A stretch of DNA of 64,000 nucleotides, taken from the NCBI GenBank assembly GCA_023247725.1, contig JAHFFW010000010.1:7734-71733 (forward strand), written 5' to 3'. This document shows, one piece after another, positions 1-64,000 of the stretch (the stretch's first letter is position 1; each line of letters begins with the position of its first letter). The position numbers were made by a program, and so were the translations under genes. The stretch comes from Candidatus Omnitrophota bacterium. Its GTDB lineage: Bacteria; Omnitrophota; Gorgyraeia; Zapsychrales; JAHFFX01. The notes under the pieces were generated by a model, which was not told the DNA's origin, did no database searches, and saw nothing but the letters and a program-made list of their open reading frames with translations.

Positions 1-2
1 TG

Positions 3-191
3 CGCGTTCATACCCATCCGGGGGATGTCTGTTACGAACCTTTCAGCGGATCGGGATCGCAGATTATCGCCGGGGAGCGGCTGAACAGACGGGTCTTTGC
101 CATGGAAATCGAACCAGTCTTTTGTGATGTCGCTCTCAAACGTTGGGAGGAGTTCACTGGCAAGAAGGCTTGCTTAGAAACCCGTCTATGA
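3..191 (+). CDS. C-terminal fragment of a DNA (N6-adenine/N4-cytosine) methyltransferase, 5'-truncated by the window edge
   Basis: Frame-3 translation RVHTHPGDVCYEPFSGSGSQIIAGERLNRRVFAMEIEPVFCDVALKRWEEF matches the C-terminal 'DPFxGSG(T/S)...GR..iGiEi...Y..a..R' region of ParB-associated and phage DNA MTases. The stop TGA at 189-191 overlaps the next ATG (ATGA). Confidence 0.5.
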   Translation, partial: RVHTHPGDVCYEPFSGSGSQIIAGERLNRRVFAMEIEPVFCDVALKRWEEFTGKKACLETRL

Positions 192-796
192 CCGAACAGA
201 AGAAGAGCCTTGCGGAAATTGCAAAGAAACAACGGTATTTATATCTTGTCGAAAATCTTCAAAAAGGCAGGACGTTAACAAATAGGGAGATTGCGGAACT
301 TGAAAAATTTGAAGCGGAACCGTTGCCCGCAATGGTCGTTAAGACCTACCAGGAAGTGGCCAAGGTCCTGGAGGTTTCCATCAAGACGGTGCAGCGATGG
401 AAGAAGGAGGGGATGCCCGTCACCCAAGACGGCTATTACGATCTCGAGCAGATTAAAGAGTGGCAGATCAAAAGAATCGAAGAAAGCAAAAAATTCGACA
501 AGGAAAGCAAGGCCTACTGGGATCAAAAATTTTTAAGGGGGAAAGTCGAAAAGATTGAATTGGAAATCAAAAAGCTAAGAGAAGAATTAATCCCGAAAGA
601 AGATGTGGAACAGGAACGGGTGGCAAGGATCATGGCGGTCAAGCGGGCCTTTCTGGCACTGCCGACATCGCTGGCGCCGGTTCTGGCCATGAAAGAACCA
701 AGGGAAATTCAAAAAATTCTTTATGAAACGATAGGTGAGATCATCGATGACTTTGCCGGTGTCAGGAAAATCAAAAAGAATAAAAAGAAGAGATAG
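188..796 (+). CDS. phage terminase small subunit (HTH-containing)
   Basis: ~200 aa with an HTH-like segment (YQEVAKVLEVSIKTVQRWKK) and a coiled-coil, basic C-terminus. It lies immediately upstream of and overlaps the terminase large subunit. The start at ATG 188 (MTEQKK) overlaps the upstream stop. Confidence 0.6.
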   Translation: MTEQKKSLAEIAKKQRYLYLVENLQKGRTLTNREIAELEKFEAEPLPAMVVKTYQEVAKVLEVSIKTVQRWKKEGMPVTQDGYYDLEQIKEWQIKRIEESKKFDKESKAYWDQKFLRGKVEKIELEIKKLREELIPKEDVEQERVARIMAVKRAFLALPTSLAPVLAMKEPREIQKILYETIGEIIDDFAGVRKIKKNKKKR

Positions 797-2663
797 GAAT
801 CTGTGGACTCCGGCAGAGATTCTGGCATGGAAACGGCCGGAAAAAATGACGGTGAGTCAGTGGGCGGATCAAAACCGGGTTCTTAGCGCGGTCACATCCG
901 CAGAACCGGGGCGATGGAAGACCGGCCGGGTTCCGTATTTGGAAGAAATCATGGACGCCTTTTCCGATCCCTACGTTGAGGAAATTACGGTCATGTCCGC
1001 TTCTCAGGTGGGAAAAACGGAGGCCATGCTGAACATGCTTGGGTATGTCATTGATCAGGATCCGGGACCGACACTTGTCGTCATGCCTCGAGAAGATGAT
1101 GCCAAAGTGATCTCTTATGATCGGGTTCTTCCCATGATTCAAGATTCTTATGCGTTAAGGGAACATTTGCCGGTGTTGTCCGATGATATTAGTAAATTAG
1201 AATATCGATTGAGCAGGATGTTTTTGTATTTTGCCGGTTCGAACAGTCCGGCTGATTTGGCTTCACGGCCGATCAGGTATTTATTTCTGGACGAAATTGA
1301 CAAATATCCCAAGTTTTCCGGCAATGAAGCTGATCCGGTTAAATTGGCCATGGAGCGGCAGAAAACATTTTGGAATAAGAAAACAGTCAAAGTATCAACT
1401 CCCACTACGAGGCAGGGATATATTTTTCGTGAGTTCGAACTTTCGGACAAGAGGCGGTTTTACGTGCCGTGTCCGCATTGCGGGAGATATCAGATCTTGG
1501 TTTTAGGGCAGATTAAATGGCTGGAAGGTAAAGATTCTCCGGAACGGATAAAAAATGAACGGCTGGCCTGGTATGAGTGTTATTACTGCAAGAACCGCAT
1601 CGAGGACTATCACAAAAATAAAATGTTAAATTTTGGCAAATGGGTAGCCGAGGGAGCGCAAATCGACGCAAATGGGAATGTCGGCGGAAGCAAATTTAAG
1701 AGCAAGCACCGGGGGTTTTGGATAACATCGCTTTATTCACCGTGGCTTACGTGGAGCGACATTGCCTGCGAGTTTTTAAGATCAAAAGATTATATCGAGT
1801 TGTTGATGAATTTTGTCAATTCATGGCTGGCGGAGGTATGGGAAGAAAAGGTCAATAAAACAAAACCCGATGAGCTGGCTGAGCTTGCGTTGGATTACTC
1901 CCGGGAGATTGTTCCTGCCGGGGTAAGAGTTTTGACCGCGGGTGTGGACGTACAAAAAGATCATTTCTATTTAAGCATCCGGGGATGGGGTTATAGCCAG
2001 GAATCCTGGCTCATTCTGGCAACGAGGGTCGAGACTTGGGAGGATGTCATCCATGTCATATTTAAGACTCCATATCTCTCGGAAGCAAAGAATACCGCCC
2101 CTTTCCTCGTTAGATTGACCTGCATTGATAGCGGGCATAGGACGTCGGAAGTTTATGAAGTGTGCCGTGAGTGGCGGGACATTGCCCGGCCGATCAAAGG
2201 GCAACAGCATTTAAGCGGCATGCCTTTTAAAGTAAATAATATCGATAAGTTTCCGGAGACCGGACGCATGATCCCGGGAGGAATGTCCTTATGGCATATT
2301 GATACGTCTTATTTTAAAGATAAAGTGACCCGTCTTGTCCAGAACACAAAAATGGGCGGACCCGGCGGGTGGCATTTATACCAAGGCATTCATGCGGAAT
2401 ATCTAAAACAATTCTGCTCCGAGCAGAAAATTATTATTCGCGATCGAAAGAAGGGCAGGGCTACGGAGGAATGGCGGCCGGTTTCGGTTCATGCGGCGAC
2501 TCATTTTCTCGATACGGAGGTGTACGCTACCGCGGCCGCCGAGATGCTGAGACTGTTCTCATTGTTACCCGAAGAAACCAAGCCGGTCAATACCCCCAAA
2601 GAACAGAAACGCGCTGATCCGTGGATTGATGTTGGCGGGGGCTGGAACAGACGTAATGGATAA
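735..2663 (+). CDS. phage terminase large subunit, lambda GpA family
   Basis: SQWAD...GRW..VPYLEEIMDAFSDPYVEEITVMSASQVGKTE (Walker A-like) and VPCPHCGRYQIL parallel lambda gpA (VEWADANY..GRWETLPFQRAIMNAM..VVKSARVGYSK; VACPHCGEEQYL). The true start is probably ATG 846 (MTVSQW). Confidence 0.9.
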   Translation: MRSSMTLPVSGKSKRIKRRDRNLWTPAEILAWKRPEKMTVSQWADQNRVLSAVTSAEPGRWKTGRVPYLEEIMDAFSDPYVEEITVMSASQVGKTEAMLNMLGYVIDQDPGPTLVVMPREDDAKVISYDRVLPMIQDSYALREHLPVLSDDISKLEYRLSRMFLYFAGSNSPADLASRPIRYLFLDEIDKYPKFSGNEADPVKLAMERQKTFWNKKTVKVSTPTTRQGYIFREFELSDKRRFYVPCPHCGRYQILVLGQIKWLEGKDSPERIKNERLAWYECYYCKNRIEDYHKNKMLNFGKWVAEGAQIDANGNVGGSKFKSKHRGFWITSLYSPWLTWSDIACEFLRSKDYIELLMNFVNSWLAEVWEEKVNKTKPDELAELALDYSREIVPAGVRVLTAGVDVQKDHFYLSIRGWGYSQESWLILATRVETWEDVIHVIFKTPYLSEAKNTAPFLVRLTCIDSGHRTSEVYEVCREWRDIARPIKGQQHLSGMPFKVNNIDKFPETGRMIPGGMSLWHIDTSYFKDKVTRLVQNTKMGGPGGWHLYQGIHAEYLKQFCSEQKIIIRDRKKGRATEEWRPVSVHAATHFLDTEVYATAAAEMLRLFSLLPEETKPVNTPKEQKRADPWIDVGGGWNRRNG

Positions 2664-2898
2664 ATGGATCAATAAGAAAGGGTGGCTCGATGGATACGTT
2701 GATCCAATTAAACGGAAAGAAGAAACACCACAGGAACCGCCACGCGGCCGAGGGAATGTCACGGTACATGTCCCGTTGAAATGCCCGGGATGTCGTTCCC
2801 GGAAGGTCAGATGTTACGGGGCCGACAGGCCTGTTTTGTATTATAAATGCATGGATTGTATGCTCAAATTTAAGGTCATTGAAAAGGAGGATTATTAA
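2656..2898 (+). CDS. small zinc-ribbon protein (CxxC...CxxC), unknown function
   Basis: 80-aa ORF whose MDKWINKK start overlaps the terminase stop. It carries two Cys pairs (CPGC....C....CMDC). No family recognised. Confidence 0.4.
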   Translation: MDKWINKKGWLDGYVDPIKRKEETPQEPPRGRGNVTVHVPLKCPGCRSRKVRCYGADRPVLYYKCMDCMLKFKVIEKEDY

Positions 2899-3000
2899 AA
2901 GAATTTTCAGTATTTCTGAACCAGTTTATTGACTTTGTATTCTTATTGATGATAGGTTGAGATTGTAAATAAATTTAGGGGGACGCCTCTAAATTTACCA

Positions 3001-3050
3001 AGCGGCAGTTCAGGTGCCTGAACCACTTGACTGCCGCTTTTTCTTTTTTG
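3001..3050 (+). terminator. rho-independent terminator (nested hairpin + U-run)
   Basis: AAGCGGCAGT...ACTGCCGCTT forms a 10-bp stem enclosing the inner GTTCAGG-TGC-CCTGAAC hairpin, followed by TTTTTCTTTTTT. Confidence 0.6.
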
Positions 3051-3077
3051 GGCAGAAAAGCTGAAGGAGGGAGAAAC

Positions 3078-3533
3078 ATGCGACGTGCCATTTTCATGGG
3101 TTTGATTTTGGTGTTTTTTCTTTGCGGTCAAGCCTTCGCGCAGTGCGTTTGGAAGATTCAGTCCGTTGAGCAGGACCCGGACAGAGGATCGATCCTGGTC
3201 GTGACCCAGTATACGCTCAATGGTCAGGTGGCGCAGGTCGGGCATACGCGTTATGACGAGCAGAGCGGAGGTTTGGCAGACATCAAACTATTGATTCAAA
3301 AGGATCTTCAAGATCATTGTGCGGCTTTAATCCGCAGGATCCCGGAGAACGATGATTTTATACAGCTGGAAACCTTAAAGGCGCAGAAAGAATTGACCCA
3401 GCCGTTAATCCAGGCGCTTCAAACGGAAGCTGGGAAATCAGAATCAGTCAAACAGTCAGTCATTATCTGGAAGAGCAAGACAATAACGGTTACCGATGAC
3501 AGCAAGAATTCAATATCTAATATTATTCCTTAG
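3078..3533 (+). CDS. small secreted protein (signal peptide), unknown function
   Basis: RBS GAAGGAGGG precedes ATG 3078. The N-terminus MRRAIFMGLILVFFLCGQAFA-QC is a typical Sec signal peptide. No homology recognised. Confidence 0.5.
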   Translation: MRRAIFMGLILVFFLCGQAFAQCVWKIQSVEQDPDRGSILVVTQYTLNGQVAQVGHTRYDEQSGGLADIKLLIQKDLQDHCAALIRRIPENDDFIQLETLKAQKELTQPLIQALQTEAGKSESVKQSVIIWKSKTITVTDDSKNSISNIIP

Positions 3534-4323
3534 CCTGATTTTTGTTTCTCCAGCTTTCGGGGCAACGGATTGGACAGCAAACGCCAATACCAGGATAGCC
3601 CATAAGTTCGAAGAAACTTCCGGCAATTACCTGGATTCTTCGTCAAACGGGAATAACGGCATTATCGAGGGCTCTGTTACGAGAGGGTCTACCGGCAAAT
3701 TTGGTTCTTTGGCAGTTCAATTTACTGAAATTAATAATGCCGCCGTCCGCATTAATTCCTCCACGTCCTTAAACAATATCGATCCCATAACGGTTTGTGT
3801 TTGGGCTAACAACAATAGCGACGGGCAAAATAGCGTAAATACTTCGGATGCAGGATATGTCATCGAAAAGAATATTCGTTCTTGGATGCTCGCGCTAAAG
3901 CAAACCAATAAATTGAGATGGCTGGTTCATTATTCCGGCGGCAATACGCCTTGGGATACTTCTAATGCGGTTGTCGGCTACGGAACTTTCGAGCATTATG
4001 CGGTGGCTCACCAAAGAAGCGCTGGCGCCTCCCCTAAGCCGGTCATGTATGTCAACGGTGTTTCCGTAAGTTTGACCTCACCAAGTCCGTTTGGAACCAT
4101 TGATAACGATGCGGGGTCGCACATATATATCGGCATTTCAACCACAGGTGGTGTCAATGAGGCAGACGCCATATATGACGAGTTGTTGGTAAACGCGGCC
4201 ATACTGACGGCGACGGACATTAATGAGGTCATGGATTGCGGGCTGGATGGTTTGCAGTGCGCAGGGGCAACCTATTCGGGACGAGGATTAGGCCGCGGTT
4301 TTGGAAGAGGGATTGTGCGATGA
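3496..4323 (+). CDS. secreted LamG/concanavalin A-like lectin-fold protein
   Basis: Signal peptide MTARIQYLILFLSLIFVSPAFGA. The body has a LamG_3-like pattern (..VCVWANNNSDGQ..YVIEKN..W.L.LKQTNKLRW..HYAVAH....PVMYVNGVSV) and a Gly/Arg-rich C-terminus. Confidence 0.5.
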   Translation: MTARIQYLILFLSLIFVSPAFGATDWTANANTRIAHKFEETSGNYLDSSSNGNNGIIEGSVTRGSTGKFGSLAVQFTEINNAAVRINSSTSLNNIDPITVCVWANNNSDGQNSVNTSDAGYVIEKNIRSWMLALKQTNKLRWLVHYSGGNTPWDTSNAVVGYGTFEHYAVAHQRSAGASPKPVMYVNGVSVSLTSPSPFGTIDNDAGSHIYIGISTTGGVNEADAIYDELLVNAAILTATDINEVMDCGLDGLQCAGATYSGRGLGRGFGRGIVR

Positions 4324-6749
4324 GAAAAATATTGATTCTGGTTTTGGCGATTCTTTTATTCCCTTTGCCGGTGTACGCCGTTGAAATGGTCCGACAGAAA
4401 AATCAGGCTACCTACATCATGTTTCCGATTGTGGATGCCGATGGCGATGCGGTTTCCGCAGCTGCGGGACTGGACAGCGAAATCGATACCTGGTCCGATG
4501 GGACGGCTCCCAACGGCTTTGTGGACTGCACGAATGAAGCCACCGAGGTGGGGACTAACGGCGTTTATTATTTGAGCCTTACCGCGGCGGAGATGAACGT
4601 CGACTATATCTACATTCAGGTTAAAACCACAACTACCGGAGCCAAGACACAGCACATTTTAATCCGTACCCTTGTTGGGGATCCGCTGAATCTGGCCACC
4701 ACAGACGACGGCAGTGCGATTAACGTGACGTCCGGAGCCGTCGATACGGTTGCCAGCGTTTCCAACGATGTGGGAATTTCTCAAGCCGGCGCCGATAAGG
4801 TTTGGTCAACCACAACCAGAGCACTGACGGATAAAACCGGTTTCCGGTTATCAGCCTTAGGTGTTGACGATATCTGGGACGAATTGACGTCCGGCCACAC
4901 CACGGCAGGCAGTTACGGGAAGCTATTAACGGATAATATTGACGCTACGATCAGCAGCCGGTCGAGCCATGCGGCCGCGGACGTGTGGTCGGTAGGCACT
5001 CGCACCATCACCGGCGGCACCATTGACATCAATAATGACAAGTCCGGTTACAGTTTAACGCAAGGATTTCCAACAAACTTTTCTTCATTGGCAATTACCG
5101 TTGGCGGGGCCGTAACAGTTGGCACCAACAACGATAAGACCGGGTACACGGTTTCAACGGTTCAGGACAAGACGGGATATTCTTTGACGCAGGCCTTCCC
5201 GAGTAATTTTTCATCGCTGGCAATCACAGCGGGCGGGGCAGTGACAGCCGGGACCGTCAACGATAAGGCAGGATATTCTCTTTCTGCTTCCGGCATTGAT
5301 TCAATTTGGGATGAGTTGACCACCGGCCACACGACCACGGGTAGTTACGGGAAGTTGTTGACCGACAATATCGATGCGGCGATTTCCAGCCGGTCGACTT
5401 ATTCCGGCGGCGCGGTCGCCTCCGTTACCGGAAATGTCGGAGGGACAGTCAACGGATTAACGGCCACGGCCAAGACCGACGTTGAGAATGCGGTCTGGGA
5501 AGCAGCCGCATCAAGTCATAACAATGCCGGAACCATGGGCAATAAACTTAATTCGGCCGGAGATCCTTGGAACACCGCATTGCCCGGTTCATACGGTGCA
5601 GGAACGGCCGGGTATATCTTGGGAACGAATCTAAATGCGACCGTGGGCAGCCGTTCGACTTTAACCGCCGCGAATGTTTGGGATACAGACCTCTCCGGAT
5701 ATTCGACAGCGAATCTGGCCGGTACGCTTCTTAAGGGTGCCGGATCCGCGGGCGATCCCTGGTCAACGACGATCCCCGGAGCGTATGGAGCTGGAACAGC
5801 CGGTTACATTGTTGGCAACAATCTTAACGCGACCGTGGCCTCAAGAAGTTCTCACAGCGCCTCGGATGTTTGGGCTGTGGGGACCCGGACGGTTACTGGC
5901 GGCACGGTTAGCAACGTCACCAATGGTGTCACCGTTTTAACGAACAACGATAAAACCGGATACAGCTTAACGCAGGCCTTTCCCACCAATTTTTCAGCCC
6001 TTTCGATTGATGTCAGCGGCCGCATGGACCTTGGAAAATGGGTTGGCAATGCGCCGAACGCGCTCATTTCAGGGCGCGTAGATTCTAACGCCCAGGTCGT
6101 GGGCGATAAGTCAGGATATAGTTTAATCCAATCGTTTCCGTCCAACTTTTCCAGTCTTGCCATCACTGCCGGTGGAGCGGTCACGGTCGGAACGAATAAC
6201 GACAAGACTGGTTATGCTCTGACTTCTACACAAGAAGATGCGATTGTCGATAAAGTCTGGGATGAATTAAGGAGTGCTCACGTTACAAGCGGATCCTTCG
6301 GCCAAGGCGTGGCATCAATACAAGGCAATGTGACAGGGAGCGTCAACAGCGTTACATCGGGGGTTACGGTTTCAACAAACAACGATAAATCGGGATACCG
6401 TTTAAGCGCATCAGGCGTGGATGACATTTGGGATGAACCTCAGAGCGGTCATACCGGCGCGGGGACCTTCGGGAAATATCTGGATGTTCAATTGTCATCG
6501 ATTACAGCGCCTTCAGCGGCGACCATCGCAAGTGCTGTCTGGGAAGAAACGTCGAACCATGTGACTGACGGGACGATGGGCAAGAAATTAAACGACGCCG
6601 CGTTAGCAGGGGATCCTTGGGCGGCAGCTGGCATTTGTGATGGGTTAACCGCCGGGCAATGTTTGAGCGGTATTAAAGATGCAACGGACGGTGATAAAGA
6701 AGGCTCTGACTATACGGGCATCGAGAAGGCCATCCGTGCGCAGAGGTAA
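4320..6749 (+). CDS. large secreted repeat-rich protein (about 810 aa from ATG 4320)
   Basis: Signal peptide MRKILILVLAILLFPLPVYA, then an ~110-aa N-terminal domain, then many degenerate tandem repeats (NNDKTGYSLTQAFPSNFSSLAITAGGAVTVGT; IWDELTSGHTTAGSYGKLLTDNIDA.ISSRS; GDPWSTTIPGAYGAGTAGYI.G.NLNATV.SRS). Low-complexity G/S/T/A-rich composition. Confidence 0.6.
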   Translation: MRKILILVLAILLFPLPVYAVEMVRQKNQATYIMFPIVDADGDAVSAAAGLDSEIDTWSDGTAPNGFVDCTNEATEVGTNGVYYLSLTAAEMNVDYIYIQVKTTTTGAKTQHILIRTLVGDPLNLATTDDGSAINVTSGAVDTVASVSNDVGISQAGADKVWSTTTRALTDKTGFRLSALGVDDIWDELTSGHTTAGSYGKLLTDNIDATISSRSSHAAADVWSVGTRTITGGTIDINNDKSGYSLTQGFPTNFSSLAITVGGAVTVGTNNDKTGYTVSTVQDKTGYSLTQAFPSNFSSLAITAGGAVTAGTVNDKAGYSLSASGIDSIWDELTTGHTTTGSYGKLLTDNIDAAISSRSTYSGGAVASVTGNVGGTVNGLTATAKTDVENAVWEAAASSHNNAGTMGNKLNSAGDPWNTALPGSYGAGTAGYILGTNLNATVGSRSTLTAANVWDTDLSGYSTANLAGTLLKGAGSAGDPWSTTIPGAYGAGTAGYIVGNNLNATVASRSSHSASDVWAVGTRTVTGGTVSNVTNGVTVLTNNDKTGYSLTQAFPTNFSALSIDVSGRMDLGKWVGNAPNALISGRVDSNAQVVGDKSGYSLIQSFPSNFSSLAITAGGAVTVGTNNDKTGYALTSTQEDAIVDKVWDELRSAHVTSGSFGQGVASIQGNVTGSVNSVTSGVTVSTNNDKSGYRLSASGVDDIWDEPQSGHTGAGTFGKYLDVQLSSITAPSAATIASAVWEETSNHVTDGTMGKKLNDAALAGDPWAAAGICDGLTAGQCLSGIKDATDGDKEGSDYTGIEKAIRAQR
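4780..6520 (+). repeat. intragenic degenerate tandem repeat array (~35-40 codon units, at least three repeat classes)
   Basis: Recurring nucleotide and peptide units inside CDS 4320..6749 (DKTGYSLTQ x6 or more, GSYGKLLTDNID x2, GDPW..A/IPG.YGAGTAGYI x2, VWDEL/IWDEL x5). Confidence 0.6.
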
Positions 6750-6751
6750 GT

Positions 6752-7255
6752 ATGGATTACATCCAGGTCAATAAAGTTCATACGGAAGTGGTTGGTATCC
6801 CCGAATCAAATAGCGGGCATACCGTCACGTTCCAAGTTTATAAGGCCAGCGATAATTCTTTGTTTGCGTCCGGAGCGGCGGTTTATGTCGGCGGATTGAA
6901 TTGGAAAATAAGTTTCATGCCGACTTCTTTGGATGTCTATGCCGTTGATGTTCATAACCTAGACTTGGATGTCACGTATTCCAGGAGTGTTCAAGCAGTT
7001 AGCAGCGTCACTTTATCCCAGCCGGTAGGTGATGAGGAAACGACACCTACAATAAATGAGTTGATTGAATTGATCGATAAAGCCATTGCGGCGAGATTAC
7101 GTGGCGGGGCGGCGCAGTCCTATTCCATCGGCGGACGCAATTTGCAGTATATGACGTTGTCCGAACTTAGAAGCTTACGTGCCGAATTAAATAAACAATT
7201 GGCCGCCCAGAAAGGCGGCGGACGAAATTATGCAAAGTTTGTCGACCCAGACTAA
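6752..7255 (+). CDS. gpW-like head-tail joining protein with an N-terminal extra domain
   Basis: C-terminal SYSIGGRNLQYMTLSELRSLRAELNKQLAAQKG resembles lambda gpW (...[24 protein letters not shown]...). Positioned between terminase and portal as in lambda. The N-terminal ~100 aa are unrelated. Confidence 0.5.
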   Translation: MDYIQVNKVHTEVVGIPESNSGHTVTFQVYKASDNSLFASGAAVYVGGLNWKISFMPTSLDVYAVDVHNLDLDVTYSRSVQAVSSVTLSQPVGDEETTPTINELIELIDKAIAARLRGGAAQSYSIGGRNLQYMTLSELRSLRAELNKQLAAQKGGGRNYAKFVDPD

Positions 7256-8852
7256 AAAAACATTTGCGGACAGGGTGGATGATTTCATCGGAGTCTTTTC
7301 ACCCTATGCGGCGGCCAAACGCAAATATTTTCGTTTTTTGACAAGTTCGCTTTTGAGCGCTTACCGGGGAGCCGATATCGGCCGCTTGCGAGGATCATGG
7401 ATCCCGGGCGGCGGGTCAGCTGATTCCGATTTACATCCTGATCTTTCAAAACTGCGTGAACGCAGCCGGGACCTGATTCGCAATGACGGCATTGCCTCAG
7501 GGGCAATCGATACGGTTATCACCAACATCATTGGATCGGGCATTCAGATGCAGAGCCGCATCGATAAAGATACGTTGGCCGTTGGCGAGGAAATTGCCGA
7601 CAAACTTCAAAATCAGATCGAACACATCTGGGACCGATGGGTGCCCCATGCGGACGCCGGAAACAGGTTGAGCTTTTATGGGCTGGAGGAATTATCGGAG
7701 CGGCAAAGGTTCATTAACGGCGAATCGATCATTGTTCCGCTACGCATCGCCAACTCAAAAAAGAAAAGACCATATTCGCTGGCTTTACAGACGATCGAAT
7801 CCGACAGGCTGGATACACCGAGCGATTTAAGATCCAACAAAAACATTCGGGCCGGTGTGGAGGTCGGTGAGTACGGGGAACCTGTCGCCTATTACATTCG
7901 CAAGAACCACCCGGGAGATTTTCTCTATGGCCGCCGGTACGGCAATTCCAGCGAGAATTTCATCAAGTATCCGGCCTTAAACGATCTGGGAGATCCCAAC
8001 GTTTTTCATTTGTACCATGTGAAACGATCCGGGCAGACACGGGGGGAACCGTTTTTCTCACCCGTATTGAATATGTTTAAAGATCGCGTGGATTACATGG
8101 AAGCGGAAATCGTGGCCGCGCGCGTGGCGGCGTGCTTTGCGATCTTCATCAAGAAAACAAATTCTTACGAAGTCAGCCTGGCGAGGTCGAAATCCGAAAG
8201 CAACAAGCGCGTCGAAGAATTAAGCCCGGCGATGATCGAGTATTTGAACGAGAACGAAGAAATCCAGCCGTTTAATCCGAATCGTCCTGGCGGGACCTTC
8301 GGGATATTCATGGAACGGGTCCTTCGCGACATATCCGCCGGGTTAAACATCCCTTACGAGATTCTGGCCAAAGATTTTTCAAGGTCGAATTATTCCAATA
8401 CCCGGGCGGCCTTACTGGAAGCGCGTAGGTTTTTCATGATGCAACAGCGTTTTGTTTCAGAGAATCTTTGTCAGCATATTTTGGTCATGCTTTTGGAGGA
8501 GGCCTATTTAAAAGGTGAACTGTCGATTCTAGACTTTTATCAGAACCGGGATGCTTACGTGCGGACCCGCTGGATTGCCCCGGGGTGGCAGTGGGTGGAT
8601 CCGGAAAATGAGGTCAAGGCTTCTGTGGATGCCGTGGACAACAACCTCTCGACTCTGGCTGAGGAGGCAGCCGCCCAGGGGCAGGACTGGGAAGAAAATT
8701 TGGAACAACGAGCCAGAGAACTCAAAAAGATTAAGGATTTGGAACAGAAATACGGCGTTGATATGACCGTTGATAAAGAAAAGAAACCGGAGAGAGTGAC
8801 GGATGGCAAAAAGCCGGAACCTCAAGGGCAAAGCGCCCCGCAGGAAAACTAA
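7230..8852 (+). CDS. phage portal protein, lambda gpB family
   Basis: LRGSWIPGGGSADSDLHPDLSKLRERSRDLIRNDGIASGAIDTVITNIIGSGI mirrors the conserved lambda-type portal N-terminal region (RLRGDW..SADSDI..LRQRSRQLVRNN). Size is 540 aa. Position follows W. Confidence 0.85.
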   Translation: MQSLSTQTKKTFADRVDDFIGVFSPYAAAKRKYFRFLTSSLLSAYRGADIGRLRGSWIPGGGSADSDLHPDLSKLRERSRDLIRNDGIASGAIDTVITNIIGSGIQMQSRIDKDTLAVGEEIADKLQNQIEHIWDRWVPHADAGNRLSFYGLEELSERQRFINGESIIVPLRIANSKKKRPYSLALQTIESDRLDTPSDLRSNKNIRAGVEVGEYGEPVAYYIRKNHPGDFLYGRRYGNSSENFIKYPALNDLGDPNVFHLYHVKRSGQTRGEPFFSPVLNMFKDRVDYMEAEIVAARVAACFAIFIKKTNSYEVSLARSKSESNKRVEELSPAMIEYLNENEEIQPFNPNRPGGTFGIFMERVLRDISAGLNIPYEILAKDFSRSNYSNTRAALLEARRFFMMQQRFVSENLCQHILVMLLEEAYLKGELSILDFYQNRDAYVRTRWIAPGWQWVDPENEVKASVDAVDNNLSTLAEEAAAQGQDWEENLEQRARELKKIKDLEQKYGVDMTVDKEKKPERVTDGKKPEPQGQSAPQEN

Positions 8853-8932
8853 AGTCCGAACGATATCGTTGGTGAGGCCAGAGTGCATGGAAATAGCCAA
8901 GCATATCGAAATCAGAACTTCAGAAGAAGAGG

Positions 8933-10093
8933 ATGACCATGAGCAAAATTTTAATCGAAGAAGACAGGCTTGAAAAAGCTTTCGGAATCAAAGAGGGAAA
9001 GTCCGGTATTGATCGGTCTTATGAAGATGATTATTACAAAGGCGTCATTAAAGGATTTGCCGTCATCACCAAGGGTTTTGTAAAAGACGATCGCGGATGG
9101 GAGATCGATGACGTCACCCTTGAGCAAACGGTCGCGGCAGGCAACAGGATCACAGGTGGTCTTAAGTCACGGTTTGGTCATCCCAATTTGTGCGAGACCG
9201 CATTTGGAAAATTAATCGGAAGGGCAAGGAATCTCAGAAAAGATGGCGACATTGTTAGAGCGGATCTTTATTTAAACAAAAGTGCTTATGGTGCGCCCGC
9301 GGGGAATCTTGCTCAATACGTTTTGGATTTGGCGGAAAGCGATCCCGAAGCATTCGGAGCTTCGGTGGTGCTTGAAGAATACGAGCTGGAATACCCGATA
9401 GAGAAAAACAGCGTCCGCAAGAAAGACGAAGACGGCAAAGCACTTCCGCCCATGCTGAGGGTGAAGTCTCTGTTGGGGGTCGATATGGTGGACGAACCTG
9501 CGGCCAACAACGGAATATTCAGCAAAATCAACCACCCAGGTCTTGAACTCTCGGCGAAGGCCACGGCGTTTTTGAATAAACTTCTCGACAACCCCGATGC
9601 GCTGGAATTCGTGATTGTATTTCTGGAAAGGTATCGAGCCAATCGGGCTGACATAGATGCAGGGAAAAAACAACCTAAACAAGTTTCAAATAAGAAGGAG
9701 GAGGGCATGGAGATAAAAGATTTAACGGTAGAGGAGCTGAAGAAAGAACGACCGGACATGGTTTCGGTTTTGCAAAACGAAATCGTCAAAGATGAGCGGT
9801 CCCGGTGTTCAGCCATTGTCAAGGCGGCAAACAAGGAGTTTGCCAGCATGGGCATGGAGGTCATCGTTGAGGAAGCCATTGATAACGGCAAGACCGTGGA
9901 CGCGGCTTTGGCGGCCATGCGCGGGAAACGTCTTGAGGATCTCAAGCAGAATGCCAACAAGGCCCCAGGTGCCGACAAAGGTGATCCGGAAAAGACAAAG
10001 AGTCACTTGGAGGTCGCAAAGGAGTATCAAAGGGAGCATAAATGCAGTCTTCAGGAAGCCCTTAGCATGACGGCTGAACCAAGGGAAAAGTAA
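8933..10093 (+). CDS. prohead protease (HK97/S78-like) fused to a scaffold-like C-terminal region
   Basis: GFAVITKG..DDRGWEIDDVTLEQ....SRFGHPNLCETAFGKL...DGDIVRADLYL fits the S78 protease core with a candidate catalytic His in FGHPN. The C-terminal half is charged and coiled-coil (scaffold-like). Position lies between portal and decoration/capsid genes. Confidence 0.55.
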   Translation: MTMSKILIEEDRLEKAFGIKEGKSGIDRSYEDDYYKGVIKGFAVITKGFVKDDRGWEIDDVTLEQTVAAGNRITGGLKSRFGHPNLCETAFGKLIGRARNLRKDGDIVRADLYLNKSAYGAPAGNLAQYVLDLAESDPEAFGASVVLEEYELEYPIEKNSVRKKDEDGKALPPMLRVKSLLGVDMVDEPAANNGIFSKINHPGLELSAKATAFLNKLLDNPDALEFVIVFLERYRANRADIDAGKKQPKQVSNKKEEGMEIKDLTVEELKKERPDMVSVLQNEIVKDERSRCSAIVKAANKEFASMGMEVIVEEAIDNGKTVDAALAAMRGKRLEDLKQNANKAPGADKGDPEKTKSHLEVAKEYQREHKCSLQEALSMTAEPREK

Positions 10094-10132
10094 ATCATTA
10101 AAAGGTTTTAACTTTAAAACAGGAGGGATCAC

Positions 10133-10855
10133 ATGTCACAGGAAAATTTGGGATCAAAGTCTTTCGTTGCCGGTGAAGATTTGGAAGCGTATCGTCGCGT
10201 CAAGCTTTCCAGCGGGAACGTCGTCTACGCCGATGCCGGGGAAGAGTTTATCGGCGTCACCGGGCATAAGGCCGTAAGCGGTGAGCAGGTCACGGTCAAT
10301 TTAAGGTCGGCATCGCGCACTTACAAGATGGTTGCCTCCGGAGTCATAACCGCTGGGAATACGATTTATGGCGCCAATGACGGCAAAGTTTCAGCTTCGG
10401 CATCGGGGGTTGCCCAAGGTGTGGCTGTTGAAGCGGCTACAGCAGACGGTGATGTTATCGAGTGTTTCCAGAATAATGGCGTGGCCGGTGCTATCGATGG
10501 GGCATCTACGGCTATAGGTGATCCTGCTGTCAACGGAGCTGTTCCCGTTGTTTTTGCCAAACAGGGTATCACCGATGCGACCACATCTTTAACGATTGTG
10601 ACAGCGCCGTACAAATTCAGGATCGTTGATTGGTGGATTATTGCCCGGGATACCACAGCGGCCAACGTCAAATTAATCAATGTCAGCACCGATGCAACAG
10701 CCGTTAAAGCCAAGGGAACGACAAACGATGCCATCGTCAGAGGCGGGGACATCATAAATGCTCAAAAAGACGTGTCAGCCGGGAATGCCTTGAAAGTCAA
10801 TGCCAGTGCGGCCGCGGCTTTCGACATCTTTGTTGTGGCGATCAAAGTCAGCTAA
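10133..10855 (+). CDS. head decoration / capsid cement protein (DUF2190-like N-terminal domain)
   Basis: N-terminus SFVAGEDLEAYRRVKLSSGNVVYADAGEEFIGVT...GEQVTV matches the decoration-protein pattern. It sits immediately upstream of the major capsid gene, as lambda D does to E. Confidence 0.5.
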   Translation: MSQENLGSKSFVAGEDLEAYRRVKLSSGNVVYADAGEEFIGVTGHKAVSGEQVTVNLRSASRTYKMVASGVITAGNTIYGANDGKVSASASGVAQGVAVEAATADGDVIECFQNNGVAGAIDGASTAIGDPAVNGAVPVVFAKQGITDATTSLTIVTAPYKFRIVDWWIIARDTTAANVKLINVSTDATAVKAKGTTNDAIVRGGDIINAQKDVSAGNALKVNASAAAAFDIFVVAIKVS

Positions 10856-10889
10856 AAAATCAATCATTTAAAATTGGAGGGACCTTAAC

Positions 10890-11852
10890 ATGCCAGTCGA
10901 TCAAGTAGGAATAAGAGCAACACCGCGGTTAGATTTAGGCGCGGCTTTGGAGGAGTACGTCCAGAACGCCGGTGATTTTATCGGGACGAGGCTGTTCCCG
11001 ATCTTCAAAACACCGCAGAAGGCCGCCAATTTTTCCGCCATCACGCGCGAGAGTTTAACGCAAACGCCGGACACTAAACGCGCGCCCAACGGGAAATATA
11101 ACCGCGGAAGTATCGGGGCAAAGGACGTTGGATACAGCTGTGAGGAGAACGGGTTTGAAATGCCGCTGGATGACGGCGAACGCAAGAATTACGCCAAGGA
11201 CTTTGACGCGGAGCTGGCCGTTTCCAAGGCAGCCATGAACATCGTTCTTCGGGGACAGGAATCCCGCATTGCCGCGGCCGCCATAAATACGTCCGTATTC
11301 ACCGGGGCGGCTCTTTTGACGGACGTGTCCGGAACCAATCCTTGGAGCGATCCCACCAAGGACATCATCAAAACCATAAGGGATGGTAAGGCAAAGATCA
11401 GAACGAACTGCGGCATGTTGCCCAACATGCTCTTGATGAGTTATACGAACCTCAATCTGTGTTTGGGCAATAACGGTATCAAAGATGCTATCAAATACAC
11501 CGCGCGGCCGACAGAGGCTGAAATCATCAATGCCTTAAAAGACCTTTTCGGTGTTCAAAACATTCTTATCGGCAACGCCATCAAAAACAGTGCCAAGGAA
11601 GGGCAGGTGTTTTCTGGGGCCGATATCTGGAGCTCGACTTATGCCTTATTAGCGATATCTGCTCAGGACGGTCAGGATCCAACACAACCGTCTCTGGGCA
11701 GAACGTTTTTATGGGCGAATGACAGTCCGGAGAATGTGATGGTTGAGCAATACCGTGATGAGTCCATTCGTTCCGACGTTTTCCGTTCGCGCCAGCATAC
11801 AGATGAGCTGTTGCTTGATAAGTATTTCGGGCATCTTTTAAAAGTCGTTTAA
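10890..11852 (+). CDS. major capsid protein (lambda gpE-like family)
   Basis: 320 aa, follows the decoration gene, RBS GGAGGG upstream. Size and position fit the E-family major capsid protein. Confidence 0.65.
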   Translation: MPVDQVGIRATPRLDLGAALEEYVQNAGDFIGTRLFPIFKTPQKAANFSAITRESLTQTPDTKRAPNGKYNRGSIGAKDVGYSCEENGFEMPLDDGERKNYAKDFDAELAVSKAAMNIVLRGQESRIAAAAINTSVFTGAALLTDVSGTNPWSDPTKDIIKTIRDGKAKIRTNCGMLPNMLLMSYTNLNLCLGNNGIKDAIKYTARPTEAEIINALKDLFGVQNILIGNAIKNSAKEGQVFSGADIWSSTYALLAISAQDGQDPTQPSLGRTFLWANDSPENVMVEQYRDESIRSDVFRSRQHTDELLLDKYFGHLLKVV

Positions 11853-11897
11853 ACCGTAATGGAGATCCCGGGGCCCTGCGGGTCCCGGGATTCTGAT

Positions 11898-12245
11898 ATG
11901 AGTTTTAAAGACAATTTAAGAAGAGATGCCTTGAATTCTTTCCTCAACACAAACGAATTCGCCGAATCGATTCAGTACACGCCCAAAGGCGGCACGCCCA
12001 AAACCATCAAGGCGGTCATCAATCGAAAACGCCTGACTCCAGGTGGGGAAGAATCTGGGCGGGTCCTGCAGGATCAGGTTGAAATATTAATTGCCAATGA
12101 TCCCGTTTATGGCGTTTCGGTGATCAACAAGGGCGGTGACGAAGTTTTATTTCCTGAAGTCTTAGGTGGAATTGATGTCAACTTCGTCGTTATCGATGTA
12201 TTGGGAGAGGATCAAGGGATGTGGCATCTCTTGGTGCAGAAATAA
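11898..12245 (+). CDS. head-tail adaptor/connector protein (FII-like by position)
   Basis: ~115 aa ORF (MSFKDNLRRDALNSF...) directly after the capsid gene. Assignment rests on synteny only. Confidence 0.3.
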   Translation: MSFKDNLRRDALNSFLNTNEFAESIQYTPKGGTPKTIKAVINRKRLTPGGEESGRVLQDQVEILIANDPVYGVSVINKGGDEVLFPEVLGGIDVNFVVIDVLGEDQGMWHLLVQK

Positions 12246-12266
12246 AATGGTGAGCGAAGTCGAACC

Positions 12267-12872
12267 ATGACAGAACTAACGACGGAAATCAACACGAAGA
12301 ACTTGGAAACTGCGCTTCGGGTGTTCCCTAAGGAGTTGAAATTCCAGCTTGCCGACGGCATGGATCATATCAGCAGGAAGTTTTTAAAGCAGTTTTACCA
12401 GACGCGTCTGCAGGGCCCTCCTGGGGTCAAGGCGCGGCCGCACGGTATTTTTACGCATTTTAGGCGGGCGTCTTTGGTTTCGCAGACGATCGAAGGCATG
12501 GGAATGATTATTTTTTCGGATTCCAAGATATCAAAATTACATGAGGAGGGCGGAATTATAAAGAATCCCGGAGGCACGAAATTGGCGGTCCCATTATCGG
12601 CGCGTATCGAGCTTTTTACGTCAGACGGCCGACTCAAGAAACGATACCGTCAGCCGAGGCTTTTGAAAAACGTCGTTCCCATCAAGCTTAGGGGGAAAAC
12701 GTTCTTGGCAAAAATTCAGAAAAGGCTGAGGAACATTTTGCCTTTGTTTGTCTTAAAGAACCAGATTCGCATCCGGCCTAGACTGGGGTTTTACAAAACA
12801 TGGGATGACATGCAAAACGTGAGGATTGATATTCTGAATAAATCAATTCAAAAAACCTTGGATAAGGTCTGA
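12267..12872 (+). CDS. virion morphogenesis / tail completion protein (gpZ-like position)
   Basis: 201 aa and basic. Assignment rests on synteny between the head and tail modules. Confidence 0.3.
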   Translation: MTELTTEINTKNLETALRVFPKELKFQLADGMDHISRKFLKQFYQTRLQGPPGVKARPHGIFTHFRRASLVSQTIEGMGMIIFSDSKISKLHEEGGIIKNPGGTKLAVPLSARIELFTSDGRLKKRYRQPRLLKNVVPIKLRGKTFLAKIQKRLRNILPLFVLKNQIRIRPRLGFYKTWDDMQNVRIDILNKSIQKTLDKV

Positions 12873-12873
12873 T

Positions 12874-13335
12874 ATGCCAACTGTCAGAGAAAACATTTTA
12901 ACGAACGTCAAGACGACCTTAGAAACTATCACCGTTGCGAATGGTTATGTCAATACGATTGCCAGCGTGCAGAGGTGGGATAAACGCGGCAATGCGTTGC
13001 GGCAGGTCCCATGTATCGTGGTCAATGCCGGGCAGGAAGAAAAACAGATGTCACCCAATCCATTATTCAGCTGTAGGTTGTCGGTTTATCTCGATCTCTG
13101 GACTCGGCAGGATGAAGCCGACTCACAGCCGACCGATTCGATATTAAGCAGTTTGCTGGGTGATATTGAAAAGGCGCTCATGGTCGACAACACCCGGGGA
13201 GGCTATGCGATAGACACCAGCATCAAAAGCAATGTTCCTTTTGAAACGGTGGAAGGACAGCCGCACGCCGGTCTTACGATCGAGCTTGAGATTTTATATC
13301 AGCATAAACAATCCGATCCATCGGTTGCCGGATAA
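12874..13335 (+). CDS. tail terminator protein (gpU-like)
   Basis: 153 aa. Pattern L..i...L..I.....G....I..V......P.IVV.....E.......L.V.L........D.....L...I..AL similar to lambda gpU. Lies immediately upstream of the major tail gene. Confidence 0.4.
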   Translation: MPTVRENILTNVKTTLETITVANGYVNTIASVQRWDKRGNALRQVPCIVVNAGQEEKQMSPNPLFSCRLSVYLDLWTRQDEADSQPTDSILSSLLGDIEKALMVDNTRGGYAIDTSIKSNVPFETVEGQPHAGLTIELEILYQHKQSDPSVAG

Positions 13336-13349
13336 CGAGGAGGTTTGAA

Positions 13350-14492
13350 ATGTTAACACGAAAAAGACAAGTTGTTTCAAAGATTGAAGTCTCGGAAGGA
13401 GTGGCCGAAACATTGGCGGTTGCCGATGCCAAGACGCTGGCATATAACCCGCGGATTAGCTTTGATCCTGAAATGTTCCCGCGCAATCCCGTGAGGCTTA
13501 CCTTTACGAATATCGGCAAGGTTGTCGGGAAACGCCCGGGAGCTTTAAATTTTGGTCTGGAGTTAAGGGGATCAGGCGCCGCGGCCACGGCTCCGGACTG
13601 GGGCAAGCACTTCCAAAACTGCGGATGCGGCGTCAATTTATTGAAGTCGATTAATATCGGGGCCGTGACTGCCGGGCCTTTTGTGCATGGCGAAACGATT
13701 ACCGGCGGCACTTCCAGCGGCAAGGGGCGGGTGATCATCAACACCGCCAACGGGGCAAGTGCCATTTATTATGTGGTCATCTCCGGAACTATCCAAAGCG
13801 GTGAGGTTATTACCGGCGGCACTTCGGGAGCCACGGCAACCACGTCATCATCTCCAACAACGATTGGCAACGTAATTGAGCCGATTACCGACAACATCCC
13901 CAGCCAGACGATGTCCGGGTACGAAGATGGAATCAGAAAATTGTTAAGAGGATGCCGCGGTAAATTAAAAATCAACTTCAAAAGCGGCGAGCCGGTCCTT
14001 GTCAATTTTGAGTATATGGGAGTCGAGTCGGGCATTGCCGATGTTTCTTTGTTTACCAATCCCGCGTATGAAACCACGAAGCCGCCAGCGTTTCTTAACG
14101 CTTCGTTTTCTATGGATGCTTATGCGGCCAAGATCGCATCGCTCGAAATCAATCAGGAGAACAAATTGGCGCCCCGGGACGATGTCAGTAACGACCGCGG
14201 TCTTCTGTCTTTTTTGATCACCGACCGCGACGTCAACGGTTCCTATGATCCGGAGACGGTCTTTGTTGCGACCCACGATTTTCATTCCAAATGGTTCGGC
14301 GGAACGGAGATGGTTCTGGATACCGCTTGGGGAAGTGTCGCCGGTAACAAGTTCAGGTTATTTGCGCCGCGCGCGCAATACACAAAAGTGGAGGACGAGG
14401 AACGCGACGGCATTGCTGTTGCCAAGTGTTCTTTCGATTTAAACGGCAGTCTTTTGCCCGGCAATGATGAATGGGCATTACTGTGTCTTTAA
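13350..14492 (+). CDS. major tail (tube) protein
   Basis: 380-aa ORF with a strong RBS (AGGAGG), located directly before the G/GT chaperone pair and tape measure. Contains a Gly/Thr-rich insert, possibly an Ig-like decoration. Confidence 0.55.
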   Translation: MLTRKRQVVSKIEVSEGVAETLAVADAKTLAYNPRISFDPEMFPRNPVRLTFTNIGKVVGKRPGALNFGLELRGSGAAATAPDWGKHFQNCGCGVNLLKSINIGAVTAGPFVHGETITGGTSSGKGRVIINTANGASAIYYVVISGTIQSGEVITGGTSGATATTSSSPTTIGNVIEPITDNIPSQTMSGYEDGIRKLLRGCRGKLKINFKSGEPVLVNFEYMGVESGIADVSLFTNPAYETTKPPAFLNASFSMDAYAAKIASLEINQENKLAPRDDVSNDRGLLSFLITDRDVNGSYDPETVFVATHDFHSKWFGGTEMVLDTAWGSVAGNKFRLFAPRAQYTKVEDEERDGIAVAKCSFDLNGSLLPGNDEWALLCL

Positions 14493-14509
14493 AAAAGGAG
14501 GATTGAGTT

Positions 14510-14935
14510 ATGTTTACTGGAATTGATCGTAACGAAACCAAGCGGTATAAATCGCCCAATGATCCGGATCCTTCCAACCCAACGGTATTCATTCTTGGGT
14601 TATTGGATCCGACCGTCCGTAATTACATCGAGGACATCACCAGCTCTCTCGATGTCGATCCCAAGAATCCCAACGACAAAGCCAAGATGAATTTCAGTCT
14701 GGGGCGGCGTAATCATCTGATTGTCAAGTACGGGTTAAAGGGAATTGAGGGGTTCCTTCATCCAAAGACCAAAGAGCCGGTCAAGTTTGAAACGACCAAC
14801 GGGCATTTTGCGGGGAAACTCATCGAGGGAGTCAGCGAGGATGTCTTGAACATGATTCCCAGTAATCTGAAGACGGAATTGGCCGAGGTTATCTGGAACG
14901 AGGACAAGTTTCATGAGGACGACGCAAAAAACTAA
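14510..14935 (+). CDS. tail assembly chaperone (gpG-like)
   Basis: 141 aa with RBS AGGAGG. Ends ...DDAKN* with the slippery heptamer A_AAA_AAC at 14926-14932. Followed by a start-less ORF in the -1 frame. Confidence 0.6.
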   Translation: MFTGIDRNETKRYKSPNDPDPSNPTVFILGLLDPTVRNYIEDITSSLDVDPKNPNDKAKMNFSLGRRNHLIVKYGLKGIEGFLHPKTKEPVKFETTNGHFAGKLIEGVSEDVLNMIPSNLKTELAEVIWNEDKFHEDDAKN

Positions 14936-15249
14936 GACTGGCAGTCTGGCTTAGTTTTTCCAGAGGCCAGCTGGACTGCCCGAAACTTAAATCACAGGCC
15001 AAGGACAATCAGTGCGCTAAGGAGGAATGTGAGGATAGCATTTGGAATTTCAACGGCGAGGAATTTAAGGGGTGTCCGGTCAAGAAGATCAGTGCAAGGA
15101 GCTGGGAGTATTTAAGGGCGTTCATATTCTACAACCGGGGATTTCTGCCGAATCCGGGCGGATGGATTGACCAACCTAAAAAGTTTATGCGGGCGATGGA
15201 GATCATCGAATTCGAGATGATCAATATCAAAGAAAAAGAGGGAAAGTAA
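14510..15249 (+). CDS. tail assembly chaperone GT-like fusion produced by programmed -1 ribosomal frameshift
   Basis: The -1 frame from 14917 is open for 111 codons with no ATG start (..KKLRLAVWLSFSRGQLDCPKLKSQAKDNQCAKEECEDSIWNFNGEEF...GWIDQPKKFMRAMEIIEFEMINIKEKEGK*). It ends in TAATG, overlapping the tape-measure start. Slippery site A AAA AAC is at 14926-14932. Confidence 0.55.
14926..14932 (+). promoter_or_regulatory. -1 programmed ribosomal frameshift slippery heptamer A_AAA_AAC
   Basis: X_XXY_YYZ motif in the zero frame (gca aaa aac) two codons before the gpG-like stop. Confidence 0.5.
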
Positions 15250-16796
15250 TGCCAACGAATCGCGAACTTGAAATCATCATGCGGCTTCGTGATGAAGTAA
15301 CGAAGCGATTGAAAGGAATCGAGGGCGCCTTTATCCGTTTTAAAAACGCCGTCAAGGAACTGGGCACTCACATGAAGCAGCTGGGCCGGGATATTTCGCA
15401 GGTCGGCCATGCCGTGAGTCTTTTGGGGGCGTCAATCACCGGCCCCATGCTTCTGGCGTTCAGGAATTCCACGGAATACTCGTCACGCGTCAGCGCCCAA
15501 ATGGAACGGCTCAAGAACGTCACAACGGCTTTTCAGATTACTATCGGTGAGGCTTTGGCGCCGATTATGGAAAGGTTTACGAACATTCTTGGGGCCCTTC
15601 TTGACCGGTGGAATGCTCTTGGACCCGTCCAGCAACAGGCGATTATCCAGGCAACGTTCATGGCCGGTGTGTATTTGACCGCTACGGGAATCATCACAAC
15701 GATGACCGGCAAAATCATTGCCCTTGCCGGTGGAGTGCTGAAATTAGCCGCGGCGTTTTTGAGTCTGTCGGGGAGTCAAATGGCGCTTGTCGCGTTGATT
15801 GCGGCCGTGGCGGCTCTTATTTTGTACTGGGACAAGCTTGGCAAGGTAGCGGTCCCGGTTCTTAACGCGCTTGAGATTGGATCCAAGATGGTTGCTATCG
15901 GATTTCTGTCGATCGTCCGTGTCATCAATCAGGCGTTATCGGCGATGCTGGATAAGGCATCGCTCATATACGAAAAGGTCAGTCAGTTCAAACTGCTTCC
16001 CGAGAGCATGAAGGTCAATTACAGCATTGCGGCGTTATCTCTAAAGGATATGTCGAATCAACTGCGGGCGAATGCGTCGATCACGGACAATTACATCAAA
16101 AGTCTGGAAGGAGGAATTTCGAAGATATTTCTCGAAGGGCAGGGGGATTTGGTCGTCTTTTTTGAAAATACTCATGCCAAGATCAAATCGATTTTTGATT
16201 TGTTTAAGAATCCGCCCAAGGTCGACATTCAGCCGATTGTAAAGCAATTCAATGCCATCAAGGACATCGCGCAGAATACGGCTCAGGCGATGAGTCAAAG
16301 TCTGGGTGATTTTTTCTTTAATGTCGTTACAGGTCAGCTCAACAATCTCAAGCAGGTATTCGCGGATTTTGGAAGAAGCATCCTACGGATCCTATCCAAT
16401 GCCCTAGCCAAACTTCTGTTGGTTAAAACAATCGGCCGGATGTTTCCGGGGCTTGGGCAGTTTTTTCATCAAGGGGGAATGGTTTATCATGCCGGGGGCA
16501 TCATCCAGAGGGCGCATTCGGGGATGCTGGCCTCTGATGAGGTCCCGATCATTGCTCAATCCGGTGAAGGAGTTTTGTCCCGCCGGGGGATGTCGGCTTT
16601 GGGGATTGAGAATTTCAACCGGATCAATCGAGGCGAGAGGATGAGGGAGGGCGGCATCGAAATCAACATCCCGGTCATTATCCAAGCCTGGGATGTCCAG
16701 GATATCAATCGAAACAAGAGAGCCATCAGCGACATCGTTGGCGAGGCCATCCGGAACAACAGCTCTATTCGTGATCTTATAAGGAGATACACCTAA
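15249..16796 (+). CDS. tail tape measure protein
   Basis: 515 aa with coiled-coil N-terminus, central hydrophobic segments and C-terminal FHQGGMVYHAGGI..SGEGVLSRRG motif typical of tape measure proteins. Follows the G/GT pair. Confidence 0.8.
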   Translation: MPTNRELEIIMRLRDEVTKRLKGIEGAFIRFKNAVKELGTHMKQLGRDISQVGHAVSLLGASITGPMLLAFRNSTEYSSRVSAQMERLKNVTTAFQITIGEALAPIMERFTNILGALLDRWNALGPVQQQAIIQATFMAGVYLTATGIITTMTGKIIALAGGVLKLAAAFLSLSGSQMALVALIAAVAALILYWDKLGKVAVPVLNALEIGSKMVAIGFLSIVRVINQALSAMLDKASLIYEKVSQFKLLPESMKVNYSIAALSLKDMSNQLRANASITDNYIKSLEGGISKIFLEGQGDLVVFFENTHAKIKSIFDLFKNPPKVDIQPIVKQFNAIKDIAQNTAQAMSQSLGDFFFNVVTGQLNNLKQVFADFGRSILRILSNALAKLLLVKTIGRMFPGLGQFFHQGGMVYHAGGIIQRAHSGMLASDEVPIIAQSGEGVLSRRGMSALGIENFNRINRGERMREGGIEINIPVIIQAWDVQDINRNKRAISDIVGEAIRNNSSIRDLIRRYT

Positions 16797-16797
16797 G

Positions 16798-17136
16798 ATG
16801 CCGGATTTTACCTATACGCCGGATTTTGTTTTGGAAGAGGATATCGGATACAACACCCGCGTTTCGAATTTTGAAAACGGCATTGAGCAGCGCCGCGCGA
16901 TCCGCTCTCGGAGCATTCGAAAGTTCAAATTGAATTTCCAGAACAGGACGAAAACCCAAATGGAGCAGATCAGGGATTTTTTTATTTCCAAGCTCGGGAA
17001 ACTAACGTCCTTTACCTGGACGAATCCGACCGATTCCGTGACCTATACGGTGCGTTTTGATGAAGATTCCTTTATTTTCGATAACCACTCGGCGAACCTC
17101 TATAACTTTTCATTTACGTTTGTTGAGGTTCTATGA
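16798..17136 (+). CDS. minor tail protein, lambda gpM-like
   Basis: GYNTRVSNFENGIEQRR...KFKLNF......EQIRDFFISKLGKLTSFTWTNPTD..YTVRFDEDSF matches the gpM pattern (GYSQRAP.GLN...Y.V.L.....EA..LE.FL..HGG.KSFLWTPP). Confidence 0.7.
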   Translation: MPDFTYTPDFVLEEDIGYNTRVSNFENGIEQRRAIRSRSIRKFKLNFQNRTKTQMEQIRDFFISKLGKLTSFTWTNPTDSVTYTVRFDEDSFIFDNHSANLYNFSFTFVEVL

Positions 17137-17747
17137 GAGCCATTAATTCAACATTCAAGACGGAAAAGAATAATGCCGCCAACAAGCCTATCCGGTTGTA
17201 TGCGCTTCACGATTATGACGGCCTGGGGACAAACCTTTATTTTGCCGAATACGATACGGATGTCACTTTTAACGGCATTGCCTACACCAAGTTTCCCATC
17301 ACCATAGATACGATTTCGGAAAACAATAAGGGCGCGATCGATTCCGTCAATCTTATCGTGGCGAACGTTTCCCGCTTTATCCAATTCTATTTGGAAAGCA
17401 AGGATCTGCGGGGCAAAAAGGTTTCCATAAAAACAGTGTGGGCGAATCAGTTAGCGGATACAAACGCCTACATCGAAGATGTCTTTTACGTCGATTCCTA
17501 TTCGGCGGATCAGGATAACGTTAATTTTATCCTAACGAGTAAATTCGACGTCCTGGATGTCGAACTTCCGTTGCGAAGGTATTCCCGGAATTATTGCAAT
17601 TGGAAATTTAAAGGCACTGAATGCGGTTATTCCGGGAGCGAATCGGTCTGTAACAAAACTAAGCAGGATTGTAAAACTACCAAAAATAATTTTAAGAGGT
17701 TCGGCGGGTTTCCTTCGATTCAATCCAACAGGATCCTTTTGGGATGA
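17133..17747 (+). CDS. minor tail protein, lambda gpL-like
   Basis: C-terminal YCNWKFKGTECGYSG.ESVCNKTKQDCK...NNFKRFGGFPSIQ matches lambda gpL (CTWTYRGDECGYSG...DKCSKCLSGCKFRNNVGNFGGFLSI). Confidence 0.8.
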   Translation: MRAINSTFKTEKNNAANKPIRLYALHDYDGLGTNLYFAEYDTDVTFNGIAYTKFPITIDTISENNKGAIDSVNLIVANVSRFIQFYLESKDLRGKKVSIKTVWANQLADTNAYIEDVFYVDSYSADQDNVNFILTSKFDVLDVELPLRRYSRNYCNWKFKGTECGYSGSESVCNKTKQDCKTTKNNFKRFGGFPSIQSNRILLG

Positions 17748-18166
17748 GGGACAAAGATATCATCAGGAAATATTTAGGGATCCCGTTTAAACACCGGGGA
17801 CGCGCAATCGAAGAAGGGCTGGATTGCTGGGGTCTCATCAAAGCGATCTATGCGGATTGCGGCATAGATTTATTCGACCTTGATTCTTACGAAGTCGACT
17901 GGCCGCAGAATGGCAGGAACCATTTTATGGAATATTACTGTAGGCAATGGGAAAAAGTCGACCGGCCGCAATTCATGGATGTTGTTTTGTTTCGGGCCTC
18001 ACCCATGGTGGTGAATCACGCCGGTTTAGTCTTGAGCGAATCCCGATTTATTCATGCGGCCCGGCCGGGTGTGGTTGTTTCCCGTCTTGGCGAACTGCAG
18101 GTCTTTAAGAAAATCGAGGGCTATTACAGGTTTAAAAATGATCAAGATAAAGTACATTCCCAATAG
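17744..18166 (+). CDS. tail assembly protein, gpK-like NlpC/P60 domain
   Basis: GLDCWGLIKAIY (catalytic Cys) ... VVNHAGLVL (His) in an NlpC/P60 fold. Sits in the lambda K position. Confidence 0.7.
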   Translation: MRDKDIIRKYLGIPFKHRGRAIEEGLDCWGLIKAIYADCGIDLFDLDSYEVDWPQNGRNHFMEYYCRQWEKVDRPQFMDVVLFRASPMVVNHAGLVLSESRFIHAARPGVVVSRLGELQVFKKIEGYYRFKNDQDKVHSQ

Positions 18167-21100
18167 ATTTGAACGTGCCGGGGTAATCGAGAAAGAGGTC
18201 TCATTCAGCCGGGAATTCCGGCTTCGCCATTATATTTCGGCCTTCGATGATCTCCCGCCGGTTGATTTTGAGAAATTCGATTGTATTGTTTCCGGGAAGA
18301 ACGTCAAGGATCTGGATCAATTCATCAATGACGGCGATGAAATTATCATCACTCCCAAGATCGAAGACCCGGGTACAATCTTTGGCATCATTGCCACCAT
18401 TGCGACCGCCTTAGGAGCATCCGCGACCGTTGCGGCTACAATCGCAACAATCGGTACGGCTATTGTCATCGGCGCCACTTTAGCGGCTATCGGGTATTCA
18501 ATCTATCTGGCCACACAAAAACCCAGTCTTCCTTCGTTTGGAACGACCTCCGGAGGCGGCGGTCTGGATGAGGGTTCGCCGACCTATAGCTGGGACGGGA
18601 TACGGACAAACCGCGACGTTAATATGCCGGTGCCGGTTATTTACGGAGAACATAAAGTGGGAGGGACAGCGGTCAATGAATACATCTGGACAGATGGGGA
18701 TAAGAATTTTTTGTACACGCTTCTTGCCCTTTGCGAAGGGGAGATAGAAAGTGTTTCCAATATCAAAATCAATGATAACCCGATTGCGAATTATTCCGGT
18801 GTATCGACAACGACAAAATTGGGGACGAACAGTCAAACGGTCATCCCGAATTTTGAAGATCTCCACAACATCATCTCGGTAAACATTCAGTTGCTTAAAG
18901 ACAGCTCGTATATTTATACGACCTTGGATAGCGATGTGGAGGCCTTTGAAATTAAGTTTAATTTCCCGGGCGGCCTTTACCAAGCGGACAGCGCAAGCGG
19001 CGAGATCCTTTCCTGGCAAGTTACGTATCGGGTGGAATACAAATTAGCCGCATCCGGAACATGGATCGATTTGGGGACAACGACCGTCAGCGAAAAGACG
19101 CGTTCGGCGATCAAAAGAGTTTTTCGTAAAGATGGTTTAACCGCGGGCCGTTACGATATCCGGGTAACCAGGACCTCGGAAAATTCTTCCTTAAGTCCGA
19201 CCAAACAGGGCGATCTCTATCTTCAAAGCGTTGATGAAATCAAAACTGATGATCTTTCTTATCCCAATACCGCACTTTTAGCTATTGAGGCGATCGCGCA
19301 GGAACAATTGTCCGGAGCATCGCCCAATTATAGTTGCGTTGTAAAGGGGAGGAAAGTGTCTGTGCCGCGGGTGATGAATGGCGGAGTTGAGGTTAATTGG
19401 GAAAACTATTATTGGGACCCGAATACAAATCAATTCAAATTATTAGCCGATTCGGCCGTGCTTTCTTGGGATGACACAACCTACGTTGATAAATGGTCGG
19501 CCAATCCCATTTGGTGCCTTAAGGATCTACTGACGAATACCAGGTATGGTTTGGGGGATTTCATCAATGCCTCGCAGATCGATTCCGCGTTGTTTTTGGA
19601 AATGGCCAAGTACTGCGAGGAACGCATTCCCGATGGATCTGGAGGCTATGAAAAGCGTTTCCGGTTGGATGTGGCCATTGACAGTGTAACCAAGGCCTTG
19701 GATCTAATCAATCAGCTTTCGGCCACATTCAATGCCTTCGCCTTTTATTCGGCAGGCAGCGTCAAGTTCTATATCGATAAGCCAGCGGATCCGGCGCAAG
19801 TCTTCGGGATGGGAAATATTATCGAAAATTCATTTCAACAATCTTGGAAATCCATTAAAGAAACGCCCAACATGATCGAAGTCCAATATCTCGATAGCGT
19901 CAAGGATTACGAACAGGAAACGGTTGCGATTATCGATGAGGCTTCTTTAACCGCCGGTGAGCCGATCAGAAAGCACAGGATCCGATTGTTCACAACCAAG
20001 ACTTCTCAGGCCTTAAGAATCGGCCGCTACGCGCTAAAGGTCGCGCAAAATATTGATCGCATCATAAATTTTAAGGCTTCAATTGATGCGATCGCCTGTC
20101 AGGTCGGTGATTTAATCGATGTTTCACACGATGTTCCGCAATGGGGTTTTTCGGGAAGGGTTAATTCTGGATCAAGTACCACCTCCATTGTCCTAGATCA
20201 GGAGATTACGATTGTTTCAGGGAAAACTTATAAGATGGAAATCAGATTTCCCGATGACGTCATTGAGGAAAGAACGGTTTCCAACGCGCCGGGCAACTAT
20301 ACAACATTGACCGTCAGCAGCGCCTTCAGCCAGGCCCCGGCCGCTTATTCGGTCTACGCGTTTGGTGAAACGGACATTCAAACGAAACCATTCAGGATTA
20401 TATCAATCCAGCGCGATAACAAGGATGAAGCGATCCTATCGGCGGTCGAGTATAACGCGGCGATTTATGACGATTCCGTGATAGTCATTCCGGCAAGCAA
20501 TTATTCCGCTTTGAGCCGTGACATTCCCGTGGTCACCAGTTTATCCATTGTGGAAAAGAACGTCATTCTAAGTGACGGAACGATAGGAAGTATCATCGAG
20601 GTTTATTTTTTAAAACCAATCCAAACCAGTTACCTGGTGTCGAGGTACAAAGAGGCCAAGATTTATCTTTCCGATGACAATGGCGTCAGCTGGCAGGCGG
20701 CCGGTTCCACCTCGGAAGAATTCTTTGCGACCAAAGACACTTTAAAAACAGGATCCAGTTATAAGGTGGCCGTTGTCAGCGTTTCTACCGAAGGGGCGGA
20801 AAGCTCGATAAATTCAAGCCCCCAGGCCTCGATAACGATTGCAGGCAAAAGCCTACCTCCGGCCAACATCACCGGCTTTGCTATCAGCCAACACGGCGAT
20901 CAGCTCAATTTAAGCTGGAATCCTGTCCCGGACTTGGATCTGGCAAGGTATGTCATTAAAAAAGGAAGTGAGTGGGCGACCGGCGATTTGATTGCGGAAA
21001 AGGTCGATGTGACGGAATTTTCATCGCCCATTGGCCAGATCGGCGAGCAGACGTACATGATCAAGGCAGTGGATACCTCCGGCAATGAAAGCGTAAATAC

Positions 21101-21866
21101 CGCCTTGTACACCATCAATGTCTCACCGCCGCCGGAGATGAATTTTGTCGTTCAGATCAATCCGTGGTCTTTAAACCGGGAATACAAGCTTGCCAATATC
21201 GCCAAAGAGCAGATGAGTCTTTACAGCCCCGATTATGCCAGGGATGTCTTTTCCTTGGTGACGACTTCCACATGGGAGGACAAAGAAGCCCTGGGGCAGG
21301 GGTGGGAGCAACTGGAGGCCTCTGGCGACTTAGACTTTAATAAACTTTTTACCGCATCGGGAGAGATTGAGCAAATCATCCCCTATGATTTGGGCACCAT
21401 ATTTGAATTTAACATTCTCTCGGACCTAAGATTTGAGAATGTTTCCGGCGGTAGCTTGACCCTTCAGATCTCCACAAGCGAAGACGGAGTGAATTATACG
21501 GCCTTTGCCAATGTCAACGCATCCACCAATTATCGAGCGAGGTATCTTAAGTTCAAATCCCTTCTGGCCACATCCGACAGCAACAATAATATTTATTTCT
21601 ATTCCGGAACGATTTTTGTTAACGCGCCCACCGTCAAGGTGGACTATGGCCGAAATCTTTTGGTTTCAGCCAGCGGGACCCACGTTACTTTTCGGGGAGA
21701 TTTTACCGCGGTCCCGCGCGTAACCAGTCTGAATATCGTCAATGGAATTAAAGGCCGGCCGTATTCAAATAATGTGGCAATGAGCGGCATGGATATTTAT
21801 GTGGCCGATAAAGACGATGTTTTAATCGGCACGGCCCGGATCGATTGGGAGGTTAAAGGAAGCTGA
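18138..21866 (+). CDS. fused gpI-gpJ-like tail tip / host specificity protein with FN3 domains
   Basis: N-terminal ~200 aa resemble lambda gpI (ubiquitin-like N-terminus, hydrophobic Gly/Ala-rich segment IIATIATALGASATVAATIATIGTAIVIGATLAAIG, then ...MPVPVIYGEHKVGGTAVNEY, compare ...VLPVLYGEMRVGSRVVSQ). The remaining ~1000 aa are J-like with FN3-type segments (LPPANITGF..SQHGDQLNLSWNPVPDLDLARYVIK). Start taken at ATG 18138 (MIKIKY). Confidence 0.75.
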   Translation: MIKIKYIPNRFERAGVIEKEVSFSREFRLRHYISAFDDLPPVDFEKFDCIVSGKNVKDLDQFINDGDEIIITPKIEDPGTIFGIIATIATALGASATVAATIATIGTAIVIGATLAAIGYSIYLATQKPSLPSFGTTSGGGGLDEGSPTYSWDGIRTNRDVNMPVPVIYGEHKVGGTAVNEYIWTDGDKNFLYTLLALCEGEIESVSNIKINDNPIANYSGVSTTTKLGTNSQTVIPNFEDLHNIISVNIQLLKDSSYIYTTLDSDVEAFEIKFNFPGGLYQADSASGEILSWQVTYRVEYKLAASGTWIDLGTTTVSEKTRSAIKRVFRKDGLTAGRYDIRVTRTSENSSLSPTKQGDLYLQSVDEIKTDDLSYPNTALLAIEAIAQEQLSGASPNYSCVVKGRKVSVPRVMNGGVEVNWENYYWDPNTNQFKLLADSAVLSWDDTTYVDKWSANPIWCLKDLLTNTRYGLGDFINASQIDSALFLEMAKYCEERIPDGSGGYEKRFRLDVAIDSVTKALDLINQLSATFNAFAFYSAGSVKFYIDKPADPAQVFGMGNIIENSFQQSWKSIKETPNMIEVQYLDSVKDYEQETVAIIDEASLTAGEPIRKHRIRLFTTKTSQALRIGRYALKVAQNIDRIINFKASIDAIACQVGDLIDVSHDVPQWGFSGRVNSGSSTTSIVLDQEITIVSGKTYKMEIRFPDDVIEERTVSNAPGNYTTLTVSSAFSQAPAAYSVYAFGETDIQTKPFRIISIQRDNKDEAILSAVEYNAAIYDDSVIVIPASNYSALSRDIPVVTSLSIVEKNVILSDGTIGSIIEVYFLKPIQTSYLVSRYKEAKIYLSDDNGVSWQAAGSTSEEFFATKDTLKTGSSYKVAVVSVSTEGAESSINSSPQASITIAGKSLPPANITGFAISQHGDQLNLSWNPVPDLDLARYVIKKGSEWATGDLIAEKVDVTEFSSPIGQIGEQTYMIKAVDTSGNESVNTALYTINVSPPPEMNFVVQINPWSLNREYKLANIAKEQMSLYSPDYARDVFSLVTTSTWEDKEALGQGWEQLEASGDLDFNKLFTASGEIEQIIPYDLGTIFEFNILSDLRFENVSGGSLTLQISTSEDGVNYTAFANVNASTNYRARYLKFKSLLATSDSNNNIYFYSGTIFVNAPTVKVDYGRNLLVSASGTHVTFRGDFTAVPRVTSLNIVNGIKGRPYSNNVAMSGMDIYVADKDDVLIGTARIDWEVKGS

Positions 21867-22210
21867 TGGAAGGGTATTGTCAAAGTTGCGGACAGATAGT
21901 CGACATGGAGAACGTCCAGACCGTGCGGCTTCCTAATTTATCTTTTATTCAAAAAGGGATTTGCAGCCGGAAAGATTGTTTGGGCGTTATCTTTAAACTT
22001 GTAGAGGATCATGAAATTATTATTAATGCGGCCGGACATAAATTTCCTAAGGAAGTTTATGTTGGTCCTGAAACGCCGAGAAAATTGTTCGATAAGGACA
22101 ACGGACAGACGATTTTTAAAGGGAATGAAATTGTAAGAACAAAACTTAAGAACGATCAGATCAAAACAGTAAAAGAAATCAAGGAGAAATTAAATGGCCG
22201 ACGAGATTAG
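21866..22210 (+). CDS. hypothetical Cys-rich small protein (possible tail fibre assembly factor)
   Basis: 114 aa with CQSCGQ...C....C. Lies between the J-like gene and the tail fibre gene. Confidence 0.3.
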   Translation: MEGYCQSCGQIVDMENVQTVRLPNLSFIQKGICSRKDCLGVIFKLVEDHEIIINAAGHKFPKEVYVGPETPRKLFDKDNGQTIFKGNEIVRTKLKNDQIKTVKEIKEKLNGRRD

Positions 22211-23981
22211 ATATCAATATGACGACAATTTCCCCGGGGGCTCTTTTTCGTTGGCTAATTTTAGGGCAACGTTAAGAGCCTTGCATGAACAGGATCTCAT
22301 GCCGTTACGGCCCCGGGCTAAGCGGATATTGGATGGGATGGAATACAGCACCGATGCCTCAGCGCAGGCTGAATATTCGGGAGTTGGGGTCACCATCACA
22401 AAAGAAGGAACGATCAAACAAGAGGGGAGTTTTTCTCTAAAGGCGGTAACCGATGCGACCGCCAATCGGTCTTTCAGCCGGGCCTTTTCAATAAACTTAA
22501 GCGCATTTCAAAAGATTACGCTTTGGGAAAGGTCGTCCGGCGTGTCGCAAACAATTCGTTTTTATGTCCAGGACGGAAGCGGAAACCAGAGCTACTGGAA
22601 TATCACGACCAATGGAACAGCCAATACTTGGCAACAAGACACTTTAACCTTAAGTACGCCTTCCGGGAATAATGGCGCAAACGCGAATTTATCCAATATT
22701 ACGGTTTACGGGTTTCAAAACTTAAGCGCTTCGACGACGTATTACTTCGATACGATCAAGGCGATTGTGGACATGACGGTGGCTATCTTAGGCACTGATT
22801 TAGGCGCCTATTATCGCCATGTGTATTTAACCAATCAGCCCTTACAAGTCAATGCCCAGGCGGCTTCAACGATCACAGCGCCAGCAGGCAATCCAAGAAT
22901 CGACATTTTGACAATCGATTCAGCCGGAGCTTTATCTTGGATCATGGGGACAGAAGCATCATCGCCATCGGCGCCGTGGTCAAGCATGCCCGCAAACAAA
23001 ATTCCTATTTGTTTGGTTTATCAAAAGACGACAATGACCAAGGTTTTGGATTTTGAAGATAAAGATACCGACACCAATCAAGGTTACATTCTGGCCGATG
23101 TCCGGCCGTTTATGAAAAATGGGTTTACCTTTTTTAAAGGAGCGGACGTCGCCAGCGCCTCAACCGTTAATTTAGGTAACGACGGGAATTTTTTCAATAT
23201 TACGGGAACGACAGCAATCACTTCAATAACAGCTAAACCAGCGGGAACGGTCGTGTGGCTGAGGTTTACCGGAATTCTAACAGTAACAAATGGAAGCAAC
23301 CTCAAGTTGAACGGCAATTTCGTAACCGCGGCCGACTCCATGCTTCAGTTGGTCAGCGACGGAACGAATTGGTATGAGGTGAGCCGCCAACCCACAACCA
23401 CAACATTTTTGGGATTAAGCGATACGCCGAGCAGTTATTCGGGGCAGGCGAATAAACTCGTCCGGGTTAATGCGGGCGAGACAGGTTTGGAATTTATTAT
23501 TGGCATACCCGTGGGGCTTGGGCCGCTTCCCTGGCCAACGGATACACCTCCCTCTGGATGGTTGTTGTGCGACGGAAGCGCGGTATCCCGGACAACCTAT
23601 TCCGCTCTTTTTGCAGTGATTGGCACAACCTTTGGACCCGGAGATGGAAGCACCACGTTTAATTTGCCGGATATGCGCGGCCGCGTTCCGCTGGGGCAGG
23701 ATGACATGGGTGGGGTTTCCGCAAACAGAGTCACGAATGCTCAGGCTGATATTATCGGTGGTTCGGCGGGCGCGGAAAATCATCAATTGACCATTGCGGA
23801 GATGCCATCGCACAATCATGGGGTTCAAATCAATGATGCAACAAGTGCCGGTCCTAACAGGAAACCAGAGACGGCCGGGATTCAAAATACATACGCTTGG
23901 CCTTCCGACTACACTGGAGGTAATCAAGTCCACAATAATATGCAGCCTTATTTGACTCTGAACTACATCATCAAATATTAA
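22194..23981 (+). CDS. tail fibre protein with C-terminal phage tail-collar domain
   Basis: C-terminus PSGWLLCDGSAVSRTTYSALFAVIGTTFGPGDGSTTFNLPDMRGRVPLG is the Collar (PF07484-type) signature P.GW..CDG..ls...Y..Lf..iG..yG.gdg.ttFnLPDlRGr. Confidence 0.75.
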   Translation: MADEIRYQYDDNFPGGSFSLANFRATLRALHEQDLMPLRPRAKRILDGMEYSTDASAQAEYSGVGVTITKEGTIKQEGSFSLKAVTDATANRSFSRAFSINLSAFQKITLWERSSGVSQTIRFYVQDGSGNQSYWNITTNGTANTWQQDTLTLSTPSGNNGANANLSNITVYGFQNLSASTTYYFDTIKAIVDMTVAILGTDLGAYYRHVYLTNQPLQVNAQAASTITAPAGNPRIDILTIDSAGALSWIMGTEASSPSAPWSSMPANKIPICLVYQKTTMTKVLDFEDKDTDTNQGYILADVRPFMKNGFTFFKGADVASASTVNLGNDGNFFNITGTTAITSITAKPAGTVVWLRFTGILTVTNGSNLKLNGNFVTAADSMLQLVSDGTNWYEVSRQPTTTTFLGLSDTPSSYSGQANKLVRVNAGETGLEFIIGIPVGLGPLPWPTDTPPSGWLLCDGSAVSRTTYSALFAVIGTTFGPGDGSTTFNLPDMRGRVPLGQDDMGGVSANRVTNAQADIIGGSAGAENHQLTIAEMPSHNHGVQINDATSAGPNRKPETAGIQNTYAWPSDYTGGNQVHNNMQPYLTLNYIIKY

Positions 23982-23993
23982 AGGAAGGAAAGA

Positions 23994-24236
23994 ATGTCAG
24001 ATAACGAAATCCACTTAACACCGAGGGAACTGGAAGAAATCAAAGACGATGTTGCTTTTAAAACAAAAACAACATTGACGTTAAAGCATGTTTTAAAAAA
24101 GCTCGATGATCTAAACGGGGTCCGGGATGAGGTCACCTCATTAAAGACACACCGGAACATCCATTGGTTTTTGATTTCGGTCATTATCACCGGACTATTC
24201 GGGATCACGTTTTGGTTGATGCAAGGGAATCATTAA
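23994..24236 (+). CDS. XhlA-like lysis-associated membrane protein
   Basis: 80 aa with N-terminal coiled coil (LEEIKDDV...LKKLDDLNGVRDEVTSLK) and a single C-terminal TM (WFLISVIITGLFGITFWL). Same architecture as the XhlA haemolysin family. Confidence 0.45.
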   Translation: MSDNEIHLTPRELEEIKDDVAFKTKTTLTLKHVLKKLDDLNGVRDEVTSLKTHRNIHWFLISVIITGLFGITFWLMQGNH

Positions 24237-24265
24237 ATAACAAAACAAAAGAAAGGGGTGCAGAA

Positions 24266-24484
24266 ATGAATCCAATCGATTATCTCAATAATTTTGCACA
24301 GCAACATGCGTGGATTGGTCTTGCAATTGCAATTGTCATCGCAGTGCATACCGGTCTCAAAGCTTTGCGCGATGCTATCGATAGCACGCCGCAGACCGAT
24401 GACAATTGGTTTGAGCGGATCGTGACTATTTTGGGCAAAATCACCGGTTATCTGGCCGGGTTTCGCGCCAAGAAAAACCCTTAG
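24266..24484 (+). CDS. putative holin (single-TM small membrane protein)
   Basis: 72 aa with RBS AAAGGGG. TM helix AWIGLAIAIVIAVHTGL followed by a charged C-terminus. Lies adjacent to the XhlA-like gene. Confidence 0.4.
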   Translation: MNPIDYLNNFAQQHAWIGLAIAIVIAVHTGLKALRDAIDSTPQTDDNWFERIVTILGKITGYLAGFRAKKNP

Positions 24485-24489
24485 ACGTC

Positions 24490-24741
24490 TTGCCACTTAA
24501 ATATCGCCTGTTGGCCAAGACGATTTTGTTTTTGTGCGGGTTTAAAATTTACCGCCAGCGGTTCGGCGATGCAGGGTTTTGGTTGATCACTAATAAACCT
24601 TTACCCAAAGAAATTCACGATGAAGACGTTGTGTTCGAAAATAAGAACGCCCAGAAAGGCCAGATCCGCACAGCCAAGCTGGTTTGCGAGGGCGAAGAGG
24701 GGCGGGTGAAGTGCCGGTGGATATTTGATATTCAGAAATAA
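24490..24741 (+). CDS. hypothetical protein
   Basis: 83-aa ORF with no recognised motif. Confidence 0.25.
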   Translation: MPLKYRLLAKTILFLCGFKIYRQRFGDAGFWLITNKPLPKEIHDEDVVFENKNAQKGQIRTAKLVCEGEEGRVKCRWIFDIQK

Positions 24742-24800
24742 ATTACCTTGATTAAGATTGCAGACTATGGCCTACTCACTCCCTCGAAAGGAGGGCGAAA

Positions 24801-25073
24801 ATGCTCAAAGAAAATTTGACGGTTAAAAAGACGCGCTACATCTGCGTCAGCATCGGTGAGATGGAGGTCTACATTGAGAATATCTCGGCCACAGGGGCGA
24901 TGATAGATCACCTTCCGGCCGTGAGGTTACGTTTGCGGGAGATCCAGAAGGTCATGCCGATGGGGCAGTGGTCGGTCAGGATTGAACAGCAATGGCCGGA
25001 AAAAGGCGTCCGGCATTACCAGTGGATTGATGCCGCGACAGGTAAACTACACAAACGTAAAGGGGGAAATTGA
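24801..25073 (+). CDS. hypothetical protein
   Basis: 90-aa ORF with RBS AAAGGAGGG upstream and no recognised motif. Confidence 0.3.
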   Translation: MLKENLTVKKTRYICVSIGEMEVYIENISATGAMIDHLPAVRLRLREIQKVMPMGQWSVRIEQQWPEKGVRHYQWIDAATGKLHKRKGGN

Positions 25074-25074
25074 C

Positions 25075-25326
25075 ATGGGGAAAAAGGCTAAAAAGAAAAG
25101 TACTGTGCAGGCTCAGCCGGAAGTCAAGCTGACCCGCAATGAGCTAATGTCGCAGGCCAAGGAACGGGGTATCAAGAATTTTCGTGTTCTTAACAAGGAA
25201 GAGCTGGGGCAGGTTTTGGTTGATGGCACCACACCGGAACAAATCGAGAAAGTCGTTTCCGGCGCCGTCGCCAGATGGAAGTCCGGCTGGGGCAAGAAAA
25301 AGGATAAAAATGAAAGTCAAAGCTGA
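25075..25326 (+). CDS. small basic protein with Rho-N/SAP-like motif
   Basis: RBS AAAGGGGGA. LTRNELMSQAKERGIKNFRVLNKEEL resembles the Rho termination factor N-terminal (SAP-like) helix-extension-helix. Confidence 0.3.
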   Translation: MGKKAKKKSTVQAQPEVKLTRNELMSQAKERGIKNFRVLNKEELGQVLVDGTTPEQIEKVVSGAVARWKSGWGKKKDKNESQS

Positions 25327-25627
25327 ACTTGATTTGAAGGTCGAGATGGGGGGCGTGGCGGCCAATGGCACTGGATTTCAGGGCTATCTGCCGGAAGGCA
25401 CGCGGTATGAGAATGTAGCCAGGGTATTCGGCAATCCCCAGTTCGGTAAATCGCCGGACAGTAAGATCAAGGTGGAGTGGGTTGGCAGGATCAACGGGCT
25501 GGTGTTTACAATTTACGATTACAAGTCACGTGTGGAACCAGACCGGAATACCGACTGGCATATTGGAGGGAAGGTAAAATTAACCGCAGTGTTGGTGAAT
25601 TTATTCTATAAGGCAAATCAAAAGTAG
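25310..25627 (+). CDS. hypothetical protein
   Basis: 105-aa ORF overlapping the previous stop. No recognised motif. Confidence 0.3.
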   Translation: MKVKAELDLKVEMGGVAANGTGFQGYLPEGTRYENVARVFGNPQFGKSPDSKIKVEWVGRINGLVFTIYDYKSRVEPDRNTDWHIGGKVKLTAVLVNLFYKANQK

Positions 25628-25643
25628 TTTTGGAATTAATAAA

Positions 25644-25678
25644 AACCTCCGTTTAATTATCTAGCGGAGGTTTTTTCT
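25644..25678 (+). terminator. rho-independent terminator ending the phage late/lysis transcription unit
   Basis: AACCTCCG-tttaattatcta-CGGAGGTT stem-loop followed by TTTTTTC. Confidence 0.6.
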
Positions 25679-25680
25679 TG

Positions 25681-25709
25681 TTGGCAATCCAAATCATCGG
25701 TGATACAAT
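25681..25709 (+). promoter_or_regulatory. sigma70-like promoter (TTGGCA-17-TACAAT)
   Basis: ttggca atccaaatcatcggtga tacaat lies ~40 nt upstream of the HTH gene start. Confidence 0.5.
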
Positions 25710-25747
25710 GTGTAACACTTTGGACAATCCCTTTTAGAGGAAATTGA

Positions 25748-25945
25748 ATGGTGAAAAAGGAAGAAGTTTTAACCGCAGAAGAAGTTGCGGAATATCTAAG
25801 GATTCATCCGTACACGCTGAGACGATTAGCCCGGGCAGGCAAACTCCCGGGCTTTAAAATTGGTGGGCAGTGGAGGTTTCGGAAAGATGAAATCGACGCA
25901 TGGTCAAAAGGATCTAAGAATAAGAAGAAAAAAGGGAAATCATAA
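25748..25945 (+). CDS. excisionase-family / MerR-type HTH DNA-binding protein
   Basis: LTAEEVAEYLRIHPYTLRRLARAGKLPGFKIGGQWRFRKDEIDAW is the 'excisionase family DNA binding domain' HTH pattern. 65 aa. The stop overlaps the next ATG. Confidence 0.6.
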   Translation: MVKKEEVLTAEEVAEYLRIHPYTLRRLARAGKLPGFKIGGQWRFRKDEIDAWSKGSKNKKKKGKS

Positions 25946-28900
25946 TGCCGAGAATCTTTGACAATATCGATCTTGATTTATTAACGGCCTTAAAAGAAAC
26001 TTTAAACGTTTCTAATCGTGCTGATTTCTGCGTTGGCTATTTTAATTTGAGGGGATGGAGGCAGATAGATTCTTATATTGAACGTTGGGCCGGTGGTGAG
26101 GGAAAGTGCTGCCGGTTGTTGGTCGGGATGTCAAAGTTACCCCAGGATGAATTGCGAGAAGCGCTAAGCCTTGTGAAGAACGAGGAAGGAATTGATAACC
26201 AAACGGCTTTACGCCTTAAGAAGAAACTAGCCGAGGAATTCCGAAACCAGTTAGCTTGGGGTATACCTACAAATGAAGATGAAGTTGGTCTGCGGCGTTT
26301 GGCATCACAAATTAAGGCTCAAAAGGTTGTGGTCAAGCTATTCCTGCGACACCCTCTCCATGCAAAACTCTATCTGCTTTTTCGTCCTGACCCCATTAAC
26401 CCTACTGTGAGTTATCTTGGCAGTAGCAATCTAACTTTCGCTGGTCTATCTAAACAAGGCGAGTTAAACATTGACGTGTTAGACCACGACGCTTGCCAGA
26501 AATTGTCCAGATGGTTTGAAGATAGATGGGATGATCACCGGTGCATTGATATTTCAAAAGAACTGGCAGATATAATTGATGAGAGTTGGGCGCGCGAGGA
26601 GCAGCCCATTCCTTATTACATATATCTTAAAATGGCTTATCACTTATCGCAGGAGGCTCGAGTTGGTCTGTCTGAATTTAAAATTCCAAAGGAGTTTGGT
26701 CAAAAGCTTTTTGAATTTCAAACAGCGGCGGTTAAGATAGCGGCTCACCATATTAATAAACGTGGTGGTGTGCTAATAGGTGATGTTGTGGGCTTGGGAA
26801 AAACACTAATGGCCACGGCCGTCGCGCGCATTTTCGAAGACGATCACGGACTCGAAACCTTAGTCATCTGCCCCAAGAACTTGGTCCCTATGTGGGAAGA
26901 CTACCGAGAGCAATATCGTTTACATGCCAAAGTGCTTTCCATCAATCGTGCGGCGCGAGAGCTTCCAAGTTTACGCCGATACCGCTTAGTTATTATCGAT
27001 GAGAGTCACAATCTTCGTAATCGTGAGGGGAAACGCTATCGAGCAATTCAAGAATATTTGCAGGAAAATGAAAGTAAGGTAATACTGCTTTCGGCTACTC
27101 CCTATAATAAAACCTATTTGGATTTATCTAATCAATTACGGCTTCTCGTTTCTGCTGATAGTGATATCGGGATTCGCCCCGAACGAAAATTGCGTGAAAT
27201 GGGTGAAACCGAATTTATCCGCCAGCATCAGTGTTCAGTTCGTTCTCTCGCCGCATTTGAAAAGAGTGAATATGCCGATGACTGGCGTGAGCTGATGCGC
27301 CTCTATCTTGTGCGCAGAACACGCACGTTCATCCAGGATAATTACGCTGAAACTGATCCAACGAATGGAAGAAAGTTTTTAACATTTGAAGACGGCACGC
27401 GATCCTATTTCCCGACCCGCATACCAAAGACTGTACCGTTTCATATTGACGATCATAATCCATCAGACCAGTATGCTCAGCTTTATGCGCCTGACGTTGT
27501 CGATATAATCAACCATCTCAATTTACCCAGATATGGTCTAGGCAATTATGTAGCCGCCACCCCCCATAAGCCGCCAACGGCAACTGAGCAAAAGATTTTA
27601 CAAGATCTTTCTCGTGCTGGTCGAAGACTCATGGGTTTCTCGCGAACAAACCTATTTAAACGTCTGGAGAGCAGCGGGCATGCTTTTCTCCAATCGGCTG
27701 AACGGCATATCTTACGGAATTTTATCTTTCTTCACGCTATCGAGAATGACCAGCCGATACCCATTGGAACGCAAGACGCCGAGATTCTCGATACACGATT
27801 CTCTGATGAAGATAAAACAGTTGAGTTATTTAACGATAATGATGACGATGGAGAAGTGGCTGAGGAAACGACATCACTAAGGAGTGAAAAAGATTTCAAA
27901 AATCGAGCTTCAGAAGTTTATTCAGAGTATTTCAAATTACACAAACATCGTTTTAAATGGCTGCCGCCGGAATTTTTCGTTAAATCACTGGCTAATGATT
28001 TACGAGCTGACATAGATACACTTATGAGAATTTTGAACAAATGCAAGCAGTGGGACCCTGCCAAGGATGCGAAACTCGATGCGCTTTACGACCTGTTAAT
28101 AAAAAAATACCCGAATGACAAAGTCCTGATTTTTACCCAATTCGCCGACACGGTACGTTATCTTGAGAAACAACTAACTGATCGTAAGGTTGCAAAACTG
28201 GCTGGCGTTACCGGTGACTCTTCTAATCCCACTGCCTTAGCCTGGCGCTTTAGCCCAATTAGCAATAACAAACAAGAGTATATTAAACCAGCTGATGAAC
28301 TTCGTGTATTAATTGCGACGGATATCCTGAGCGAGGGGCAAAACCTCCAGGATTGTTCCGTTGTGGTCAATTTCGACCTGCCCTGGGCTATCATTCGTTT
28401 AATTCAGCGGGTTGGACGCGTAGACCGTATCGGACAGAAAGCCGAGAAAATATTATGTTATTCATTTCTGCCAGCCGAGGGGGTTGAGCAAATTATTAAT
28501 TTGCGCAACCGTGTGCGACAGAGACTCAGTGAAAATGCCGAAGTGGTAGGGACAGATGAGGCATTTTTCGAAGACGACCGCGATGACAGAAGAGTGCTCG
28601 ATCTATATCACGAAAAATCCGGAATCTTGGATGGAGATGCTGACAGCGAAGTGGATCTTGCATCCTATGCCTACCAGATTTGGAAAAATGCTATTACAGA
28701 GAATCCGGAGTTGCAAAAAGTTATTCCTGAACTGCCGGATGTCGTTTACTCTACAAAACCAATTAAGCCAACTGAAAAAGAACCAGAGGGAGTATTGGTT
28801 TATCTTCGCACGGCAGAAGGAAATGACGCGCTCACTTGGGTCAGTAAAGACGGAAAAAGTGTTACCGAATCACAACTTACAATTCTTAAAGCCGCTGAGT

Positions 28901-29322
28901 GCGCGTCCAATACCCCTACAGTCCAGCGCATGGAAGAACATCATCAGTTAGTTCAGAAAGGCGTTGAGCTGATTGTCGCAGAAGAAAAGTCTGTCGGTGG
29001 CCAGTTAGGACGTCCATCGGGTGCGCGTTTCCGGACATACGAGCGTTTGAAACGATATGTAGAGGAAGTAAAAGGCACTCTTTTCGAATCCCAAGAACTA
29101 CTCAAAGCTATTGAGGAAATATACCGCTATCCCCTGCGGTCGACTGCCCTAGACACCCTCAACCGTCAATTAAGAAGCGGTATATCTGATCAGACATTGG
29201 CGGAATTGGTCGTGGCCCTCCGTGATGAAGGCCGATTGTGTATTATTAATGAGGAAGAGCAGGTTCACGAACCGCAGATTATCTGTTCTCTTGGGCTCGT
29301 TTCTAAGCGGGAGGCCAAGTAA
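25945..29322 (+). CDS. fused PLD-family (HKD) nuclease + SNF2-family helicase
   Basis: N-terminal HAKLYLL.....LGSSNLT (HxK...GSxN HKD motif). Then SNF2 motifs GDVVGLGKTLMA (I), VIIDESHNLRN (II, DExH), LLSATPYNK (III), QRVGRVDRIGQ (VI). 1125 aa. Confidence 0.85.
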   Translation: MPRIFDNIDLDLLTALKETLNVSNRADFCVGYFNLRGWRQIDSYIERWAGGEGKCCRLLVGMSKLPQDELREALSLVKNEEGIDNQTALRLKKKLAEEFRNQLAWGIPTNEDEVGLRRLASQIKAQKVVVKLFLRHPLHAKLYLLFRPDPINPTVSYLGSSNLTFAGLSKQGELNIDVLDHDACQKLSRWFEDRWDDHRCIDISKELADIIDESWAREEQPIPYYIYLKMAYHLSQEARVGLSEFKIPKEFGQKLFEFQTAAVKIAAHHINKRGGVLIGDVVGLGKTLMATAVARIFEDDHGLETLVICPKNLVPMWEDYREQYRLHAKVLSINRAARELPSLRRYRLVIIDESHNLRNREGKRYRAIQEYLQENESKVILLSATPYNKTYLDLSNQLRLLVSADSDIGIRPERKLREMGETEFIRQHQCSVRSLAAFEKSEYADDWRELMRLYLVRRTRTFIQDNYAETDPTNGRKFLTFEDGTRSYFPTRIPKTVPFHIDDHNPSDQYAQLYAPDVVDIINHLNLPRYGLGNYVAATPHKPPTATEQKILQDLSRAGRRLMGFSRTNLFKRLESSGHAFLQSAERHILRNFIFLHAIENDQPIPIGTQDAEILDTRFSDEDKTVELFNDNDDDGEVAEETTSLRSEKDFKNRASEVYSEYFKLHKHRFKWLPPEFFVKSLANDLRADIDTLMRILNKCKQWDPAKDAKLDALYDLLIKKYPNDKVLIFTQFADTVRYLEKQLTDRKVAKLAGVTGDSSNPTALAWRFSPISNNKQEYIKPADELRVLIATDILSEGQNLQDCSVVVNFDLPWAIIRLIQRVGRVDRIGQKAEKILCYSFLPAEGVEQIINLRNRVRQRLSENAEVVGTDEAFFEDDRDDRRVLDLYHEKSGILDGDADSEVDLASYAYQIWKNAITENPELQKVIPELPDVVYSTKPIKPTEKEPEGVLVYLRTAEGNDALTWVSKDGKSVTESQLTILKAAECASNTPTVQRMEEHHQLVQKGVELIVAEEKSVGGQLGRPSGARFRTYERLKRYVEEVKGTLFESQELLKAIEEIYRYPLRSTALDTLNRQLRSGISDQTLAELVVALRDEGRLCIINEEEQVHEPQIICSLGLVSKREAK

Positions 29323-29325
29323 ACT

Positions 29326-32300
29326 ATGCCCGTTGCCGTCGTCAATTGCAGGAATTACCTGAGGAATTTTGATCTAAATTCATTGTTTATCGAACAACTG
29401 GGCTGGGACATTCATGCCCAAACGTTGGAAGTCGCTGTTGACGGGAAAAATTTTATTTTAAATGCTGTAGCTCAAAAACGAGGCATGGCCGCATTTGTCC
29501 TTAATGGCCGCATTCCTGATTATTCCACGCGACGCAAAATTGAGCGTCAGGTAGCTAAGTCCGCCCATGAACACCTGATCATTTTTACTGATCCTGATCA
29601 GACAGTCCAAACATGGCAGTGGGTAAAGCGCGAGGCCGGGAAGCCAATCGCCTGCAGAGAGCATATTTATCACCGCAACCAATCCGGAGACGGGCTGATT
29701 CAGAAACTTCAAGCGATTGCCATTAGCATTGAAGAGGAAGAAAGCTTAACGCTTCCTCAAGTCGTTAACCGTGCGCGGACAGCCTTTGATGTCGAACGTG
29801 TCACTAAACGCTTCTATGATTGCTTCAAAACCGAACATGATGCTTTCTTCCGATTTATCAAAGGGATTCCTGATGATGAACTGCACCGCTGGTATGCTTC
29901 CGTTATGCTCAACCGGCTGATGTTCATCTATTTCATTCAAAAAAAAGGCTTCCTCGATGGTGATACTAATTACCTTCAGACGAAATTGATGCAAGCTAAG
30001 CAGCGGGGCAAAGATTGTTTCTATCGCGAACAGCTCTGCCCGCTATTCTTTGAGGGTTTCGCCAAAAAGCCCTCCCAGCGATCAGCCTCAAGTAACAAAC
30101 TTTTGGGCAAAGTGCCTTATCTAAACGGCGGGATCTTTCAACGTCATCAAATTGAAGAGCTTCATGGAAAACAAATTCAGATTTCCGATGCCGCCTTCGA
30201 GAAATTATTCAGTTTCTTTGAACAATACCACTGGCATTTGGACGAACGCCCGCTTCGCTCCGATAATGAAATCAACCCGGATGTTCTTGGTTACATTTTC
30301 GAAAAATACATCAACCAGAAGCAGATGGGGGCGTATTACACCAAAGAAGATATCACGGGCTACATCAGCAAATACACGATCAGTCCGTTCCTCTTCGAGG
30401 CGGCCCGCGGCAAATGCAAAGTGGCTTTTGAAAACCCTAAGGGACCTACTATCTGGGATTTGCTTAAAACCGATCCGGATCGTTATATCTATAATGCTGT
30501 CAAAAAAGGGATGAATCTGCCCCTGCCTCCGGAAATCGCGGCCGGGGTTAAGGACGTTGCCAAGCGCACCGAATGGAACAAACAAGCGTCCGAAGAATAT
30601 GCCCTTCCACCCGAAATTTGGCGCGAAGTCATTGAGCGGCGCAAACGCTATGAAGAAGTTAAAAGGAAACTAACCACAGGAGAAATCAAGGATATCAACG
30701 ATCTCATCACCTATAACCTCGACATTCGCCAGTTTGCCCAGGATGTCATAGAAAATTGTGAAGGCCCGGAATTGCTCCGTGCCTTTTGGCATGGTATTGA
30801 ACCAATTACCGTGCTCGACCCGACCTGCGGCAGCGGGGCGTTTTTGTTTGCCGCCGTGAACATTCTTGAGCCGCTTTACGAAGCCTGCCTTGACCGGATG
30901 GAGATGTTTGTTGAAGAGATGGAGTGTTCTGCTCAAAAACACCGCCCTGAGAAATTTTCCGATTTTCGCAAAATCCTAGAGCGTGTTGCTCAGCATCCCA
31001 ATCGCAGATATTTTATTTTCAAATCTATCATCGTCAATAACCTTTACGGTGTGGATATTATGGAAGAGGCTGTCGAAATCTGCAAGTTGCGCCTGTTTCT
31101 CAAGCTTGTTGCGCAGATTGACCGTGAAGAGCAAATCGAACCGTTGCCCGACATCGACTTCAATATCCGGGCCGGTAATACACTGATTGGCTATGCCACT
31201 TACGAGGAGATGAAAAGCGCCATTACAAGCCGGCTTGATTTTGATAATGCCTTGGATCGTATTGAAAAAAGGGCTCAGGATGTGGATCGACTGTTTAGTT
31301 TATTTCGTCAACAACAGACTGAATTAGGTGGCGAGGTCGCAGCTGAAGATAAACAGGTTTTACGAGATCGCCTTAAATCTCTTGAAGATGAACTCAATCA
31401 GTACCTCGCCAACGAATACGGCGTGGATACCAAGAAGCACGGTCCTTACGAACAATGGCTGAAAACGCATCATCCGTTTCATTGGTTTATCGAATTTTAC
31501 GGCATCATGAAGAAAGGCGGGTTCAATGTCATAATCGGTAACCCGCCATACCTTGAATTACGCGAAGTACGGTATACTCCCCAAAATTTTAAATGTGGGA
31601 ATAGTGGGGCAATCCATGCGATGTGTATCGAACGCAGTGTGCAGTTACTCCATCGACAGGGATGCATGAGCATGATTGTTCCATTGTCCTTGGTCTCAAC
31701 ACAACGAATGCAGATCGTTCAGGAAGTTCTAGAAACTAAACGAAACGCTTGGTATTCAAATTACTCGTGGCGCCCGGGTAAGCTTTTCGATACAGTTAAC
31801 CGCGCCCTGACTATCTTCGCTAGCACGCCATCAGAAAAAGGTAGAACATTCTCGACTAACTATCAGAAATGGACATCTGATAGTCGTGATTTACTTATGT
31901 TAAAACTCAACTTCATTGAAATCTTTCGACCGCGACCGGCTTGTTGGATTCCCAAACTTGGTAATGAGATAGAACCTTCAATTTTAAAGAAATGTTTACA
32001 AGTAAAAGTCCCATTAGGCAGTTTTATCCGAAATAATAATTACAGGATTTACTATCGCACCACTGGAGGCCTCTATTGGAAAGTATTTACAGATTTTCCA
32101 CCCGCATTCAAAGTTAATGGAAAGGTCGGTCACTCCAGTCGAGAAACTAAGTTTTCGTTAACCGACGCAAGATTTGTTTTTCCTGTCATAGCTGTTTTAA
32201 GCAGCGATCTGTTTTGGTGGTGGTACACTATCACAACTAATTGTCGTGATCTTAACCCTTATGATATACAGAATTTTCCTATTCCTGAATCTGCGATAAC

Positions 32301-32562
32301 TGACGCAGCGCTGTCAAGCTTAGGAGAAAAATACCTGAAAGATATTAAGCAAAATAGCATCATGCTGGTTCGTGTTCAAAGACAAACTGGCAGGACTCAA
32401 ACTCAGTCGTTTAAAATCCAAAAGACTAAGGCGATCATCGATGAAATTGACCAAGTGATAGCTAATCATTATAGGCTTAATCAAGAAGAGATAGACTTTA
32501 TCACAAATTATGACATCAAGTACCGCTTAGGTTTCGATGATGAAGATAACGATGAAGAATAG
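29326..32562 (+). CDS. MmeI/PglX-family (type IIG / BREX-like) N6-adenine DNA methyltransferase
   Basis: KVPYLNGGIFQ...LGYIFEKYINQKQMGAYYTKEDITGYI parallels MmeI (FPYINGKLFE...IFGSLFQSI...LGAHYTSEANI). Motif I VLDPTCGSGAFLFAAV and motif IV VIIGNPPYLE (NPPY). The N-terminal ~100 aa contain a possible degenerate PD-(D/E)xK (IIFTD...QWVK). ~1078 aa with a long C-terminal TRD-like region. Confidence 0.85.
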   Translation: MPVAVVNCRNYLRNFDLNSLFIEQLGWDIHAQTLEVAVDGKNFILNAVAQKRGMAAFVLNGRIPDYSTRRKIERQVAKSAHEHLIIFTDPDQTVQTWQWVKREAGKPIACREHIYHRNQSGDGLIQKLQAIAISIEEEESLTLPQVVNRARTAFDVERVTKRFYDCFKTEHDAFFRFIKGIPDDELHRWYASVMLNRLMFIYFIQKKGFLDGDTNYLQTKLMQAKQRGKDCFYREQLCPLFFEGFAKKPSQRSASSNKLLGKVPYLNGGIFQRHQIEELHGKQIQISDAAFEKLFSFFEQYHWHLDERPLRSDNEINPDVLGYIFEKYINQKQMGAYYTKEDITGYISKYTISPFLFEAARGKCKVAFENPKGPTIWDLLKTDPDRYIYNAVKKGMNLPLPPEIAAGVKDVAKRTEWNKQASEEYALPPEIWREVIERRKRYEEVKRKLTTGEIKDINDLITYNLDIRQFAQDVIENCEGPELLRAFWHGIEPITVLDPTCGSGAFLFAAVNILEPLYEACLDRMEMFVEEMECSAQKHRPEKFSDFRKILERVAQHPNRRYFIFKSIIVNNLYGVDIMEEAVEICKLRLFLKLVAQIDREEQIEPLPDIDFNIRAGNTLIGYATYEEMKSAITSRLDFDNALDRIEKRAQDVDRLFSLFRQQQTELGGEVAAEDKQVLRDRLKSLEDELNQYLANEYGVDTKKHGPYEQWLKTHHPFHWFIEFYGIMKKGGFNVIIGNPPYLELREVRYTPQNFKCGNSGAIHAMCIERSVQLLHRQGCMSMIVPLSLVSTQRMQIVQEVLETKRNAWYSNYSWRPGKLFDTVNRALTIFASTPSEKGRTFSTNYQKWTSDSRDLLMLKLNFIEIFRPRPACWIPKLGNEIEPSILKKCLQVKVPLGSFIRNNNYRIYYRTTGGLYWKVFTDFPPAFKVNGKVGHSSRETKFSLTDARFVFPVIAVLSSDLFWWWYTITTNCRDLNPYDIQNFPIPESAITDAALSSLGEKYLKDIKQNSIMLVRVQRQTGRTQTQSFKIQKTKAIIDEIDQVIANHYRLNQEEIDFITNYDIKYRLGFDDEDNDEE

Positions 32563-33151
32563 AACTCCTGCGGATATGGAAACTCGTGAAGTTTCAAGAG
32601 GCCATCACGATTATCCGAATCAACTCATTCGTTGTTTTGAGAATAGATCGCCTTTAATTATCACTATGCAAGGCAACATTTCGATTTTTCGAAATGATAA
32701 ATTGGCCCTCTTTTGTTCGGTCAAATGTCCCGGCAAGGTCATCATTACGCTTTATGACTATATGCAAGCTTTGTGTGAGCAAGGCCAAACGGTCATCAGC
32801 GGTTTTCATTCACCCTTGGAGAAAGAATGCCTCCGCATTCTGCTCCGCGGCCGACAACCAGTTATTATCTGCCCGGCTCGAGCTATTCAAAATATGCGCT
32901 TGCCGGAGGACTGGAAGAAACCGCTTCAAGAAGGCCAACTGCTTTTGATATCGCCTTTCAAGGGAAACCAACGTCGGGTTACTATAGATCATGCTCAACA
33001 ACGAAATGAATTTGTCGCAGCCCTAGCGGACAGGATATTGATTCCCTATTCGTTCCCTGGTGGACGAACGGAAAAACTGCTTGAAAAGATTTCGCGCTGG
33101 AATAAACCCATTCTAACAGATATCGGATCAACCATGCAGTTTGCAAGATAA
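32537..33151 (+). CDS. DprA/Smf-like Rossmann-fold (SLOG) protein
   Basis: YPNQLIRCFENRSPLIITMQGN...LALFCSVKCPG...VISGFHSPLEKECLRILLRG...VIICPA...LLLISPF....RNEFVAALADRILI matches the DprA core (YP.LL..i.dpP.vLy.rG...vAiVGSRk.s...SGlA.GID..aH..aL..gG.tiaVl..gl...vvSE.....RNriiagLs..vlvve). The start overlaps the MTase stop (translational coupling). Confidence 0.65.
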   Translation: MMKITMKNRTPADMETREVSRGHHDYPNQLIRCFENRSPLIITMQGNISIFRNDKLALFCSVKCPGKVIITLYDYMQALCEQGQTVISGFHSPLEKECLRILLRGRQPVIICPARAIQNMRLPEDWKKPLQEGQLLLISPFKGNQRRVTIDHAQQRNEFVAALADRILIPYSFPGGRTEKLLEKISRWNKPILTDIGSTMQFAR

Positions 33152-33235
33152 ATAGTGACAGCGACCATTAGCCGAGATTGAAATGGTCGAGAATTTCGAT
33201 TAATAAAAAACTAAGAGATTTTCAATATTTATGAC

Positions 33236-33270
33236 GGCAAGGCCTAAGATTGGTTTTGCCATTTTTTATT
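33236..33270 (+). terminator. weak terminator-like hairpin after the MTase/DprA-like operon
   Basis: GGCAA-(15 nt)-TTGCC followed by ATTTTTTATTTATT. A second hairpin CGACCATT-N12-AATGGTCG lies at 33162-33189. Confidence 0.3.
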
Positions 33271-33305
33271 TATTGGGATCTGTTTTTGCTCGTTAAAGAT
33301 TTTCA

Positions 33306-33334
33306 TTGACAAAAATAAAGTCAATTGATATAGT
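33306..33334 (+). promoter_or_regulatory. strong sigma70-like promoter (TTGACA-17-TATAGT) driving the Ubl-conjugation operon
   Basis: ttgaca aaaataaagtcaattga tatagt lies ~40 nt upstream of the first ORF of the operon. Flanked by two CAATTG palindromes, a possible operator. Confidence 0.55.
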
Positions 33335-33375
33335 ATGTGCAATTGTAACAGTTTAATTGAATATGGAGGTGTGAA

Positions 33376-33549
33376 ATGGTCGCAAAACCAACGATTCAGG
33401 AGCTAGAGGCTCTTTTAAATAGTGAAGAGGAGACGCCTATGCAAATTCTTCCTAATGGGGAAATCAGAGCCGTTGGGCAGACAAATCCTGCTGATCTTGC
33501 AGGGAAGAAGCCAATAACCATGAAAGAAGATTTAGGTGGAGAATATTGA
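33376..33549 (+). CDS. 57-aa ORF ending ...KEDLGGEY; candidate ubiquitin-like/Pup-like modifier or conjugation substrate
   Basis: Not in the ORF track because it is under 60 aa. RBS GGAGGTG 6 nt upstream of ATG 33376. The stop overlaps the start region of the E2 gene. Translation: MVAKPTIQELEALLNSEEETPMQILPNGEIRAVGQTNPADLAGKKPITMKEDLGGEY. It is the first gene after the strong promoter. The di-Gly lies 2 residues from the C-terminus, in an operon that encodes E1, E2 and a JAB peptidase. Confidence 0.4.
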   Translation: MVAKPTIQELEALLNSEEETPMQILPNGEIRAVGQTNPADLAGKKPITMKEDLGGEY

Positions 33550-33551
33550 TT

Positions 33552-33926
33552 ATGGATACTGGTCGTATTCAAAGAGAATTTTTAGAAGCCCAAAGAGCCT
33601 TTTCCTACATTGAGCTTCACCCTACTATCGATGGCAAGGTGTACGTAAAGACAGCGCTCCAAGCTTCAAATCAAATGTATATTCTATCCATTAAGTTCCC
33701 AGATGGTTATCCGAACGAGATGCCAAGAGTATTTGTTGATACCCCAGCCATAACGACTGCTCCACACAGATATCAAAATGGCCATATCTGTTATCTTCAC
33801 CCTACGATGTGGAATCCAGGAATTCACAATATTTCTTTTGTAATTGCGCGGGCAGCAAAATGGTTAAACAAATATGAGATTTGGAAACGTCAAGGTCAGT
33901 GGCCCGGTGCGGAGATTAAACACTAA
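33552..33926 (+). CDS. E2-like ubiquitin-conjugating enzyme (UBC fold, catalytic Cys)
   Basis: FPDGYPNEMPRVFV.....PHRYQNGHICYLHPTMWNPG matches the UBC core (..P..PP.v.F.t.i.HPN....G.ICLdiL...WsP). Start taken at ATG 33552 (MDTGRIQ) with GGTGGAG as RBS. Confidence 0.65.
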   Translation: MDTGRIQREFLEAQRAFSYIELHPTIDGKVYVKTALQASNQMYILSIKFPDGYPNEMPRVFVDTPAITTAPHRYQNGHICYLHPTMWNPGIHNISFVIARAAKWLNKYEIWKRQGQWPGAEIKH

Positions 33927-33938
33927 GAGAAGGTAACT

Positions 33939-34472
33939 ATGAAAATAGATTTTAAAACTTTAAAAATGATGGAATTGAGAAGTTCTCCTGGAGAGGTTTT
34001 AGATCGGGTAGCCAGAGATGGGGAGGTATTTGTCATTGAGAGAAATGGTCAGCCCAAAGCATGCCTTGTTCCGGTTTCTTTTCTTCTGCCTGATATTTCT
34101 CCAGAAAGGATAACGGAGGAGTTAAATAAACTTCGCGATAAAAAGGAAAATTATAAATTAACGATTAATGATCATAAGGAACTTGAGATTAAATTTCAGG
34201 AGAGTGCTGCTGGCGAAAATATTGTAATCAGTATCGTGCTGCCACACGGGTATCCCAACGCTGCTCCCAGAATTGACGCACAGGGTATTCCAGAAAACAC
34301 GCCCCATCGATGGCAAGATGGGTCTTTATCGATTTTTGGAACCATAGCAACGTGGAATACCAAGAGTCACGATATCATTTACGCATTAATTGTAGCCAGA
34401 AGTTGGCTTAAGCAATACGCGAAATGGCGAAAAACTGGTGAATGGCCAAAAGATTTGCAGGACGGATCATGA
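33939..34472 (+). CDS. Phd/YefM-like N-terminal domain fused to a catalytically inactive E2 variant (UEV-like)
   Basis: N-terminus LKMMELRSSPGEVLDRVARDGEVFVIERNGQPKACLVPVSFL matches the Phd/YefM antitoxin fold pattern. C-terminus LPHGYPNAAPRIDA....PHRWQDGSLSIFGTIATWN is paralogous to the upstream E2, but the active-site Cys is replaced by Ser. Confidence 0.55.
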   Translation: MKIDFKTLKMMELRSSPGEVLDRVARDGEVFVIERNGQPKACLVPVSFLLPDISPERITEELNKLRDKKENYKLTINDHKELEIKFQESAAGENIVISIVLPHGYPNAAPRIDAQGIPENTPHRWQDGSLSIFGTIATWNTKSHDIIYALIVARSWLKQYAKWRKTGEWPKDLQDGS

Positions 34473-35323
34473 AAAAAGATCAAACATTCGAGAGAATTGA
34501 CTCCCTTTTTGATATTCAACTTTTGGCACCTGTCCGGGTGCTATTCGCTGGCTGTGGCTCCGGTGGAGGAAGTGTAGCTCTCCAACTTGTCATGTCGGGA
34601 ATTCGTAATTTTACACTTTTAGATCGGGATATCCTTGGAGCAGAAAATGTTATTAGGCATGTTTGCGGAAGAAGTTTTATAGGGAAAAAGAAAGTCGATG
34701 CCTTAACGGAAATTTTACAGGACAGGAATCCAAATATCGATGTCAAAAAGATAGAAGCGGACATAATGAATTTTTCGGATATTGAATCAGAAATTTGCGG
34801 ATCTGATGTTGTTGTTTTGGCGACGGACAACGAACCATCCCGTTATAAAATTAATGAAATTTGCGTAAAAAATGAAATTCCTTTTGTCGTGGGACGGGTT
34901 TTTACCAGAGGTATTGGAGGCGAGGTCTTTAGTTATCGACCTGACTCTGGGGGATGTTTGGCTTGTCTTGAATCTTTTTTGCAGCGTACTTCATATAGAG
35001 AAGGGATAAGGGAGATAGATCTTGTTTCTGAGGAAGAGCGGGAGAAAATTTATGGTATGGAAATTTCAGAAATAAAAGACTCCCCCGGTCTGGCGGTGGA
35101 TATTTCCTTTATTACTTCTTTCCATACAAGGTTTGTATTGGACGCTATTGCGCGGCGTTTGAAAGATCGGCCTAAGTATTTGAATTTGATAGATGAAAAT
35201 TATTTAGTTTGGGGGAACCGGCCGGTGCATCCGTTTAAGAAACATTTTCAGTTGCAAAGATTTAATTTAGATCGTCAGGAGAGTTGCGCACTATGCTCGG
35301 AGAGGAATGTGGCCGATGTTTAA
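34469..35323 (+). CDS. E1-like ubiquitin-activating enzyme (ThiF/MoeB family)
   Basis: VLFAGCGSGGGSVALQLVMSGIRNFTLLDRDILGAENVIRH (Rossmann GxGxxG + D.D.v..sNl.RQ) and two CxxC pairs (GGCLACLE...CALCSE). ATG 34469 overlaps the upstream stop (ATGA). Confidence 0.8.
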   Translation: MKKDQTFERIDSLFDIQLLAPVRVLFAGCGSGGGSVALQLVMSGIRNFTLLDRDILGAENVIRHVCGRSFIGKKKVDALTEILQDRNPNIDVKKIEADIMNFSDIESEICGSDVVVLATDNEPSRYKINEICVKNEIPFVVGRVFTRGIGGEVFSYRPDSGGCLACLESFLQRTSYREGIREIDLVSEEEREKIYGMEISEIKDSPGLAVDISFITSFHTRFVLDAIARRLKDRPKYLNLIDENYLVWGNRPVHPFKKHFQLQRFNLDRQESCALCSERNVADV

Positions 35324-36236
35324 ATCAAAAAAGCCAGAGGTTAATATTTATATTCCGAAATCAGCACTTGGTGTGATTTATGATGAATGTGATCAGTATG
35401 ACCTTGATGAAACAGGCGGCAGGCTCATTGGAAATTATAAAAAAAATGGTAATAAATATACAATTGAGGTCTCAGGGATTATAGAACCCGGCCCAAAAGC
35501 GACAAGGACAGCAACGAGCTTTTTTCAGGACGGAGAATATCAGGAGAAGATTTTTAGATCAGTTGAAGAAAAACATCCCGACGTTGAACATCTGGGAAGT
35601 TGGCACACACATCACGTTAATGGCCTTGATACTTTGAGTTCTGGTGATAGGGCTACTTACCAGAGGATTGTCAATCACCATATGCATAATACGGATTTTT
35701 TCTATGCGCTTTTAGTTGTTGAAAAGAAAACCGGCGGGCAACAAAGGTATACGATCAAACATTATTTCTTGCGTCGCAAAGATTCGGCGATTTATGAAAT
35801 TCCGGACTCACAGGTTCACATTATAGATAAGCCCCTCATTTGGCCGTTCAGCGGCGCAAATAATTATTTACCGTCGTCTATACCTAAGGCTGTGGAGGTC
35901 AAAAGCAACTCCAATCAGGAACGTGTCAAAGATCAAGAATTTTTCGCTGAATTTTATTCCGGCTTTAAGCCTTTATTCTCAAAGAACACGAATGCCTTTT
36001 ATTGGAAAGGTAAATTGAATCTTGTTGATAACACCTTTTTAGACGTGGTGGTTATAGAAAATCAGGATGATCATGGATGGGCCTATTCGATCGCTGTTGC
36101 TGATCAGATCCCATCAATATCCAATATTTTGACAAGTTACAAAGATCGTACCTTTAAATCTGCAAGGCTTGCCGTGTTTAATATAGAGAGAAACATCAAT
36201 CAAGGAATTTATCTTAAAAAGGAATCAAATGTATGA
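35307..36236 (+). CDS. JAB/JAMM (MPN+) metallopeptidase, deubiquitinase-like
   Basis: ETGGRLIG ... HLGSWHTHHVNGLDTLSSGD fits the JAMM motif E...H(S/T)H-x7/8-S-x2-D. Confidence 0.8.
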   Translation: MWPMFKSKKPEVNIYIPKSALGVIYDECDQYDLDETGGRLIGNYKKNGNKYTIEVSGIIEPGPKATRTATSFFQDGEYQEKIFRSVEEKHPDVEHLGSWHTHHVNGLDTLSSGDRATYQRIVNHHMHNTDFFYALLVVEKKTGGQQRYTIKHYFLRRKDSAIYEIPDSQVHIIDKPLIWPFSGANNYLPSSIPKAVEVKSNSNQERVKDQEFFAEFYSGFKPLFSKNTNAFYWKGKLNLVDNTFLDVVVIENQDDHGWAYSIAVADQIPSISNILTSYKDRTFKSARLAVFNIERNINQGIYLKKESNV

Positions 36237-37072
36237 ACATTATCACAGTCAATGTTGGTCAAGGTGCCCTTTCCTTGGTAAGACATAATAAGGAAGCAAT
36301 TGTAATTGATTCTAGAATTCCACCTTCAGATGACAAAACTGTCGCTTATGTGAAAGAAATGTTGATGGTGTCGCTAAAGGATCACTATGTTAAGGGTCTT
36401 ATATTAACCGGTTTTGATAGTGATCATTCGGATATAACGGGAGTTTCTATTATTCTCCGTAAGTATCGCCCTGATTGGGTCGTGTATCCCAAGTACTATA
36501 AGGAGAGTGAAGAGGCGAGATCGGTTTTTGAACGAATAGAACAAGAGGAAAAAGAAAGATGCAGTTCAACAAATCCTTTGAAAAGAATTTCTGTTAGACT
36601 TGATCAACTAAAGAATCGAAAACTTGTGGGGCTCTCTTCAAACTTTGAGTTTGAATTATTTTCTCCCCATATTGAGGATATGGACTGTTCTAACAATTGC
36701 AGTATTGTACTTAAATTGTCTGGAATCGGGGCAGGCGGTTTTTCATATTTGATAACGGGCGATACAGAAAATGAAAGATGGGAAACAATTAGCAAATTTT
36801 TTGGCGAGGCTCTTAAATCTCATATTTTGGCTGCGCCGCATCATGGCTCAAAAAACGCTACCCATCCCGCATCCCTGCTTCATATTGAACCTCACACTGT
36901 ACTTATCAGCGCTGGCGTAGACAATCAATATGGCCATCCCGACCCGGAGGCCTTAAGAGTTTATAGCCGGGTTGCAAAATTTGTATTCTCCACAAATATG
37001 CAAAACGGTGTTTCACTTTTTACGCGGGACGGAATAACCGGATTTACCACGGAATTGATCCCAAGTAATTAG
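36233..37072 (+). CDS. MBL-fold protein, ComEC/Rec2 C-terminal nuclease-like, degenerate motif I
   Basis: VNVGQGALSLV...AIVIDS...LILTGFDSDHSD (HxHxDH degenerated to GFDSDH) ... ITGDTE...ILAAPHHGSKNA (ComEC-type HHGS). ATG overlaps the JAB stop (ATGA). Confidence 0.65.
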   Translation: MNIITVNVGQGALSLVRHNKEAIVIDSRIPPSDDKTVAYVKEMLMVSLKDHYVKGLILTGFDSDHSDITGVSIILRKYRPDWVVYPKYYKESEEARSVFERIEQEEKERCSSTNPLKRISVRLDQLKNRKLVGLSSNFEFELFSPHIEDMDCSNNCSIVLKLSGIGAGGFSYLITGDTENERWETISKFFGEALKSHILAAPHHGSKNATHPASLLHIEPHTVLISAGVDNQYGHPDPEALRVYSRVAKFVFSTNMQNGVSLFTRDGITGFTTELIPSN

Positions 37073-37148
37073 TATATGTGCAATGCTATGTTAAGAGTTC
37101 TGTTATTCTTGTGTGTCAACGCAGTCGGAAAATATCGAAATGAGGTAA

Positions 37149-38249
37149 ATGGATATGGGTTATGATGTAGATTTTTTACCGGTAGGTGACGGAGAGAAGG
37201 GGGGCGATGCGATTGCTGTGCGATGGGGAAATCTAAACGGGAATCGCACAGAACAGAAAGTAATGGTCATTGATGGAGGGACGAAAGATTCAGGGAATGC
37301 TCTTGTAAAACACATTAAAGAATATTACAAAACTGATTTTGTTGATTATGTATTTTGTACTCATCCGGATGCCGATCATGCCTCTGGATTAACGGTTGTC
37401 TTAGAAGAATTAAAAGTTGGTATCTTGTGTATGCATCGTCCATGGGAACATGCCGCAGATATTAAAAATTTGTTTCAGAATGGGAAGATAACAGCAACGA
37501 GTCTCAGAGAAAATCTTCGTAAGGCACTCGAGAACGCGCATGAACTTGAAAGCATTGCGACTAAAAAAGGTATCAAGATTTTTGAGCCGTTTTCCGATAG
37601 TGTTACGAATTCAAATTCTCCATTGACAATTTTAGGACCCAGTGAGGAATTTTATCAATTGATGCTTGCTAATTTTCGGGAAACGCCCAAGCCGAAGGAT
37701 AATGTTAATATTCTCGGTCGCAGTGCTATACTTACCGCCGTTCGGGAAGCAATCCGATGGATAGGGGAAACATGGGGAGTGGAAACCCTTGCAGATCCTG
37801 AGGAGTTTGAAACGAGTGCAGAAAATAATTCCAGCGTTATACTTCTTTTACAGGTTGATGGAAATAAGCTTCTCTTTACGGGCGATGCAGGTGTTGAATC
37901 TCTTGATGCTGCTATTAATAAAGCAATTACTTTGGGGATTGATTTAACGGGTATTTCCTTTATTCAAATTCCGCATCATGGGAGTAAGCATAATGTCAGT
38001 CCATCTCTACTCGATAAACTGGTTGGTCCTAAATTAACCAATGATATTTCTAATAAAACAGCGTTTGTGAGTGTGCCCTTAAAGGGAGATCCAAAGCATC
38101 CATCAAGGAAAGTGACAAATGCCTTCAAAAGGCGAGGTGCGAAGGTTATAGCAACAAAAGAAAGCACGAAACATCATTTTAAAGATGCCCCTGATCGCGG
38201 CTGGGTTAAGGCGGAACCATTGCCTTTCTATGACCAAGTTGCTGATTAG
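37149..38249 (+). CDS. MBL-fold protein, ComEC/Rec2 C-terminal nuclease-like (paralogue of 36233..37072)
   Basis: VDFLPVGDGEKGGDAIAV...VMVIDGGT...YVFCTHPDADHASG ... LLFTGDAGVESLD...IQIPHHGSKHN. The start may be ATG 37155, which has better RBS spacing. Confidence 0.65.
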   Translation: MDMGYDVDFLPVGDGEKGGDAIAVRWGNLNGNRTEQKVMVIDGGTKDSGNALVKHIKEYYKTDFVDYVFCTHPDADHASGLTVVLEELKVGILCMHRPWEHAADIKNLFQNGKITATSLRENLRKALENAHELESIATKKGIKIFEPFSDSVTNSNSPLTILGPSEEFYQLMLANFRETPKPKDNVNILGRSAILTAVREAIRWIGETWGVETLADPEEFETSAENNSSVILLLQVDGNKLLFTGDAGVESLDAAINKAITLGIDLTGISFIQIPHHGSKHNVSPSLLDKLVGPKLTNDISNKTAFVSVPLKGDPKHPSRKVTNAFKRRGAKVIATKESTKHHFKDAPDRGWVKAEPLPFYDQVAD

Positions 38250-38972
38250 ATGTTAAAAGGAATCGATGTGATAAGACACGATAACTATACTTGGTATGCG
38301 CGGATCTATCCGGTCTTCATTGTTATCTTTCCGATAACCCTTGTTTGCATGGTTTGGTTTCAACCGTTGCTAGGATTTCTGACGGGTATCCTAAGTTCAG
38401 GGATAGCGAGTATTTTGTTTTCGCAGTTAGGGCGTGACCAAGGGAAATACAAGGAATCTAAATTATTTGAACTGTGGGGAGGGAATCCCGCTGTTCGCAT
38501 GCTTAGATATCGTGATTCGGTGTTAAGTCAGGTTACGGTTAGACGGATTCATGAGAAGCTTGCGAGTTTGGTGGCCAATACATATGCTGTGAACGAGAAA
38601 GAAGAAAAGGAAGATGCGGTAAAAGCGGATACTGTTTACACGTCGTGGGTTGAATGGTTGCGATCAATGACGCGGGATCAGAGTAAATTTTATCTTCTTT
38701 TTGCAGAAAATAAAAATTATGGATTCCGAAGAAATCTTTGGGGCATGAAATCCATAGGAATTTTGGTTTCCGTTTTATCATTAGTTGCGATCACTATTGC
38801 GCTTTATAGTGAATGGATGCGGATCGGATCTATTTCTTCGATAACTTTAGGGGCTTTTCTTTTCGTCATCTTTTGTTTTATTTTTTGGGTCTTTTGCTGT
38901 ACACCAAAATGGATACGCATTACTGCTGAAGCATATGCTAAACAACTGTTAGAGACTGTAGATCAGTTATAA
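38250..38972 (+). CDS. 4-TM membrane protein (2 TM + soluble loop + 2 TM), candidate effector or anchor
   Basis: Hydrophobic helices at ~18-40 and ~42-62 (IYPVFIVIFPITLVCMVWF; GFLTGILSSGIASILFSQL) and ~165-185 and ~195-215 (IGILVSVLSLVAITIALY; ITLGAFLFVIFCFIFWVFCC). Last gene of the operon; the start abuts the MBL2 stop. Confidence 0.5.
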   Translation: MLKGIDVIRHDNYTWYARIYPVFIVIFPITLVCMVWFQPLLGFLTGILSSGIASILFSQLGRDQGKYKESKLFELWGGNPAVRMLRYRDSVLSQVTVRRIHEKLASLVANTYAVNEKEEKEDAVKADTVYTSWVEWLRSMTRDQSKFYLLFAENKNYGFRRNLWGMKSIGILVSVLSLVAITIALYSEWMRIGSISSITLGAFLFVIFCFIFWVFCCTPKWIRITAEAYAKQLLETVDQL

Positions 38973-39051
38973 TTTTCGCAGTAGAATTAGCAAAGAGGAT
39001 CTGGGAGTAGATTAGAGCTTTATCAGGCGATCAATAGTTTGTTTGTGGGCT

Positions 39052-39447
39052 TCAAGAATGATTATTATTTGGTTGAGAGCTTTGGGCAAGGTTGCACAGT
39101 TGTTTGACGTTCATTTGGCGGAGGATTTTGGGGTCGTTACAATTGGCAAGTTCTGTGATAAGATTTGATGGTAGTCGATTAGCGATTGTGAGGAGTTTTG
39201 AGATGCGTTTACGGGGGATGTTCAATTTGGCGGCCGCGGAGAGGCAGGTTTCGTCCGGGTGCGCGGTCATGAAATTCTTCACCTGGAGCGCTTCAAGGAT
39301 GCAGTTTTGTGGCGGGGCCGGGGCCCGCGATCGTATTTCGGGCAGGGGCAGGTCGATTGAGGCCTGTAAAGCGCCGTAGCGTCTGGCATGGAATCTCATA
39401 ACCAATTGCGCCACAGGCGGTTCGCGGTTTTGACTTCCGCCAAGCAA
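39052..39447 (-). pseudogene. ParB-like (nuclease/HTH) gene remnant, N-terminally truncated
   Basis: RFHARRYGALQASIDLPLPEI resembles the ParB GERRyRAaklaGl..iPaiV box. The downstream region ...LSAAAKLNIPRKRISKLLTIANRLPSNLITELA...LRQMNVKQLCNLA resembles the ParB HTH region. The ~60 aa upstream of the box are missing. Flanked by AT-rich DNA. Confidence 0.35.
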
Positions 39448-39627
39448 CAGACCCCAGATTTTTACCCCGACAGGATGTTCGAACTCTTTCCAAAATTTTC
39501 TTAAAGCCCGATAATAAAATTTTTTTAAGAAGTTGAGATATTCGGCAAAGAATAATTTAGTTTTGAAATGTAAGGAGTTTATATTAGAATCAGAAAAAAT
39601 TTGAGATAAGTAAAAAGGAGTTCATTC

Positions 39628-40764
39628 ATGAAACTACGAGCGGTTGTTTTAGGGGCAGGTTTTGGTGGACTTGAACTGACCACCATACTTTCTGAAGCTC
39701 TCGGCGATCGCCTGGATCTCACGCTCATTGATAAGAACGACGCTTTCTATTTTGGTTTTTCAAAACTGGATGTTATGGTCGGCCATGAGAAGCCCGCAAA
39801 TGTGCGCGTCCCTTACCATCACATTAACAAACCCGGCGTGAAATTTCGCCGAGAGGAGATAACCTCCATTGATCCAGCCGCAAAACGCGTTAAAACGGAT
39901 AAGGCGGTTTACGACGCGGATGTTTTGGTTATCGCCTTGGGATCTGATTATGATTTTAAGGCGACACCTGGGCTCGTCGAATACGGACATGAATTCTATA
40001 GTCTTGAAGGTGCCGAGCGTCTAAGTAAATTGCTTCCGAATTTTTCAAAAGGCCGTATTGTGATCGGTGTCAGTGGAACTCCTTTCAAGTGTCCGCCTGC
40101 GCCCAGCGAAGCGGCGCTCATGCTGCATGATTATCTCACGAAACGCGGTGTACGTAAAAATTGTGAAATAACTCTCGCCATGCCTTTTGGTGTCCCCATT
40201 CCTCCATCGCCGGAAACCTCTCAGGCGCTCTTAGTTGCTTTTGCTGAACGCAACATAACCTTTGTCCCTAAAAAAACGGTAGTGGCGCTCGACCCGGGCA
40301 AGAGTGTTGTACAGTTTGATGATAACAGCACGTTACCTTATGATTTATATCTCGGAATTCCGAAACATTGTGTTCCAGCGGTGGTTGCCTCAAGCGGTTT
40401 GACAGAGGAAGGATGGGTAGTCCCCAACCCCAAGAATCTCAAAACTAAGTTTCCTGGCGTATATGCGGTGGGTGATGTGACGAGAATTGGGCCCCCGAAA
40501 GCGGGGTTGTTCGCGGAAGGGGCCGCAAAAGTGGCCGCTGCCACGATTCTAGCGGATCTTCAAGGTGGTGAATATCCTGCGGCTTATGACGGGGCGGGAA
40601 CCTGTTATATTGAGTTTGGGGGAGGCAAGGTTGGGCGTGTAGATGTAAAATTCCTTGCAGGACCAACGCCTACGGGGCGTTATTTCGCACCTTCCACTGA
40701 TCTCGTCGTTGAAAAGAAGTATTTTGGATCCAGTCGCCGGGCTCGCTGGTTTGGATTGCGATAA
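39628..40764 (+). CDS. FAD-dependent pyridine nucleotide-disulfide oxidoreductase, sulfide:quinone oxidoreductase-like
   Basis: N-terminal AVVLGAGFGGLE (FAD GxGxxG), GTPFKCPPAPSEAAL (SQR-like Cys motif), second dinucleotide fold GVYAVGDV. RBS AAAGGAG. Confidence 0.6.
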   Translation: MKLRAVVLGAGFGGLELTTILSEALGDRLDLTLIDKNDAFYFGFSKLDVMVGHEKPANVRVPYHHINKPGVKFRREEITSIDPAAKRVKTDKAVYDADVLVIALGSDYDFKATPGLVEYGHEFYSLEGAERLSKLLPNFSKGRIVIGVSGTPFKCPPAPSEAALMLHDYLTKRGVRKNCEITLAMPFGVPIPPSPETSQALLVAFAERNITFVPKKTVVALDPGKSVVQFDDNSTLPYDLYLGIPKHCVPAVVASSGLTEEGWVVPNPKNLKTKFPGVYAVGDVTRIGPPKAGLFAEGAAKVAAATILADLQGGEYPAAYDGAGTCYIEFGGGKVGRVDVKFLAGPTPTGRYFAPSTDLVVEKKYFGSSRRARWFGLR

Positions 40765-41012
40765 ATGAGGTTCTAACCTTCTTCAGCCAGCCACCTCAGG
40801 TAGGATAATCCGTCGAACTATTGTAAGAGTTTAAGAAAGAAAAGTTTTATCAAAAGTGTTACAAAGACTATACGAGCTTTTGTCAGGAACAAATGGCTCA
40901 AATGACCGGTACAAAGTAAGCCAGTGACCTAGGGGCCAACTCCGCCGTTTTGTAAAGCAAATCAGTGATGGTTGCTAAAGAATTTAGCTAAAACTTTTTA
41001 CAAGGAGATCCA

Positions 41013-41351
41013 ATGAATAATTTTATAGTTTGGTTTGAAACACCTGTCAAAGATTTAAAAAGAGCGATCAAATTTTACTCCAAAGTAATGGCTGTTGAGC
41101 TACAGCCTGTGGATGGGCCGAGTAAAATGGCACTTTTCCCTTTTGCTCCAAGGGTGGCATCAGGCGCTCTTGTTGAGACCAAGGAAAATACACCCAGCGA
41201 AAGAGGCACGCTCGTTTATCTCAATGGCGGTGAGGACCTGTCAGTTCCACTAAAGCGAGTAGAAGGAGCGGGAGGAAAAATTATTCAGAATAAAATTAGC
41301 ATTGGAGATCACGGCTTCTTAGCGGCTTTTATTGACCTTTCTTCCATTTAA
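41013..41351 (+). CDS. VOC (glyoxalase/bleomycin-resistance) family protein
   Basis: 112 aa. N-terminal WFETPVKDLKRAIKFYSKVM and C-terminal IGDHGFLAAFID fit the VOC beta-alpha-beta-beta-beta module pattern. Confidence 0.45.
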   Translation: MNNFIVWFETPVKDLKRAIKFYSKVMAVELQPVDGPSKMALFPFAPRVASGALVETKENTPSERGTLVYLNGGEDLSVPLKRVEGAGGKIIQNKISIGDHGFLAAFIDLSSI

Positions 41352-41555
41352 AGCATTGCTGTGGAAGTCAATACTGCCTTTTCCCGAGGAGAAGAAAGGT
41401 TTAATACTGGCTTCCACTCTGCTTTTGGATAGGAAAAGGCCAGTAAAGATACTGAAGGCAACAAAGTTGTTTTGCACAGTATGAAGTGAGTTGGAATATA
41501 GAAGTAGATGCTCTTCAGGAAAGCAGGGGATTAATATGCGGAAGGAAAAAAATAA

Positions 41556-41885
41556 ATGGCTTATGATGAAAAATTGGCAAAACGTTTGAGTCAATTGATT
41601 GCTCAACGTAATGATTTTTATGAACAGAAAATGTTCGGTGGGGTGGGATTCCTCCTGCACGGAAATATGTGTTTCGGCATTTACAAAAATTACTTAATTC
41701 TACGCCTGGGAGAAGAGCAAGCCAAAAAGGCCTTGAAGAAAGCAGAGACCAAACCGTTTGACATCACCGGCCGTGTGATGAAAGGTTGGGTCATGGTAAC
41801 ACCCGCCGGAATGAGTTCAGAGAATACTTTACGGCGATGGGTGACAAAGGCGATTGCTTTTGTTTCTCAGTTGCCTCGCAAATGA
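41556..41885 (+). CDS. TfoX N-terminal domain protein
   Basis: LAKRLSQLIAQRNDFYEQKMFGGVGFLLHGNMCFGIYKNYLILRL matches the TfoX_N signature (..MFGg.g.y.ng.mfa.i....l.lk). Confidence 0.55.
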   Translation: MAYDEKLAKRLSQLIAQRNDFYEQKMFGGVGFLLHGNMCFGIYKNYLILRLGEEQAKKALKKAETKPFDITGRVMKGWVMVTPAGMSSENTLRRWVTKAIAFVSQLPRK

Positions 41886-41924
41886 GTTTTATGAACTGAT
41901 TGCTGAAGAGAAGCGTATTTCTCA

Positions 41925-42481
41925 ATGCTCATCGAAGCAACACAGAAAGCCTTTCAGGAGAAGCGATTTCCCTCCCTTTTAATCATTGGTAATTTTATCG
42001 TCGAGTTTCTACTCATTCATCCCTTTCAAGACGGCAACGGCCGCGTCTCCCGCGTTTTGACCAATCTCTTGCTGTTAAAAAACGGCTATGAATATACACT
42101 TTATATTTCTCATGAGAAATTGATTGAGGATAACAAGGCCGACTATTACATGAGCTTGCGCAAGGCGCAAAAGACCATGAGGACCAAAAATTCGGATATT
42201 GTACCCTGGCTGGATTTTTTTTGACGATTATGTATCAGCAATCAACGATGGCTTTGGAGCTGCTTTCCAAGGAGCATGCCGAAAAAATCTTTTCTTCGAA
42301 ACAAATTGCGGTCTGGGAATATTTGAAATCAGTGGAAGAAGCTGCACCAGGCGAGATTTCCAAACGCACTAAGGTCGCGCGCCCAACGGTGGCCCAGGTG
42401 TTGGATAAACTGCTTCGGTTAAAGAAAATCGAACGGATTGGATTAGGGCGATCAACCCGATATAGAAAATTGTTATTATAA
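41925..42481 (+). pseudogene. Fic/Doc family gene remnant (N-terminally truncated and frameshifted from its C-terminal wHTH part)
   Basis: 41925..42224 encodes only the Fic core HPFQDGNGRVSRVLTNLLLL, with in-frame stops immediately upstream. 42221..42481, in another frame, encodes a winged-helix segment (..ISKRTKVARPTVAQVLDKLLRLKKIERIG.GRSTRY) of the kind found C-terminal in Fic proteins. Confidence 0.5.
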
Positions 42482-42705
42482 TTTGACTCAACTACGTAGA
42501 ATAAAGGAAGGTCTATAGACAGTTTACCAAAAGCCCCCCGCCCCAGTGATGAATAAAACAATTCCATCCTCCAGGTTTATTTATTCAATGCTTTGGTTTG
42601 CCTCCAATTCAATGAACAAGAATAGCAAATTGGCTAAGAGGAAGGAATTGTTTCGCAATTGCTTGGTCGTTCAATAATTGCGTAAAGCCTCGATAGTCCC
42701 CCAAT

Positions 42706-43629
42706 ATGACTGTAACCATTCGCCGTCTTCTCTTATATGCAATAGTCTTCGCGGTCCTTTTCTATTGCTACGTACAAATAAAAACAGTAGCACATACCAA
42801 TCCCTCCCAATCTTATGTAAAATTTACTAATCAACCGGTTCGTCTCAAGGTGGGACCAGGCGTTAACACTTTAGAAAAAGAAATTATTCTCAATGAGCCT
42901 ATGGAGCTTGATTTTAAGACTCGGGCTGAGATTATGGATATAAGAAAATATTATGTGGATCAATATCGTGATTTGCTGGAGGGGGAATACGTTCCGTATG
43001 GTCCTCTTTTTTTAAGGATTGTAGACAACCGTCCTTGGTGGGGGATTGAAGGTGAATTTTGTCATGGAGTTGGCCAACATAGTATCGATGGTGCGTCTGA
43101 GGAAACGCGTTTCTTCATCAATCCATTCTTATTATTAGGATTAGATGAGAGCAAGGTGTTTACTTTCTCACCTGATACGCCCTGTTCGCCGACCTTCCCA
43201 CGGCCGGTAACATTACACTGGCACGCATCGGATGCGAAGGCAGTTGTTACCTATGACATTTCTCGTTTTTTCCGTGAACGCGGTAGACAGCCGAAATCAT
43301 GGGGAGATTATCATATCCTTTCCTTTGAAAGTTTTAATGCCCGTGATTTCGGATATGAATATATTTTTGCCTCGCCAGCGTTATCACAAAATGTAACTGG
43401 AGTCGACCAGAGTCACATGTTTCATGAGGCATGCCCATTACGGAGTTTTATCCATTGTGGAAGAAGCTGTGGATATCCGGGAGGGTGCAATAATGAAAGC
43501 CCATATGAACCAGATTTGAGATTTCGTATTACGGATACACCAGCGACGCTTTACTGCAAGCTTTGGAAAAATAAACCCGATAGTGTTGATGATCCGGCAG
43601 ATTTTATTTTTGTGATTCAAATGAATTGA
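42706..43629 (+). CDS. hypothetical membrane-anchored/secreted protein
   Basis: 307 aa with an N-terminal hydrophobic anchor LLLYAIVFAVLFYCYV and several Cys residues. No family recognised. Confidence 0.3.
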   Translation: MTVTIRRLLLYAIVFAVLFYCYVQIKTVAHTNPSQSYVKFTNQPVRLKVGPGVNTLEKEIILNEPMELDFKTRAEIMDIRKYYVDQYRDLLEGEYVPYGPLFLRIVDNRPWWGIEGEFCHGVGQHSIDGASEETRFFINPFLLLGLDESKVFTFSPDTPCSPTFPRPVTLHWHASDAKAVVTYDISRFFRERGRQPKSWGDYHILSFESFNARDFGYEYIFASPALSQNVTGVDQSHMFHEACPLRSFIHCGRSCGYPGGCNNESPYEPDLRFRITDTPATLYCKLWKNKPDSVDDPADFIFVIQMN

Positions 43630-43774
43630 AAGGCATCAACGCTCCGACGGCGCCCAAGTCCTTCGACTTTGCTTAAGGACCTTTCGAAGGACTTGGGCGC
43701 CGCTGCGTGTTATGCGTTGAAAAGGTTGACTTGCTTAAGAAAAAGTCCTACAGTATTCCAAGAATTTTTAGGGA

Positions 43775-46207
43775 GTGCATATGACCCCATCCCATGCTCC
43801 TGGCTGGCCTGGAATTGCCCCTCGCTGGACCTCCAGTGCGAAAAATGGCATTGGCACAGCCCATCGCCATCAAAGTCCTCTCTGGTTTACCCTCAGCCAC
43901 GGTATCTTAAACGAAATTTATTATCCCGGTATTGATCAGGCCTGTACGCGCGATATGGGATTGATCGTCACCAATGGAAAAGATTTTTTCTCTGAGGAAA
44001 AAAGGCACGCGAAAAGCCAAATCCGCTTCTTGACGGAAGGGGTTCCGGCTTATCAGTTGGTCAATACCTGTCATGAGGGCCGCTATATCATTGAAAAAGC
44101 GATTCTCGCTGATCCCAAGCGTCCGGTTTTATTGCAGAGGATCCGTTTCCAGCCGCGGAAAGGTTCACCAGGCGATGATCGTTTGTATGTTTTACTGGCG
44201 CCTCATTTAGGCAACTGCGGTTACGGCAACACCGCCTGGATTGACGATTACAAGGGTGTTCCCACGCTGTTCGCCAAAAGGGAAGGCTATGCGCTGGCCC
44301 TGGCGAGTTCCGCGGCGTGGCTTAAACGCAGCGTGGGTTTTGTCGGTTTCTCCGACGGGTGGCAGGATTTATCCGTCCATAAACAACTCACCCGGGATTA
44401 CACGCTGGCGGAAAATGGCAATGTGGCCTTAACCGGAGAAATCGATTGGCAGCCCACGGGCGGAGAATTCATCCTGGCCTTAGGGTTTGGCGTTGACGCA
44501 GCGGAGGCAGCCCATCGCGCCCGCAGCTCGCTGCAGGAGGGTTTTGACATCGCCCAGGCCCTCTACACTCAAGCGTGGAAACATTGGCAAAATTCCCTCC
44601 TCAATCTGGATAAACCAAGGGTCGGTGATAAGAACAATATCTACCGCGCGAGCACGATCGTCATGCGGTCTCATGAGTCGACCAATTTTCCCGGCGGAAT
44701 GATTGCGAGCCTGTCGGTCCCCTGGGGTTTTGACAAAGGCGACGAAGATCTGGGAGGTTACCATCTGGTGTGGCCGCGCGACCTGGTGCAAACCGCCGGT
44801 GGACTTCTGGCCGCGGGCGCCCACGAAAATGCGCGTCGGGTGCTGAGCTTTTTCCAGGCCACTCAAGAAGCAGACGGCCACTGGGGACAAAATATGTGGT
44901 TGGATGGAACTCCCTATTGGAATGGAATTCAAATGGATGAGACGGCCTTGCCTATTCTCCTTGTGGATTTGGCCTGGCGCGAAAAGGCCTTGACGCAAGA
45001 AGATCGATGGCGATTTTGGCCGATGGTTCGGCAGGCGGCGATTTATTTGCTTCGTAACGGTCCCATCAGCCCGCAGGACCGATGGGAAGAAGTGTCGGGT
45101 TATTCGCCTTTTACCGTCGCAACGGAAATCGTGGCCTTACTGGTGGCCGCTGAATTGGCGGAATTGAATCAGGAGTCCTCGACGGCATTGTATCTTCGCG
45201 AAGTCGCCGACAATTGGTACGCCGCAATTGACCGCTGGATGTATGTCACGGACAACGATTGGTCCCGGAAATATCAAGTGGACGGTTACTACATTCGCAT
45301 TGCGACCATGGATGCGGGGCAGGAGATTAGCGGTCAGGAAAAAATTTTTGTAAAAAATGTGACTTGTGATGAAGCCGTGCAATTGGCCGACCATTTGGTC
45401 AGTCCAGATGCGTTAGCCCTGGTTCGTTTTGGGTTGCGTGCCCCGGATGATTCCCGGATCCTCAATACAATCAAAATTATTGACGCCTTGTTAAAAACCG
45501 AAACCCCCGGCGGTTCCATCTGGCACCGATATAACGGTGACGGTTACGGCGAGCATGCCGATGGTTCCGCATTTGATGGAACCGGCCTTGGCCGGGCCTG
45601 GCCCTTACTCACTGGCGAACGGGCGCACTATGAGCTGGCGGCCGGCCATAAAGAGGAAGCGAGGAAACTTTTAAAGGCCATGGAATTTTTTGCTAACGAG
45701 GGAGGCCTTATTCCGGAACAAATCTGGGATGCGGGTGATATTCCTGAGCACGGGCTTTATTTTGGCCGGCCTTCCGGCTCAGCCATGCCTTTGGTATGGG
45801 CGCATGCCGAGTATGTCAAACTGCTGCGTTCTTTGCGCGACGGAACCATCTTTGACCTGCCGCCGCAAACCGTGCAACGGTATCTGGTCGATCAAGCGGT
45901 CTCGCCTCACACCCTTTGGCGTTTGAATTATCAGCGCCCGTCCATGCCTTGCGGTAAGATCCTGAGGGTTGAGACGATCGCGCCTGTTCTGGTTCACTGG
46001 AGCGCGGACAATTGGAGAACCTCGTCGGACGAAAGAGCGTTCGATACAGGCTTGGGAATTCATGTTGCCGATTTACCGACGCAAAAGCTTTCGGCGGGAC
46101 AAAAGATTCAATTCACGCTGTATTGGCCGCAGGCGAATCGCTGGGAAGGAACAGATTTTTCTGTCGATGTCGTTCCGGATAAAGAAAAACCAGGAAGACA
46201 ATCATGA
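43775..46207 (+). CDS. glucoamylase / glucodextranase-type glycoside hydrolase family 15 protein
   Basis: N-terminal beta-sandwich domain plus (alpha/alpha)6 catalytic region with GGYHLVWPRDLVQTAGGLLAAG...WNGIQMDETA...WEEVSGYSPFT, typical of prokaryotic GH15 enzymes. Confidence 0.75.
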   Translation: MHMTPSHAPGWPGIAPRWTSSAKNGIGTAHRHQSPLWFTLSHGILNEIYYPGIDQACTRDMGLIVTNGKDFFSEEKRHAKSQIRFLTEGVPAYQLVNTCHEGRYIIEKAILADPKRPVLLQRIRFQPRKGSPGDDRLYVLLAPHLGNCGYGNTAWIDDYKGVPTLFAKREGYALALASSAAWLKRSVGFVGFSDGWQDLSVHKQLTRDYTLAENGNVALTGEIDWQPTGGEFILALGFGVDAAEAAHRARSSLQEGFDIAQALYTQAWKHWQNSLLNLDKPRVGDKNNIYRASTIVMRSHESTNFPGGMIASLSVPWGFDKGDEDLGGYHLVWPRDLVQTAGGLLAAGAHENARRVLSFFQATQEADGHWGQNMWLDGTPYWNGIQMDETALPILLVDLAWREKALTQEDRWRFWPMVRQAAIYLLRNGPISPQDRWEEVSGYSPFTVATEIVALLVAAELAELNQESSTALYLREVADNWYAAIDRWMYVTDNDWSRKYQVDGYYIRIATMDAGQEISGQEKIFVKNVTCDEAVQLADHLVSPDALALVRFGLRAPDDSRILNTIKIIDALLKTETPGGSIWHRYNGDGYGEHADGSAFDGTGLGRAWPLLTGERAHYELAAGHKEEARKLLKAMEFFANEGGLIPEQIWDAGDIPEHGLYFGRPSGSAMPLVWAHAEYVKLLRSLRDGTIFDLPPQTVQRYLVDQAVSPHTLWRLNYQRPSMPCGKILRVETIAPVLVHWSADNWRTSSDERAFDTGLGIHVADLPTQKLSAGQKIQFTLYWPQANRWEGTDFSVDVVPDKEKPGRQS

Positions 46208-47313
46208 AAGCCATCGCGGTTTTTCCTGACGAAAAAAAAGTCAGATTGATCGACCATGCGCCTGCGAAGATAATGGGTCCCACGCAAGTGAAAATCCGCA
46301 TGCTCGAAGTGGGCGTCTGCGGCACCGACCGGGATATTTGCAATTTTCAATATGGAGCGCCGCCGGCCAATTCCCCTTATTTGGTCATTGGCCATGAATC
46401 GTTGGGAGAGGTGGTGGACGTGGGGCCGGAGGTCTCGCGGGTGGGCGTCGGAGATTTGGTGGTCCTCATGGTTCGACGACCTTGTCCCCATGAGGATTGT
46501 TTTGCCTGCCGCAATGGCCGACAGGATTTTTGTTCGACCGGCGACTTCACGGAACGAGGGATCAAGGAAGTCCACGGTTTCATGACCGAATTTGTCGTCG
46601 ATAGTGAGGAATATGTGAATCGAGTTCCCGCCAATCTGCGGGAGGTGGCGATCCTGACGGAGCCCTTGACCATTGCCGAAAAGGCCCTGATTGAGGTGCG
46701 GCAAGTCCAAGAGCGATTACCCTGGGGGCCGCATCCCGCGGGGCAACCGCTCGGCTATTGCCACAAAGCCGTTGTGCTGGGGGCGGGCCCGGTGGGTCTG
46801 CTCGGGGCCATGGTGCTATTGCATGCCGGGTTTGCAACCTATGTTTATTCGCGCGGTTCATTAGCGAGTCCCGAGGCAGCTTTGGTCCAATCGATCGGGG
46901 CCGTTTTCATTTCATCGTCGACAGATTCCCCCGCGGATTTGCAAAAGAAGGTGGGCCAAATCGATTTGGTCTATGAGGCCACTGGTGCGGCCCAGATTTC
47001 TTTTGAGGTGATGGAAGTTTTGGGCGCCAACAGTGTGATGGTCTTTACGGGAATTCCCGGATTGAAAGCCCCCATTGCCGTGGACGCAGATCTCATCATG
47101 CGAAACCTGGTTTTGAAGAACCAAATATTTTTTGGAACGGTCAATGCCAACCGGGCCGCCTTTGAATATGCGATCAGGGATCTGGGCGCATTGATGGAGA
47201 AGTGGCCGCAGGCGGTGCGGTCGCTCATCAGCGGACGCTATCCTCTCGAATCCTATGAGGACATTCTTCTGGGCCCGAAAAAAGGAATTAAAAATGTTTT
47301 CTTGTTTGAGTGA
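46204..47313 (+). CDS. Zn-dependent medium-chain dehydrogenase, glucose 1-dehydrogenase-like
   Basis: VGVCGTDRDI...GHESLGEVVDVG (catalytic Zn site), CPHEDCFACRNGRQDFC (structural Zn), VLGAGPVGLLG (NAD(P) fold). Resembles archaeal-type glucose dehydrogenases. Confidence 0.65.
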   Translation: MKAIAVFPDEKKVRLIDHAPAKIMGPTQVKIRMLEVGVCGTDRDICNFQYGAPPANSPYLVIGHESLGEVVDVGPEVSRVGVGDLVVLMVRRPCPHEDCFACRNGRQDFCSTGDFTERGIKEVHGFMTEFVVDSEEYVNRVPANLREVAILTEPLTIAEKALIEVRQVQERLPWGPHPAGQPLGYCHKAVVLGAGPVGLLGAMVLLHAGFATYVYSRGSLASPEAALVQSIGAVFISSSTDSPADLQKKVGQIDLVYEATGAAQISFEVMEVLGANSVMVFTGIPGLKAPIAVDADLIMRNLVLKNQIFFGTVNANRAAFEYAIRDLGALMEKWPQAVRSLISGRYPLESYEDILLGPKKGIKNVFLFE

Positions 47314-48011
47314 AACCCGGAGGCAGCGTGGCTTCTGATTGGATCGATATTTCCCTCACCCTCAAATCCGCAATGGTGCACTGGCCCGGAGATCCTGAGG
47401 TTCAGATCACACCGGTGCATGAAATCGCCAGAGGGGCACAAGCGAATGTCTCGCATCTTTCCCTGGGTTCGCACACCGGGACCCACATGGATGCGCCCTA
47501 TCATTTTTTGGCTTCGGGAAAAGGCATCGATCAGTTGCCCTTCAATGCAACCATTGGTCCTGCCCGAGTGATTGAAATTCACGATCGGGTTTCGATCAAG
47601 CCAGAGGAATTGAAGGCCCATAGAATCCGTCGAGGCGAGCGGATTTTATTGAAGACCTATAATTCCCAACACCACTGGAAGCGCACGGCCTTCGTGGAAG
47701 ATTTTGTATACATTTCGCCCAACGCCGCGCGATTCCTGGCCCAACGCCAAATAAAAAGTGTCGGCATTGATTATCTTTCCGTGGGAGGCTTCCACGATGA
47801 TGGCGCAGCCACGCATCGTGCGCTTTTAGGTGCCGGCATTTGGATTATGGAAGGGCTTAACCTTGCGAAGGTGAAATCCGGCCTCTATGAGCTCATCTGT
47901 CTTCCACTCAAATTGCATCACGGCGACGGGGCTCCGGCCCGGGCCATTGTCCAGCCTATCATAGAGAAGAGAAGGGGTGTGGTATGGAAATCAAAAAGGA
48001 ATGGGGATTGA
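47310..48011 (+). CDS. cyclase family protein (kynurenine formamidase-like)
   Basis: SLGSHTGTHMDAPYHF (HxGTHxDxPxH cyclase motif). GTG start. Confidence 0.7.
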   Translation: MKPGGSVASDWIDISLTLKSAMVHWPGDPEVQITPVHEIARGAQANVSHLSLGSHTGTHMDAPYHFLASGKGIDQLPFNATIGPARVIEIHDRVSIKPEELKAHRIRRGERILLKTYNSQHHWKRTAFVEDFVYISPNAARFLAQRQIKSVGIDYLSVGGFHDDGAATHRALLGAGIWIMEGLNLAKVKSGLYELICLPLKLHHGDGAPARAIVQPIIEKRRGVVWKSKRNGD

Positions 48012-48955
48012 TCGGTTTGGGCCGGATGGGAGGCAATCTGGCTTTGCAGGCGATGCAAAAAGGCATGAAGGTGGTCGGCTACGATCTTAAGCAAGCCTCC
48101 GAAGAATTAATCAACGCCGGATTTATTCAGGTGCAGAATTTAGAAGACTTCCAAAAGAATCTTTCCCGGCCAAGAGCGATTTTTCTTTATATTCCTGCCG
48201 GTCCGGCGGTTGACTCTGTCTTGGCAGCCCTGACCGCAAAACTGGAGACCGGAGATATCATTGTCGACGGAGGAAATTCCTATTGGGGCGATTCTATCCG
48301 TCGGTATGAGCGATTGAAGAGCAAGGGGATTCATTTTGTGGATCTGGGAACGAGCGGCGGCGTCGAGGGAGCGCGCCAGGGTGCCTGTTTCATGGCGGGC
48401 GGAGAAAGCCAGGCGATGGAGAGGATCGAACCGATTTTAAAGGATCTGGCCGTGGCCGACGGTTATGTGCATGCCGGCCCACCGGGCGCGGGACATTTCA
48501 CCAAGCTCGTTCATAACGGGATTGAATTCGGAATGCTGCAGGCCATTGGTGAAGGCGTGGATTTATTGGAGCATTACCAGGATCGTCTCGATGTGGCGGA
48601 GATCTTGCGCTCTTGGCGGCATGGCTCGGTCATTCGTTCCTGGCTCGTCGATCTTATGGAAGCGGCATATAGAGGCGAAGGCGGCCTGGGAAAAATTCCG
48701 GCTTACGTGGAAGACACCGGCGAAGTCAATTGGCTGGTGGATGACGCCATTCACATGGAAGTTCCGGTACCGGTCATTGCCCAATCGGTGATGCAGCTTT
48801 TTACCTCGCGTGACGAGAAAAAGAATTGGGCTCGCGCCATTGCCATGATGCGCCACGGTTTCGGCGGTCATCCGTTCGGTCAAGATGAACGGATTGTTCG
48901 CGAACGTAAGGAAGGGCGCATCGGCGGATTCTATAAGGCGCCGGGAAATCAATGA
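47984..48955 (+). CDS. 6-phosphogluconate dehydrogenase (decarboxylating)-like, short form
   Basis: N-terminal GLIGLGRMGGNLA (NAD(P) GxGxxG), ...GTSGGVEGARQGACFMAGGE..., C-terminal all-helical domain. ~320 aa, like Gnd-like/YqeC proteins. Confidence 0.7.
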   Translation: MEIKKEWGLIGLGRMGGNLALQAMQKGMKVVGYDLKQASEELINAGFIQVQNLEDFQKNLSRPRAIFLYIPAGPAVDSVLAALTAKLETGDIIVDGGNSYWGDSIRRYERLKSKGIHFVDLGTSGGVEGARQGACFMAGGESQAMERIEPILKDLAVADGYVHAGPPGAGHFTKLVHNGIEFGMLQAIGEGVDLLEHYQDRLDVAEILRSWRHGSVIRSWLVDLMEAAYRGEGGLGKIPAYVEDTGEVNWLVDDAIHMEVPVPVIAQSVMQLFTSRDEKKNWARAIAMMRHGFGGHPFGQDERIVRERKEGRIGGFYKAPGNQ

Positions 48956-49241
48956 AGCATGAATAAACTACAATAGCTTTGGTTTAACCCCTTGATGGGA
49001 CGTGAGAACCCATTTTAATCCGCCCATCCGTTTCGATTAACCTCGTCGGAAATCTCCCCACTTAGCCCGAAGTGCATTTACGCTCTAAAACCCTTGCGAT
49101 TAATAGTTGCAAGGATTTTTTTGCGGCTTTGCTTATTTTTCATTAAATCCTCGTCAGATTTGACCACCCGCTTGGATATTCAATTTGACTATCAAAGTAA
49201 TTTATGTTGATATTCAAAATAAATTATGGCATATTGGGAAC

Positions 49242-49712
49242 ATGAAAACTCGTATCCATCCAGAAGCCAAGAACGTGGCAGCGATTTTTTTCCCCACGTC
49301 TGCTGCCTTTTTACGGCTGATGCACGCTAGCCGTATGGTCCCCGAAGGCCTGACTCAGCAACAAATTAAAATTATTATGGAACTGAGCATCACCAGCCGA
49401 TTAAGGCTCTCGGATCTTTCCCGATGCGCGGCAGTGACACATGGCACAATGACGGTCGCCGTCCAGAAACTTCTTAAAAAAGGGCTCATCGTCAAAACCA
49501 AAGACCCGAAAGACAACCGGGCTATCGGTCTGTCCTTGACCGCTAAGGGGAAGACCATCAGTAAGCAGATAGAGAAGGGGACCGAAGATCTGTTCCATAT
49601 GGTTTGTGAGGAACTTTCTAAAGTGGAACGCAAGAAGCTGATTGAGAGCTTTCGTTTTTTATTGAAAACCTATCAAAAGATTCTTGAAAAGAAAGGTGCT
49701 TTAAAAGAATGA
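49242..49712 (+). CDS. MarR family transcriptional regulator
   Basis: LTQQQIKIIMELSITSRLRLSDLSRCAAVTHGTMTVAVQKLLKKGLIVKTKDPKDNRAIGLSLTAKG is a MarR wHTH. Lies upstream of the RND pump genes. A sigma70-like promoter TTGACT-17-TGATAT with a palindromic element is at ~49175-49215. Confidence 0.7.
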   Translation: MKTRIHPEAKNVAAIFFPTSAAFLRLMHASRMVPEGLTQQQIKIIMELSITSRLRLSDLSRCAAVTHGTMTVAVQKLLKKGLIVKTKDPKDNRAIGLSLTAKGKTISKQIEKGTEDLFHMVCEELSKVERKKLIESFRFLLKTYQKILEKKGALKE

Positions 49713-49718
49713 GTAAAA

Positions 49719-50849
49719 ATGAGTAAATCCGTTTATCTATGTCTAGGATTGAGTTTAGTTTTATTATCCGCCGGTTGTCGACCTAAAACTCCGGAGGCGA
49801 GAGAGGCCCCTGCGCCCGAGGTGGGCGTGGTGACGATCACCTCTGAATCTTTGCCAATCATAACGGAATTACCAGGACGCTTGAATGCCGTTCGGAGCGC
49901 CGAGGTCCGGGCCAGGGCCACCGGTATTTTATTGAAAAGAACATTTGAAGAAGGCGCCGATGTTAAAGAAGGCCAGGTGCTTTTTCAAATCGATCCGGCC
50001 CCGCTGCAAGCCAGTTATGACAGCGCCCAGGCATCTTTATCCAAGGCAAAAGCGGTACTGGAACAAGCGGAAGGCAAGGCTAAACGGTTCAAATCTTTAC
50101 TCGATATTCGTGCCGTCAGCCAACAGGACTACGACGACATAATGTCCCTGACTTTGCAAAGTAAGGCGGATTTGGAGTTGGCGAAAGCCGCATTGGAAAC
50201 CGCGCGGTTGAATCTCGGTTATGCAACCGTGACCGCTCCCATTACGGGCCGCATCGGGACCGCGAAGGTCACCGAAGGCGCACTGGTCAGCCAGACGGCC
50301 GGAACGGAATTAGCGGTCATTCAGCAATTGGATCCCATCTATTTTGATTTTACCCAATCGAGTACGGAAGTGCTTCGTTTAAAACAGGCCTTTGAGGGTG
50401 GCAAACTAAAGAGTGTTGCCCCCGGGCAGGCCAAGGTCACTTTGTTATTGGAAGACGGAACAACTTATCCGCTTCCTGGAAAATTACTTTTCTCCGGCAT
50501 CAGTGTTGAGGCAACGACGGGGATGATTACATTAAGGGCTGAATTTCCTAACCCCGATGATCTACTTTTGCCAGGCATGTTCGCCCGAGGACAATTGGAA
50601 CAGGCCGTGGATTCCAAGGCAATTAAAGCCCCCCAGCGGGGAGTGACGCTGGGCCCGAGTGGTACAGCCACGGCGATGGTCGTTACGCAAGACAATAAAG
50701 TTGAATCGAGACCAATTAGAATATCTTCCGCCATCGGCGATCAATGGGTCGTGTCTTCCGGATTACAGGCTGGAGATAAAATTATTGTAGAAGGTTTACA
50801 AAAAGTTAAACCGGGAATGACGGTCCACCCGGTTTCGTTTACCCCGTAG
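49719..50849 (+). CDS. RND efflux pump periplasmic adaptor subunit (AcrA/MexA family lipoprotein)
   Basis: Lipobox LLSAGC. Coiled-coil and lipoyl/beta-barrel MFP pattern (GRLNAVRSAEVRARATGIL...VLFQIDPAPLQA). Confidence 0.8.
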   Translation: MSKSVYLCLGLSLVLLSAGCRPKTPEAREAPAPEVGVVTITSESLPIITELPGRLNAVRSAEVRARATGILLKRTFEEGADVKEGQVLFQIDPAPLQASYDSAQASLSKAKAVLEQAEGKAKRFKSLLDIRAVSQQDYDDIMSLTLQSKADLELAKAALETARLNLGYATVTAPITGRIGTAKVTEGALVSQTAGTELAVIQQLDPIYFDFTQSSTEVLRLKQAFEGGKLKSVAPGQAKVTLLLEDGTTYPLPGKLLFSGISVEATTGMITLRAEFPNPDDLLLPGMFARGQLEQAVDSKAIKAPQRGVTLGPSGTATAMVVTQDNKVESRPIRISSAIGDQWVVSSGLQAGDKIIVEGLQKVKPGMTVHPVSFTP

Positions 50850-51002
50850 AGGGAAGGCCGCCGACGAAGTCAGCAGTTTCATCTAGAATTTTTTTAGGAT
50901 GGTTTAGAGCGACCCACGAAAACACCCCTTTATACGGGGTTTATTCCGACGGGTGTGAATAGTTCACAAGCCCTGGCGCCCGCAAATCCATTAGAGAACG
51001 AT

Positions 51003-54000
51003 ATGGCCAAATTTTTTATCGATCGCCCGATTTTCGCTTGGGTTGTTTCTTTATTGATTATCATTTTAGGTGCTATTGCCATCACGCAATTGCCGGTGGC
51101 TCAATATCCGAGCGTTGCCCCGCCTTCCATTTCGATTAACACCAGTTATGCAGGGGCCTCGGCGGAAACTTTACAGAATACCGTTACCTCTATTATTGAA
51201 CAGCAAATGAACGGCATTGATCATCTGCTGTACATGTCTTCCAGCAGTAATGCCAGCGGACAGTCCACGATCACTCTGAGTTTTCAGCCCGGCACTAATC
51301 CTGACGTAGCCCAGGTGCAGGTGCAAAATAAACTGCAATTGGCCCTGCCGAGTTTACCTCAAGTTGTTCAACAGTCCGGAGTCACGGTCGCTAAATCCAC
51401 CCGCAATTATTTGATGTTTTTTACTCTTTCATCCCTGGATGGAAGCATGGACGAAATTGCTTTAGGTAACTATATCGCTTCCAGCGTGCTTGATCCTATC
51501 CGTCGGGTGACCGGGGTAGGGGAAGCGAACATGTTTGGGACGGAAAATGCGATGCGCATCTGGCTTAATCCGCAGAAGCTTTATAGTTTTAATATGACGG
51601 CCAATGACGTGATTGCCGCCATCGGTGCGCAAAATATTCAGGTCCCCATCGGCCAGTTAGGCGGGCGTCCTTCCATTGCGGGCCAGCAGTTAAATGTGAC
51701 TTTGCAGGGTCAAAGCACGTTAAGGAACCCGGAAGAATTCGGGAATATCCTTTTGCGGGTGAATCCCGACGGCTCAACGGTGTATTTGCGCGATGTGGCC
51801 AAGGTGGCCTTGGGCGGTTTGGATTATACGACCCAGGCCCGCGTGAACGGTCGTCCTTCGGCGGCGGTTGCGATCAAGCTTTCTCCGACGGCAAATGCGG
51901 TTGCCACCGCCGATGCCGTGCGGGCCAAGGTGAAGGAACTTTCCAAATTTTTCCCGGCCGGTGTACGGGTCGATTATCCCTTGGACCAGTCGGCGTTCGT
52001 GCGCATTTCCATTGAGGAAGTCGTCAAAACGCTTTTGATTGCGATTTTTCTGGTCTTTTTAGTCATTTATCTGTTTTTGCAAAATATTCGCGCCACCTTG
52101 ATCCCGACGATTGTTGTGCCGGTGGCTTTGATGGGGACCTTTGTCATTTTAAAGTTCTGTAGCTTTTCGATCAATGTCTTAACCATGTTCGGTATGGTTT
52201 TGGCGATCGGCATTTTGGTGGATGACGCCATTGTCGTCGTTGAGAACGTCGAACGGATTATGAGTGAGGAAGGACTCTTCCCCCGAGAAGCCAGCCGCAA
52301 GGCCATGGACCAAATCACCGGCGCTTTGATCGGCATCAGCTTGGTTTTAACCGCCGTGTTTATTCCGATGGCCTTCTTTGGCGGATCAGTCGGGGCCATT
52401 TACCGTCAATTTTCTTTGTCCTTGATCTCCTCGATGTTATTTTCCATTTTTTTAGCGATGTCTTTGACGCCGGCCTTGTGCGCATCCTTGCTTAAACCCG
52501 TCGAGAAAGGCCACAAGCACGAGAAAAAGGGATTCTTCGGCTGGTTTAATCACGGTTTTAAGAAAGGCACGGACAAATATCAAACGCTCGTAGGCCGTAC
52601 CCTTAAAACAACGTGGCCGTATCTTCTGCTTTATTTATTGATTGTTATTGTCGTAGGTTGGCTCTATGTCGGCTTGCCCTCATCATTCTTGCCCGAGGAG
52701 GATCAGGGGTACTTCATCACCAGTATTTCTTTGCCTGTCGGGGCAACTCAGGAGCGCACCTTGGAAGTTTTAAAGCAGGTAGAGGACTATTTTCTTAAAC
52801 AATCGGAAACGGAAAGTATTATTACCGTGGCTGGTTTTAGTTTCAACGGACGCGGCCAGAATTCCGCCCTTTCCTTTATCCGTTTGAAAGATTGGAAAGA
52901 ACGTCCGGGCGATGAACATAAGACGCCGGCCATTATCCACCGGTCATTCGGCGCTTTTGCCAGAATCAAAGACGCTATTATTTTTCCCATCAACCTGCCG
53001 CCGATTCCGGAATTGGGGACCTCGTCCGGATTTGATCTTCAGCTGGAAGACCAATCCGGACTGGGGCATGAAAAACTGATGGCTGCCCGGGATCAATTAA
53101 TGGCCTTGGCGGCAAAAAATCCGAATGTGGCAGCGGTCCGGATGCAGGGCTTGGAGGATGCGTCGCAGTTGAAAATTCATATCCAAAAAGACAAGGCCAG
53201 CGCCATGGGGGTTTCCTTGGCAGATATCAATACCGCCCTCCAGGCTAATATGGGTTCATTCTATGTCAATAATTTTGTTAACGGCAATCGCGTGCAGCGG
53301 GTCATTGTTCAATTAGAGGCGCCGTATCGAATGCTGCCGGATGATATCGGTAAGATATATGTCCGGAATCATCAGGGCCAAATGGTTTCTCTGGCCGAGC
53401 TGATCGAACTGGAGTGGACATACGGTTCGCCGCAGCTGCAACGTTATAACGGGTTTCCGGCGATAGAGATCGTCGGTTCGGCACCTCCCGGCAAAAGCAC
53501 CGGTCATGCCATGAACGCGATGGAAGATATGGTCAAACAATTACCCGCGGGATTCGGCTTTGAATGGAGCGGACAATCCTACGAGGAACGACTCTCCGGC
53601 GCGCAGGCACCGGCATTATATGCGATTTCTTTAATCGTCGTATTTTTAGCTTTAGCGGCGTTGTATGAAAGCTGGTCGATTCCTTTTGCCGTTATGCTCG
53701 TTGTTCCCTTAGGTGTCCTGGGATCTTTGCTGGCAGCAAACATACGCGGGTTGCCTAACGACGTTTATTTTAAAGTAGGGCTTTTGGCGATCATCGGTTT
53801 GTCGACGAAAAACGCGATCCTTATTGTTGAATTTGCGAAAGACCTGCAGGCGCAGGGAAAGAGCTTGGTTGAGGCAACGCTAGAAGCGGTCCATTTGCGA
53901 TTGCGTCCGATTTTAATGACATCGTTCGCTTTTATCCTCGGAGTTATGCCTTTGGCTTTAAGCACCGGCGCCGGCTCGGCCAGTCAGCATGCCATTGGCA

Positions 54001-54173
54001 CCGGCGTTGCCGGCGGGATGTTGACGGCGACCGTTTTAGCGATTTTTTTGGTTCCCGTGTTTTTTGTATCGGTGAGAAGTCTATTTAAACCCAAAACGCC
54101 GGCTCACCGTTTATCGGATGAGGATAAAATATTCAATGAAGCTGTTTTTAAAGATGCGGACACCCCGTCATGA
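51003..54173 (+). CDS. RND multidrug efflux transporter permease (AcrB/MexB family)
   Basis: [27 protein letters not shown]... 12-TM ~1050-aa architecture with conserved AcrB N-terminus. Start at ATG 51003. Confidence 0.9.
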
Positions 54174-55570
54174 ATAAATTCCGGTTGATCGGTGTCCTTA
54201 TATGTTTAACCGGTTGTACCTTGATCCCTGACTATCAGCGTCCCGGATTGCCGGTATCATCGGTCTGGCCGGGCCCGCCTTCCAACATCCAGTCTGAGGT
54301 TGTGGCAGATATCGGTTGGCGTGAATTCTTTGCCGACGAACGTCTGCAAAAACTCCTTGAATTAGCCCTGGCTAATAATCGCGATTTGCGTATTGCCGCA
54401 TTGAATGTCGAGCAAATCCGCGCGCAATACCGCATTTTTACTTATGCGTTTTTTCCCAGTCTCGACGGCAAGACAACGGTCCTTCGCCAGCGCGAGGTAT
54501 CATCGTCCGGACAATATACGACGAGCAGTAAATATAGCGTCGGTCTCAATACTTCTTATGAGATGGATTTATTTGGGCGCATTAGAAGTCTCAAGGCTCA
54601 GGCGCTGGAACAATATTTTGCAACCGACGAGGCTAGAAGAAGCGCCCAGATCGTTCTTGTTTCCGAGGTCGCCATTCAATATTTGAATGAACGCGCCTTG
54701 AATGAAGAATTGGTTTTGTCGCAGGAAACACTGAAATCGGTGCAGGCGTATTATGAATTAATTAAAAGCAGTTACGATCTAGGCCACAGGTCTGCATTGG
54801 ATCTGCATTCCGCTGAGGCCCAGGTCCAAACTGCCCAGGCTAATATTGCGGCGTATGAACGCCAGCACGCCCAAGCGGAAAACGCTTTGGTTTTTTTAAT
54901 CGGTCAGTCTTTGCCGGCTGATTTGCCGCCGCCGCAACCTTTGGCGACGCAGCGTTTGCTGAAGGATTTGACGCCGGGTCTACCCTCAGATTTATTGGAA
55001 CGCCGTCCGGATATACTTCAGGCAGAACATGAGTTGAAGGCAGCGAATGCGAATATTGGAGCGGCCCGCGCTGCATTCTTTCCAGAAATTACACTCACGG
55101 CCGCGGGCGGATCTGCCAGCGCGGAATTATCCAAACTTCTGACTCCCGGTTCAGAGGTCTGGAATTTTTCCCCGCAAATCACCATTCCTATTTTTAATCA
55201 GAATACCAATGCGGCTCAATTGGATGTCGCGCGTATTGGTAAATCCATCGCCGTGGCTCGATATGAAAAAGTCATCCAGAATGCTTTTCGAGAGGTTTCC
55301 AATGCGCTGGTCGCGACCGGCACGCTGCAGGATCAAGTCAAGGCTCAGAAGGCTTTAGTGGAGGCTCTAACTCAGCGCTACAAATTAGCCGACGAGCGTT
55401 ATCGCAATGGCGCCGATAGTTATTTGACGGTCTTAACCGCCCAGCAGGATCTTTATGCGGCCCAGCAGAATTTTATTCAGGTGGAATTTACCAGACTTGC
55501 TAATTTGGTGTCTTTCTATAACGCCCTCGGCGGCGGTTGGCAAGAGTCCACTCCCTCAAAAAGTCAGTAA
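54170..55570 (+). CDS. RND efflux outer membrane factor lipoprotein (OprM/NodT family)
   Basis: Lipobox LTGCTL. Two TolC-like repeats. Translationally coupled to the permease. Confidence 0.85.
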
Positions 55571-55732
55571 ATAGGTTCGGATTTGGTTCAGCCACAGACC
55601 CCAGGCTTCGTTCTATAAGATGAGATAAGAGCCGTATTACGTTCTTGACGCAATTTTCTATACGGCCTATAGTGTGACACGCAGTGTCGAAATCAAATAA
55701 GATTTTGCCGCACTGAAAAAAGGAAGGCAAAA

Positions 55733-56455
55733 ATGAAAAACACCTTAAAAAATACTTCCGTCAAAGTCAGACGCGCCAAAGAACGCGGCCACGCCAACCA
55801 CGGCTGGTTGGATAGTTACCACACTTTTTCTTTTGCCGGCTATTACGATCCGAACCACATGGGTTTCCGTTCTTTAAAAGTGATTAATGAAGACAGGGTT
55901 GGCCCTGGCAAGGGTTTCGGCAGTCATCCGCATGAGGATATGGAAATATTCAGCTATGTCATCGAAGGGGCCTTGACGCACAAAGACAGCATGGGGAATA
56001 GCTCGACGATCAAGGCCGGCGACGTGCAGAAGATCACGGCGGGCAGCGGAATTGTCCACAGTGAGTTCAATGGTTCAACAAAGGAAAAAGTTCATTTCCT
56101 GCAAATCTGGATTTTACCGGACAAGAAAGGACTCAAGCCGTCTTATCAAGAATATTCTCTCGCTTTATCCGATCCAAAGGCACCAGTGACCTTGATTGGT
56201 TCTCCGCAAGGCGGAAACAATGTGGTCCAATTTCATCAAGATGTCTACATCTATAAAGGCTCATTGGGGCAAGCAGAAATTTGCCGGCATGATATAAAGC
56301 CCGGACGGGGATTATGGATTCAAATGATTAAAGGCAAAGTGAGCCTTGATGACAATGAGTTATCCGCCGGGGATGGGGCGGCCCTTGAAAACCAAAGAAC
56401 CATCACCGCCAAGGCTCTGGAAGACGCGGAATTCCTTTTAATGGATTTAGCTTAA
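55733..56455 (+). CDS. pirin family protein
   Basis: RGHANHGWLDSYHTFSFAGYYDP..MGF..LKVINEDRV.PGKGFGSHPHEDMEIFSYVIEGAL is the pirin N-terminal cupin signature. Confidence 0.8.
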   Translation: MKNTLKNTSVKVRRAKERGHANHGWLDSYHTFSFAGYYDPNHMGFRSLKVINEDRVGPGKGFGSHPHEDMEIFSYVIEGALTHKDSMGNSSTIKAGDVQKITAGSGIVHSEFNGSTKEKVHFLQIWILPDKKGLKPSYQEYSLALSDPKAPVTLIGSPQGGNNVVQFHQDVYIYKGSLGQAEICRHDIKPGRGLWIQMIKGKVSLDDNELSAGDGAALENQRTITAKALEDAEFLLMDLA

Positions 56456-56665
56456 TCAATGAAATTACCAAGGAGTTCCATGGCTCAAGCGAATATTATA
56501 TTGATGTCAGACCTTATTCCATCGTAAATTTATTGAATCAAAATATTAAAGATGATCCTGAAATGCTCGAGAAAGAGTTTATTGTCTATGATGTTCTTTA
56601 CGCTCACTGTCAACAGAAGATAAAAAATAAATCATAATTTGCCAATTTCAGAAAAGGATAATTTT

Positions 56666-57613
56666 ATGGAAAGTAAAATTTTGTTGACGATCAGTCTTAT
56701 TGTTTCGTTAATTTTAATGCCGCACATTTTAAAAGCTGAAGAAAAAGGAAAAAATATCCCATCATCTAAATCCATACAGGCAGCAACTTGGTATGGAAAA
56801 ATCGAGGAGCTTACCGGCGCTAAAGGAAGATTTAATGAAAAAGAAAATGTTTTTAAAGTCAGTTTTCCGCGCTCCGATATTGATGTCACCTCCTCGGGAG
56901 TGAAGATCACCCCGCCCATGGGATTGACGGTATGGGTGGCATTTAAATCCATGGGAAACCATACCATGGTGATGGGAGATATGGTGTTGCTGGAAGATCA
57001 GGTCAATCCGGTTATGAGTGTGGCGTTGGACAACGGTTTGGAGGTCACGGCTCTGCATAATCATTTCTTTTGGGATTCTCCCAAGGTGATGTTCATGCAT
57101 ATTGGCGGCATGGGCGATCCGGAGATTTTGGCTCGTGCGGTCGGTAAAGTTTTCGCCAAGATTAAGGAGACAAGTGGTGGTAAGGGAGATAAGCCATTCT
57201 TGGAAATTGATCCTACCAAGACAACCCTTGATCCCAAAAAGATTGAGGAGATTCTTGGCGTTTCCGGAGAATTAAAAGATGGGGTTTATAAAGTTACTAT
57301 AGGTCGAACGACAACGATGAATGGACATGAAATGGGAAACACCATGGGCATAAATACTTGGGCAGCTTTTATTGGTAGCGATGAAAGGGCTGTTGTCGAC
57401 GGAGACTTTGCCATGCTGGAGTCGGAGGTTCAATCCGTTTTGAAAGCCTTACGGGGCGCTGGGATTAACATCGTTGCGATTCACAACCACATGACGATGG
57501 AAAATCCCAGAATTATTTTTTTACACTTTTGGGGAATTGGGTCAACTACCGATTTGGCCAAAGGTTTAAAAGCGGCATTAGATACACAACACTTAAAAAG
57601 CGTTAAAAAATAA
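56666..57613 (+). CDS. DUF1259 (LpqO/LppY-like) secreted protein
   Basis: Signal peptide, then duplicated ..ALHNHFFWD.. / ..AIHNHMTMENP.. motifs characteristic of DUF1259. Confidence 0.55.
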   Translation: MESKILLTISLIVSLILMPHILKAEEKGKNIPSSKSIQAATWYGKIEELTGAKGRFNEKENVFKVSFPRSDIDVTSSGVKITPPMGLTVWVAFKSMGNHTMVMGDMVLLEDQVNPVMSVALDNGLEVTALHNHFFWDSPKVMFMHIGGMGDPEILARAVGKVFAKIKETSGGKGDKPFLEIDPTKTTLDPKKIEEILGVSGELKDGVYKVTIGRTTTMNGHEMGNTMGINTWAAFIGSDERAVVDGDFAMLESEVQSVLKALRGAGINIVAIHNHMTMENPRIIFLHFWGIGSTTDLAKGLKAALDTQHLKSVKK

Positions 57614-57626
57614 CAAGGAGGGCAAA

Positions 57627-58241
57627 ATGAACAGAAGCAAAAATTTGGTTAAGCTTCTTTTAGTTGGTCTTATCGGAATGTTTTTATCTTTAGGAATTTT
57701 AAACTGTCAACGGGTTTTGGCTGAGGATGAAGAACAGGAAAGGGATTCCGGCGCCTTATTAAGAGCCCTTTCACAAAGCCAGGTATCTCTTTCCGATGGA
57801 ATCAAAAAATCCACAAAAGGGGCGGAGGTACCGATTTCGGCTAAATATGAGTTGGATGAGAAAGATAAACTTTCCCTTTCTGTTTATACGGCTGAAAAAG
57901 GTTTGAATGTAGATCCGCAGAGTAATACTTTTAAAGAAATATCCGGCAGCCCGGTATCAGCGACATGGAATCCGGAGGCAGAGGTAATCAAAGATGAAGA
58001 TGATGTAAAAGCAGCTAAGGAGCAATTAACGGTTCTATCAAAAGCCAAGGTTTCATTGCTTGATATTGTCGAAAAAGCAGCGAAGGAAAATCAAGGGACA
58101 GTTTTTGCCGCTACCCCTGAAATGGAAGACAATAAGTCCGTTATTGAAGTGAAGGTCGCTAAAGACGACAACGTCAGCGAGCATCATTACGATATTGCCA
58201 GCGGTAACGAAATTAAAATGGAAGATGACGATCAGTATTAA
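57627..58241 (+). CDS. secreted PepSY-domain protein (two PepSY-like repeats)
   Basis: Signal peptide. Two segments of the form ..S..A...A......G.v.e.ELdeE.gkL.Y.V. Confidence 0.5.
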   Translation: MNRSKNLVKLLLVGLIGMFLSLGILNCQRVLAEDEEQERDSGALLRALSQSQVSLSDGIKKSTKGAEVPISAKYELDEKDKLSLSVYTAEKGLNVDPQSNTFKEISGSPVSATWNPEAEVIKDEDDVKAAKEQLTVLSKAKVSLLDIVEKAAKENQGTVFAATPEMEDNKSVIEVKVAKDDNVSEHHYDIASGNEIKMEDDDQY

Positions 58242-58422
58242 TCCGTTGGCCAAAATTACAAACTATTTTTAAGAAAGGGTTTGGCTAAGAGAATTCTAAA
58301 ACACATCATCTTTAGGATGAGGATTGCGGACTCAATCTCGGCTCCGGGAATAGATTTTTATTGGGATTACAAGATCAATTGGGAAATGCTTTTCGTTTTG
58401 AAAGCCCTGCGTTAAGCCACCA

Positions 58423-59676
58423 ATGAGATTAAAAAATTTATTTCTTCCAGCCGATGGCCGATTGTTATTTATTTCGCGTACCGTTCGGCTATTCGCGTAT
58501 GGCTTTATTGCCACCATTCTGGTCATTTACTTAGCTGAGATTGGTTTAAGCAATAATCAAATCGGCTTATTGCTCGCTTTGACCTTAATTGGGGATGCTG
58601 CCATTTCTTTATGGTTGACGACGGTGGCTGACCGTGTAGGCAGAAAAAAGATGCTGGTCCTGGGTGCGTTTCTCATGATTTTTGCCGGTGGGTTGTTTGC
58701 ATCGACCAGCCATATTGATCTGTTGATCGTAGCCGCAATCTTAGGCGTGATAAGTCCCAGTGGCAATGAGGTAGGGCCTTTTCTGGCCATCGAGCAGGCC
58801 GCCCTTTCGCAGGTTGTCACTGAACAAATGAGAACAAAGGTTTTTGCATGGTATAACCTCGTTGGTTCATTGGCGACAGCTTTTGGGGCATTATGTTCCG
58901 GAGCAGGAGTCCAGTTATTACAAAAGGCTGGTTTTACTTTATTATCCAGTTGTCGAGTTGCTGTGGTTAGCTATGCGGTTTTTGGATTCATTCTCCTTAG
59001 TGTATTTTATTTTTTATCTTCTAACATTGAAGTTCGAAAGAATAATCCGCCAGCCAACCCTTTCCCCAGACTCTGTCGTTGGTTAGGATTGCGTCATTCA
59101 ACGGGAATGGTTGTTAAGTTATCCCTTTTGTTCGCCTTGGATGCTCTTGGCGGCGGGTTTGTTATGCAAAGCATCGTTTCCTATTGGTTTCATATTCGTT
59201 TCGGCGCAGAACCTTTGTTCCTCGGCGGTATCTTTTGGGGCGCGAATATGCTGGCTGGTTTTTCCGGATTGATTGCGGCGAAGATGGCGGCACGCATTGG
59301 ATTGATTAAGACGATGGTTTTTACTCATGTTCCTTCCAACGTTCTTCTGATATTAGTTCCGCTCATGCCGAATGTATTTCTGGCTGTGGCGGTTCTTCTT
59401 TTACGTTTTGGTGTCTCTCAGATGGATGTCCCGACGCGGCAATCCTATACGATGGCCGTGGTCTCACCTGACGAACGCTCTGCCGCTTCGGGAATAACCA
59501 ATGTGGCGCGTACTTTAGGGGCTTCTATTTCTCCATTATTGATTGCTCCATTATTTGGTTCTGCGGTCACCTTAAGGATTGCCTTTTTTGCAGCGGGAGG
59601 ATTAAAACTTGCTTACGATTTTTTGCTTTACCAGGGATTCCAGAAAATTAAGCCAATGGAAGAAAAGCAGGCATGA
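58423..59676 (+). CDS. MFS transporter
   Basis: 12 predicted TM helices, with the MFS signature loop DRVGRKKML between TM2 and TM3. Confidence 0.75.
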   Translation: MRLKNLFLPADGRLLFISRTVRLFAYGFIATILVIYLAEIGLSNNQIGLLLALTLIGDAAISLWLTTVADRVGRKKMLVLGAFLMIFAGGLFASTSHIDLLIVAAILGVISPSGNEVGPFLAIEQAALSQVVTEQMRTKVFAWYNLVGSLATAFGALCSGAGVQLLQKAGFTLLSSCRVAVVSYAVFGFILLSVFYFLSSNIEVRKNNPPANPFPRLCRWLGLRHSTGMVVKLSLLFALDALGGGFVMQSIVSYWFHIRFGAEPLFLGGIFWGANMLAGFSGLIAAKMAARIGLIKTMVFTHVPSNVLLILVPLMPNVFLAVAVLLLRFGVSQMDVPTRQSYTMAVVSPDERSAASGITNVARTLGASISPLLIAPLFGSAVTLRIAFFAAGGLKLAYDFLLYQGFQKIKPMEEKQA

Positions 59677-59805
59677 CACTTTTTTGAAGAGGCCAAAACA
59701 GTTTTTTATGATGAGAATGCTTTGGAGTCCTATGATCCCGGTTTAATAGATTTAGCCTAATCAACCAAATTATCAAGGAGTCCCATAGATCGCTTCCTCA
59801 ATTCT

Positions 59806-60375
59806 ATGTCCTACGAATTTAGAATATTAGCGCTTTTTGTGTTTATAGCGATCATGTTGATTTTTGATTTAAGAAATCCTCCGGATAAACGATTTAGATT
59901 CAAGACATACTGGTTCATTTTATCCCTTGGTGGAGTTGGGGCATTATTGGGTATGGCGATCGATTCCATCACTTCAAGGATCTCAATTGATTATTTTATT
60001 TACGGAAAAGGTTTATTGGCCGGTTCAATGTTGAAGCGAGATATATTAGCCCTGGGAGCCAAGGCTGGATTCTCTGCAGGAGTTTTTGCGGGGTGCTTCC
60101 TTATTATGGCTAATCCATTAAAGCAGCATGTCATCCACCTATACCGTTTTATTTCAATACCTTTATTGATCAGTGTTCTTCTAGGATTTCTTTTGGGAGC
60201 AATTCAATATGCAACCAATATCGTTTTCTTAGATCAGGTTTCTTTTTTGGGAGAAGACCATTCGCGTCTGTTTGCAACGGTATGGCTAATTCACATAGGT
60301 GTTTATCTGGGGGCATTATTGGGATTGTTGCTCGTTTGCCATCGGGTACGAACGCTGGGTATTAACCGGTCCTAA
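59806..60375 (+). CDS. hypothetical integral membrane protein
   Basis: 189 aa with ~5 hydrophobic helices. No recognised motif. Confidence 0.35.
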   Translation: MSYEFRILALFVFIAIMLIFDLRNPPDKRFRFKTYWFILSLGGVGALLGMAIDSITSRISIDYFIYGKGLLAGSMLKRDILALGAKAGFSAGVFAGCFLIMANPLKQHVIHLYRFISIPLLISVLLGFLLGAIQYATNIVFLDQVSFLGEDHSRLFATVWLIHIGVYLGALLGLLLVCHRVRTLGINRS

Positions 60376-60488
60376 TCTTGCAGAAAATGGAATGGCTGAT
60401 GTTATCTTCCCTTAATATATAGAAATCGATCCGGCCCCTTGCTTTTGACCGGGGAATTTGTTATCCTTAAACCCAGAAAGGTTCCCCT

Positions 60489-60908
60489 ATGAACAAGTCG
60501 CGGCAAGCCTTTGTGAGCGGAGTTTCCGTCTTCTTCTTTATCTCTGCTTTGTTTTGCTGTTCCTTCTGTCGCCTGGCCGAGGCGAGGACTGACGCGCAAA
60601 GACCGACCCCATCGGTTTTGTCCGGCACGTTAGCCAAGATGCAGCATTCTTGCTGCCCGACGGACAATAAAGCCTCGCATTCCCAAAGGAAATGCCAAGA
60701 GCTCAATTCTTCACCCCTTTTGCAATTGGAAAAATTCAATGACCTTGGCCACAAAATTCTCACTCAGGTTTCTCAATTAACTCTGCTTTTTCCCCTCATT
60801 GGTGAAGGAACTCCGCATTCTCTGATTCGTGTTGCCTCTTTTTCTCCACCGCAGTTCCTGCCAGAATCTGTTCCGATTTATCTTTTCGATCGCGCCCTGC
60901 GCATCTAA
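60489..60908 (+). CDS. hypothetical secreted Cys-rich protein upstream of heavy-metal efflux genes
   Basis: Signal-peptide-like N-terminus. HSCCPTD and scattered His/Cys. Possible metal-binding periplasmic protein. Low confidence. Confidence 0.3.
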   Translation: MNKSRQAFVSGVSVFFFISALFCCSFCRLAEARTDAQRPTPSVLSGTLAKMQHSCCPTDNKASHSQRKCQELNSSPLLQLEKFNDLGHKILTQVSQLTLLFPLIGEGTPHSLIRVASFSPPQFLPESVPIYLFDRALRI

Positions 60909-61000
60909 TCTCATAGTCCCAGAATTGGCGGATCACCTTTTCCCTTATTCTTCAGGAAAAGTGCGTGCGAGTTTTTATATTCCACTAAATTGAGGACACT

Positions 61001-62317
61001 ATGAGCATTTCCAAAAAATCAGCTTTCATCAATTTACTTGTGATTGGTAGTTTCTTGACATGGTTGAGTGGATCACCTTGGGCCAGCGCAGAGGAATTAT
61101 CGGAATTATCTTCATTCAATCGGTCTGCCGAATTATTTTCCCTCCTTCATGAAGCTTTAAATAACAACCCAGAAATTATGACGGCTCAGGCCCAGTGGCA
61201 GGCGGCGAAGAAGCGAATCCCCCAAGCCGCGGCCTTGCCGGATCCGACCGCGGGTTACACCTATATGGGCCCCACGCCGGATACGCTCAATGGTCCGGAA
61301 AAGGATCGTTATGAATTTGAGCAAATGATTCCTTTTCCAGGAAAATTAGCCGGCCGGCGCAATGCCGCCAAGGCCGAAGCCGCGGCGCAAGAGGCTCGAT
61401 TGCGTATGGTGGAACGGGACATCATGTTCAAGGTTTCGCAAGCGTATTATGATCTTGTGGTCACGCAAAGGACCTTGGCGCTCGTCGATGAAATCAAAAG
61501 CGCGTTAAGGCAAGCGGAGGCCGCGCTCCAGGCGCAGTATTCTACCAGTAAAGTCACCCAGAGCGAGTTACTGAAAAGCCAAATGGAGATTGCGCAAAAT
61601 TCCCAGAGAATTTTTGAACTGGAACAAAGGCGCGATACGTTAAAGATTTTATTGCAGTCGCTTTTGAACCGCTCATCGCCGCCGGAGGTGGAAGCCAAGG
61701 AGCTTCCAGTGCCGACGCTGCCTTTGTCCTGGGAAGACATTGAAGCGAAGGCCCGCCAAAATCGTCCCGGATTGAAAGAATCTCGGGCCATGCTTAAAAA
61801 AAGCCAGCATGATTTGAATTTGGCGAAACTAGAAAACGCGCCGGATTTTAGTATCGGATTTGAATACAGCCGCATCGATGCTGGAGAGAGCACCTCGGCC
61901 AATGCCGGACAAGATGCCTGGATGATCCCGATCAAAGTGACGATTCCCTTATGGCAAAATCGGATTGGTTCGGCGATTGACGAAGCGCGCGCGAATTGGA
62001 AAGCGGCCCAGGCTCGACTCAAAGGATCGGAAAACTCGACGGACTATGAGGTCAAGGCCGCTTATTATCGTTTTGTGACTGCCCAAAAAACCGTTTTGTT
62101 GTACGAAAATACCCTCCTGCCGCAGGCCCGCTTGATGCTGCGATCCCAACAAGCCGGTTACGGCGCGGGCGAACAAGACGCGGTCAATTATGTGGCCAGC
62201 CAGATCAATTTTTTTAACCTGCAGGCCGCCTATTCCGAGGCCGTTGCCAATGCCCTCAAAGAATTGGCGTCTTTAGAAAAAGAAGTTGGCGCAGATTTGA
62301 TTGAAGGAGAAGATTAA
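61001..62317 (+). CDS. TolC-family outer membrane efflux protein (CusC-like)
   Basis: Signal peptide. Two OEP repeats. Immediately precedes the CusB-like and CusA-like genes. Confidence 0.8.
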   Translation: MSISKKSAFINLLVIGSFLTWLSGSPWASAEELSELSSFNRSAELFSLLHEALNNNPEIMTAQAQWQAAKKRIPQAAALPDPTAGYTYMGPTPDTLNGPEKDRYEFEQMIPFPGKLAGRRNAAKAEAAAQEARLRMVERDIMFKVSQAYYDLVVTQRTLALVDEIKSALRQAEAALQAQYSTSKVTQSELLKSQMEIAQNSQRIFELEQRRDTLKILLQSLLNRSSPPEVEAKELPVPTLPLSWEDIEAKARQNRPGLKESRAMLKKSQHDLNLAKLENAPDFSIGFEYSRIDAGESTSANAGQDAWMIPIKVTIPLWQNRIGSAIDEARANWKAAQARLKGSENSTDYEVKAAYYRFVTAQKTVLLYENTLLPQARLMLRSQQAGYGAGEQDAVNYVASQINFFNLQAAYSEAVANALKELASLEKEVGADLIEGED

Positions 62318-63533
62318 CATGAAAACCGAAAGAAAAAAACTATGGATTGCGGTCGGCATCATCCTCCTCCTCGCCGGAGCCGTAGTCTTTTGGCCCAAGG
62401 GTCAGAACACATCTCAAAAGGTTGCGCACAAGGATATTTATTTTTGTCCCATGCATCCGACTTATACCAGCGATAAGCCGGGAATATGTCCGATTTGTCA
62501 GATGAAATTAGAAAAAAGAGAAACTCCGACAGAGTCAACGCAAAGGACTTCACCAACGGGTCCCGGAACCAAAGGAAAAGAGAGAAAAATTCTTTATTGG
62601 ACGGATCCCATGATCCCGGGATACAAGGCCTCCGGTCCGGGCAAATCGCCGATGGGAATGGATTTGATTCCCGTCTATGAGGAGGAAGAAAACGAAGCCG
62701 CGGGAACATCCGTGGAAGGGCATGCCTCCGTATCGTTGACTTATCCCAAGCAACATCTGATCGGCATTAAAACGGAAAAGGTCAGTGTTCGACGCTTGAC
62801 GAAAGCCATCCGTGCCGTCGGTACTGTAGCCCATGACACGGAACTTTATCAGACCCAGTCGGAATATCTACAGGCTATTGCGGCATTCAAACATGCCGAG
62901 GCCAGCGGCTTCTCGGAAATCATTGAGCAATCCAGGGCCGTGGTCGATGCCATTCGTCTGCGTTTGATTCACATGGGATTTCACGAAGGATTGATTGAGG
63001 AATTAGAACAGAAAAACCAACCCGATGAAAGTTTGCTGATCGTGGAAACCGGGCCAGTGTGGGTCTATGCCCAAATTTATCAATATGAACTTCCTTACGT
63101 GGAGGTGGGAACCCCGGTCCAGGTAACGCTCCCCTCATTTCCCCAGGAAACCTTTGAAGGCATGGTCCGCGCCGTCGATCCGATGGTCGATATGATGACC
63201 CGCACGGTCCGTATCCGCATTCAGATTAAAGATGCCAAAGGTGTTTTAAAGCCGGATATGTTTGTTAATGCCTGTATGGATATTGATCTGGGCGTTGTTC
63301 TGGCGGTGCCGCAGGAGGCCGTCTTTCATACCGGGGAAAGGGACATTGTCTTTGTCGATTCTGGCAAAGGTGTTTTTGAGCCCCGGCCAGTGACGCTTGG
63401 GACCGAAGCCGAAGGATATGACGAAATTAAATCGGGACTAAAAGAAGATGAGGTGGTGGTAACCAACGGCAATTTTCTCCTCGATTCCGAAAGCCGTTTA
63501 AAGGCCGCGATTGAAGGAGGGCCGGCCCAATGA
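62301..63533 (+). CDS. heavy-metal efflux RND periplasmic adaptor (CusB/CzcB-like)
   Basis: N-terminal metal-binding motif YFCPMHPTYTSDKPGICPICQMKL, then MFP beta-barrel/lipoyl domains. Translationally coupled to the next gene. Confidence 0.8.
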   Translation: MKEKINMKTERKKLWIAVGIILLLAGAVVFWPKGQNTSQKVAHKDIYFCPMHPTYTSDKPGICPICQMKLEKRETPTESTQRTSPTGPGTKGKERKILYWTDPMIPGYKASGPGKSPMGMDLIPVYEEEENEAAGTSVEGHASVSLTYPKQHLIGIKTEKVSVRRLTKAIRAVGTVAHDTELYQTQSEYLQAIAAFKHAEASGFSEIIEQSRAVVDAIRLRLIHMGFHEGLIEELEQKNQPDESLLIVETGPVWVYAQIYQYELPYVEVGTPVQVTLPSFPQETFEGMVRAVDPMVDMMTRTVRIRIQIKDAKGVLKPDMFVNACMDIDLGVVLAVPQEAVFHTGERDIVFVDSGKGVFEPRPVTLGTEAEGYDEIKSGLKEDEVVVTNGNFLLDSESRLKAAIEGGPAQ

Positions 63534-64000
63534 ATCATAATTCTCCCCGGGAAACCTGGATTGAAAAGCTCATTGATTTTTCGGTCCATAATAAATTCTT
63601 GGTGCTGATCTTTGTGGTCGTGGCCATTGTGGCCGCGGTATGGTCGGCTAAAAATATTCCCCTGGATGCGATTCCGGATTTATCGGATACTCAGGTGATT
63701 GTGTATTCTCGCTGGGATCGCAGTCCGGATATCATTGAAGACCAAGTGACGTACCCCATTGTCTCTTCGTTGTTGGGGGTCCCCGGAATCAAAGCGATTC
63801 GGGGTTTTTCGGATTTCGGATTTTCCTACGTCTATGTCATTTTCAAAGATGGAACTGACCTTTATTGGGCGCGCAGCCGAGTCCTGGAATATTTAAGTAA
63901 AATCCTGCCCCGGCTTCCGGAAGGAGTTCAAACCGAATTAGGCCCGGATGCAACCGGCGTCGGTTGGGTTTTCCAGTATGCGCTGGTGGATGAAACCGGC
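63530..64000 (+). CDS. CusA/CzcA-family heavy-metal efflux RND permease, 3'-truncated by the window end
   Basis: ATG 63530. Translation MNHNSPRETWIEKLIDFSVHNKFLVLIFVVVAIVAAVWSAKNIPLDAIPDLSDTQVIVYSRWDRSPDIIEDQVTYPI... is the conserved HME-RND N-terminus. It runs off the window. Confidence 0.8.
   Translation, partial: MNHNSPRETWIEKLIDFSVHNKFLVLIFVVVAIVAAVWSAKNIPLDAIPDLSDTQVIVYSRWDRSPDIIEDQVTYPIVSSLLGVPGIKAIRGFSDFGFSYVYVIFKDGTDLYWARSRVLEYLSKILPRLPEGVQTELGPDATGVGWVFQYALVDETG

Follow-up and report, generated by a model that had tools for sequence, protein, structure and literature searches.

A stand-alone DprA-fold protein at the end of a predicted restriction-modification operon in a phage genome

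What does a stand-alone DprA-like domain do at the end of a restriction-like operon? The question is raised by the window, a 64,000-nucleotide stretch of DNA from a Candidatus Omnitrophota bacterium (contig JAHFFW010000010.1, assembly GCA_023247725.1), whose terminase, portal, tail J and tail fibre genes mark it as a phage genome, with the module in its accessory region. There is only a partial understanding of how ATP-dependent restriction systems spare self DNA that is single-stranded or transiently unmodified, and of how they become established in a new host; a dedicated self-protection subunit, if that is what this locus encodes, would be a testable handle on both self-avoidance and establishment. 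A regulatory role is emerging for DprA-fold proteins, which link genotoxic defence effectors to the cellular DNA state, as in the case of ShosA (PMC11961720, PMC12961424) and RqlI/PsyrA (PMC4670107), and the statement of an earlier, sequence-only reading of this DNA that SLOG/DprA-like conflict proteins have rarely been characterised is thus outdated. The present family, which is large, occurs in many phyla and is phage-borne here, would extend this theme to restriction-modification, and in the literature searched there was no published description of a DprA arrangement with SNF2, HKD, Eco57I or restriction genes. In short, the DprA-like gene is the conserved last gene of a widespread restriction-like system of a nuclease-helicase and a methylase, and probably tunes DNA handling.

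The DprA-like protein and its operon

The ORF at 32537-33151 (+ strand; alternative starts at 32552 and 32576) encodes a 204-aa protein of the SLOG DprA clade, which matches PF02481 (DNA_processg_A; Pfam E 9.9e-10, 38.4 bits against a gathering score of 29.6) from residue 17 to 169 (profile positions 8-161 of 212). The same domain was present in 120/120 homologues among the matches listed. In the structural model the Rossmann domain covers approximately residues 16-195, and there are no further Pfam matches; since the domain fills the entire protein, neither a SAM nor a DML1 extension could be accommodated. The stand-alone DprA-like Rossmann domain without such extensions, as described from the sequence, is therefore confirmed. 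With a pI of 9.66 (family median 9.2), the protein is basic, and its family, of roughly 4,500 members, comprises 698 clusters at 50% identity (E <= 1e-30).

Counted from its first ATG, the ORF shares 26 nt with the methyltransferase gene, up to the stop of the latter (32560-32562), and the longer N-terminus that this start gives is found in the three closest homologues, whereas the start in most homologues is equivalent to M14 (32576), 13 nt past that stop. Both of these candidate starts are compatible with coupling to the methyltransferase. No strong Shine-Dalgarno sequence was found before any of the three candidate ATGs.

The gene is the last of a four-gene operon with terminator-like hairpins on both sides. 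The preceding tail/accessory unit ends at a terminator-like hairpin and T-run (25642..25678, + strand; aaaacctccg...cggaggtttttt), which was found by direct reading of the sequence and is absent from the output of the promoter/terminator scan. It is followed by a putative sigma-70-like promoter (25681..25709, +; TTGGCA-17-TACAAT, TG-extended), assigned by consensus match only (10/12). The first gene (25748..25945, +) encodes a 65-aa HTH_17 protein of the MerR/excisionase type (Pfam HTH_17; PADLOC mad1, E 3.2e-11), a likely regulator, the gene ending in a 1-nt overlap with the start of SNF2; an HTH_17 homologue was present upstream of SNF2 in only 7/98 loci. The second (25945..29322, +) encodes a 1125-aa predicted restriction subunit with a single N-terminal HKD (PLD) nuclease domain and an SNF2/SF2 ATPase (Pfam PLDc_2, SNF2-rel_dom and Helicase_C; PADLOC 'HKD+Snf2', E 1.2e-53), in which the motifs H139-x-K141, GSSN, GKT and DESH are invariant across 15 homologues. 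The third (29326..32562, +) encodes a 1078-aa gamma-class N6-adenine DNA methyltransferase (Pfam Eco57I, E 2e-23, MmeI_Mtase and DUF7814; PADLOC REase_MTase_IIG, 1022 bits over the full length) with DPTCGSG and NPPY motifs, an N-terminal PglX/MmeI-like domain, in which a canonical D...ExK / PD-(D/E)xK motif was sought and not found, and a C-terminal target-recognition region. An intrinsic-terminator-like hairpin with a 9-bp stem and a T-run (33236..33260, +) closes the operon, and the predicted promoter of the next operon follows (33306-33334), both from the sequence scan. The restriction-type methyltransferase and PLD-SNF2 neighbours named earlier are thus borne out by Pfam and PADLOC as an Eco57I/MmeI-type methyltransferase and an HKD(PLD)-SNF2 protein. 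By its nuclease, SF2 translocase and methyltransferase motifs, the module has the features of an ATP-dependent restriction-modification system (Type I/III/ISP-like) of predicted activity, and the label of 'defence module' is likewise a prediction by homology.

The AlphaFold2 model of the DprA-like protein (pLDDT 91.8) has ShosA as its top Foldseek match (8zva, E 5.8e-12, TM 0.75), followed in the PDB by the DprA structures 3maj, 3uqz and 4ljk (E 1.9e-11 to 3e-9, TM about 0.7), whereas LOG, MoCo-carrier and YpsA structures reach only E of about 1e-4 or weaker, with TM <= 0.5. On the basis of this model, the protein groups with ShosA and DprA and not with LOG, MoCo-carrier or YpsA proteins. The sequence-only reading had named a LOG or TIR-like family as the case against its DprA-like assignment, and this failed in Foldseek, with DprA/ShosA far stronger. 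Of the PADLOC families, PsyrA was matched by 34/34 aligned family members (best E 1.1e-25) and ShosA by 10; the window protein itself matches PsyrA with an E of 4.4e-18, the match being confined to profile positions 97-263 of 398. The TIGR00732 equivalog of DprA gave 26.1 bits against a cut-off of 191.15. The protein is an orthologue of neither DprA, PsyrA nor ShosA.

With phmmer, PDB sequences gave chance matches only; in a profile search of them, E values of about 3e-4 to 2.5e-3 were reached for DprA and ShosA, and the top match, a designed helical repeat, was rejected as spurious. No PHROG family was matched at E <= 1e-5; the 50,697 deposited phage records contained no homologue, and plasmids gave only one weak match. 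A single-sequence scan of genome contigs gave no homologues; an alignment-based scan retrieved them.

Linkage to the nuclease-helicase and the methyltransferase

Among 43 loci found from the DprA-like gene that had at least 7 kb of upstream sequence, an intact methyltransferase lay upstream in 28 (with a full SNF2 gene in 23), remnants in 8 and neither in 7. Conversely, when loci were found from SNF2, the DprA-like gene was present in 15/23 informative loci. Membership of the module therefore stands: the gene, far from being unlinked in homologous loci, accompanies the PLD-SNF2/methyltransferase pair across many phyla. The DprA-like gene is an optional component: within the 2-7 kb examined downstream, it is missing from about one third of the SNF2 and methyltransferase loci (8/23 informative), and hence it is not needed for viability; in a subtype with a variant methyltransferase, it is absent from all ten loci of that pattern. 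The gene also persists, intact, in loci from which SNF2 and the methyltransferase were lost by deletion (no trace of them in 7, only remnants in 8), which suggests some function of its own.

The orientation and terminal position of the DprA-like gene are constant in essentially all loci. Its distance from the methyltransferase is variable: the two genes are directly adjacent in 9/30 and 14/33 loci of two sets (in the latter, by 4-nt or 0-6-nt junctions), and the remainder carry 0.25-5.6 kb of inserted genes. Translational coupling, as proposed earlier, thus fits the window, which has no insert and either the overlap or the 13-nt spacing, and does not hold for the family in general. The inserts are variable defence-island genes, present in about 60-70% of loci (21/30; 19/33), so that this slot is a source of candidate accessory defence genes. 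A Schlafen-type gene (AlbA_2-HATPase_c_4) occurs in 21 loci, often immediately upstream of the DprA-like gene. ORF clustering of the homologous loci showed no single conserved alternative partner or signal-generating enzyme, and no RecQ-PRTase was seen in them.

The DprA-like protein co-diverges with its partners (Mantel r 0.67 for SNF2 vs DprA-like, 0.56 for SNF2 vs methyltransferase and 0.52 for methyltransferase vs DprA-like). In loci with inserts, r is 0.62 with SNF2 and 0.31 with the methyltransferase. Co-inheritance alone could also cause the co-divergence.

Natural fusions join the DprA-like domain to the methyltransferase. In 8 of the best 150 cluster representatives, proteins of about 700 aa combine the methyltransferase N-domain and SAM-binding domain with a DprA-like domain; they keep SAM-binding motif I and are missing NPPY and the target-recognition region. 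The fusion genes do not lie in defence contexts, and H91, C64 and C112 are substituted in their products. One fusion gene adjoins metK.

Possible roles of the DprA-like protein

The explanation that we tentatively favour, at less than even confidence, is that the DprA-like protein serves an ATP-dependent restriction-modification system (Type I/III/ISP-like) as a basic accessory subunit that binds nucleic acids and limits self-damage. The core of such a system would be the single-HKD nuclease fused to an SNF2 translocase, together with a separate N6A methyltransferase that has its own target-recognition region. The DprA-like protein would dock on the methyltransferase, at its N-terminal or SAM-binding part, and, once docked, may bind ssDNA or gapped DNA from replication, repair or translocation intermediates. 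The system would then be biased away from self-damage, either by shielding of such DNA from the nuclease, by favoured methylation or by hand-off of breaks to RecA, a role that would resemble restriction alleviation or a type IV antitoxin, by analogy with ShosA and RqlI/PsyrA. This explanation is favoured by the ShosA/DprA fold, the PsyrA and ShosA profile matches, the basic charge and the retained DprA signature 'S-x-F ... R-N' (S-x-[FY]...R-N), as well as by the operon layout, the linkage, the co-divergence, the methyltransferase fusions (as Rosetta stones) and the precedents of ShosA, RqlI and HpDprA.

The conserved basic residues of the family are R104, R115, R121, R134 (Q in the window copy), R147 and R156. 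By alignment of the sequences only, just one of the three arginines with which HpDprA contacts ssDNA (R52, R143 and R170; PMC12961424) has a strictly conserved equivalent: R143 aligns with R156 (99% conserved), R52 with V62, next to K/R63, and R170 with the variable E183. The family-invariant residues are S61, D74, H91, E95, E97 and four cysteines, a set that seems less suited to a plain DNA groove than to a pocket for catalysis, a metal or a small ligand. The four conserved cysteines might form a Zn or Fe-S site, but C98 and C112 are replaced jointly by V/V or V/A in 6 members, which argues against an essential metal site. The self-protection reading is weakened by the retention of one arginine out of three and by the pocket-like residues, as well as by the loss of the gene in about one third of loci, its persistence alone, the possibility of mere co-inheritance, and the fusions outside defence with their altered H91, C64 and C112.

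Alternatively, the DprA-like protein may be a sensor that recognises invader DNA (ssDNA ends, replication or recombination intermediates, injected DNA) and recruits or licenses HKD-SNF2, in which case it would be required for restriction instead of self-protection. The DprA fold, basic surface and linkage would fit this role equally, its divergence is closer to that of SNF2 (r 0.67; 0.62 across inserts) than to that of the methyltransferase (0.52; 0.31 across inserts), and ShosA has been proposed as the ssDNA sensor of its own system (PMC12961424). We consider it rather unlikely, given that SNF2 and methyltransferase pairs exist without the gene (8/23 informative loci and all ten with the variant methyltransferase), that the target-recognition region of the methyltransferase already supplies sequence recognition, and that the fusions join the methyltransferase and not the nuclease.

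The conserved residues raise the further idea of a SLOG-type regulator or enzyme, with a pocket for binding or processing some ligand (a nucleotide, a modified base or a SAM-related metabolite), the result of which would be passed on to the methyltransferase. The candidate pocket would consist of S61, G89-F-H91-S-P, E95, E97, R115, R121 and 'PGG[KR]TE', the last of which presumably resembles the 'PGGxGTxxE' motif of LOG proteins; it includes invariant polar and acidic residues missing from canonical DprA, and the C60/C64/H91/C98/C112 pattern occurs in 187/220 members. That the fusions keep SAM-binding motif I while losing NPPY, one of them beside metK, is in line with such a ligand, and the SLOG domains of ThsA sense cyclic ADPR (PMC11204291). 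However, LOG, MoCo-carrier and YpsA proteins are the much weaker structural matches, the operon has no conserved signal-generating enzyme, and the V/V and V/A replacements make a metal site inessential, so we regard this role as unlikely.

That the gene is an independent passenger, such as an orphan antitoxin, an anti-restriction/recombination gene or the partner of a variable upstream gene (e.g., the Schlafen-type gene), merely neighbouring the pair in defence islands, would agree with the inserts, the 21 Schlafen-type loci and the 15 loci with remnants or no trace of the pair, but is improbable in view of its constant orientation and terminal position, the direct junctions (14/33 loci, and the insert-free window), the co-divergence with SNF2 that persists across inserts, the methyltransferase fusions and the lack of any single conserved alternative partner.

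On a broader proposal, HKD-SNF2, the methyltransferase and the DprA-like protein might form a distinct three-component class of ATP-dependent restriction-modification, in which a methyltransferase-docked DprA-fold subunit would read the DNA state (ssDNA or gaps) or a nucleotide/SAM-related ligand and switch between modification and restriction, this subunit being old enough for its exaptation, in some lineages, as a stand-alone fusion with a dead methyltransferase; we hold this to be possible but doubtful.

Comparison with known systems

The module has the common logic of DISARM/BREX-type systems, namely an SF2/SNF2 translocase with a nuclease and an Eco57I/PglX-like N6A methyltransferase, with accessory genes inserted in the operon. 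It is not Class 1 DISARM, since DrmA, DrmB (DUF1998) and DrmC, which there accompany DrmD and DrmMI, are absent from the four genes and DrmD scored 134.9 bits against a cut-off of 610. Nor is it BREX, whose PglZ and BrxC are absent here; the PglX equivalog score was far under its cut-off. BREX-related (BR) Type-2 (PMC12839542) was rejected as well, the DUF499 ATPase and DUF3780 that go with its HKD-SNF2 and N6-methyltransferase being absent from the operon and its neighbours (Pfam) and from the homologous loci (ORF clustering). MADS was considered for the mad1-like small HTH protein and rejected, since mad1 is an accessory component of a widespread regulator type in the MADS model and the methyltransferase scored 12.9 bits against the MAD2 cut-off of 720; the MADS paper makes no mention of DprA. 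One earlier paper mentions in passing a PLD+SNF CDS that neighbours a Type IIG-like methyltransferase (PMC9881135), and a word search of the comparative-genomics papers PMC12839542 and PMC10853773 gave no mention of a DprA-like component.

The closer parallels are with single proteins. Among defence-family profiles, that of PsyrA scores best with every member tested. PsyrA/RqlI shares the DprA-like core and is likewise encoded downstream of an SF2 helicase; its partner is genotoxic, and RqlI restrains the DNA damage of this upstream-encoded helicase (PMC4670107). In contrast, the window protein is missing the N-terminal region and the C-terminal HTH of PsyrA/RqlI, and its partners are HKD-SNF2 and a methyltransferase instead of a RecQ-like helicase-PRTase (PsyrT/RqlH). 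ShosA (8zva, 9vzo), the DprA-like type IV antitoxin of the anti-phage system ShosTA (PMC12961424, PMC11961720), is the closest solved structure, at 16% identity and with two of the three ssDNA-binding arginines not conserved. ShosA binds both ssDNA and RecA, but need not bind the toxin in order to neutralise it (PMC12961424); unlike the window protein, it has a SAM domain and an adjacent PRTase, ShosT. Canonical DprA/Smf, which mediates recombination in natural transformation, shares the Rossmann-like fold and the S-x-[FY]...R-N signature, but has SAM/DML1 domains, a GxxxGID loop (here replaced by G-F-H-S-P-x-E-x-E) and a competence context, whereas the context of the window gene is a phage-borne, restriction-like operon. 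Even so, the DprA of H. pylori modulates restriction-modification through direct contact, with inhibition of restriction enzymes and stimulation of methyltransferases (PMC3597690).

The DprA-like protein and its operon

The DprA-like ORF (32537-33151, + strand) encodes 204 aa and matches Pfam DNA_processg_A (PF02481; E 9.9e-10; 38.4 bits, where the gathering score is 29.6), and with the NCBIfam DprA equivalog it scores 26 bits, far under the cut-off of 191. Its top match among defence profiles is the PsyrA core (E 4.4e-18), with residues 19-185 aligned on profile positions 97-263 of 398, and the ShosA profile matches it faintly. We then compared its AlphaFold2 model (34 homologues; mean pLDDT 91.8, pTM 0.87) with the PDB using Foldseek, which ranked ShosA first (8zva, E 5.8e-12, TM 0.75), followed by the DprA of three bacteria (E 1.9e-11 to 3e-9, TM ~0.7), whereas MoCo-carrier protein, YpsA and LOG appeared only at E ≥2.7e-4 and TM ≤0.5. 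Hence, this ranking places the protein in the DprA clade of the SLOG superfamily, in line with the DprA-like domain proposed by the sequence-only reading, and not with LOG or TIR proteins.

The gene is the last of an operon that also encodes the PLD-SNF2 protein and a restriction-type methyltransferase, which confirms the arrangement first noticed. A terminator-like hairpin (25642-25678), read directly from the sequence, precedes a promoter-like site (25681-25709) upstream of an HTH_17 gene (25748-25945, 65 aa), which is similar to PADLOC mad1 (E 3.2e-11), shares 1 nt of its stop with the SNF2 start and may encode a controller-type regulator. An HTH_17 homologue lies upstream of SNF2 in just 7 of 98 related loci. 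The HKD-SNF2 protein (25945-29322, 1125 aa) combines one HKD (PLD) nuclease motif with an SNF2 ATPase, and the methyltransferase (29326-32562, 1078 aa) is of the Eco57I/MmeI N6-adenine type; it carries the motifs DPTCGSG and NPPY and matches a PADLOC 'Type IIG' profile along its full length (1022 bits). Since no canonical D...ExK nuclease motif was found in the methyltransferase N-terminal domain, the HKD domain is taken to be the putative nuclease of the system. From SNF2 through the methyltransferase to the DprA-like gene, there are only gaps of ≤3 nt or overlaps, and a terminator-like hairpin (33236-33260) closes the operon. Read from its first ATG, the DprA-like ORF shares 26 nt with the end of the methyltransferase gene. 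In most homologues, the start corresponds to M14 (32576), 13 nt past the methyltransferase stop, and the three closest share the long N-terminus. Translational coupling is plausible whichever of these starts the gene uses.

The window is a phage genome, with terminase, portal, tail protein J and tail fibre genes upstream of the operon and all large ORFs on the + strand. The operon follows the tail fibre gene, in an accessory stretch of lower GC. Directly after it, a strong promoter-like site (33306-33334) starts a separate operon (33376-38972), whose products are an E2, an E2-like protein, a ThiF-type E1, a JAB deubiquitinase-like protein and two proteins of the metallo-beta-lactamase fold (PADLOC PDC-M48B, 340 bits; LmuA-like). 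It looks like a phage-borne ubiquitin-like conjugation defence candidate. Further down the accessory region are small TfoX_N-domain and Fic-domain genes (41556-41885 and 41925-42224). In some bacteria, TfoX regulates competence, and its occurrence in one region with a DprA-like gene may be a coincidence.

Family distribution and linkage to the predicted restriction genes

A word-indexed search found 4,545 family clusters at 90% identity, nearly all of 180-260 aa, and an exhaustive profile search of 50%-identity clusters found 4,910 at E ≤1e-3 and 698 at E ≤1e-30. Members come from metagenome-assembled genomes of Acidobacteriota, Planctomycetota, Nitrospirota, Desulfobacterota, Chloroflexota, Cyanobacteria, Verrucomicrobiota and others; no member was found in 50,697 deposited phage genomes, and plasmids gave one weak match.

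We searched 79 genome loci seeded with the DprA-like gene for the window SNF2 and methyltransferase proteins, counting linkage in the 43 with at least 7 kb upstream. An intact, same-strand upstream methyltransferase was present in 28/43, of which 23 also had a full SNF2; in the other five, the SNF2 gene or the methyltransferase start lay past the end of the locus sequence. Across phyla, identity was 55-75% for SNF2 and 43-71% for the methyltransferase. Remnants only were found in 8/43 loci, and neither gene in 7/43. Some remnants are clean deletion scars, for example in L074 (6090-6361) and L008 (5681-8301). In these two and in L021 (5362-8759), L015, L042 and L065, the first 40-300 SNF2 residues are joined to a C-terminal methyltransferase part, and the downstream DprA-like gene is intact. 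The restriction core seems to have been inactivated repeatedly.

The methyltransferase and the DprA-like gene are separated by -2 to 46 nt in 9/30 loci and by 0.3-5.6 kb in the other 21. This variable slot, seen in loci L009-L081 and L086-L165 (e.g. L054 8023-9720, L038 8389-9730, L109 8114-9169), holds Schlafen AlbA_2-HATPase_c_4 (21 loci), DUF3800, Macro, Fic, RhuM, AAA_21 or DUF932 genes, which are typical defence-island cargo of the kind found inside Type I restriction-modification operons. Past the DprA-like gene, different loci carry unrelated genes; it is therefore terminal in the unit.

Among 80 metagenome loci fetched with an SNF2 alignment, 23 were informative, having a methyltransferase C-terminal region homologous to that of the window and at least 2 kb downstream, and 15 of these carried the DprA-like gene. 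In a second subtype, the partner of the same HKD-SNF2 is a longer methyltransferase (1140-1340 aa), matching that of the window just at residues 1-358 and ~480-742, and the DprA-like gene was found in none of the ten loci showing this pattern. Several second-subtype loci have an AAA_21 ATPase gene followed by a ~200-aa gene; examples of the subtype are L142 (13394-18608), L152 (5065-9827), L156 (5501-10818) and L158 (13357-18877). The DprA-like gene is therefore a frequent, non-obligatory accessory of one subtype.

Fusions, conserved residues and possible roles

The top 150 cluster representatives include eight proteins (688-770 aa) with a common architecture, in which the methyltransferase N-terminal domain (window residues ~3-135) and SAM-binding domain (~430-740) precede a DprA-like domain, with no target-recognition region. 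In four fusion sequences, motif I 'CGxG' is retained, and homology ends just short of NPPY, which is replaced. Two fusions, P0130 and P0145, share 46% identity along their whole length, so this is an evolved family and not a single deletion event. In P0130, P0145, P0213 and P0233, the DprA-like part has Q at H91 and A, V or G at C64, and three of these have S at C112. The fusions stand alone in housekeeping-like neighbourhoods that lack SNF2: one fusion lies beside metK (L166), one is coupled to RmuC (L167), and two further loci show synteny with asparaginase and MFS transporter genes. Fusion genes lie at 8136-10415 (L166), 5159-7324 (L167), 3201-5324 (L168), 6001-8256 (L169) and 525-2606 (L171). 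We read the architecture as Rosetta-stone evidence that, in the methyltransferase, the N-terminal and SAM-binding domains may be the working partners of the DprA-like domain, and the fusions look like an exapted version of this pair.

The best-supported reading, which we hold only tentatively, is that the DprA-like protein acts as an accessory subunit, binding nucleic acid, docking on the methyltransferase and limiting the self-damage done by the HKD-SNF2 nuclease; its role would then be restriction-alleviation or antitoxin-like. The protein has a basic pI of 9.66 (family median 9.2). The ssDNA contacts of H. pylori DprA are R52, R143 and R170 (PMC12961424); in our alignment, only the R143 equivalent is conserved (R156, within an 'R-N' motif), with V62 (adjacent to K/R) at R52 and the variable E183 at R170. 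That the protein is instead a sensor licensing restriction is rather doubtful.

Somewhat more doubtful still is a nucleotide-, SAM- or metal-binding regulator or enzyme of SLOG type. As to how the family differs from canonical DprA, its profile reaches S. pneumoniae DprA at just E 3.4e-4, and an invariant 'G-F-H-S-P-x-E-x-E' replaces the DprA loop 'G-x-A-x-G-I-D'. Over 220 members, S61, D74, G89, F90, H91, E95, E97, R115, R121, R134, R147, R156, N157 and C60/C64/C98/C112 are at least 94% conserved; the window copy has Q at 134, where 94% of the family has R. A CCHCC pattern (C60, C64, H91, C98, C112) is present in 187/220 members (85%), and C98 and C112 are jointly swapped for V/V or V/A in six.

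An independent passenger is improbable, given the pairwise distances in 33 loci with one full copy per gene, which correlate between SNF2 and the DprA-like protein (r 0.67; 0.62 in 18 insert-bearing loci), SNF2 and the methyltransferase (0.56), and the methyltransferase and the DprA-like protein (0.52; Mantel p ≤0.0005 for all three). The three genes have co-travelled, which supports membership of a single unit but is no proof of physical interaction. Three observations fit every reading poorly: the H/E/E/Cys pocket is invariant, DprA-like genes survive intact where SNF2 and the methyltransferase are deleted, and about one third of otherwise intact systems have lost the gene. In summary, the observation is confirmed and the earlier interpretation is partly supported: the DprA clade and the place in the module hold, and the proposed binding of ssDNA or a nucleotide signal to direct or restrain the nuclease would be a candidate function.

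Comparison with known systems

In general terms, the module is a restriction-modification-like system of known type. For its conserved third component, we found no description as part of an HKD-SNF2/methyltransferase-type system in open-access papers and bioRxiv preprints. The word DprA is absent from the text of two comparative-genomics papers (PMC12839542, PMC10853773), and a PLD+SNF CDS adjoining a Type IIG-like methyltransferase is mentioned in passing in PMC9881135. Modules that combine HKD-SF2 with an N6-methyltransferase are already described from ATP-dependent restriction-modification-like systems and from 'BREX-related' ones, the latter built around a DUF499 ATPase. Another DprA-like gene beside an Eco57I-type methyltransferase occurs in Halomonas meridiana Hm43005, where a PsyrT/PsyrA (DprA-like) pair lies within a BREX-1 operon, adjoining the Eco57I-type PglX (PMC11232893, defence-gene table).

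DprA-fold regulators are well established in two defence or toxin-antitoxin systems, ShosA (PMC11961720, PMC12961424) and RqlI/PsyrA (PMC4670107). ShosA, which binds both ssDNA and RecA, neutralises ShosT but does not bind it (PMC11961720, PMC12961424). The gene upstream of RqlI/PsyrA encodes a genotoxic helicase, RqlH, which RqlI/PsyrA restrains (PMC4670107), and H. pylori DprA shields DNA from restriction enzymes and stimulates methyltransferases via direct contact (PMC3597690).

Follow-up and report, generated by a model that had tools for sequence, protein, structure and literature searches.

A putative Cap2/Cap3-like conjugation cassette with a candidate small-protein substrate in an Omnitrophota prophage

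Introduction

A 64,000-nucleotide stretch of an Omnitrophota contig (the window) contains an operon that a first-pass annotation took for an eight-gene ubiquitin-type conjugation unit with an E1, a pair of E2 proteins, a JAB peptidase, and nuclease-like and membrane partners, in a combination that it did not recognise from described systems. Which protein would such enzymes conjugate, and to what end?

A six-gene core in a mobile setting

All eight ORFs called earlier (g1 to g8) were found at the same positions on the + strand. They lie downstream of a sigma-70-type promoter (33306..33334, + strand; TTGACA-17-TATAGT with an extended -10 TG) that likewise agreed with the annotation, matching the consensus at 11 of 12 positions and scoring best of all sites within 32400-39700. 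A terminator-like hairpin (33236-33260) lies upstream of this promoter, and a GGAGG ribosome-binding site precedes the g1 ATG at 33376. Gaps of 2 and 12 nt separate g1/g2 and g2/g3, g4 and g5 overlap by 8 nt (ATGTTTAA), ATGA overlaps join g3 to g4 and g5 to g6, and g8 starts directly after the g7 stop (0 nt, or 18 nt with the gene callers' later start at 38268). The ATGA overlaps are thus as reported, but translational coupling does not extend to all eight genes, since 76 nt lie between g6 and g7.

Nor is the conserved unit one of eight genes. Comparison with about 35 related loci, of which 28 are genome loci, delimited a six-gene core (57-aa protein, E2, Phd/YefM-E2-like fusion, ThiF-type E1, JAB with a C-terminal domain and ComEC-like MBL) followed by one variable gene, encoding either a patatin lipase or a 4-TM protein. 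Gene order within this core is constant across the 28 genome loci, which span at least 10 phyla and include a Methanosarcinales MAG, and the core is also present on a Mesorhizobium plasmid and three metagenome contigs; each of its modules is on its own polypeptide, unlike the fused E2 and E1 of Cap2. In the window, the operon belongs to the low-GC cargo of a prophage, at its tail end, between tail genes and host genes and beside another defence-like system, a PLD-helicase/type IIG R-M/DprA-like set, which fits the prophage defence island proposed for it. Some related loci adjoin TA modules and one is on a plasmid, and several lie outside obvious defence islands.

E2, E1 and JAB proteins

The conjugation-type assignments of E1, E2 and JAB held in Pfam and PADLOC searches. 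The product of g2 (33546..33926, + strand; probable start ATG 33552, giving 124 aa) matches the PADLOC E2 model (2.6e-13), E2-CBASS family PF26395 (a precomputed hit) and, slightly under the Pfam gathering score, UQ_con (4e-5). All 29 homologues compared keep His74 and Cys82, and the C-terminal WPGAExxH is also invariant, in keeping with its description as a catalytic E2.

The g3 product (33939..34472, + strand) joins an N-terminal Phd/YefM-type domain (aa 7-47), which passes both PhdYeFM (4.2e-7; 30.1 bits, GA 29.8) and TIGR01552 (24.1 bits, cut-off 20.8), to an E2 paralogue (aa ~55-172; E = 1.4e-40 against g2 by HHalign) in which Ser131 replaces the catalytic Cys. Position 131 is Cys in 17 of 29 homologues, Ser in nine, Ala in two and Gln in one, and the His and the Cys are both kept in 17. 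The Cys was lost only in the window's clade, most members of which lack the His also, although the window's own g3 retains it. The fusion and the Cys-to-Ser change of the UEV-like protein described earlier therefore stand, but the change is a trait of this clade and not of the family; by the same token, an active/inactive E2 pair exists in this clade but not family-wide. There, an active E2 next to a paralogue without catalytic Cys resembles Ubc13-Mms2/Uev1a, from which the family differs in the 17 of 29 members that keep both residues and in the fusion of the second E2 to a Phd/YefM DNA-binding-type domain.

The g4 product (34442..35323, + strand; probable start 34469 in the ATGA overlap, 284 aa) is an adenylation enzyme, correctly called a ThiF/MoeB-type E1 with CxxC pairs: it matches Pfam ThiF (4.9e-31) and the PADLOC E1-E2 model (1.5e-32), with MoeB (7.6e-13) and MccB (1.8e-11) as best solved relatives. 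Invariant features are the Gly-rich ATP loop, the NVIRH Arg motif, D129, the two Zn-binding CxxC pairs, Y204-G205 and E210-I-K-D-S214-P-G-L217. Residues 176-281 contain no Cys and the crossover region has no conserved one, so that a canonical E1~thioester step is unsupported.

The g5 product (35307..36236, + strand; probable start 35316) consists of a JAB/JAMM metallopeptidase domain (aa ~10-175) and a conserved α-β4-α-α C-terminal domain (aa 205-309), and its relatives form 1436 clusters. It matches the PADLOC JAB model (2.1e-16) and, slightly under the Pfam gathering score, Prok-JAB (4.5e-5); E35, H100, H102, S111 and D114 (E...HxH...S..D) are invariant, and its structure model (pLDDT 85) resembles AMSH, Rpn11 and Cap3, all of which bears out a JAMM peptidase.

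MBL-fold proteins and a swappable seventh gene

Profiles also located the anticipated MBL and membrane partners in the operon. The core protein encoded by g6 (MBLa; 36233..37072, + strand) is ComEC-like, the ComEC MBL domain being its best solved relative (6.6e-14) and TIGR00361 scoring 1.8e-26. It conserves D62, D64, H65, H146, D177, H203, H204 and H235, but with an altered motif II (G60-x-D62-x-D64-H65) that lacks the first His, given which it may not be a nuclease. Its C-termini vary in length and sequence, with no conserved terminal Gly or Ala.

Another MBL-fold hydrolase, the g7 product (MBLb; 37149..38249, + strand), carries an H-x-D-x-D-H motif and matches PADLOC PDC-M48B (3.3e-102) and LmuA (8e-29). 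It is an accessory outside the core, found in roughly 4 of the 29 loci, namely the window and three of the 28 genome loci (L009, L017, on the opposite strand, and L020). Both proteins have the MBL fold, as annotated, but as paralogues they are just remotely related.

In the window, the variable seventh gene is g8 (38250..38972, + strand), for a ~4-TM membrane protein, as expected, with three to four hydrophobic spans and a ~105-aa loop. Members of its TM superfamily, which has two subfamilies linked by HHalign (98%), come after MBLa in about 16 loci; in about 10, the position is taken by a patatin-like lipase, with marginal matches to CapV-type models (E = 0.005 and 7e-4). Swappable patatin and TM effectors are typical of abortive-infection systems.

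A conserved 57-aa protein with a variable tail

Of the 28 related genome loci, 26 carry a homologue of g1 (33376..33549, + strand), 55-86% identical, ahead of the E2 gene, which marks the 57-aa ORF as a genuine gene. Its place is invariably first in the cassette, and in one natural case it is fused in frame to the E2. The GG-EY ending noticed earlier proved conserved and widespread: relatives amount to 201 clusters at 90% identity and 540 at 50% identity, and LGGEY is present in 233 of 238 relatives, followed by variable tails of 0-153 aa that usually start with G, A or S. Among the operon products, only g1 has a conserved GG near a variable C-terminus. As far as sequence can tell, this is the pattern of a precursor needing C-terminal processing, and g1 is our candidate non-β-grasp modifier precursor. 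Lys45 is invariant. So are E56 and Y57, which is unusual for discarded residues, and these two could be part of the mature end.

Modelled alone with AF2 (pLDDT 76), g1 is predicted to form a helix, a hairpin and a tail with no β-grasp fold, as foreseen when the operon was said to lack an obvious full β-grasp Ubl. The PDB held neither a fold nor a sequence relative, and the profile libraries searched returned zero family matches. Pup is a tag of ~60 aa, also non-β-grasp, largely unstructured and with a Gly-Gly-Glu/Gln-type C-terminus, a likeness that extends to the GGE-Y end of g1. Profile and PDB sequence searches found no g1-Pup similarity, and Pup attachment proceeds via the side chain of its terminal Glu and is catalysed by PafA, which resembles glutamine synthetase, rather than by E1/E2 enzymes.

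Relation to known systems and a proposed mechanism

No profile library searched matched the operon to a Bil, Bub, CBASS or 6A-MBL system of the same composition, with NCBIfam 6A-MBL models at 39-51 bits against cut-offs of 220-320. The combination is thus unrecognised by the libraries but not unrelated to what is known, since E2-E1-JAB with a specialised MBL is row 6a of Iyer 2006 (PMC1779556), now validated as the anti-phage 6A-MBL system (PMC13276650). This system and type II CBASS are the closest named ones, and the operon is an unfused, expanded relative of 6A-MBL. The operon and 6A-MBL are both mobile, defence-associated cassettes in which E2, E1 and JAB activities accompany a specialised MBL-fold protein, in each case without a CD-NTase, and the window's E1, JAB and MBLa match, below cut-off, the NCBIfam models NF058523 (cap2_3) and NF058524 (MBL enzyme). 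6A-MBL, in contrast, is two genes, an E2-E1-JAB fusion and the MBL, whereas the window has separate E2, E1 and JAB, and adds the Phd/YefM-fused second E2, the JAB C-terminal domain, the 57-aa GGEY protein and the seventh effector; its MBLa is nearer ComEC (TIGR00361, 92 bits) than the 6A-MBL enzyme (39 bits, cut-off 220).

With type II CBASS the window shares an E2 of family PF26395, an E1 and a JAB matching many PADLOC Cap2/Cap3 models, a JAB model that matches Cap3 structure 9ild, swappable effectors (patatin, TM, nuclease) and a C-terminal tail, not a β-grasp domain, as the (in the window, proposed) target of the machinery; Cap2-type enzymes act on the tail of a non-Ubl protein, the CD-NTase (PMC11601596, PMC10097602). 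It differs in having no CD-NTase, the absence of which was upheld by profile searches, no cyclic-nucleotide sensor domain in its effectors, a free mini-protein as proposed donor, unfused E2 and E1, and an extra E2-like repressor-type protein.

Bil and Bub also encode a Ubl-like substrate, E2, JAB and E1 on separate genes, and their substrates are precursors with variable residues past a conserved Gly, up to 9 in Bil Ubls (PMC10557695, PMC11601596); BubAB is cut by its own peptidase (PMC10557695, PMC11601596). However, their modifiers contain between one and three β-grasp domains (PMC11601603), of which g1 has none, and in place of the large Bil E1 with its IAD-AAD-CYS organisation the operon has g4, a lone adenylation domain of 284 aa. 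Neither Bil nor Bub has MBL or membrane effectors, and the operon in turn has no DUF6527 or BubE-type protease. Bub also illustrates that bacterial E1/E2 function is possible without catalytic cysteines (PMC11601596).

Taken together, the locus is probably an unnamed, horizontally mobile, Cap2/Cap3-like conjugation conflict cassette with g1 as its dedicated mini-substrate, and most likely anti-phage and of abortive-infection type. QbsD, a JAMM enzyme, clips the dipeptide Cys-Phe off QbsE, which ends in GG-CF. In like manner, the initial g1 product would be a precursor in which a tail of variable length extends beyond the invariant LGG-EY, and it would be trimmed by JAB g5, most likely after Gly55 and less likely after Tyr57. 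The ThiF-type E1 g4 would adenylate the freed carboxylate, and the acyl group would move to Cys82 of g2, by direct transfer or through an unconventional E1 nucleophile, as no catalytic cysteine is identifiable in the E1. Ligation of g1 to a target, reversible by g5, would control the output, namely the ComEC-like MBL (a presumed nuclease) and the swappable membrane-directed effector, 4-TM here and patatin lipase elsewhere. The g3 protein may act as a partner or scaffold, with its Phd/YefM domain mediating both dimerisation and DNA binding.

The described mode of action of 6A-MBL and type II CBASS (PMC11601596) suggests another, considerably less likely reading, in which E1/E2 conjugate MBLa or the seventh-gene effector through its own C-terminus with no free modifier, and g1 is an acceptor (through invariant Lys45), an inhibitor of the E1 or JAB site, or a small regulator. 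MBLa does belong to the conserved core, g1 lacks a Ubl fold, and the invariant EY past the GG would suit a pseudo-substrate or inhibitor. However, the unconserved MBLa C-terminus argues against MBLa as donor, and the swapping of the seventh gene among unrelated families leaves no common tail; a conserved GG near a variable C-terminus is found only in g1, which also occurs fused to E2.

An operator-like palindrome at the promoter

A palindrome, GTATGTGCAATTGTAACA (33333..33350, + strand), with the core TGCAATTGTA at 33338-33347, lies between the -10 and the RBS. Of 26 loci from many phyla, 19 have the motif GCAATYG/CAATTG within the 90 bp upstream of g1, a roughly 25-fold enrichment relative to the remainder of the same loci. 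Conservation of this CAATTG-core palindrome by the -10 across phyla points to autoregulation by the Phd domain, and g3, the sole operon protein with a DNA-binding fold in profile searches, is by elimination the candidate to bind it. Under the conjugation reading, g3 would probably repress the operon there, coupling conjugation status to expression. The motif has just two matches in the 64-kb window, the other being ATATGTGCAATGC (37074..37086, + strand), inside the 76-nt g6/g7 gap; as two matches also arise in 8 of 100 shuffles, this copy is suggestive only.

An operator that overlaps the promoter in the way of autoregulated type II TA loci, together with a Phd/YefM domain that clears curated cut-offs, an antitoxin annotation of g3 by PGAP, g3 catalytic residues that are dispensable in one clade, and a mobile cassette adjoining other TA modules, could also indicate a TA-like module of addiction or abortive type, its toxins being the MBL and membrane proteins. 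The labile antitoxin and repressor would be g3, its stability merely tuned by E1/E2/JAB/g1 in the manner of a Pup-type degron, and defence would be secondary or absent. We consider this slightly less likely still than conjugation of the effectors themselves, since the E2 fold replaces the toxin-binding C-terminal segment of Phd/YefM, a six-gene enzymatic cascade far exceeds the requirements of a TA module, and the enzymes' relatives sit in validated defence systems; it also overlaps the conjugation reading with g1 as substrate and does not exclude it. Very improbable is a biosynthetic pathway with no conflict role, where g1 is a ThiS/QbsE-like sulfur carrier or RiPP-like peptide precursor adenylated in MoeB/MccB fashion after JAMM trimming: the nearest solved E1 relatives, the crossover region without catalytic Cys and the QbsE/QbsD precedent of two residues removed past GG would fit, but none of the loci compared has a rhodanese, sulfurtransferase, cysteine desulfurase, exporter or tailoring enzyme, g4 lacks the MccB N-terminal peptide clamp (its alignment begins at residue ~28), and two E2 domains, with Cys/His invariant in g2, the patatin, TM and MBL partners and the prophage or plasmid setting all argue against it.

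JAB homologues in phages

The complete cassette was absent from the IMG/VR viral contigs scanned. Stand-alone JABs ~50% identical to the g5 catalytic domain are encoded on six IMG/VR phage contigs, beside terminase and portal/adaptor genes in the two inspected, and, judging from their sequences, may be a signal of an arms race.

Organization of the operon and its promoter

Eight open reading frames lie on the + strand within 33306–38972, as the first-pass annotation had it: g1, encoding a 57-aa protein (33376–33549); g2, an E2 (33546–33926, 126 aa); g3, a fusion of a Phd/YefM and an E2-like domain (33939–34472, 177 aa); g4, an E1 (34442–35323, 293 aa); g5, a JAB peptidase (35307–36236, 309 aa); g6 and g7, two MBL-fold proteins, MBLa (36233–37072, 279 aa) and MBLb (37149–38249, 366 aa); and g8, a protein with about four TM segments (38250–38972, 240 aa). 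Independent gene calls on identical contigs set alternative starts for g2, g4 and g5 at 33552, 34469 and 35316, respectively. The single strong promoter proposed for the operon, TTGACA-17-TATAGT (33306–33334, with TG 5′ of the −10), proved to be the top sigma-70-like site within 32.4–39.7 kb. It is preceded by a terminator-like hairpin (33236–33260) between the operon and the upstream genes, and GGAGG precedes the g1 ATG. Translational coupling had been suggested for all eight genes. Direct reading of the junctions located ATGA overlaps at g3/g4 and g5/g6 and an 8-nt overlap at g4/g5; gaps of 2 and 12 nt separate g1/g2 and g2/g3, and the g8 start codon directly follows the g7 stop, but g6 and g7 lie 76 nt apart, which breaks the string. 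No Rfam match to an RNA element was found in 32–40 kb, nor any tRNA in the 64-kb window.

A six-gene core with a swappable seventh gene

Using the E1 as query and one genome per species, we recovered 28 loci from Acidobacteriota, Omnitrophota, Elusimicrobia, Alphaproteobacteria, Myxococcota, Planctomycetes, Verrucomicrobia, Thermodesulfobacteriota, a Methanosarcinales MAG and others, in which the order g1-g2-g3-g4-g5-g6 is constant wherever the contig permits. The same six-gene order occurs on three metagenome contigs and on plasmid pMspAR10a of Mesorhizobium sp. AR10 (L032:5808-10714), a cultured strain in which the operon has seven genes. The cassette thus spans many phyla and one archaeal MAG, and its breadth is also evident from the JAB, with >1,400 clusters at 90% identity. 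What follows MBLa varies: a patatin-like lipase in ~10 loci (Pfam, 6.3e-15), one 4-TM superfamily in ~16 (g8-like proteins and a second subfamily, linked by HHalign at 98%), other small TM proteins in two and an HExxH protein in one. In the window g8 has 3–4 hydrophobic spans around a ~105-aa loop. Only three of the loci have g7, in one case on the opposite strand. The cassette is therefore best described as a six-gene core with a swappable, mostly membrane-directed seventh gene, and the eight-gene unit of the first-pass annotation, although all its members are present in the window, is this unit with an extra MBL gene between the core and the seventh gene.

Nor are the two MBL proteins both ComEC-type paralogues. 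That assignment holds for g6, which is ComEC-like (ComEC in PDB, 6.6e-14; TIGR00361, 1.8e-26) and conserves D62, D64, H65, H146, D177, H203, H204 and H235, with Gly in place of the first His of motif II. Unlike MBLa, g7 is an MBL of a different kind, with motif H-x-D-x-D-H, that matches PADLOC PDC-M48B (3.3e-102) as well as LmuA and Avs1a-like models. No neighbour of g7 had a PDC-M48A partner match among the PADLOC matches listed, the library not defining M48A. We also considered MBLa as a C-terminal donor in the manner of the CD-NTase; its C-termini are unconserved, which led us to reject this, and so the CBASS-style idea of an enzyme as donor does not fit the cassette.

E1, E2 and JAB proteins

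Profile searches and invariant motifs agreed with the proposed E1 with CxxC pairs, catalytic E2 and JAMM peptidase. The ATP site of the E1 is intact, the E2 cysteine is present and the JAMM metal site is complete, as generally expected of such enzymes, and these motifs are invariant across 27–29 homologues. The g4 product belongs to the ThiF family of adenylation enzymes (Pfam, 4.9e-31) and has a single ThiF domain (284–293 aa); its nearest solved structures are MoeB, MccB, SAE1 and ThiF. All homologues compared keep the GCGSGG loop, NVIRH, D129 and both CxxC pairs (172/175 and 282/285). The catalytic cysteine of an E1 normally sits in the region matching g4 residues 176–281. No Cys occurs between these two positions, and outside the ATP loop and the Zn site the only conserved Cys are C75 and C141. 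The invariant C75, Y204 and S214 are candidate unconventional nucleophiles on the strength of their conservation; Tyr/Ser chemistry is possible in Bub enzymes (PMC11601596).

The g2 product scored slightly under the gathering score for UQ_con (4e-5), but matched PADLOC E2 models (to 2.6e-13) and, in precomputed assignments, PF26395 (E2-CBASS); its best solved relative is UBE2W, and His74 and Cys82 are invariant. Most of its homologues end in WPGAE(I/V)xH, with few substitutions, and every true g2 homologue terminates in a free His. In g3, a Phd/YefM N-domain scoring over curated cut-offs precedes a paralogue of the g2 E2 (HHalign, E = 1.4e-40). The Cys-to-Ser, UEV-like character ascribed to this protein stands for the window, as does the fusion, but it is not general: the catalytic position is Cys in 17 homologues, Ser in nine, Ala in two and Gln in one. 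Loss of the Cys, often with the His, is limited to the clade nearest the window (loci L001–L010 and L023), whereas a more distant clade keeps both. Such clade-limited loss indicates that the ancestral second E2 was probably catalytic and that the role kept everywhere is non-catalytic, making the cassette a natural experiment on E2/UEV evolution.

For g5, which matched PADLOC JAB models (2.1e-16), the AF2 model (pLDDT 85) has an N-domain matching AMSH, Rpn11 and Cap3, then a disordered linker (residues 183–200) and an α-β4-α-α C-terminal domain. E35, H100, H102, S111 and D114 are invariant. The topology of the C-terminal domain prompted us to consider a third E2/RWD, which we rejected, as HHalign against both E2 alignments gave <1% probability; every Foldseek match to the g5 model was to the JAB domain.

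The small protein g1

No family match was found for g1 in Pfam, PADLOC or NCBIfam, yet it has 201 clusters of relatives at 90% identity and 540 at 50% identity (224 of them with E <= 1e-10), all without a name. L10, L14, E17, P21, L25-P-N-G-E-I-R31, P46, T48, E51 and L53-G-G-E-Y57 are invariant, and K45 nearly so. GGEY is present in 233 of the 238 relatives and is followed by a variable tail, absent in 63 relatives, of 1–13 residues in most and of 153 at maximum, and commonly starting with G (74), A (47) or S (16). Such a pattern is the hallmark of a precursor needing trimming at a fixed site near the Gly-Gly. One in-frame g1-E2 fusion protein was found. At a Vicinamibacterales locus (L012:5271-5747), the g1 frame runs ~100 residues beyond GGEY, with ~330 nt between g1 and E2, and is either an extreme variable tail or an assembly/frameshift artefact.

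The first-pass annotation had noted a 57-aa frame and no full β-grasp Ubl, and structure prediction of g1 alone bears this out. In the AF2 model (41-sequence alignment; pLDDT 76, pTM 0.39), a helix and a β-hairpin are followed by two one-turn helices and a free tail, and neither Foldseek nor a profile search of PDB sequences returned any match in the PDB. With this fold and the empty searches, a β-grasp identity for g1 was rejected. By its conservation and position, g1 is a candidate substrate whose C-terminal carboxylate would be adenylated and transferred.

Regulatory sequences

A palindrome of the GTGCAATTG(T/C)A type, with a CAATTG core (33333–33350 in the window), lies between the −10 and the ribosome-binding site in 19 of 26 loci, taking the form GCAATCGCAC in a diverged clade, and is ~25-fold enriched relative to the rest of the same loci. 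The window copy of the conserved motif, the putative g3 operator TGCAATTGTA, is at 33338–33347. Because the motif travels with the operon across phyla, its regulator must travel too, and the sole candidate is the Phd/YefM domain of g3, which we infer to be the regulator acting at this operator-like palindrome. The cassette would thereby offer a built-in repressor-E2 fusion together with a recognizable, putative operator. The promoter-proximal word ATGTGCAAT recurs in the g6/g7 gap (37074–37086) with TAGTAT just 5′, no other match occurring in the 64-kb window, and may provide the added g7-g8 pair with a promoter and operator of its own inside the operon. This fits g7-g8 as an appended module, on a weak statistic.

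Comparison with named conjugation systems

Bacterial E1/E2/JAB classes comprise type II CBASS and Pycsar, 6A-MBL, Bil I/II and Bub, and in each of them the conjugated species is, to our knowledge, either a β-grasp Ubl or an enzyme of the operon itself. The first-pass annotation did not recognize the combination from described systems, and types 6a, 6b, 6c/6d and 6e each differ from it in a defining feature. E2-E1-JAB fusions beside a specialized MBL form operon type 6a of Iyer et al., 2006 (PMC1779556), the present anti-phage 6A-MBL system (PMC13276650, PMC11601596). 6A-MBL has a single E2-E1-JAB polypeptide, whereas the cassette has three separate ORFs. Against NF058523 (Cap2_3; NCBIfam cut-off 320 bits) the E1 scored 51.2 bits (over residues 30–125 only) and the JAB 43 bits; against NF058524 (MBL enzyme; cut-off 220 bits) g6 and g7 scored 39 and 33.5 bits, g6 scoring higher on ComEC_Rec2 TIGR00361 (92.5 bits). 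Such sub-cut-off scores for g4, g5 and g6 point to relationship, not membership.

Like type II CBASS (6b), the cassette has a Cap2-type E2/E1 (E1-E2 models to 1.5e-32) and a Cap3-type JAB (matching structure 9ild), but with the modules unfused. CBASS has a CD-NTase, which was found neither among the eight proteins nor in related loci; the sole match to an oligonucleotide-cyclase model, g2 to PDLC00816, is limited to the C-terminal E2-like segment of that model. CBASS effectors are gated by SAVED, STING or CapV-type sensors, domains that the cassette lacks, and its patatin resembles the phospholipase models of CBASS no more than marginally. [quoted passage not shown] Bub (6e) has DUF6527, a catalytic-Ser E2 and the BubE serine protease, whereas the cassette has no DUF6527, Cys82 of g2 is invariant, and some homologues have Ala or Gln where g3 has Ser131. 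The cassette is unnamed in NCBIfam (June 2026), PADLOC v2 and Pfam, PGAP names in the cultured carrier are generic only, and the gene set was not described in the literature searched, whose partial coverage leaves room for an earlier description.

The cassette is thus a real, widespread and unnamed variant of the Cap2/Cap3–6A-MBL kind of conjugation machinery, a further class beside CBASS/Pycsar, 6A-MBL, Bil and Bub. In outline, we favour a Cap2/Cap3-like conjugation cassette with g1 as its dedicated substrate, with less confidence in each detail than in the whole. The main competing explanation keeps the same machinery but does not make g1 the donor. A TA-like module is a further possibility that overlaps with the favoured one, and a biosynthetic pathway is unlikely. 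Returning to g1 as substrate, a fuller scheme is offered tentatively: g1 would be a non-β-grasp mini-tag, matured by the JAB and conjugated by E1 and E2, conjugation would derepress and arm an abortive-infection cassette, and phages would counter with stand-alone JABs. The tag might be attached to one of two cassette proteins, the Phd-E2 repressor or the membrane effector, to a phage protein or, as for Atg8, to a membrane lipid. If true, a free dedicated tag could work in ubiquitin-type enzymology without the ubiquitin fold, bridging the 'tail-only' recognition of Cap2 and free modifiers like ubiquitin, with a bearing on the origins of Ubl systems; this unusual candidate modifier makes the cassette worth experiments.

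JABs in phages and other relatives

Six IMG/VR phage contigs (L036–L041) encode stand-alone JABs of about 136–190 aa, ~50% identical to g5 residues 10–175 and with intact catalytic motifs, but without the C-terminal domain or any other cassette gene; a search of IMG/VR phage contigs for the complete cassette yielded stand-alone JABs only. In the two contigs inspected (L038:8998-9507 and L040:9013-9504), the JAB adjoins terminase-large and portal/adaptor genes. These proteins could be deconjugases directed against the cassette, a probable phage counter-measure, or the origin of its JAB. No JAB paralogue was found in the window's own prophage, and the isolated phages searched gave one weak E1 match (30% identity). 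A distant E1 relative (29% identity) lies at 2951–9321 of Bradyrhizobium barranii plasmid pBb323S2b (L042), in a different unnamed cassette encoding a 346-aa JAB, a 155-aa protein, a 483-aa ThiF protein, a 215-aa protein, a dsDNA nuclease-domain protein and a TIR protein, which suggests that more uncatalogued E1/JAB-plus-effector cassettes exist.

Genomic context

The location proposed for the operon, a defence island in a prophage, is reasonable. A siphovirus-type late region (143–23981; terminase, portal, major head protein, tape measure, central tail fibre and tail-collar fibre) is followed by small ORFs and an HTH_17 gene, and then by a separate set of three genes (25945–33151), apparently another defence system within this cargo region: a PLD+SNF2 helicase (25945–29322; sub-threshold to both NCBIfam phospholipD_antiphage and DrmD-like), a 1078-aa type IIG R-M-like enzyme (29326–32562; PADLOC REase_MTase_IIG, bit score 1022, E = 0) and an overlapping DprA-like gene (32537–33151; PADLOC PsyrA, 4.4e-18). 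Past 39.6 kb the genes are ordinary chromosomal ones (GH15, dehydrogenases, RND efflux), and GC is 0.39–0.41 across the operon versus 0.45–0.55 on both sides. Taken together, these features place the cassette in low-GC cargo carried at the prophage's tail end, beside the R-M-like set. In other carriers it is chromosomal or on a plasmid, sometimes adjoining TA pairs. The segment 38973–39627, which separates the cassette from the first chromosomal gene and may be the prophage/host junction, contains a 131-aa − strand ORF (39052–39447) without a Pfam match and a GC-rich hairpin (39312–39328).

Follow-up and report, generated by a model that had tools for sequence, protein, structure and literature searches.

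A 57-residue protein with a conserved Leu-Gly-Gly-Glu-Tyr tail as a candidate donor substrate of a split, two-E2 conjugation cassette

To our knowledge, the small modifiers that use E1/E2 chemistry are all β-grasp proteins, and the bacterial exceptions conjugate a whole enzyme, namely the CD-NTase and presumably the metallo-β-lactamase-fold protein (MBL) of the 6A-MBL operons. Cap2 and Cap3 of type II CBASS were reportedly described by Ledvina and by Jenson in 2023. In the QbsE/QbsD and CysO/Mec+ pairs, a JAMM/JAB enzyme trims a short extension past Gly-Gly before a ThiF-type E1 adenylates the glycine, and in the case of QbsE, which ends in GG-Cys-Phe, exactly two residues are removed; both QbsE and CysO are β-grasp ThiS/MoaD carriers for sulfur transfer, with no known E2 or defence context. 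Pup is joined through a glutamate side chain by the glutamine-synthetase-like enzymes PafA/Dop, and is not known to use E1/E2. As for the substrate end of such systems, the Cap2 thioester forms on the C-terminal Gly or Ala of a non-Ubl protein (PMC10097602), and in BilA one residue past the reactive Gly blocks adenylation until the JAB enzyme removes it (PMC10557695). The 6A-MBL operons were listed by Iyer, Burroughs & Aravind (2006; Table 1, row 6a; PMC1779556), and have been reported as an anti-phage system.

We analysed a stretch of 64,000 nucleotides from a Candidatus Omnitrophota bacterium, hereafter the window, in which a 57-aa open reading frame on the + strand (ATG at 33376, TGA at 33547-33549) encodes a product that reads MVAKPTIQELEALLNSEEETPMQILPNGEIRAVGQTNPADLAGKKPITMKEDLGGEY and has the C-terminus KEDLGGEY, with the LGGEY codons at 33532-33546. 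A terminator-like hairpin with a T-run (33236-33270, + strand; 9-bp stem with five GC pairs and the tail ATTTTTTATT) ends the upstream DprA-like gene and stands between it and the cassette. It is followed by a candidate sigma-70-type promoter (TTGACA-17-TATAGT with an extended TG; 33306-33334, + strand), which agrees with the consensus at 11 of 12 positions and is, by consensus match only, the top sigma-70-like site in the 6-kb operon region scanned (33100-39200). Since the hairpin and the promoter candidate both lie upstream, the reading frame is the first cistron, as the initial annotation had proposed, and the good Shine-Dalgarno sequence that it had pointed out, GGAGGTG, is indeed found at 33365-33371 on the + strand, 4 nt 5' of the ATG. 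However, the stop codon does not overlap the start of the adjacent E2 gene (E2a), as had been thought; the likely E2a ATG at 33552, which is also the start in public gene calls on the same contig, lies 2 nt after the TGA, and only a mechanically listed TTG at 33546 overlaps the 57-aa frame. The description of the frame as unannotated does not hold in general either, since its product is listed in the public gene calls on the same contig. The homologue on a plasmid of Mesorhizobium sp. AR10 has a RefSeq entry as hypothetical protein WP_258600245.1.

By its length alone, a frame of 57 codons could arise by chance, but its conservation excludes such an origin. A search of 5.8 billion proteins returned 201 close homologues (68-100% identity), a profile run against 1.84 billion representatives clustered at 50% identity gave 536 homologue clusters, and a profile built from the viral copies described below returned 2,284 clusters at 90% identity. 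Across 133 distinct nucleotide sequences, the nucleotide diversity at codon positions 1, 2 and 3 was 0.29, 0.19 and 0.585, respectively, so that the third position is about three times as diverse as the second, and this pattern, together with the synonymous variation, rules out a chance frame or an antisense artefact. The 57-aa ORF is a genuine gene under strong protein-level selection, in agreement with the first reading of the locus.

We then ran the small-protein profile against one genome of each species, which yielded 80 loci, mostly in metagenome-assembled genomes. A six-gene core in the order small protein, E2a, E2b, E1, JAB and MBL1 was found complete and collinear in 70 of the 80 loci, from more than 12 phyla; the other 10 are mostly cut by contig ends, and four of the loci (L058, L059, L060 and L071), although on long contigs, are incomplete or degraded. 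The 80 loci come from Acidobacteriota, Alpha-, Gamma- and Deltaproteobacteria, Omnitrophota, Elusimicrobiota, Planctomycetota, Verrucomicrobiota, Gemmatimonadota, Myxococcota, Nitrospirota, Armatimonadota, Eremiobacterota, Binatia and one Methanosarcinales MAG. Bacteria of soil and sediment, from many different phyla, commonly carry the cassette, which sits in defence-island contexts. In the reverse search, an E1 profile run on metagenome contigs gave 363 relatives, of which 80 were kept and 61 had enough upstream DNA. The small gene was present in 60 of these 61 loci, always with LGGEY, and in the single exception (L163) a reading frame of the integrase type, recognised by eye as tyrosine-recombinase-like, replaces the 5' end of the operon. 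The linkage of the small ORF to the E2, E1 and JAB genes, proposed earlier as a check on related operons, thus holds in both search directions, and the opposite outcome, a canonical Ubl gene in place of the small ORF, was not encountered, since no such gene was seen among the six conserved core genes of about 140 cassettes.

The same loci were inspected for the hallmark genes of other systems. No CD-NTase was found among the conserved genes of the 140 loci, and the sole match to a PADLOC cyclase model falls on E2a, where it covers model positions 421-542, i.e., an E2 domain fused to the C-terminus of the cyclase, and no nucleotidyltransferase domain. Within the cassette, whose other genes encode two E2s, an E1, a JAB and an MBL, there is no PafA/Dop-type enzyme, and no exporter or immunity gene is conserved around it. 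Neither the small protein nor the split two-E2 cassette was found described in the literature searched, which covers the relevant papers in part.

The enzymes encoded after the small gene belong to the families of the CBASS conjugation machinery. PADLOC groups E2a, E1 and JAB with the CBASS E2, Cap2 (E1-E2) and Cap3 (JAB) models, with E-values of 2.7e-13 for E2a against E2 models, 1.5e-32 for E1 against E1-E2 models and 2e-16 for JAB against JAB models, and public Pfam calls place PF26395 (E2-CBASS) on both E2s. E2a (33552-33926, + strand) is a UBC-fold, CBASS-type E2 (PF26395), in which Cys80 is invariant (80/80), likewise His72, Trp87, Asn88 and Pro89, while position 83 is His in 79 of 80; its C-terminus carries a conserved WPGAxxxH with His as the last residue, and its closest solved sequence is UBE2W. 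The next gene, E2b (33939-34472, + strand), encodes an E2 paralogue, 33% identical to E2a, that carries a fused Phd/YefM-like domain at its N-terminus. At the equivalent of the catalytic cysteine, E2b has Cys in 57, Ser in 17 and Ala in 2 sequences, with Ser in the window, and it is likely a non-catalytic, UEV-like partner or a regulator.

E1 (34469-35323, + strand; 284 aa from the ATG at 34469, with the first possible start at 34442) is a ThiF/MoeB-type adenylating enzyme that keeps its ATP and zinc motifs, with GxGxxG, the adenylation-site residues Arg72 and Asp129 and two invariant CxxC pairs, and its nearest solved relatives are MoeB, MccB, SAE1, ThiF and Cap2. The loop GRVFTRGIGGE, which aligns with the MoeB crossover region where the catalytic cysteine is expected, contains no Cys, and we count this against the donor model presented below. 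The JAB/JAMM peptidase (35307-36236, + strand) consists of a Cap3-like N-terminal domain, with invariant Glu35, HxH and SxxD, and a C-terminal stretch of about 150 aa that shows little conservation. Judged from these residues, E2a, E1 and JAB look active.

The sixth and last core gene, MBL1 (36233-37072, + strand), was found in 70 of the 80 genome loci and 57 of the 80 metagenome loci, with absences mostly on short or truncated contigs. Its product has a metallo-β-lactamase fold with the ComEC-like motifs TG[FL]DxDH, GDTE and HHGS and His235. MBLs of this type that are associated with defence are pro-DNases, with kinship to the nuclease domain of ComEC (10.1101/2025.09.03.673762; PMC12799240), and by analogy MBL1 is a probable nuclease effector. 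Downstream of it, the window encodes a second MBL, MBL2 (37149-38249, + strand; PADLOC PDC-M48B), and a multi-pass membrane protein (38250-38972, + strand) as variable accessory genes; neither is a core part, as they occur in only 4 and 13 of the 80 genome loci, respectively, and they take the slot that other loci use for a patatin gene, a membrane-protein gene or a 6A-MBL module. In 62 loci, this slot holds a patatin phospholipase (about 20), a DUF2207_C-like membrane protein (about 11), a 230-aa protein (6) or a complete 6A-type module, composed of a 370-aa MBL and a 740-aa E2-E1-JAB fusion that is sometimes fused to patatin. This variability resembles that of the exchangeable effector position in CBASS. 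A 6A module stands directly downstream of the cassette in about a dozen loci, and the MBL tails of these adjoining modules end in PRAG, YGRG or FGxG followed by 0-3 extra residues. Such tails fit JAB trimming in this enzyme family and may be taken as an example, from within the family, of a Gly donor that bears a short extension.

We next considered which cassette product could provide a C-terminal glycine. MBL1, the counterpart of the presumed donor of 6A, was rejected in this role, as its C-terminus is not conserved, although the last residue is Ala in 32 of 70; the C-termini of E2b, E1 and JAB are not conserved either. Among the cassette products, an invariant C-terminal motif that contains glycine is seen in the 57-aa protein (33376-33549, + strand) alone. 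Among the 133 distinct nucleotide sequences, Ile24, Leu25, Pro26, Gly28, Pro46, Glu51, Leu53, Gly54, Gly55 and Glu56 never change, and their synonymous codons are all in use (six each for Leu25 and Leu53, four for the glycines and both for Glu). Position 57 is Tyr in 125 of 126 sequences, with both Tyr codons used, and Lys45 is kept in 128 of 133, within the tail consensus K-K-P-[LI]-T-M-[KR]-E-[DN]-L-G-G-E-Y. The Gly-Gly, whose conservation in homologues had been put forward as a check, is present in essentially every homologue. An E2a ribosome site lying within the GGEY codons was rejected as the cause of this conservation, since all four Gly codons and both codons each for Glu and Tyr occur, and the spacing to the E2a start is not constant.

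The predicted order of elements along the protein is a helix, a β-hairpin, a variable linker and the conserved tail. An AlphaFold2 model built from a 48-sequence alignment (mean pLDDT 82.5) has a helix at residues 7-16, strands at 22-24 and 30-32, a short turn at 47-50 and lower confidence in the last residues, so that only the tail appears flexible. The invariant ILPNGEIR sits on the predicted hairpin (span 22-32), and the linker from the hairpin to the tail is variable in sequence and 13 residues long in 129 of 143 cassette copies. With this model, Foldseek gave no PDB match at E < 1 and no BFVD match at E < 0.7, and the protein matched no Pfam, PADLOC or PHROG family, on which grounds a β-grasp or another known fold was rejected. 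The protein is thus predicted to be a helix and β-hairpin with a flexible tail, and not a β-grasp domain. This agrees with the earlier view that it is too short for a canonical β-grasp; of the suggested minimal or disordered, Pup-like tag, the lack of a ubiquitin fold stands, whereas disorder does not sit well with the confidently predicted helix and hairpin.

In the cassette homologues, Gly54-Gly55 is always followed by Glu56-Tyr57 and then by 0-14 variable residues. About 40% of the cassette copies stop at Tyr57, and the rest have 2-14 unconserved residues, the number of which follows the gene junction: copies without a tail have a gap of 7-15 nt to the E2a ATG, while a seven-residue tail goes with a 4-nt (ATGA) or 11-nt overlap with E2a. 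Such overlaps of the small gene with E2a, either ATGA or 11-26 nt, occur in many homologous loci. Since the tail length tracks the spacer and the first E2a codons, the residues after Tyr57 in cassette copies are explained as read-through into the spacer and the E2a start, and a functional tail after GGEY was rejected for these copies. In one cassette, the first gene is a tandem 1.6-copy form with an internal LGGEY, which, if functional, would need endoproteolysis at the internal motif.

The initial annotation had taken the two residues after Gly-Gly as an extension to be removed. However, Glu56 and Tyr57 are conserved as strictly as the two glycines, both in the 133 distinct nucleotide sequences and in the 536 clusters, and the disposable part is instead the tail after Tyr57. 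Since cleaved Ubl extensions are normally variable, the invariant Glu-Tyr must have a function of its own. It must be read by something, which may be the primed side of JAB, a lock that delays activation, or another partner.

In view of its gene linkage, the catalytic residues conserved in the enzymes and its L-G-G tail, the small protein is the best donor candidate for E1 and E2a. The interpretation in the initial annotation is thus the leading hypothesis, with support for part of it. We propose that it is a dedicated donor substrate, a minimal non-β-grasp modifier, of a split Cap2/Cap3-like conjugation machine in a defence cassette, a reading whose chances of being right or wrong we consider about equal. 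The precursor would end in L-G-G-E-Y followed by 0-14 junk residues and would be cut after Gly55 by the JAB peptidase, whereupon the Gly55 carboxylate would be adenylated by the ThiF-type E1. The acyl group would then pass to Cys80 of E2a, with E2b probably acting beside it as the non-catalytic UEV-like partner or regulator, and the peptide would be ligated to an amino group of a target, for which MBL1, a phage protein or its own conserved Lys45 are candidates. The JAB peptidase may also reverse the linkage, and the modification would control the effectors, i.e., the ComEC-like MBL1 and whatever is encoded in the variable seventh position, be it patatin, a membrane protein or a 6A-MBL module. 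The donor model is complicated by the lack of a match to a known fold and by the enzyme-less viral homologues that carry the same motifs, and the invariance of Glu56-Tyr57 counts against a simple donor-and-trim reading.

These viral homologues were encoded at 18 loci in a scan of 2.9 million viral contigs (IMG/VR). In 16 of them (L164-L179), the protein is 43-61% identical to that of the window and keeps both ILPNGE[IV]R and LGGEY, while the other two (L180 and L181) match the N-terminal half only. No E2, E1, JAB or MBL1 gene was found within 7 kb of any of the 18 homologues, and the E1 profile had no match in IMG/VR, on which ground carriage of the cassette by viruses was rejected. GenBank phages gave no homologue by tblastn with two queries, the second even at E = 1, and the phage homologue matched no entry in PHROGs. 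Two of the viral genes (L173 and L174) overlap the end of a portal gene and precede scaffold and major head genes, and two more (L178 and L179) are placed similarly, between the portal gene, which they directly follow, and the genes for scaffold and major head proteins. Homology between the fusion partner of the L174 copy and the gene that follows the copy in L173 was considered and rejected. Among further copies, one lies just before an SU10-type portal gene (L187), one among small ORFs (L188) and two inside a replication module (L189 and L190).

The enzyme-less viral homologues suggest either a phage decoy or a host bait. The scattered genome positions and the retention of every motif fit a decoy, and the portal linkage fits a bait or targeting module that the host copied from a head-module protein. 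We also considered a fuller version of the donor model, in which a non-ubiquitin-fold modifier of 55-57 residues is conjugated by E1/E2 and processed by JAB in a widespread prokaryotic defence cassette, and in which the phage look-alikes are either an ancestral head-module protein copied as bait or decoys that jam the enzymes. This version is put forward tentatively, as we incline to doubt it as a whole.

The same observations may be explained if the peptide is a regulator or pseudo-substrate that is not passed on to targets but stays bound to E1, JAB or MBL1 through its hairpin and LGGEY, either holding the nuclease or effector off or serving as a labile guard, in which case the phage look-alikes would silence the system or jam its enzymes. 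The invariant Glu56-Tyr57 would be expected of a docking motif rather than of a leaving group, and E2b carries an antitoxin-type Phd/YefM domain. In addition, the 18 viral-contig and further phage copies have the motifs without the enzymes and occupy varied positions, including a replication/early-type region among small ORFs, as is the pattern of accessory or anti-defence genes, and all 16 viral copies that keep GGEY continue past it with a tail, compared with the roughly 40% of cassette copies that end at Tyr57. However, such a regulator leaves unexplained why a complete and catalytically intact E1-E2-JAB set is constantly inherited together with the peptide, and the Leu before Gly-Gly makes a classic E1 and JAB recognition tail. 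Moreover, several viral copies belong to head modules and show translational coupling with the portal gene, which looks structural and not anti-defence. We consider this explanation unlikely, whether it were to replace the donor model or to add to it.

In another explanation, the host peptide itself is a bait that copies a phage head-module protein. During infection, a prohead protease or portal protein would then act on the peptide, for example by cutting LGGE|Y or GG|EY, and thereby bare its reactive end and license conjugation and the nuclease, or else the folded head would target the machinery to the portal or procapsid. Phage prohead proteases are known to activate CBASS CD-NTases by cutting exposed loops (PMC12991175), and the conservation of Glu-Tyr would be explained as part of the recognition or cleavage site. 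The four copies directly after a portal gene and the one before an SU10-type portal are in line with this, as are the viral linkers, which vary from 7 to 14 residues compared with 13 in cassette copies. Nevertheless, the position in phage genomes is not constant, and no PHROG family or GenBank phage match assigns the phage protein a function. Since about 40% of the host copies already end at Tyr57, a phage protease would take off just one or two residues, and the JAB of the cassette would in principle suffice for maturation. In our estimate, a bait of this kind, in place of the donor model or in addition to it, is decidedly unlikely.

Finally, a RiPP-like route, in which the E1 homologue modifies the C-terminal residue of the peptide (Tyr57 or the trimmed end), as MccB does with MccA, to give a small-molecule or peptide product and no protein conjugate, is very improbable: although MccB (E = 1.8e-11 with the E1 adenylation domain) and PaaA (E = 7e-6) are among the closest solved relatives of E1 and the substrate is a short ribosomal peptide, the 284-aa E1 is without the N-terminal peptide-clamp region of MccB and aligns with it over the adenylation core only (query 20-169). 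Known RiPP routes have no place for a JAB isopeptidase or for two E2s with an invariant catalytic Cys, and no gene for export or immunity is conserved alongside. In addition, conservation across phyla extends over all 57 residues, in contrast to the leader/core pattern of RiPPs, and the cassette lies in defence-island contexts.

If the donor model is true, the E1/E2/JAB machinery would need just a short tail and a small recognition head, and the 57-aa protein would supply the donor substrate for an undescribed split, two-E2 relative of 6A-MBL, making it a compact and portable tagging system. Should the fuller version with its phage look-alikes hold, the peptide would found a new class of ubiquitin-type tags and open another front in the arms race of hosts and phages. 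The surprising features of the finding are the donor without a ubiquitin fold, the invariant Glu-Tyr past Gly-Gly and the phage-encoded homologues; the latter two point to an unrecognised control step, which may be maturation as an infection sensor or a viral decoy.

We finally compared the cassette with the described systems. It is like 6A-MBL in combining a CBASS-type E2, a ThiF-type E1 and a JAB with a metallo-β-lactamase-fold protein. However, the three enzyme domains form one polypeptide in 6A, whereas the cassette has separate E2a, E2b, E1 and JAB genes, with two E2 paralogues (one of them with Phd/YefM), and triple-domain proteins are confined to the additional module downstream of some loci. 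Furthermore, the 6A MBL carries a Gly-terminated tail as the presumed donor, while MBL1 of the cassette is short with no conserved C-terminus, and the GG motif is borne by the separate 57-aa protein. With Cap2/Cap3 of type II CBASS, the cassette shares the enzyme families by PADLOC and Pfam, a donor (in the cassette, a candidate) without the ubiquitin fold, and patatin or membrane effectors downstream. It differs in that it has no CD-NTase, its E1 and E2 are split, and its donor candidate is a tiny dedicated protein; in addition, CD-NTases end exactly in Gly or Ala (PMC10097602), whereas the cassette peptide ends in GGEY or in GGEY and a tail. Since there is no CD-NTase, E1, E2 and JAB are separate, two E2s are present, the MBL has no Gly tail and a dedicated GG mini-protein is encoded, the cassette is a member of neither type II CBASS nor 6A-MBL. 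Bil (BilABCD) and other bacterial Ubl systems including Bub likewise have a small first-gene modifier with E2, JAB and E1, but BilA and BubA consist of one or two β-grasp domains, in contrast to the predicted helix, hairpin and tail of the cassette peptide, and the cassette E1 is of a minimal single-domain ThiF type. Pup and UBact are modifiers of about 60 residues that also have no ubiquitin fold and end in Gly-Gly-Glu/Gln, whereas the cassette peptide has a confidently predicted folded head and the cassette encodes no PafA/Dop-type enzymes. With the maturation of QbsE and CysO, in turn, the cassette has in common residues that follow Gly-Gly, a JAB enzyme and a ThiF-type E1.

We analysed the two E2 genes of the six-gene cassette, which comprises the small protein, E2a, E2b, a ThiF-type E1, a JAB peptidase and the metallo-beta-lactamase-fold protein MBL1. 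The closest solved sequence relative of E2a (window 33552-33926) was UBE2W, an E2 that modifies N-terminal alpha-amino groups. The C-terminus of E2a carries a conserved WPGAxxxH motif, with His as the final residue in 72 of 80 relatives. E2b (window 33939-34472) is an E2 paralogue with a Phd/YefM antitoxin-like domain fused to its N-terminus, and a homologue is labelled in RefSeq as a type II antitoxin. The cysteine at the catalytic position is replaced by serine in the window, as it also is in 17 of 78 relatives. E2b may be a regulator that binds DNA or dimerises, or else a partner of the UEV type.

The region directly 5' of the cassette (window 25945-33151) encodes a PLD/SNF2-type helicase (1,125 aa), an Eco57I/MmeI-type methyltransferase (1,078 aa) and a DprA-like protein (204 aa; PADLOC PsyrA-like, 4e-18). 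These three genes appear to make up a restriction or defence system of their own, and they were not conserved beside the cassette in other loci. The second MBL (window 37149-38249) matched the PADLOC candidate PDC-M48B (3e-102) and, at 1e-29, MBL nucleases of the LmuA/Avs type; it and the membrane protein encoded by the next gene may not belong to the cassette but form a candidate defence pair of their own.

In about 12 species, a complete 6A-type module, as in 6A-MBL operons, was found immediately 3' of the cassette (L018 5340-8668, L022 12870-16282 and L035 12734-17322, as well as L047, L049, L067, L069 and L079), and these loci therefore carry two ubiquitin-type modules in tandem. The module has two components: an MBL of 370 aa with a low-complexity tail that ends in PRAG, YGRG or FGxG followed by 0-3 residues, and an E2-E1-JAB fusion of 740 aa, which in some cases is further joined to a patatin (1,136-1,181 aa). 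A full cassette was also present in an archaeal MAG of the Methanosarcinales (L023 9001-12721). Identity is about 50% for E2b and JAB and 59-70% for the other four proteins (small protein, E2a, E1, MBL1), which suggests that the cassette was recently transferred between domains or that the contig was misbinned.

Homologues of the small protein (57 aa, window 33376-33549), the candidate conjugated modifier, were detected in viral and phage contigs with no E1, E2, JAB or MBL close by (L173 7001-7174, L174 7001-7177, L178 7001-7177, L179 3051-3230, L187 8001-8189 and L189 8001-8201). Several of the viral copies lie in the head module, immediately next to the gene for the portal, and others amid small ORFs or within a replication module. 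A profile search of IMG/VR with the cassette E1 gave zero matches. In one viral contig (L174 7001-8071), the small-protein domain runs on in frame and stop-free for approximately 300 more residues, the first of which form a hydrophobic, signal-like stretch; the fusion, with its internal LGGEY, may be genuine, or it may reflect a missed stop or sequencing error.

Finally, a tandem form of the small protein was found, on two short contigs only. The 117-aa protein P0391 (L191 687-1040), whose gene heads a cassette that is otherwise normal, comprises a complete copy ending in LGGEY, a 16-residue linker and a second copy of the beta-hairpin and C-terminal tail, again ending in LGGEY, an arrangement reminiscent of a polyubiquitin precursor.
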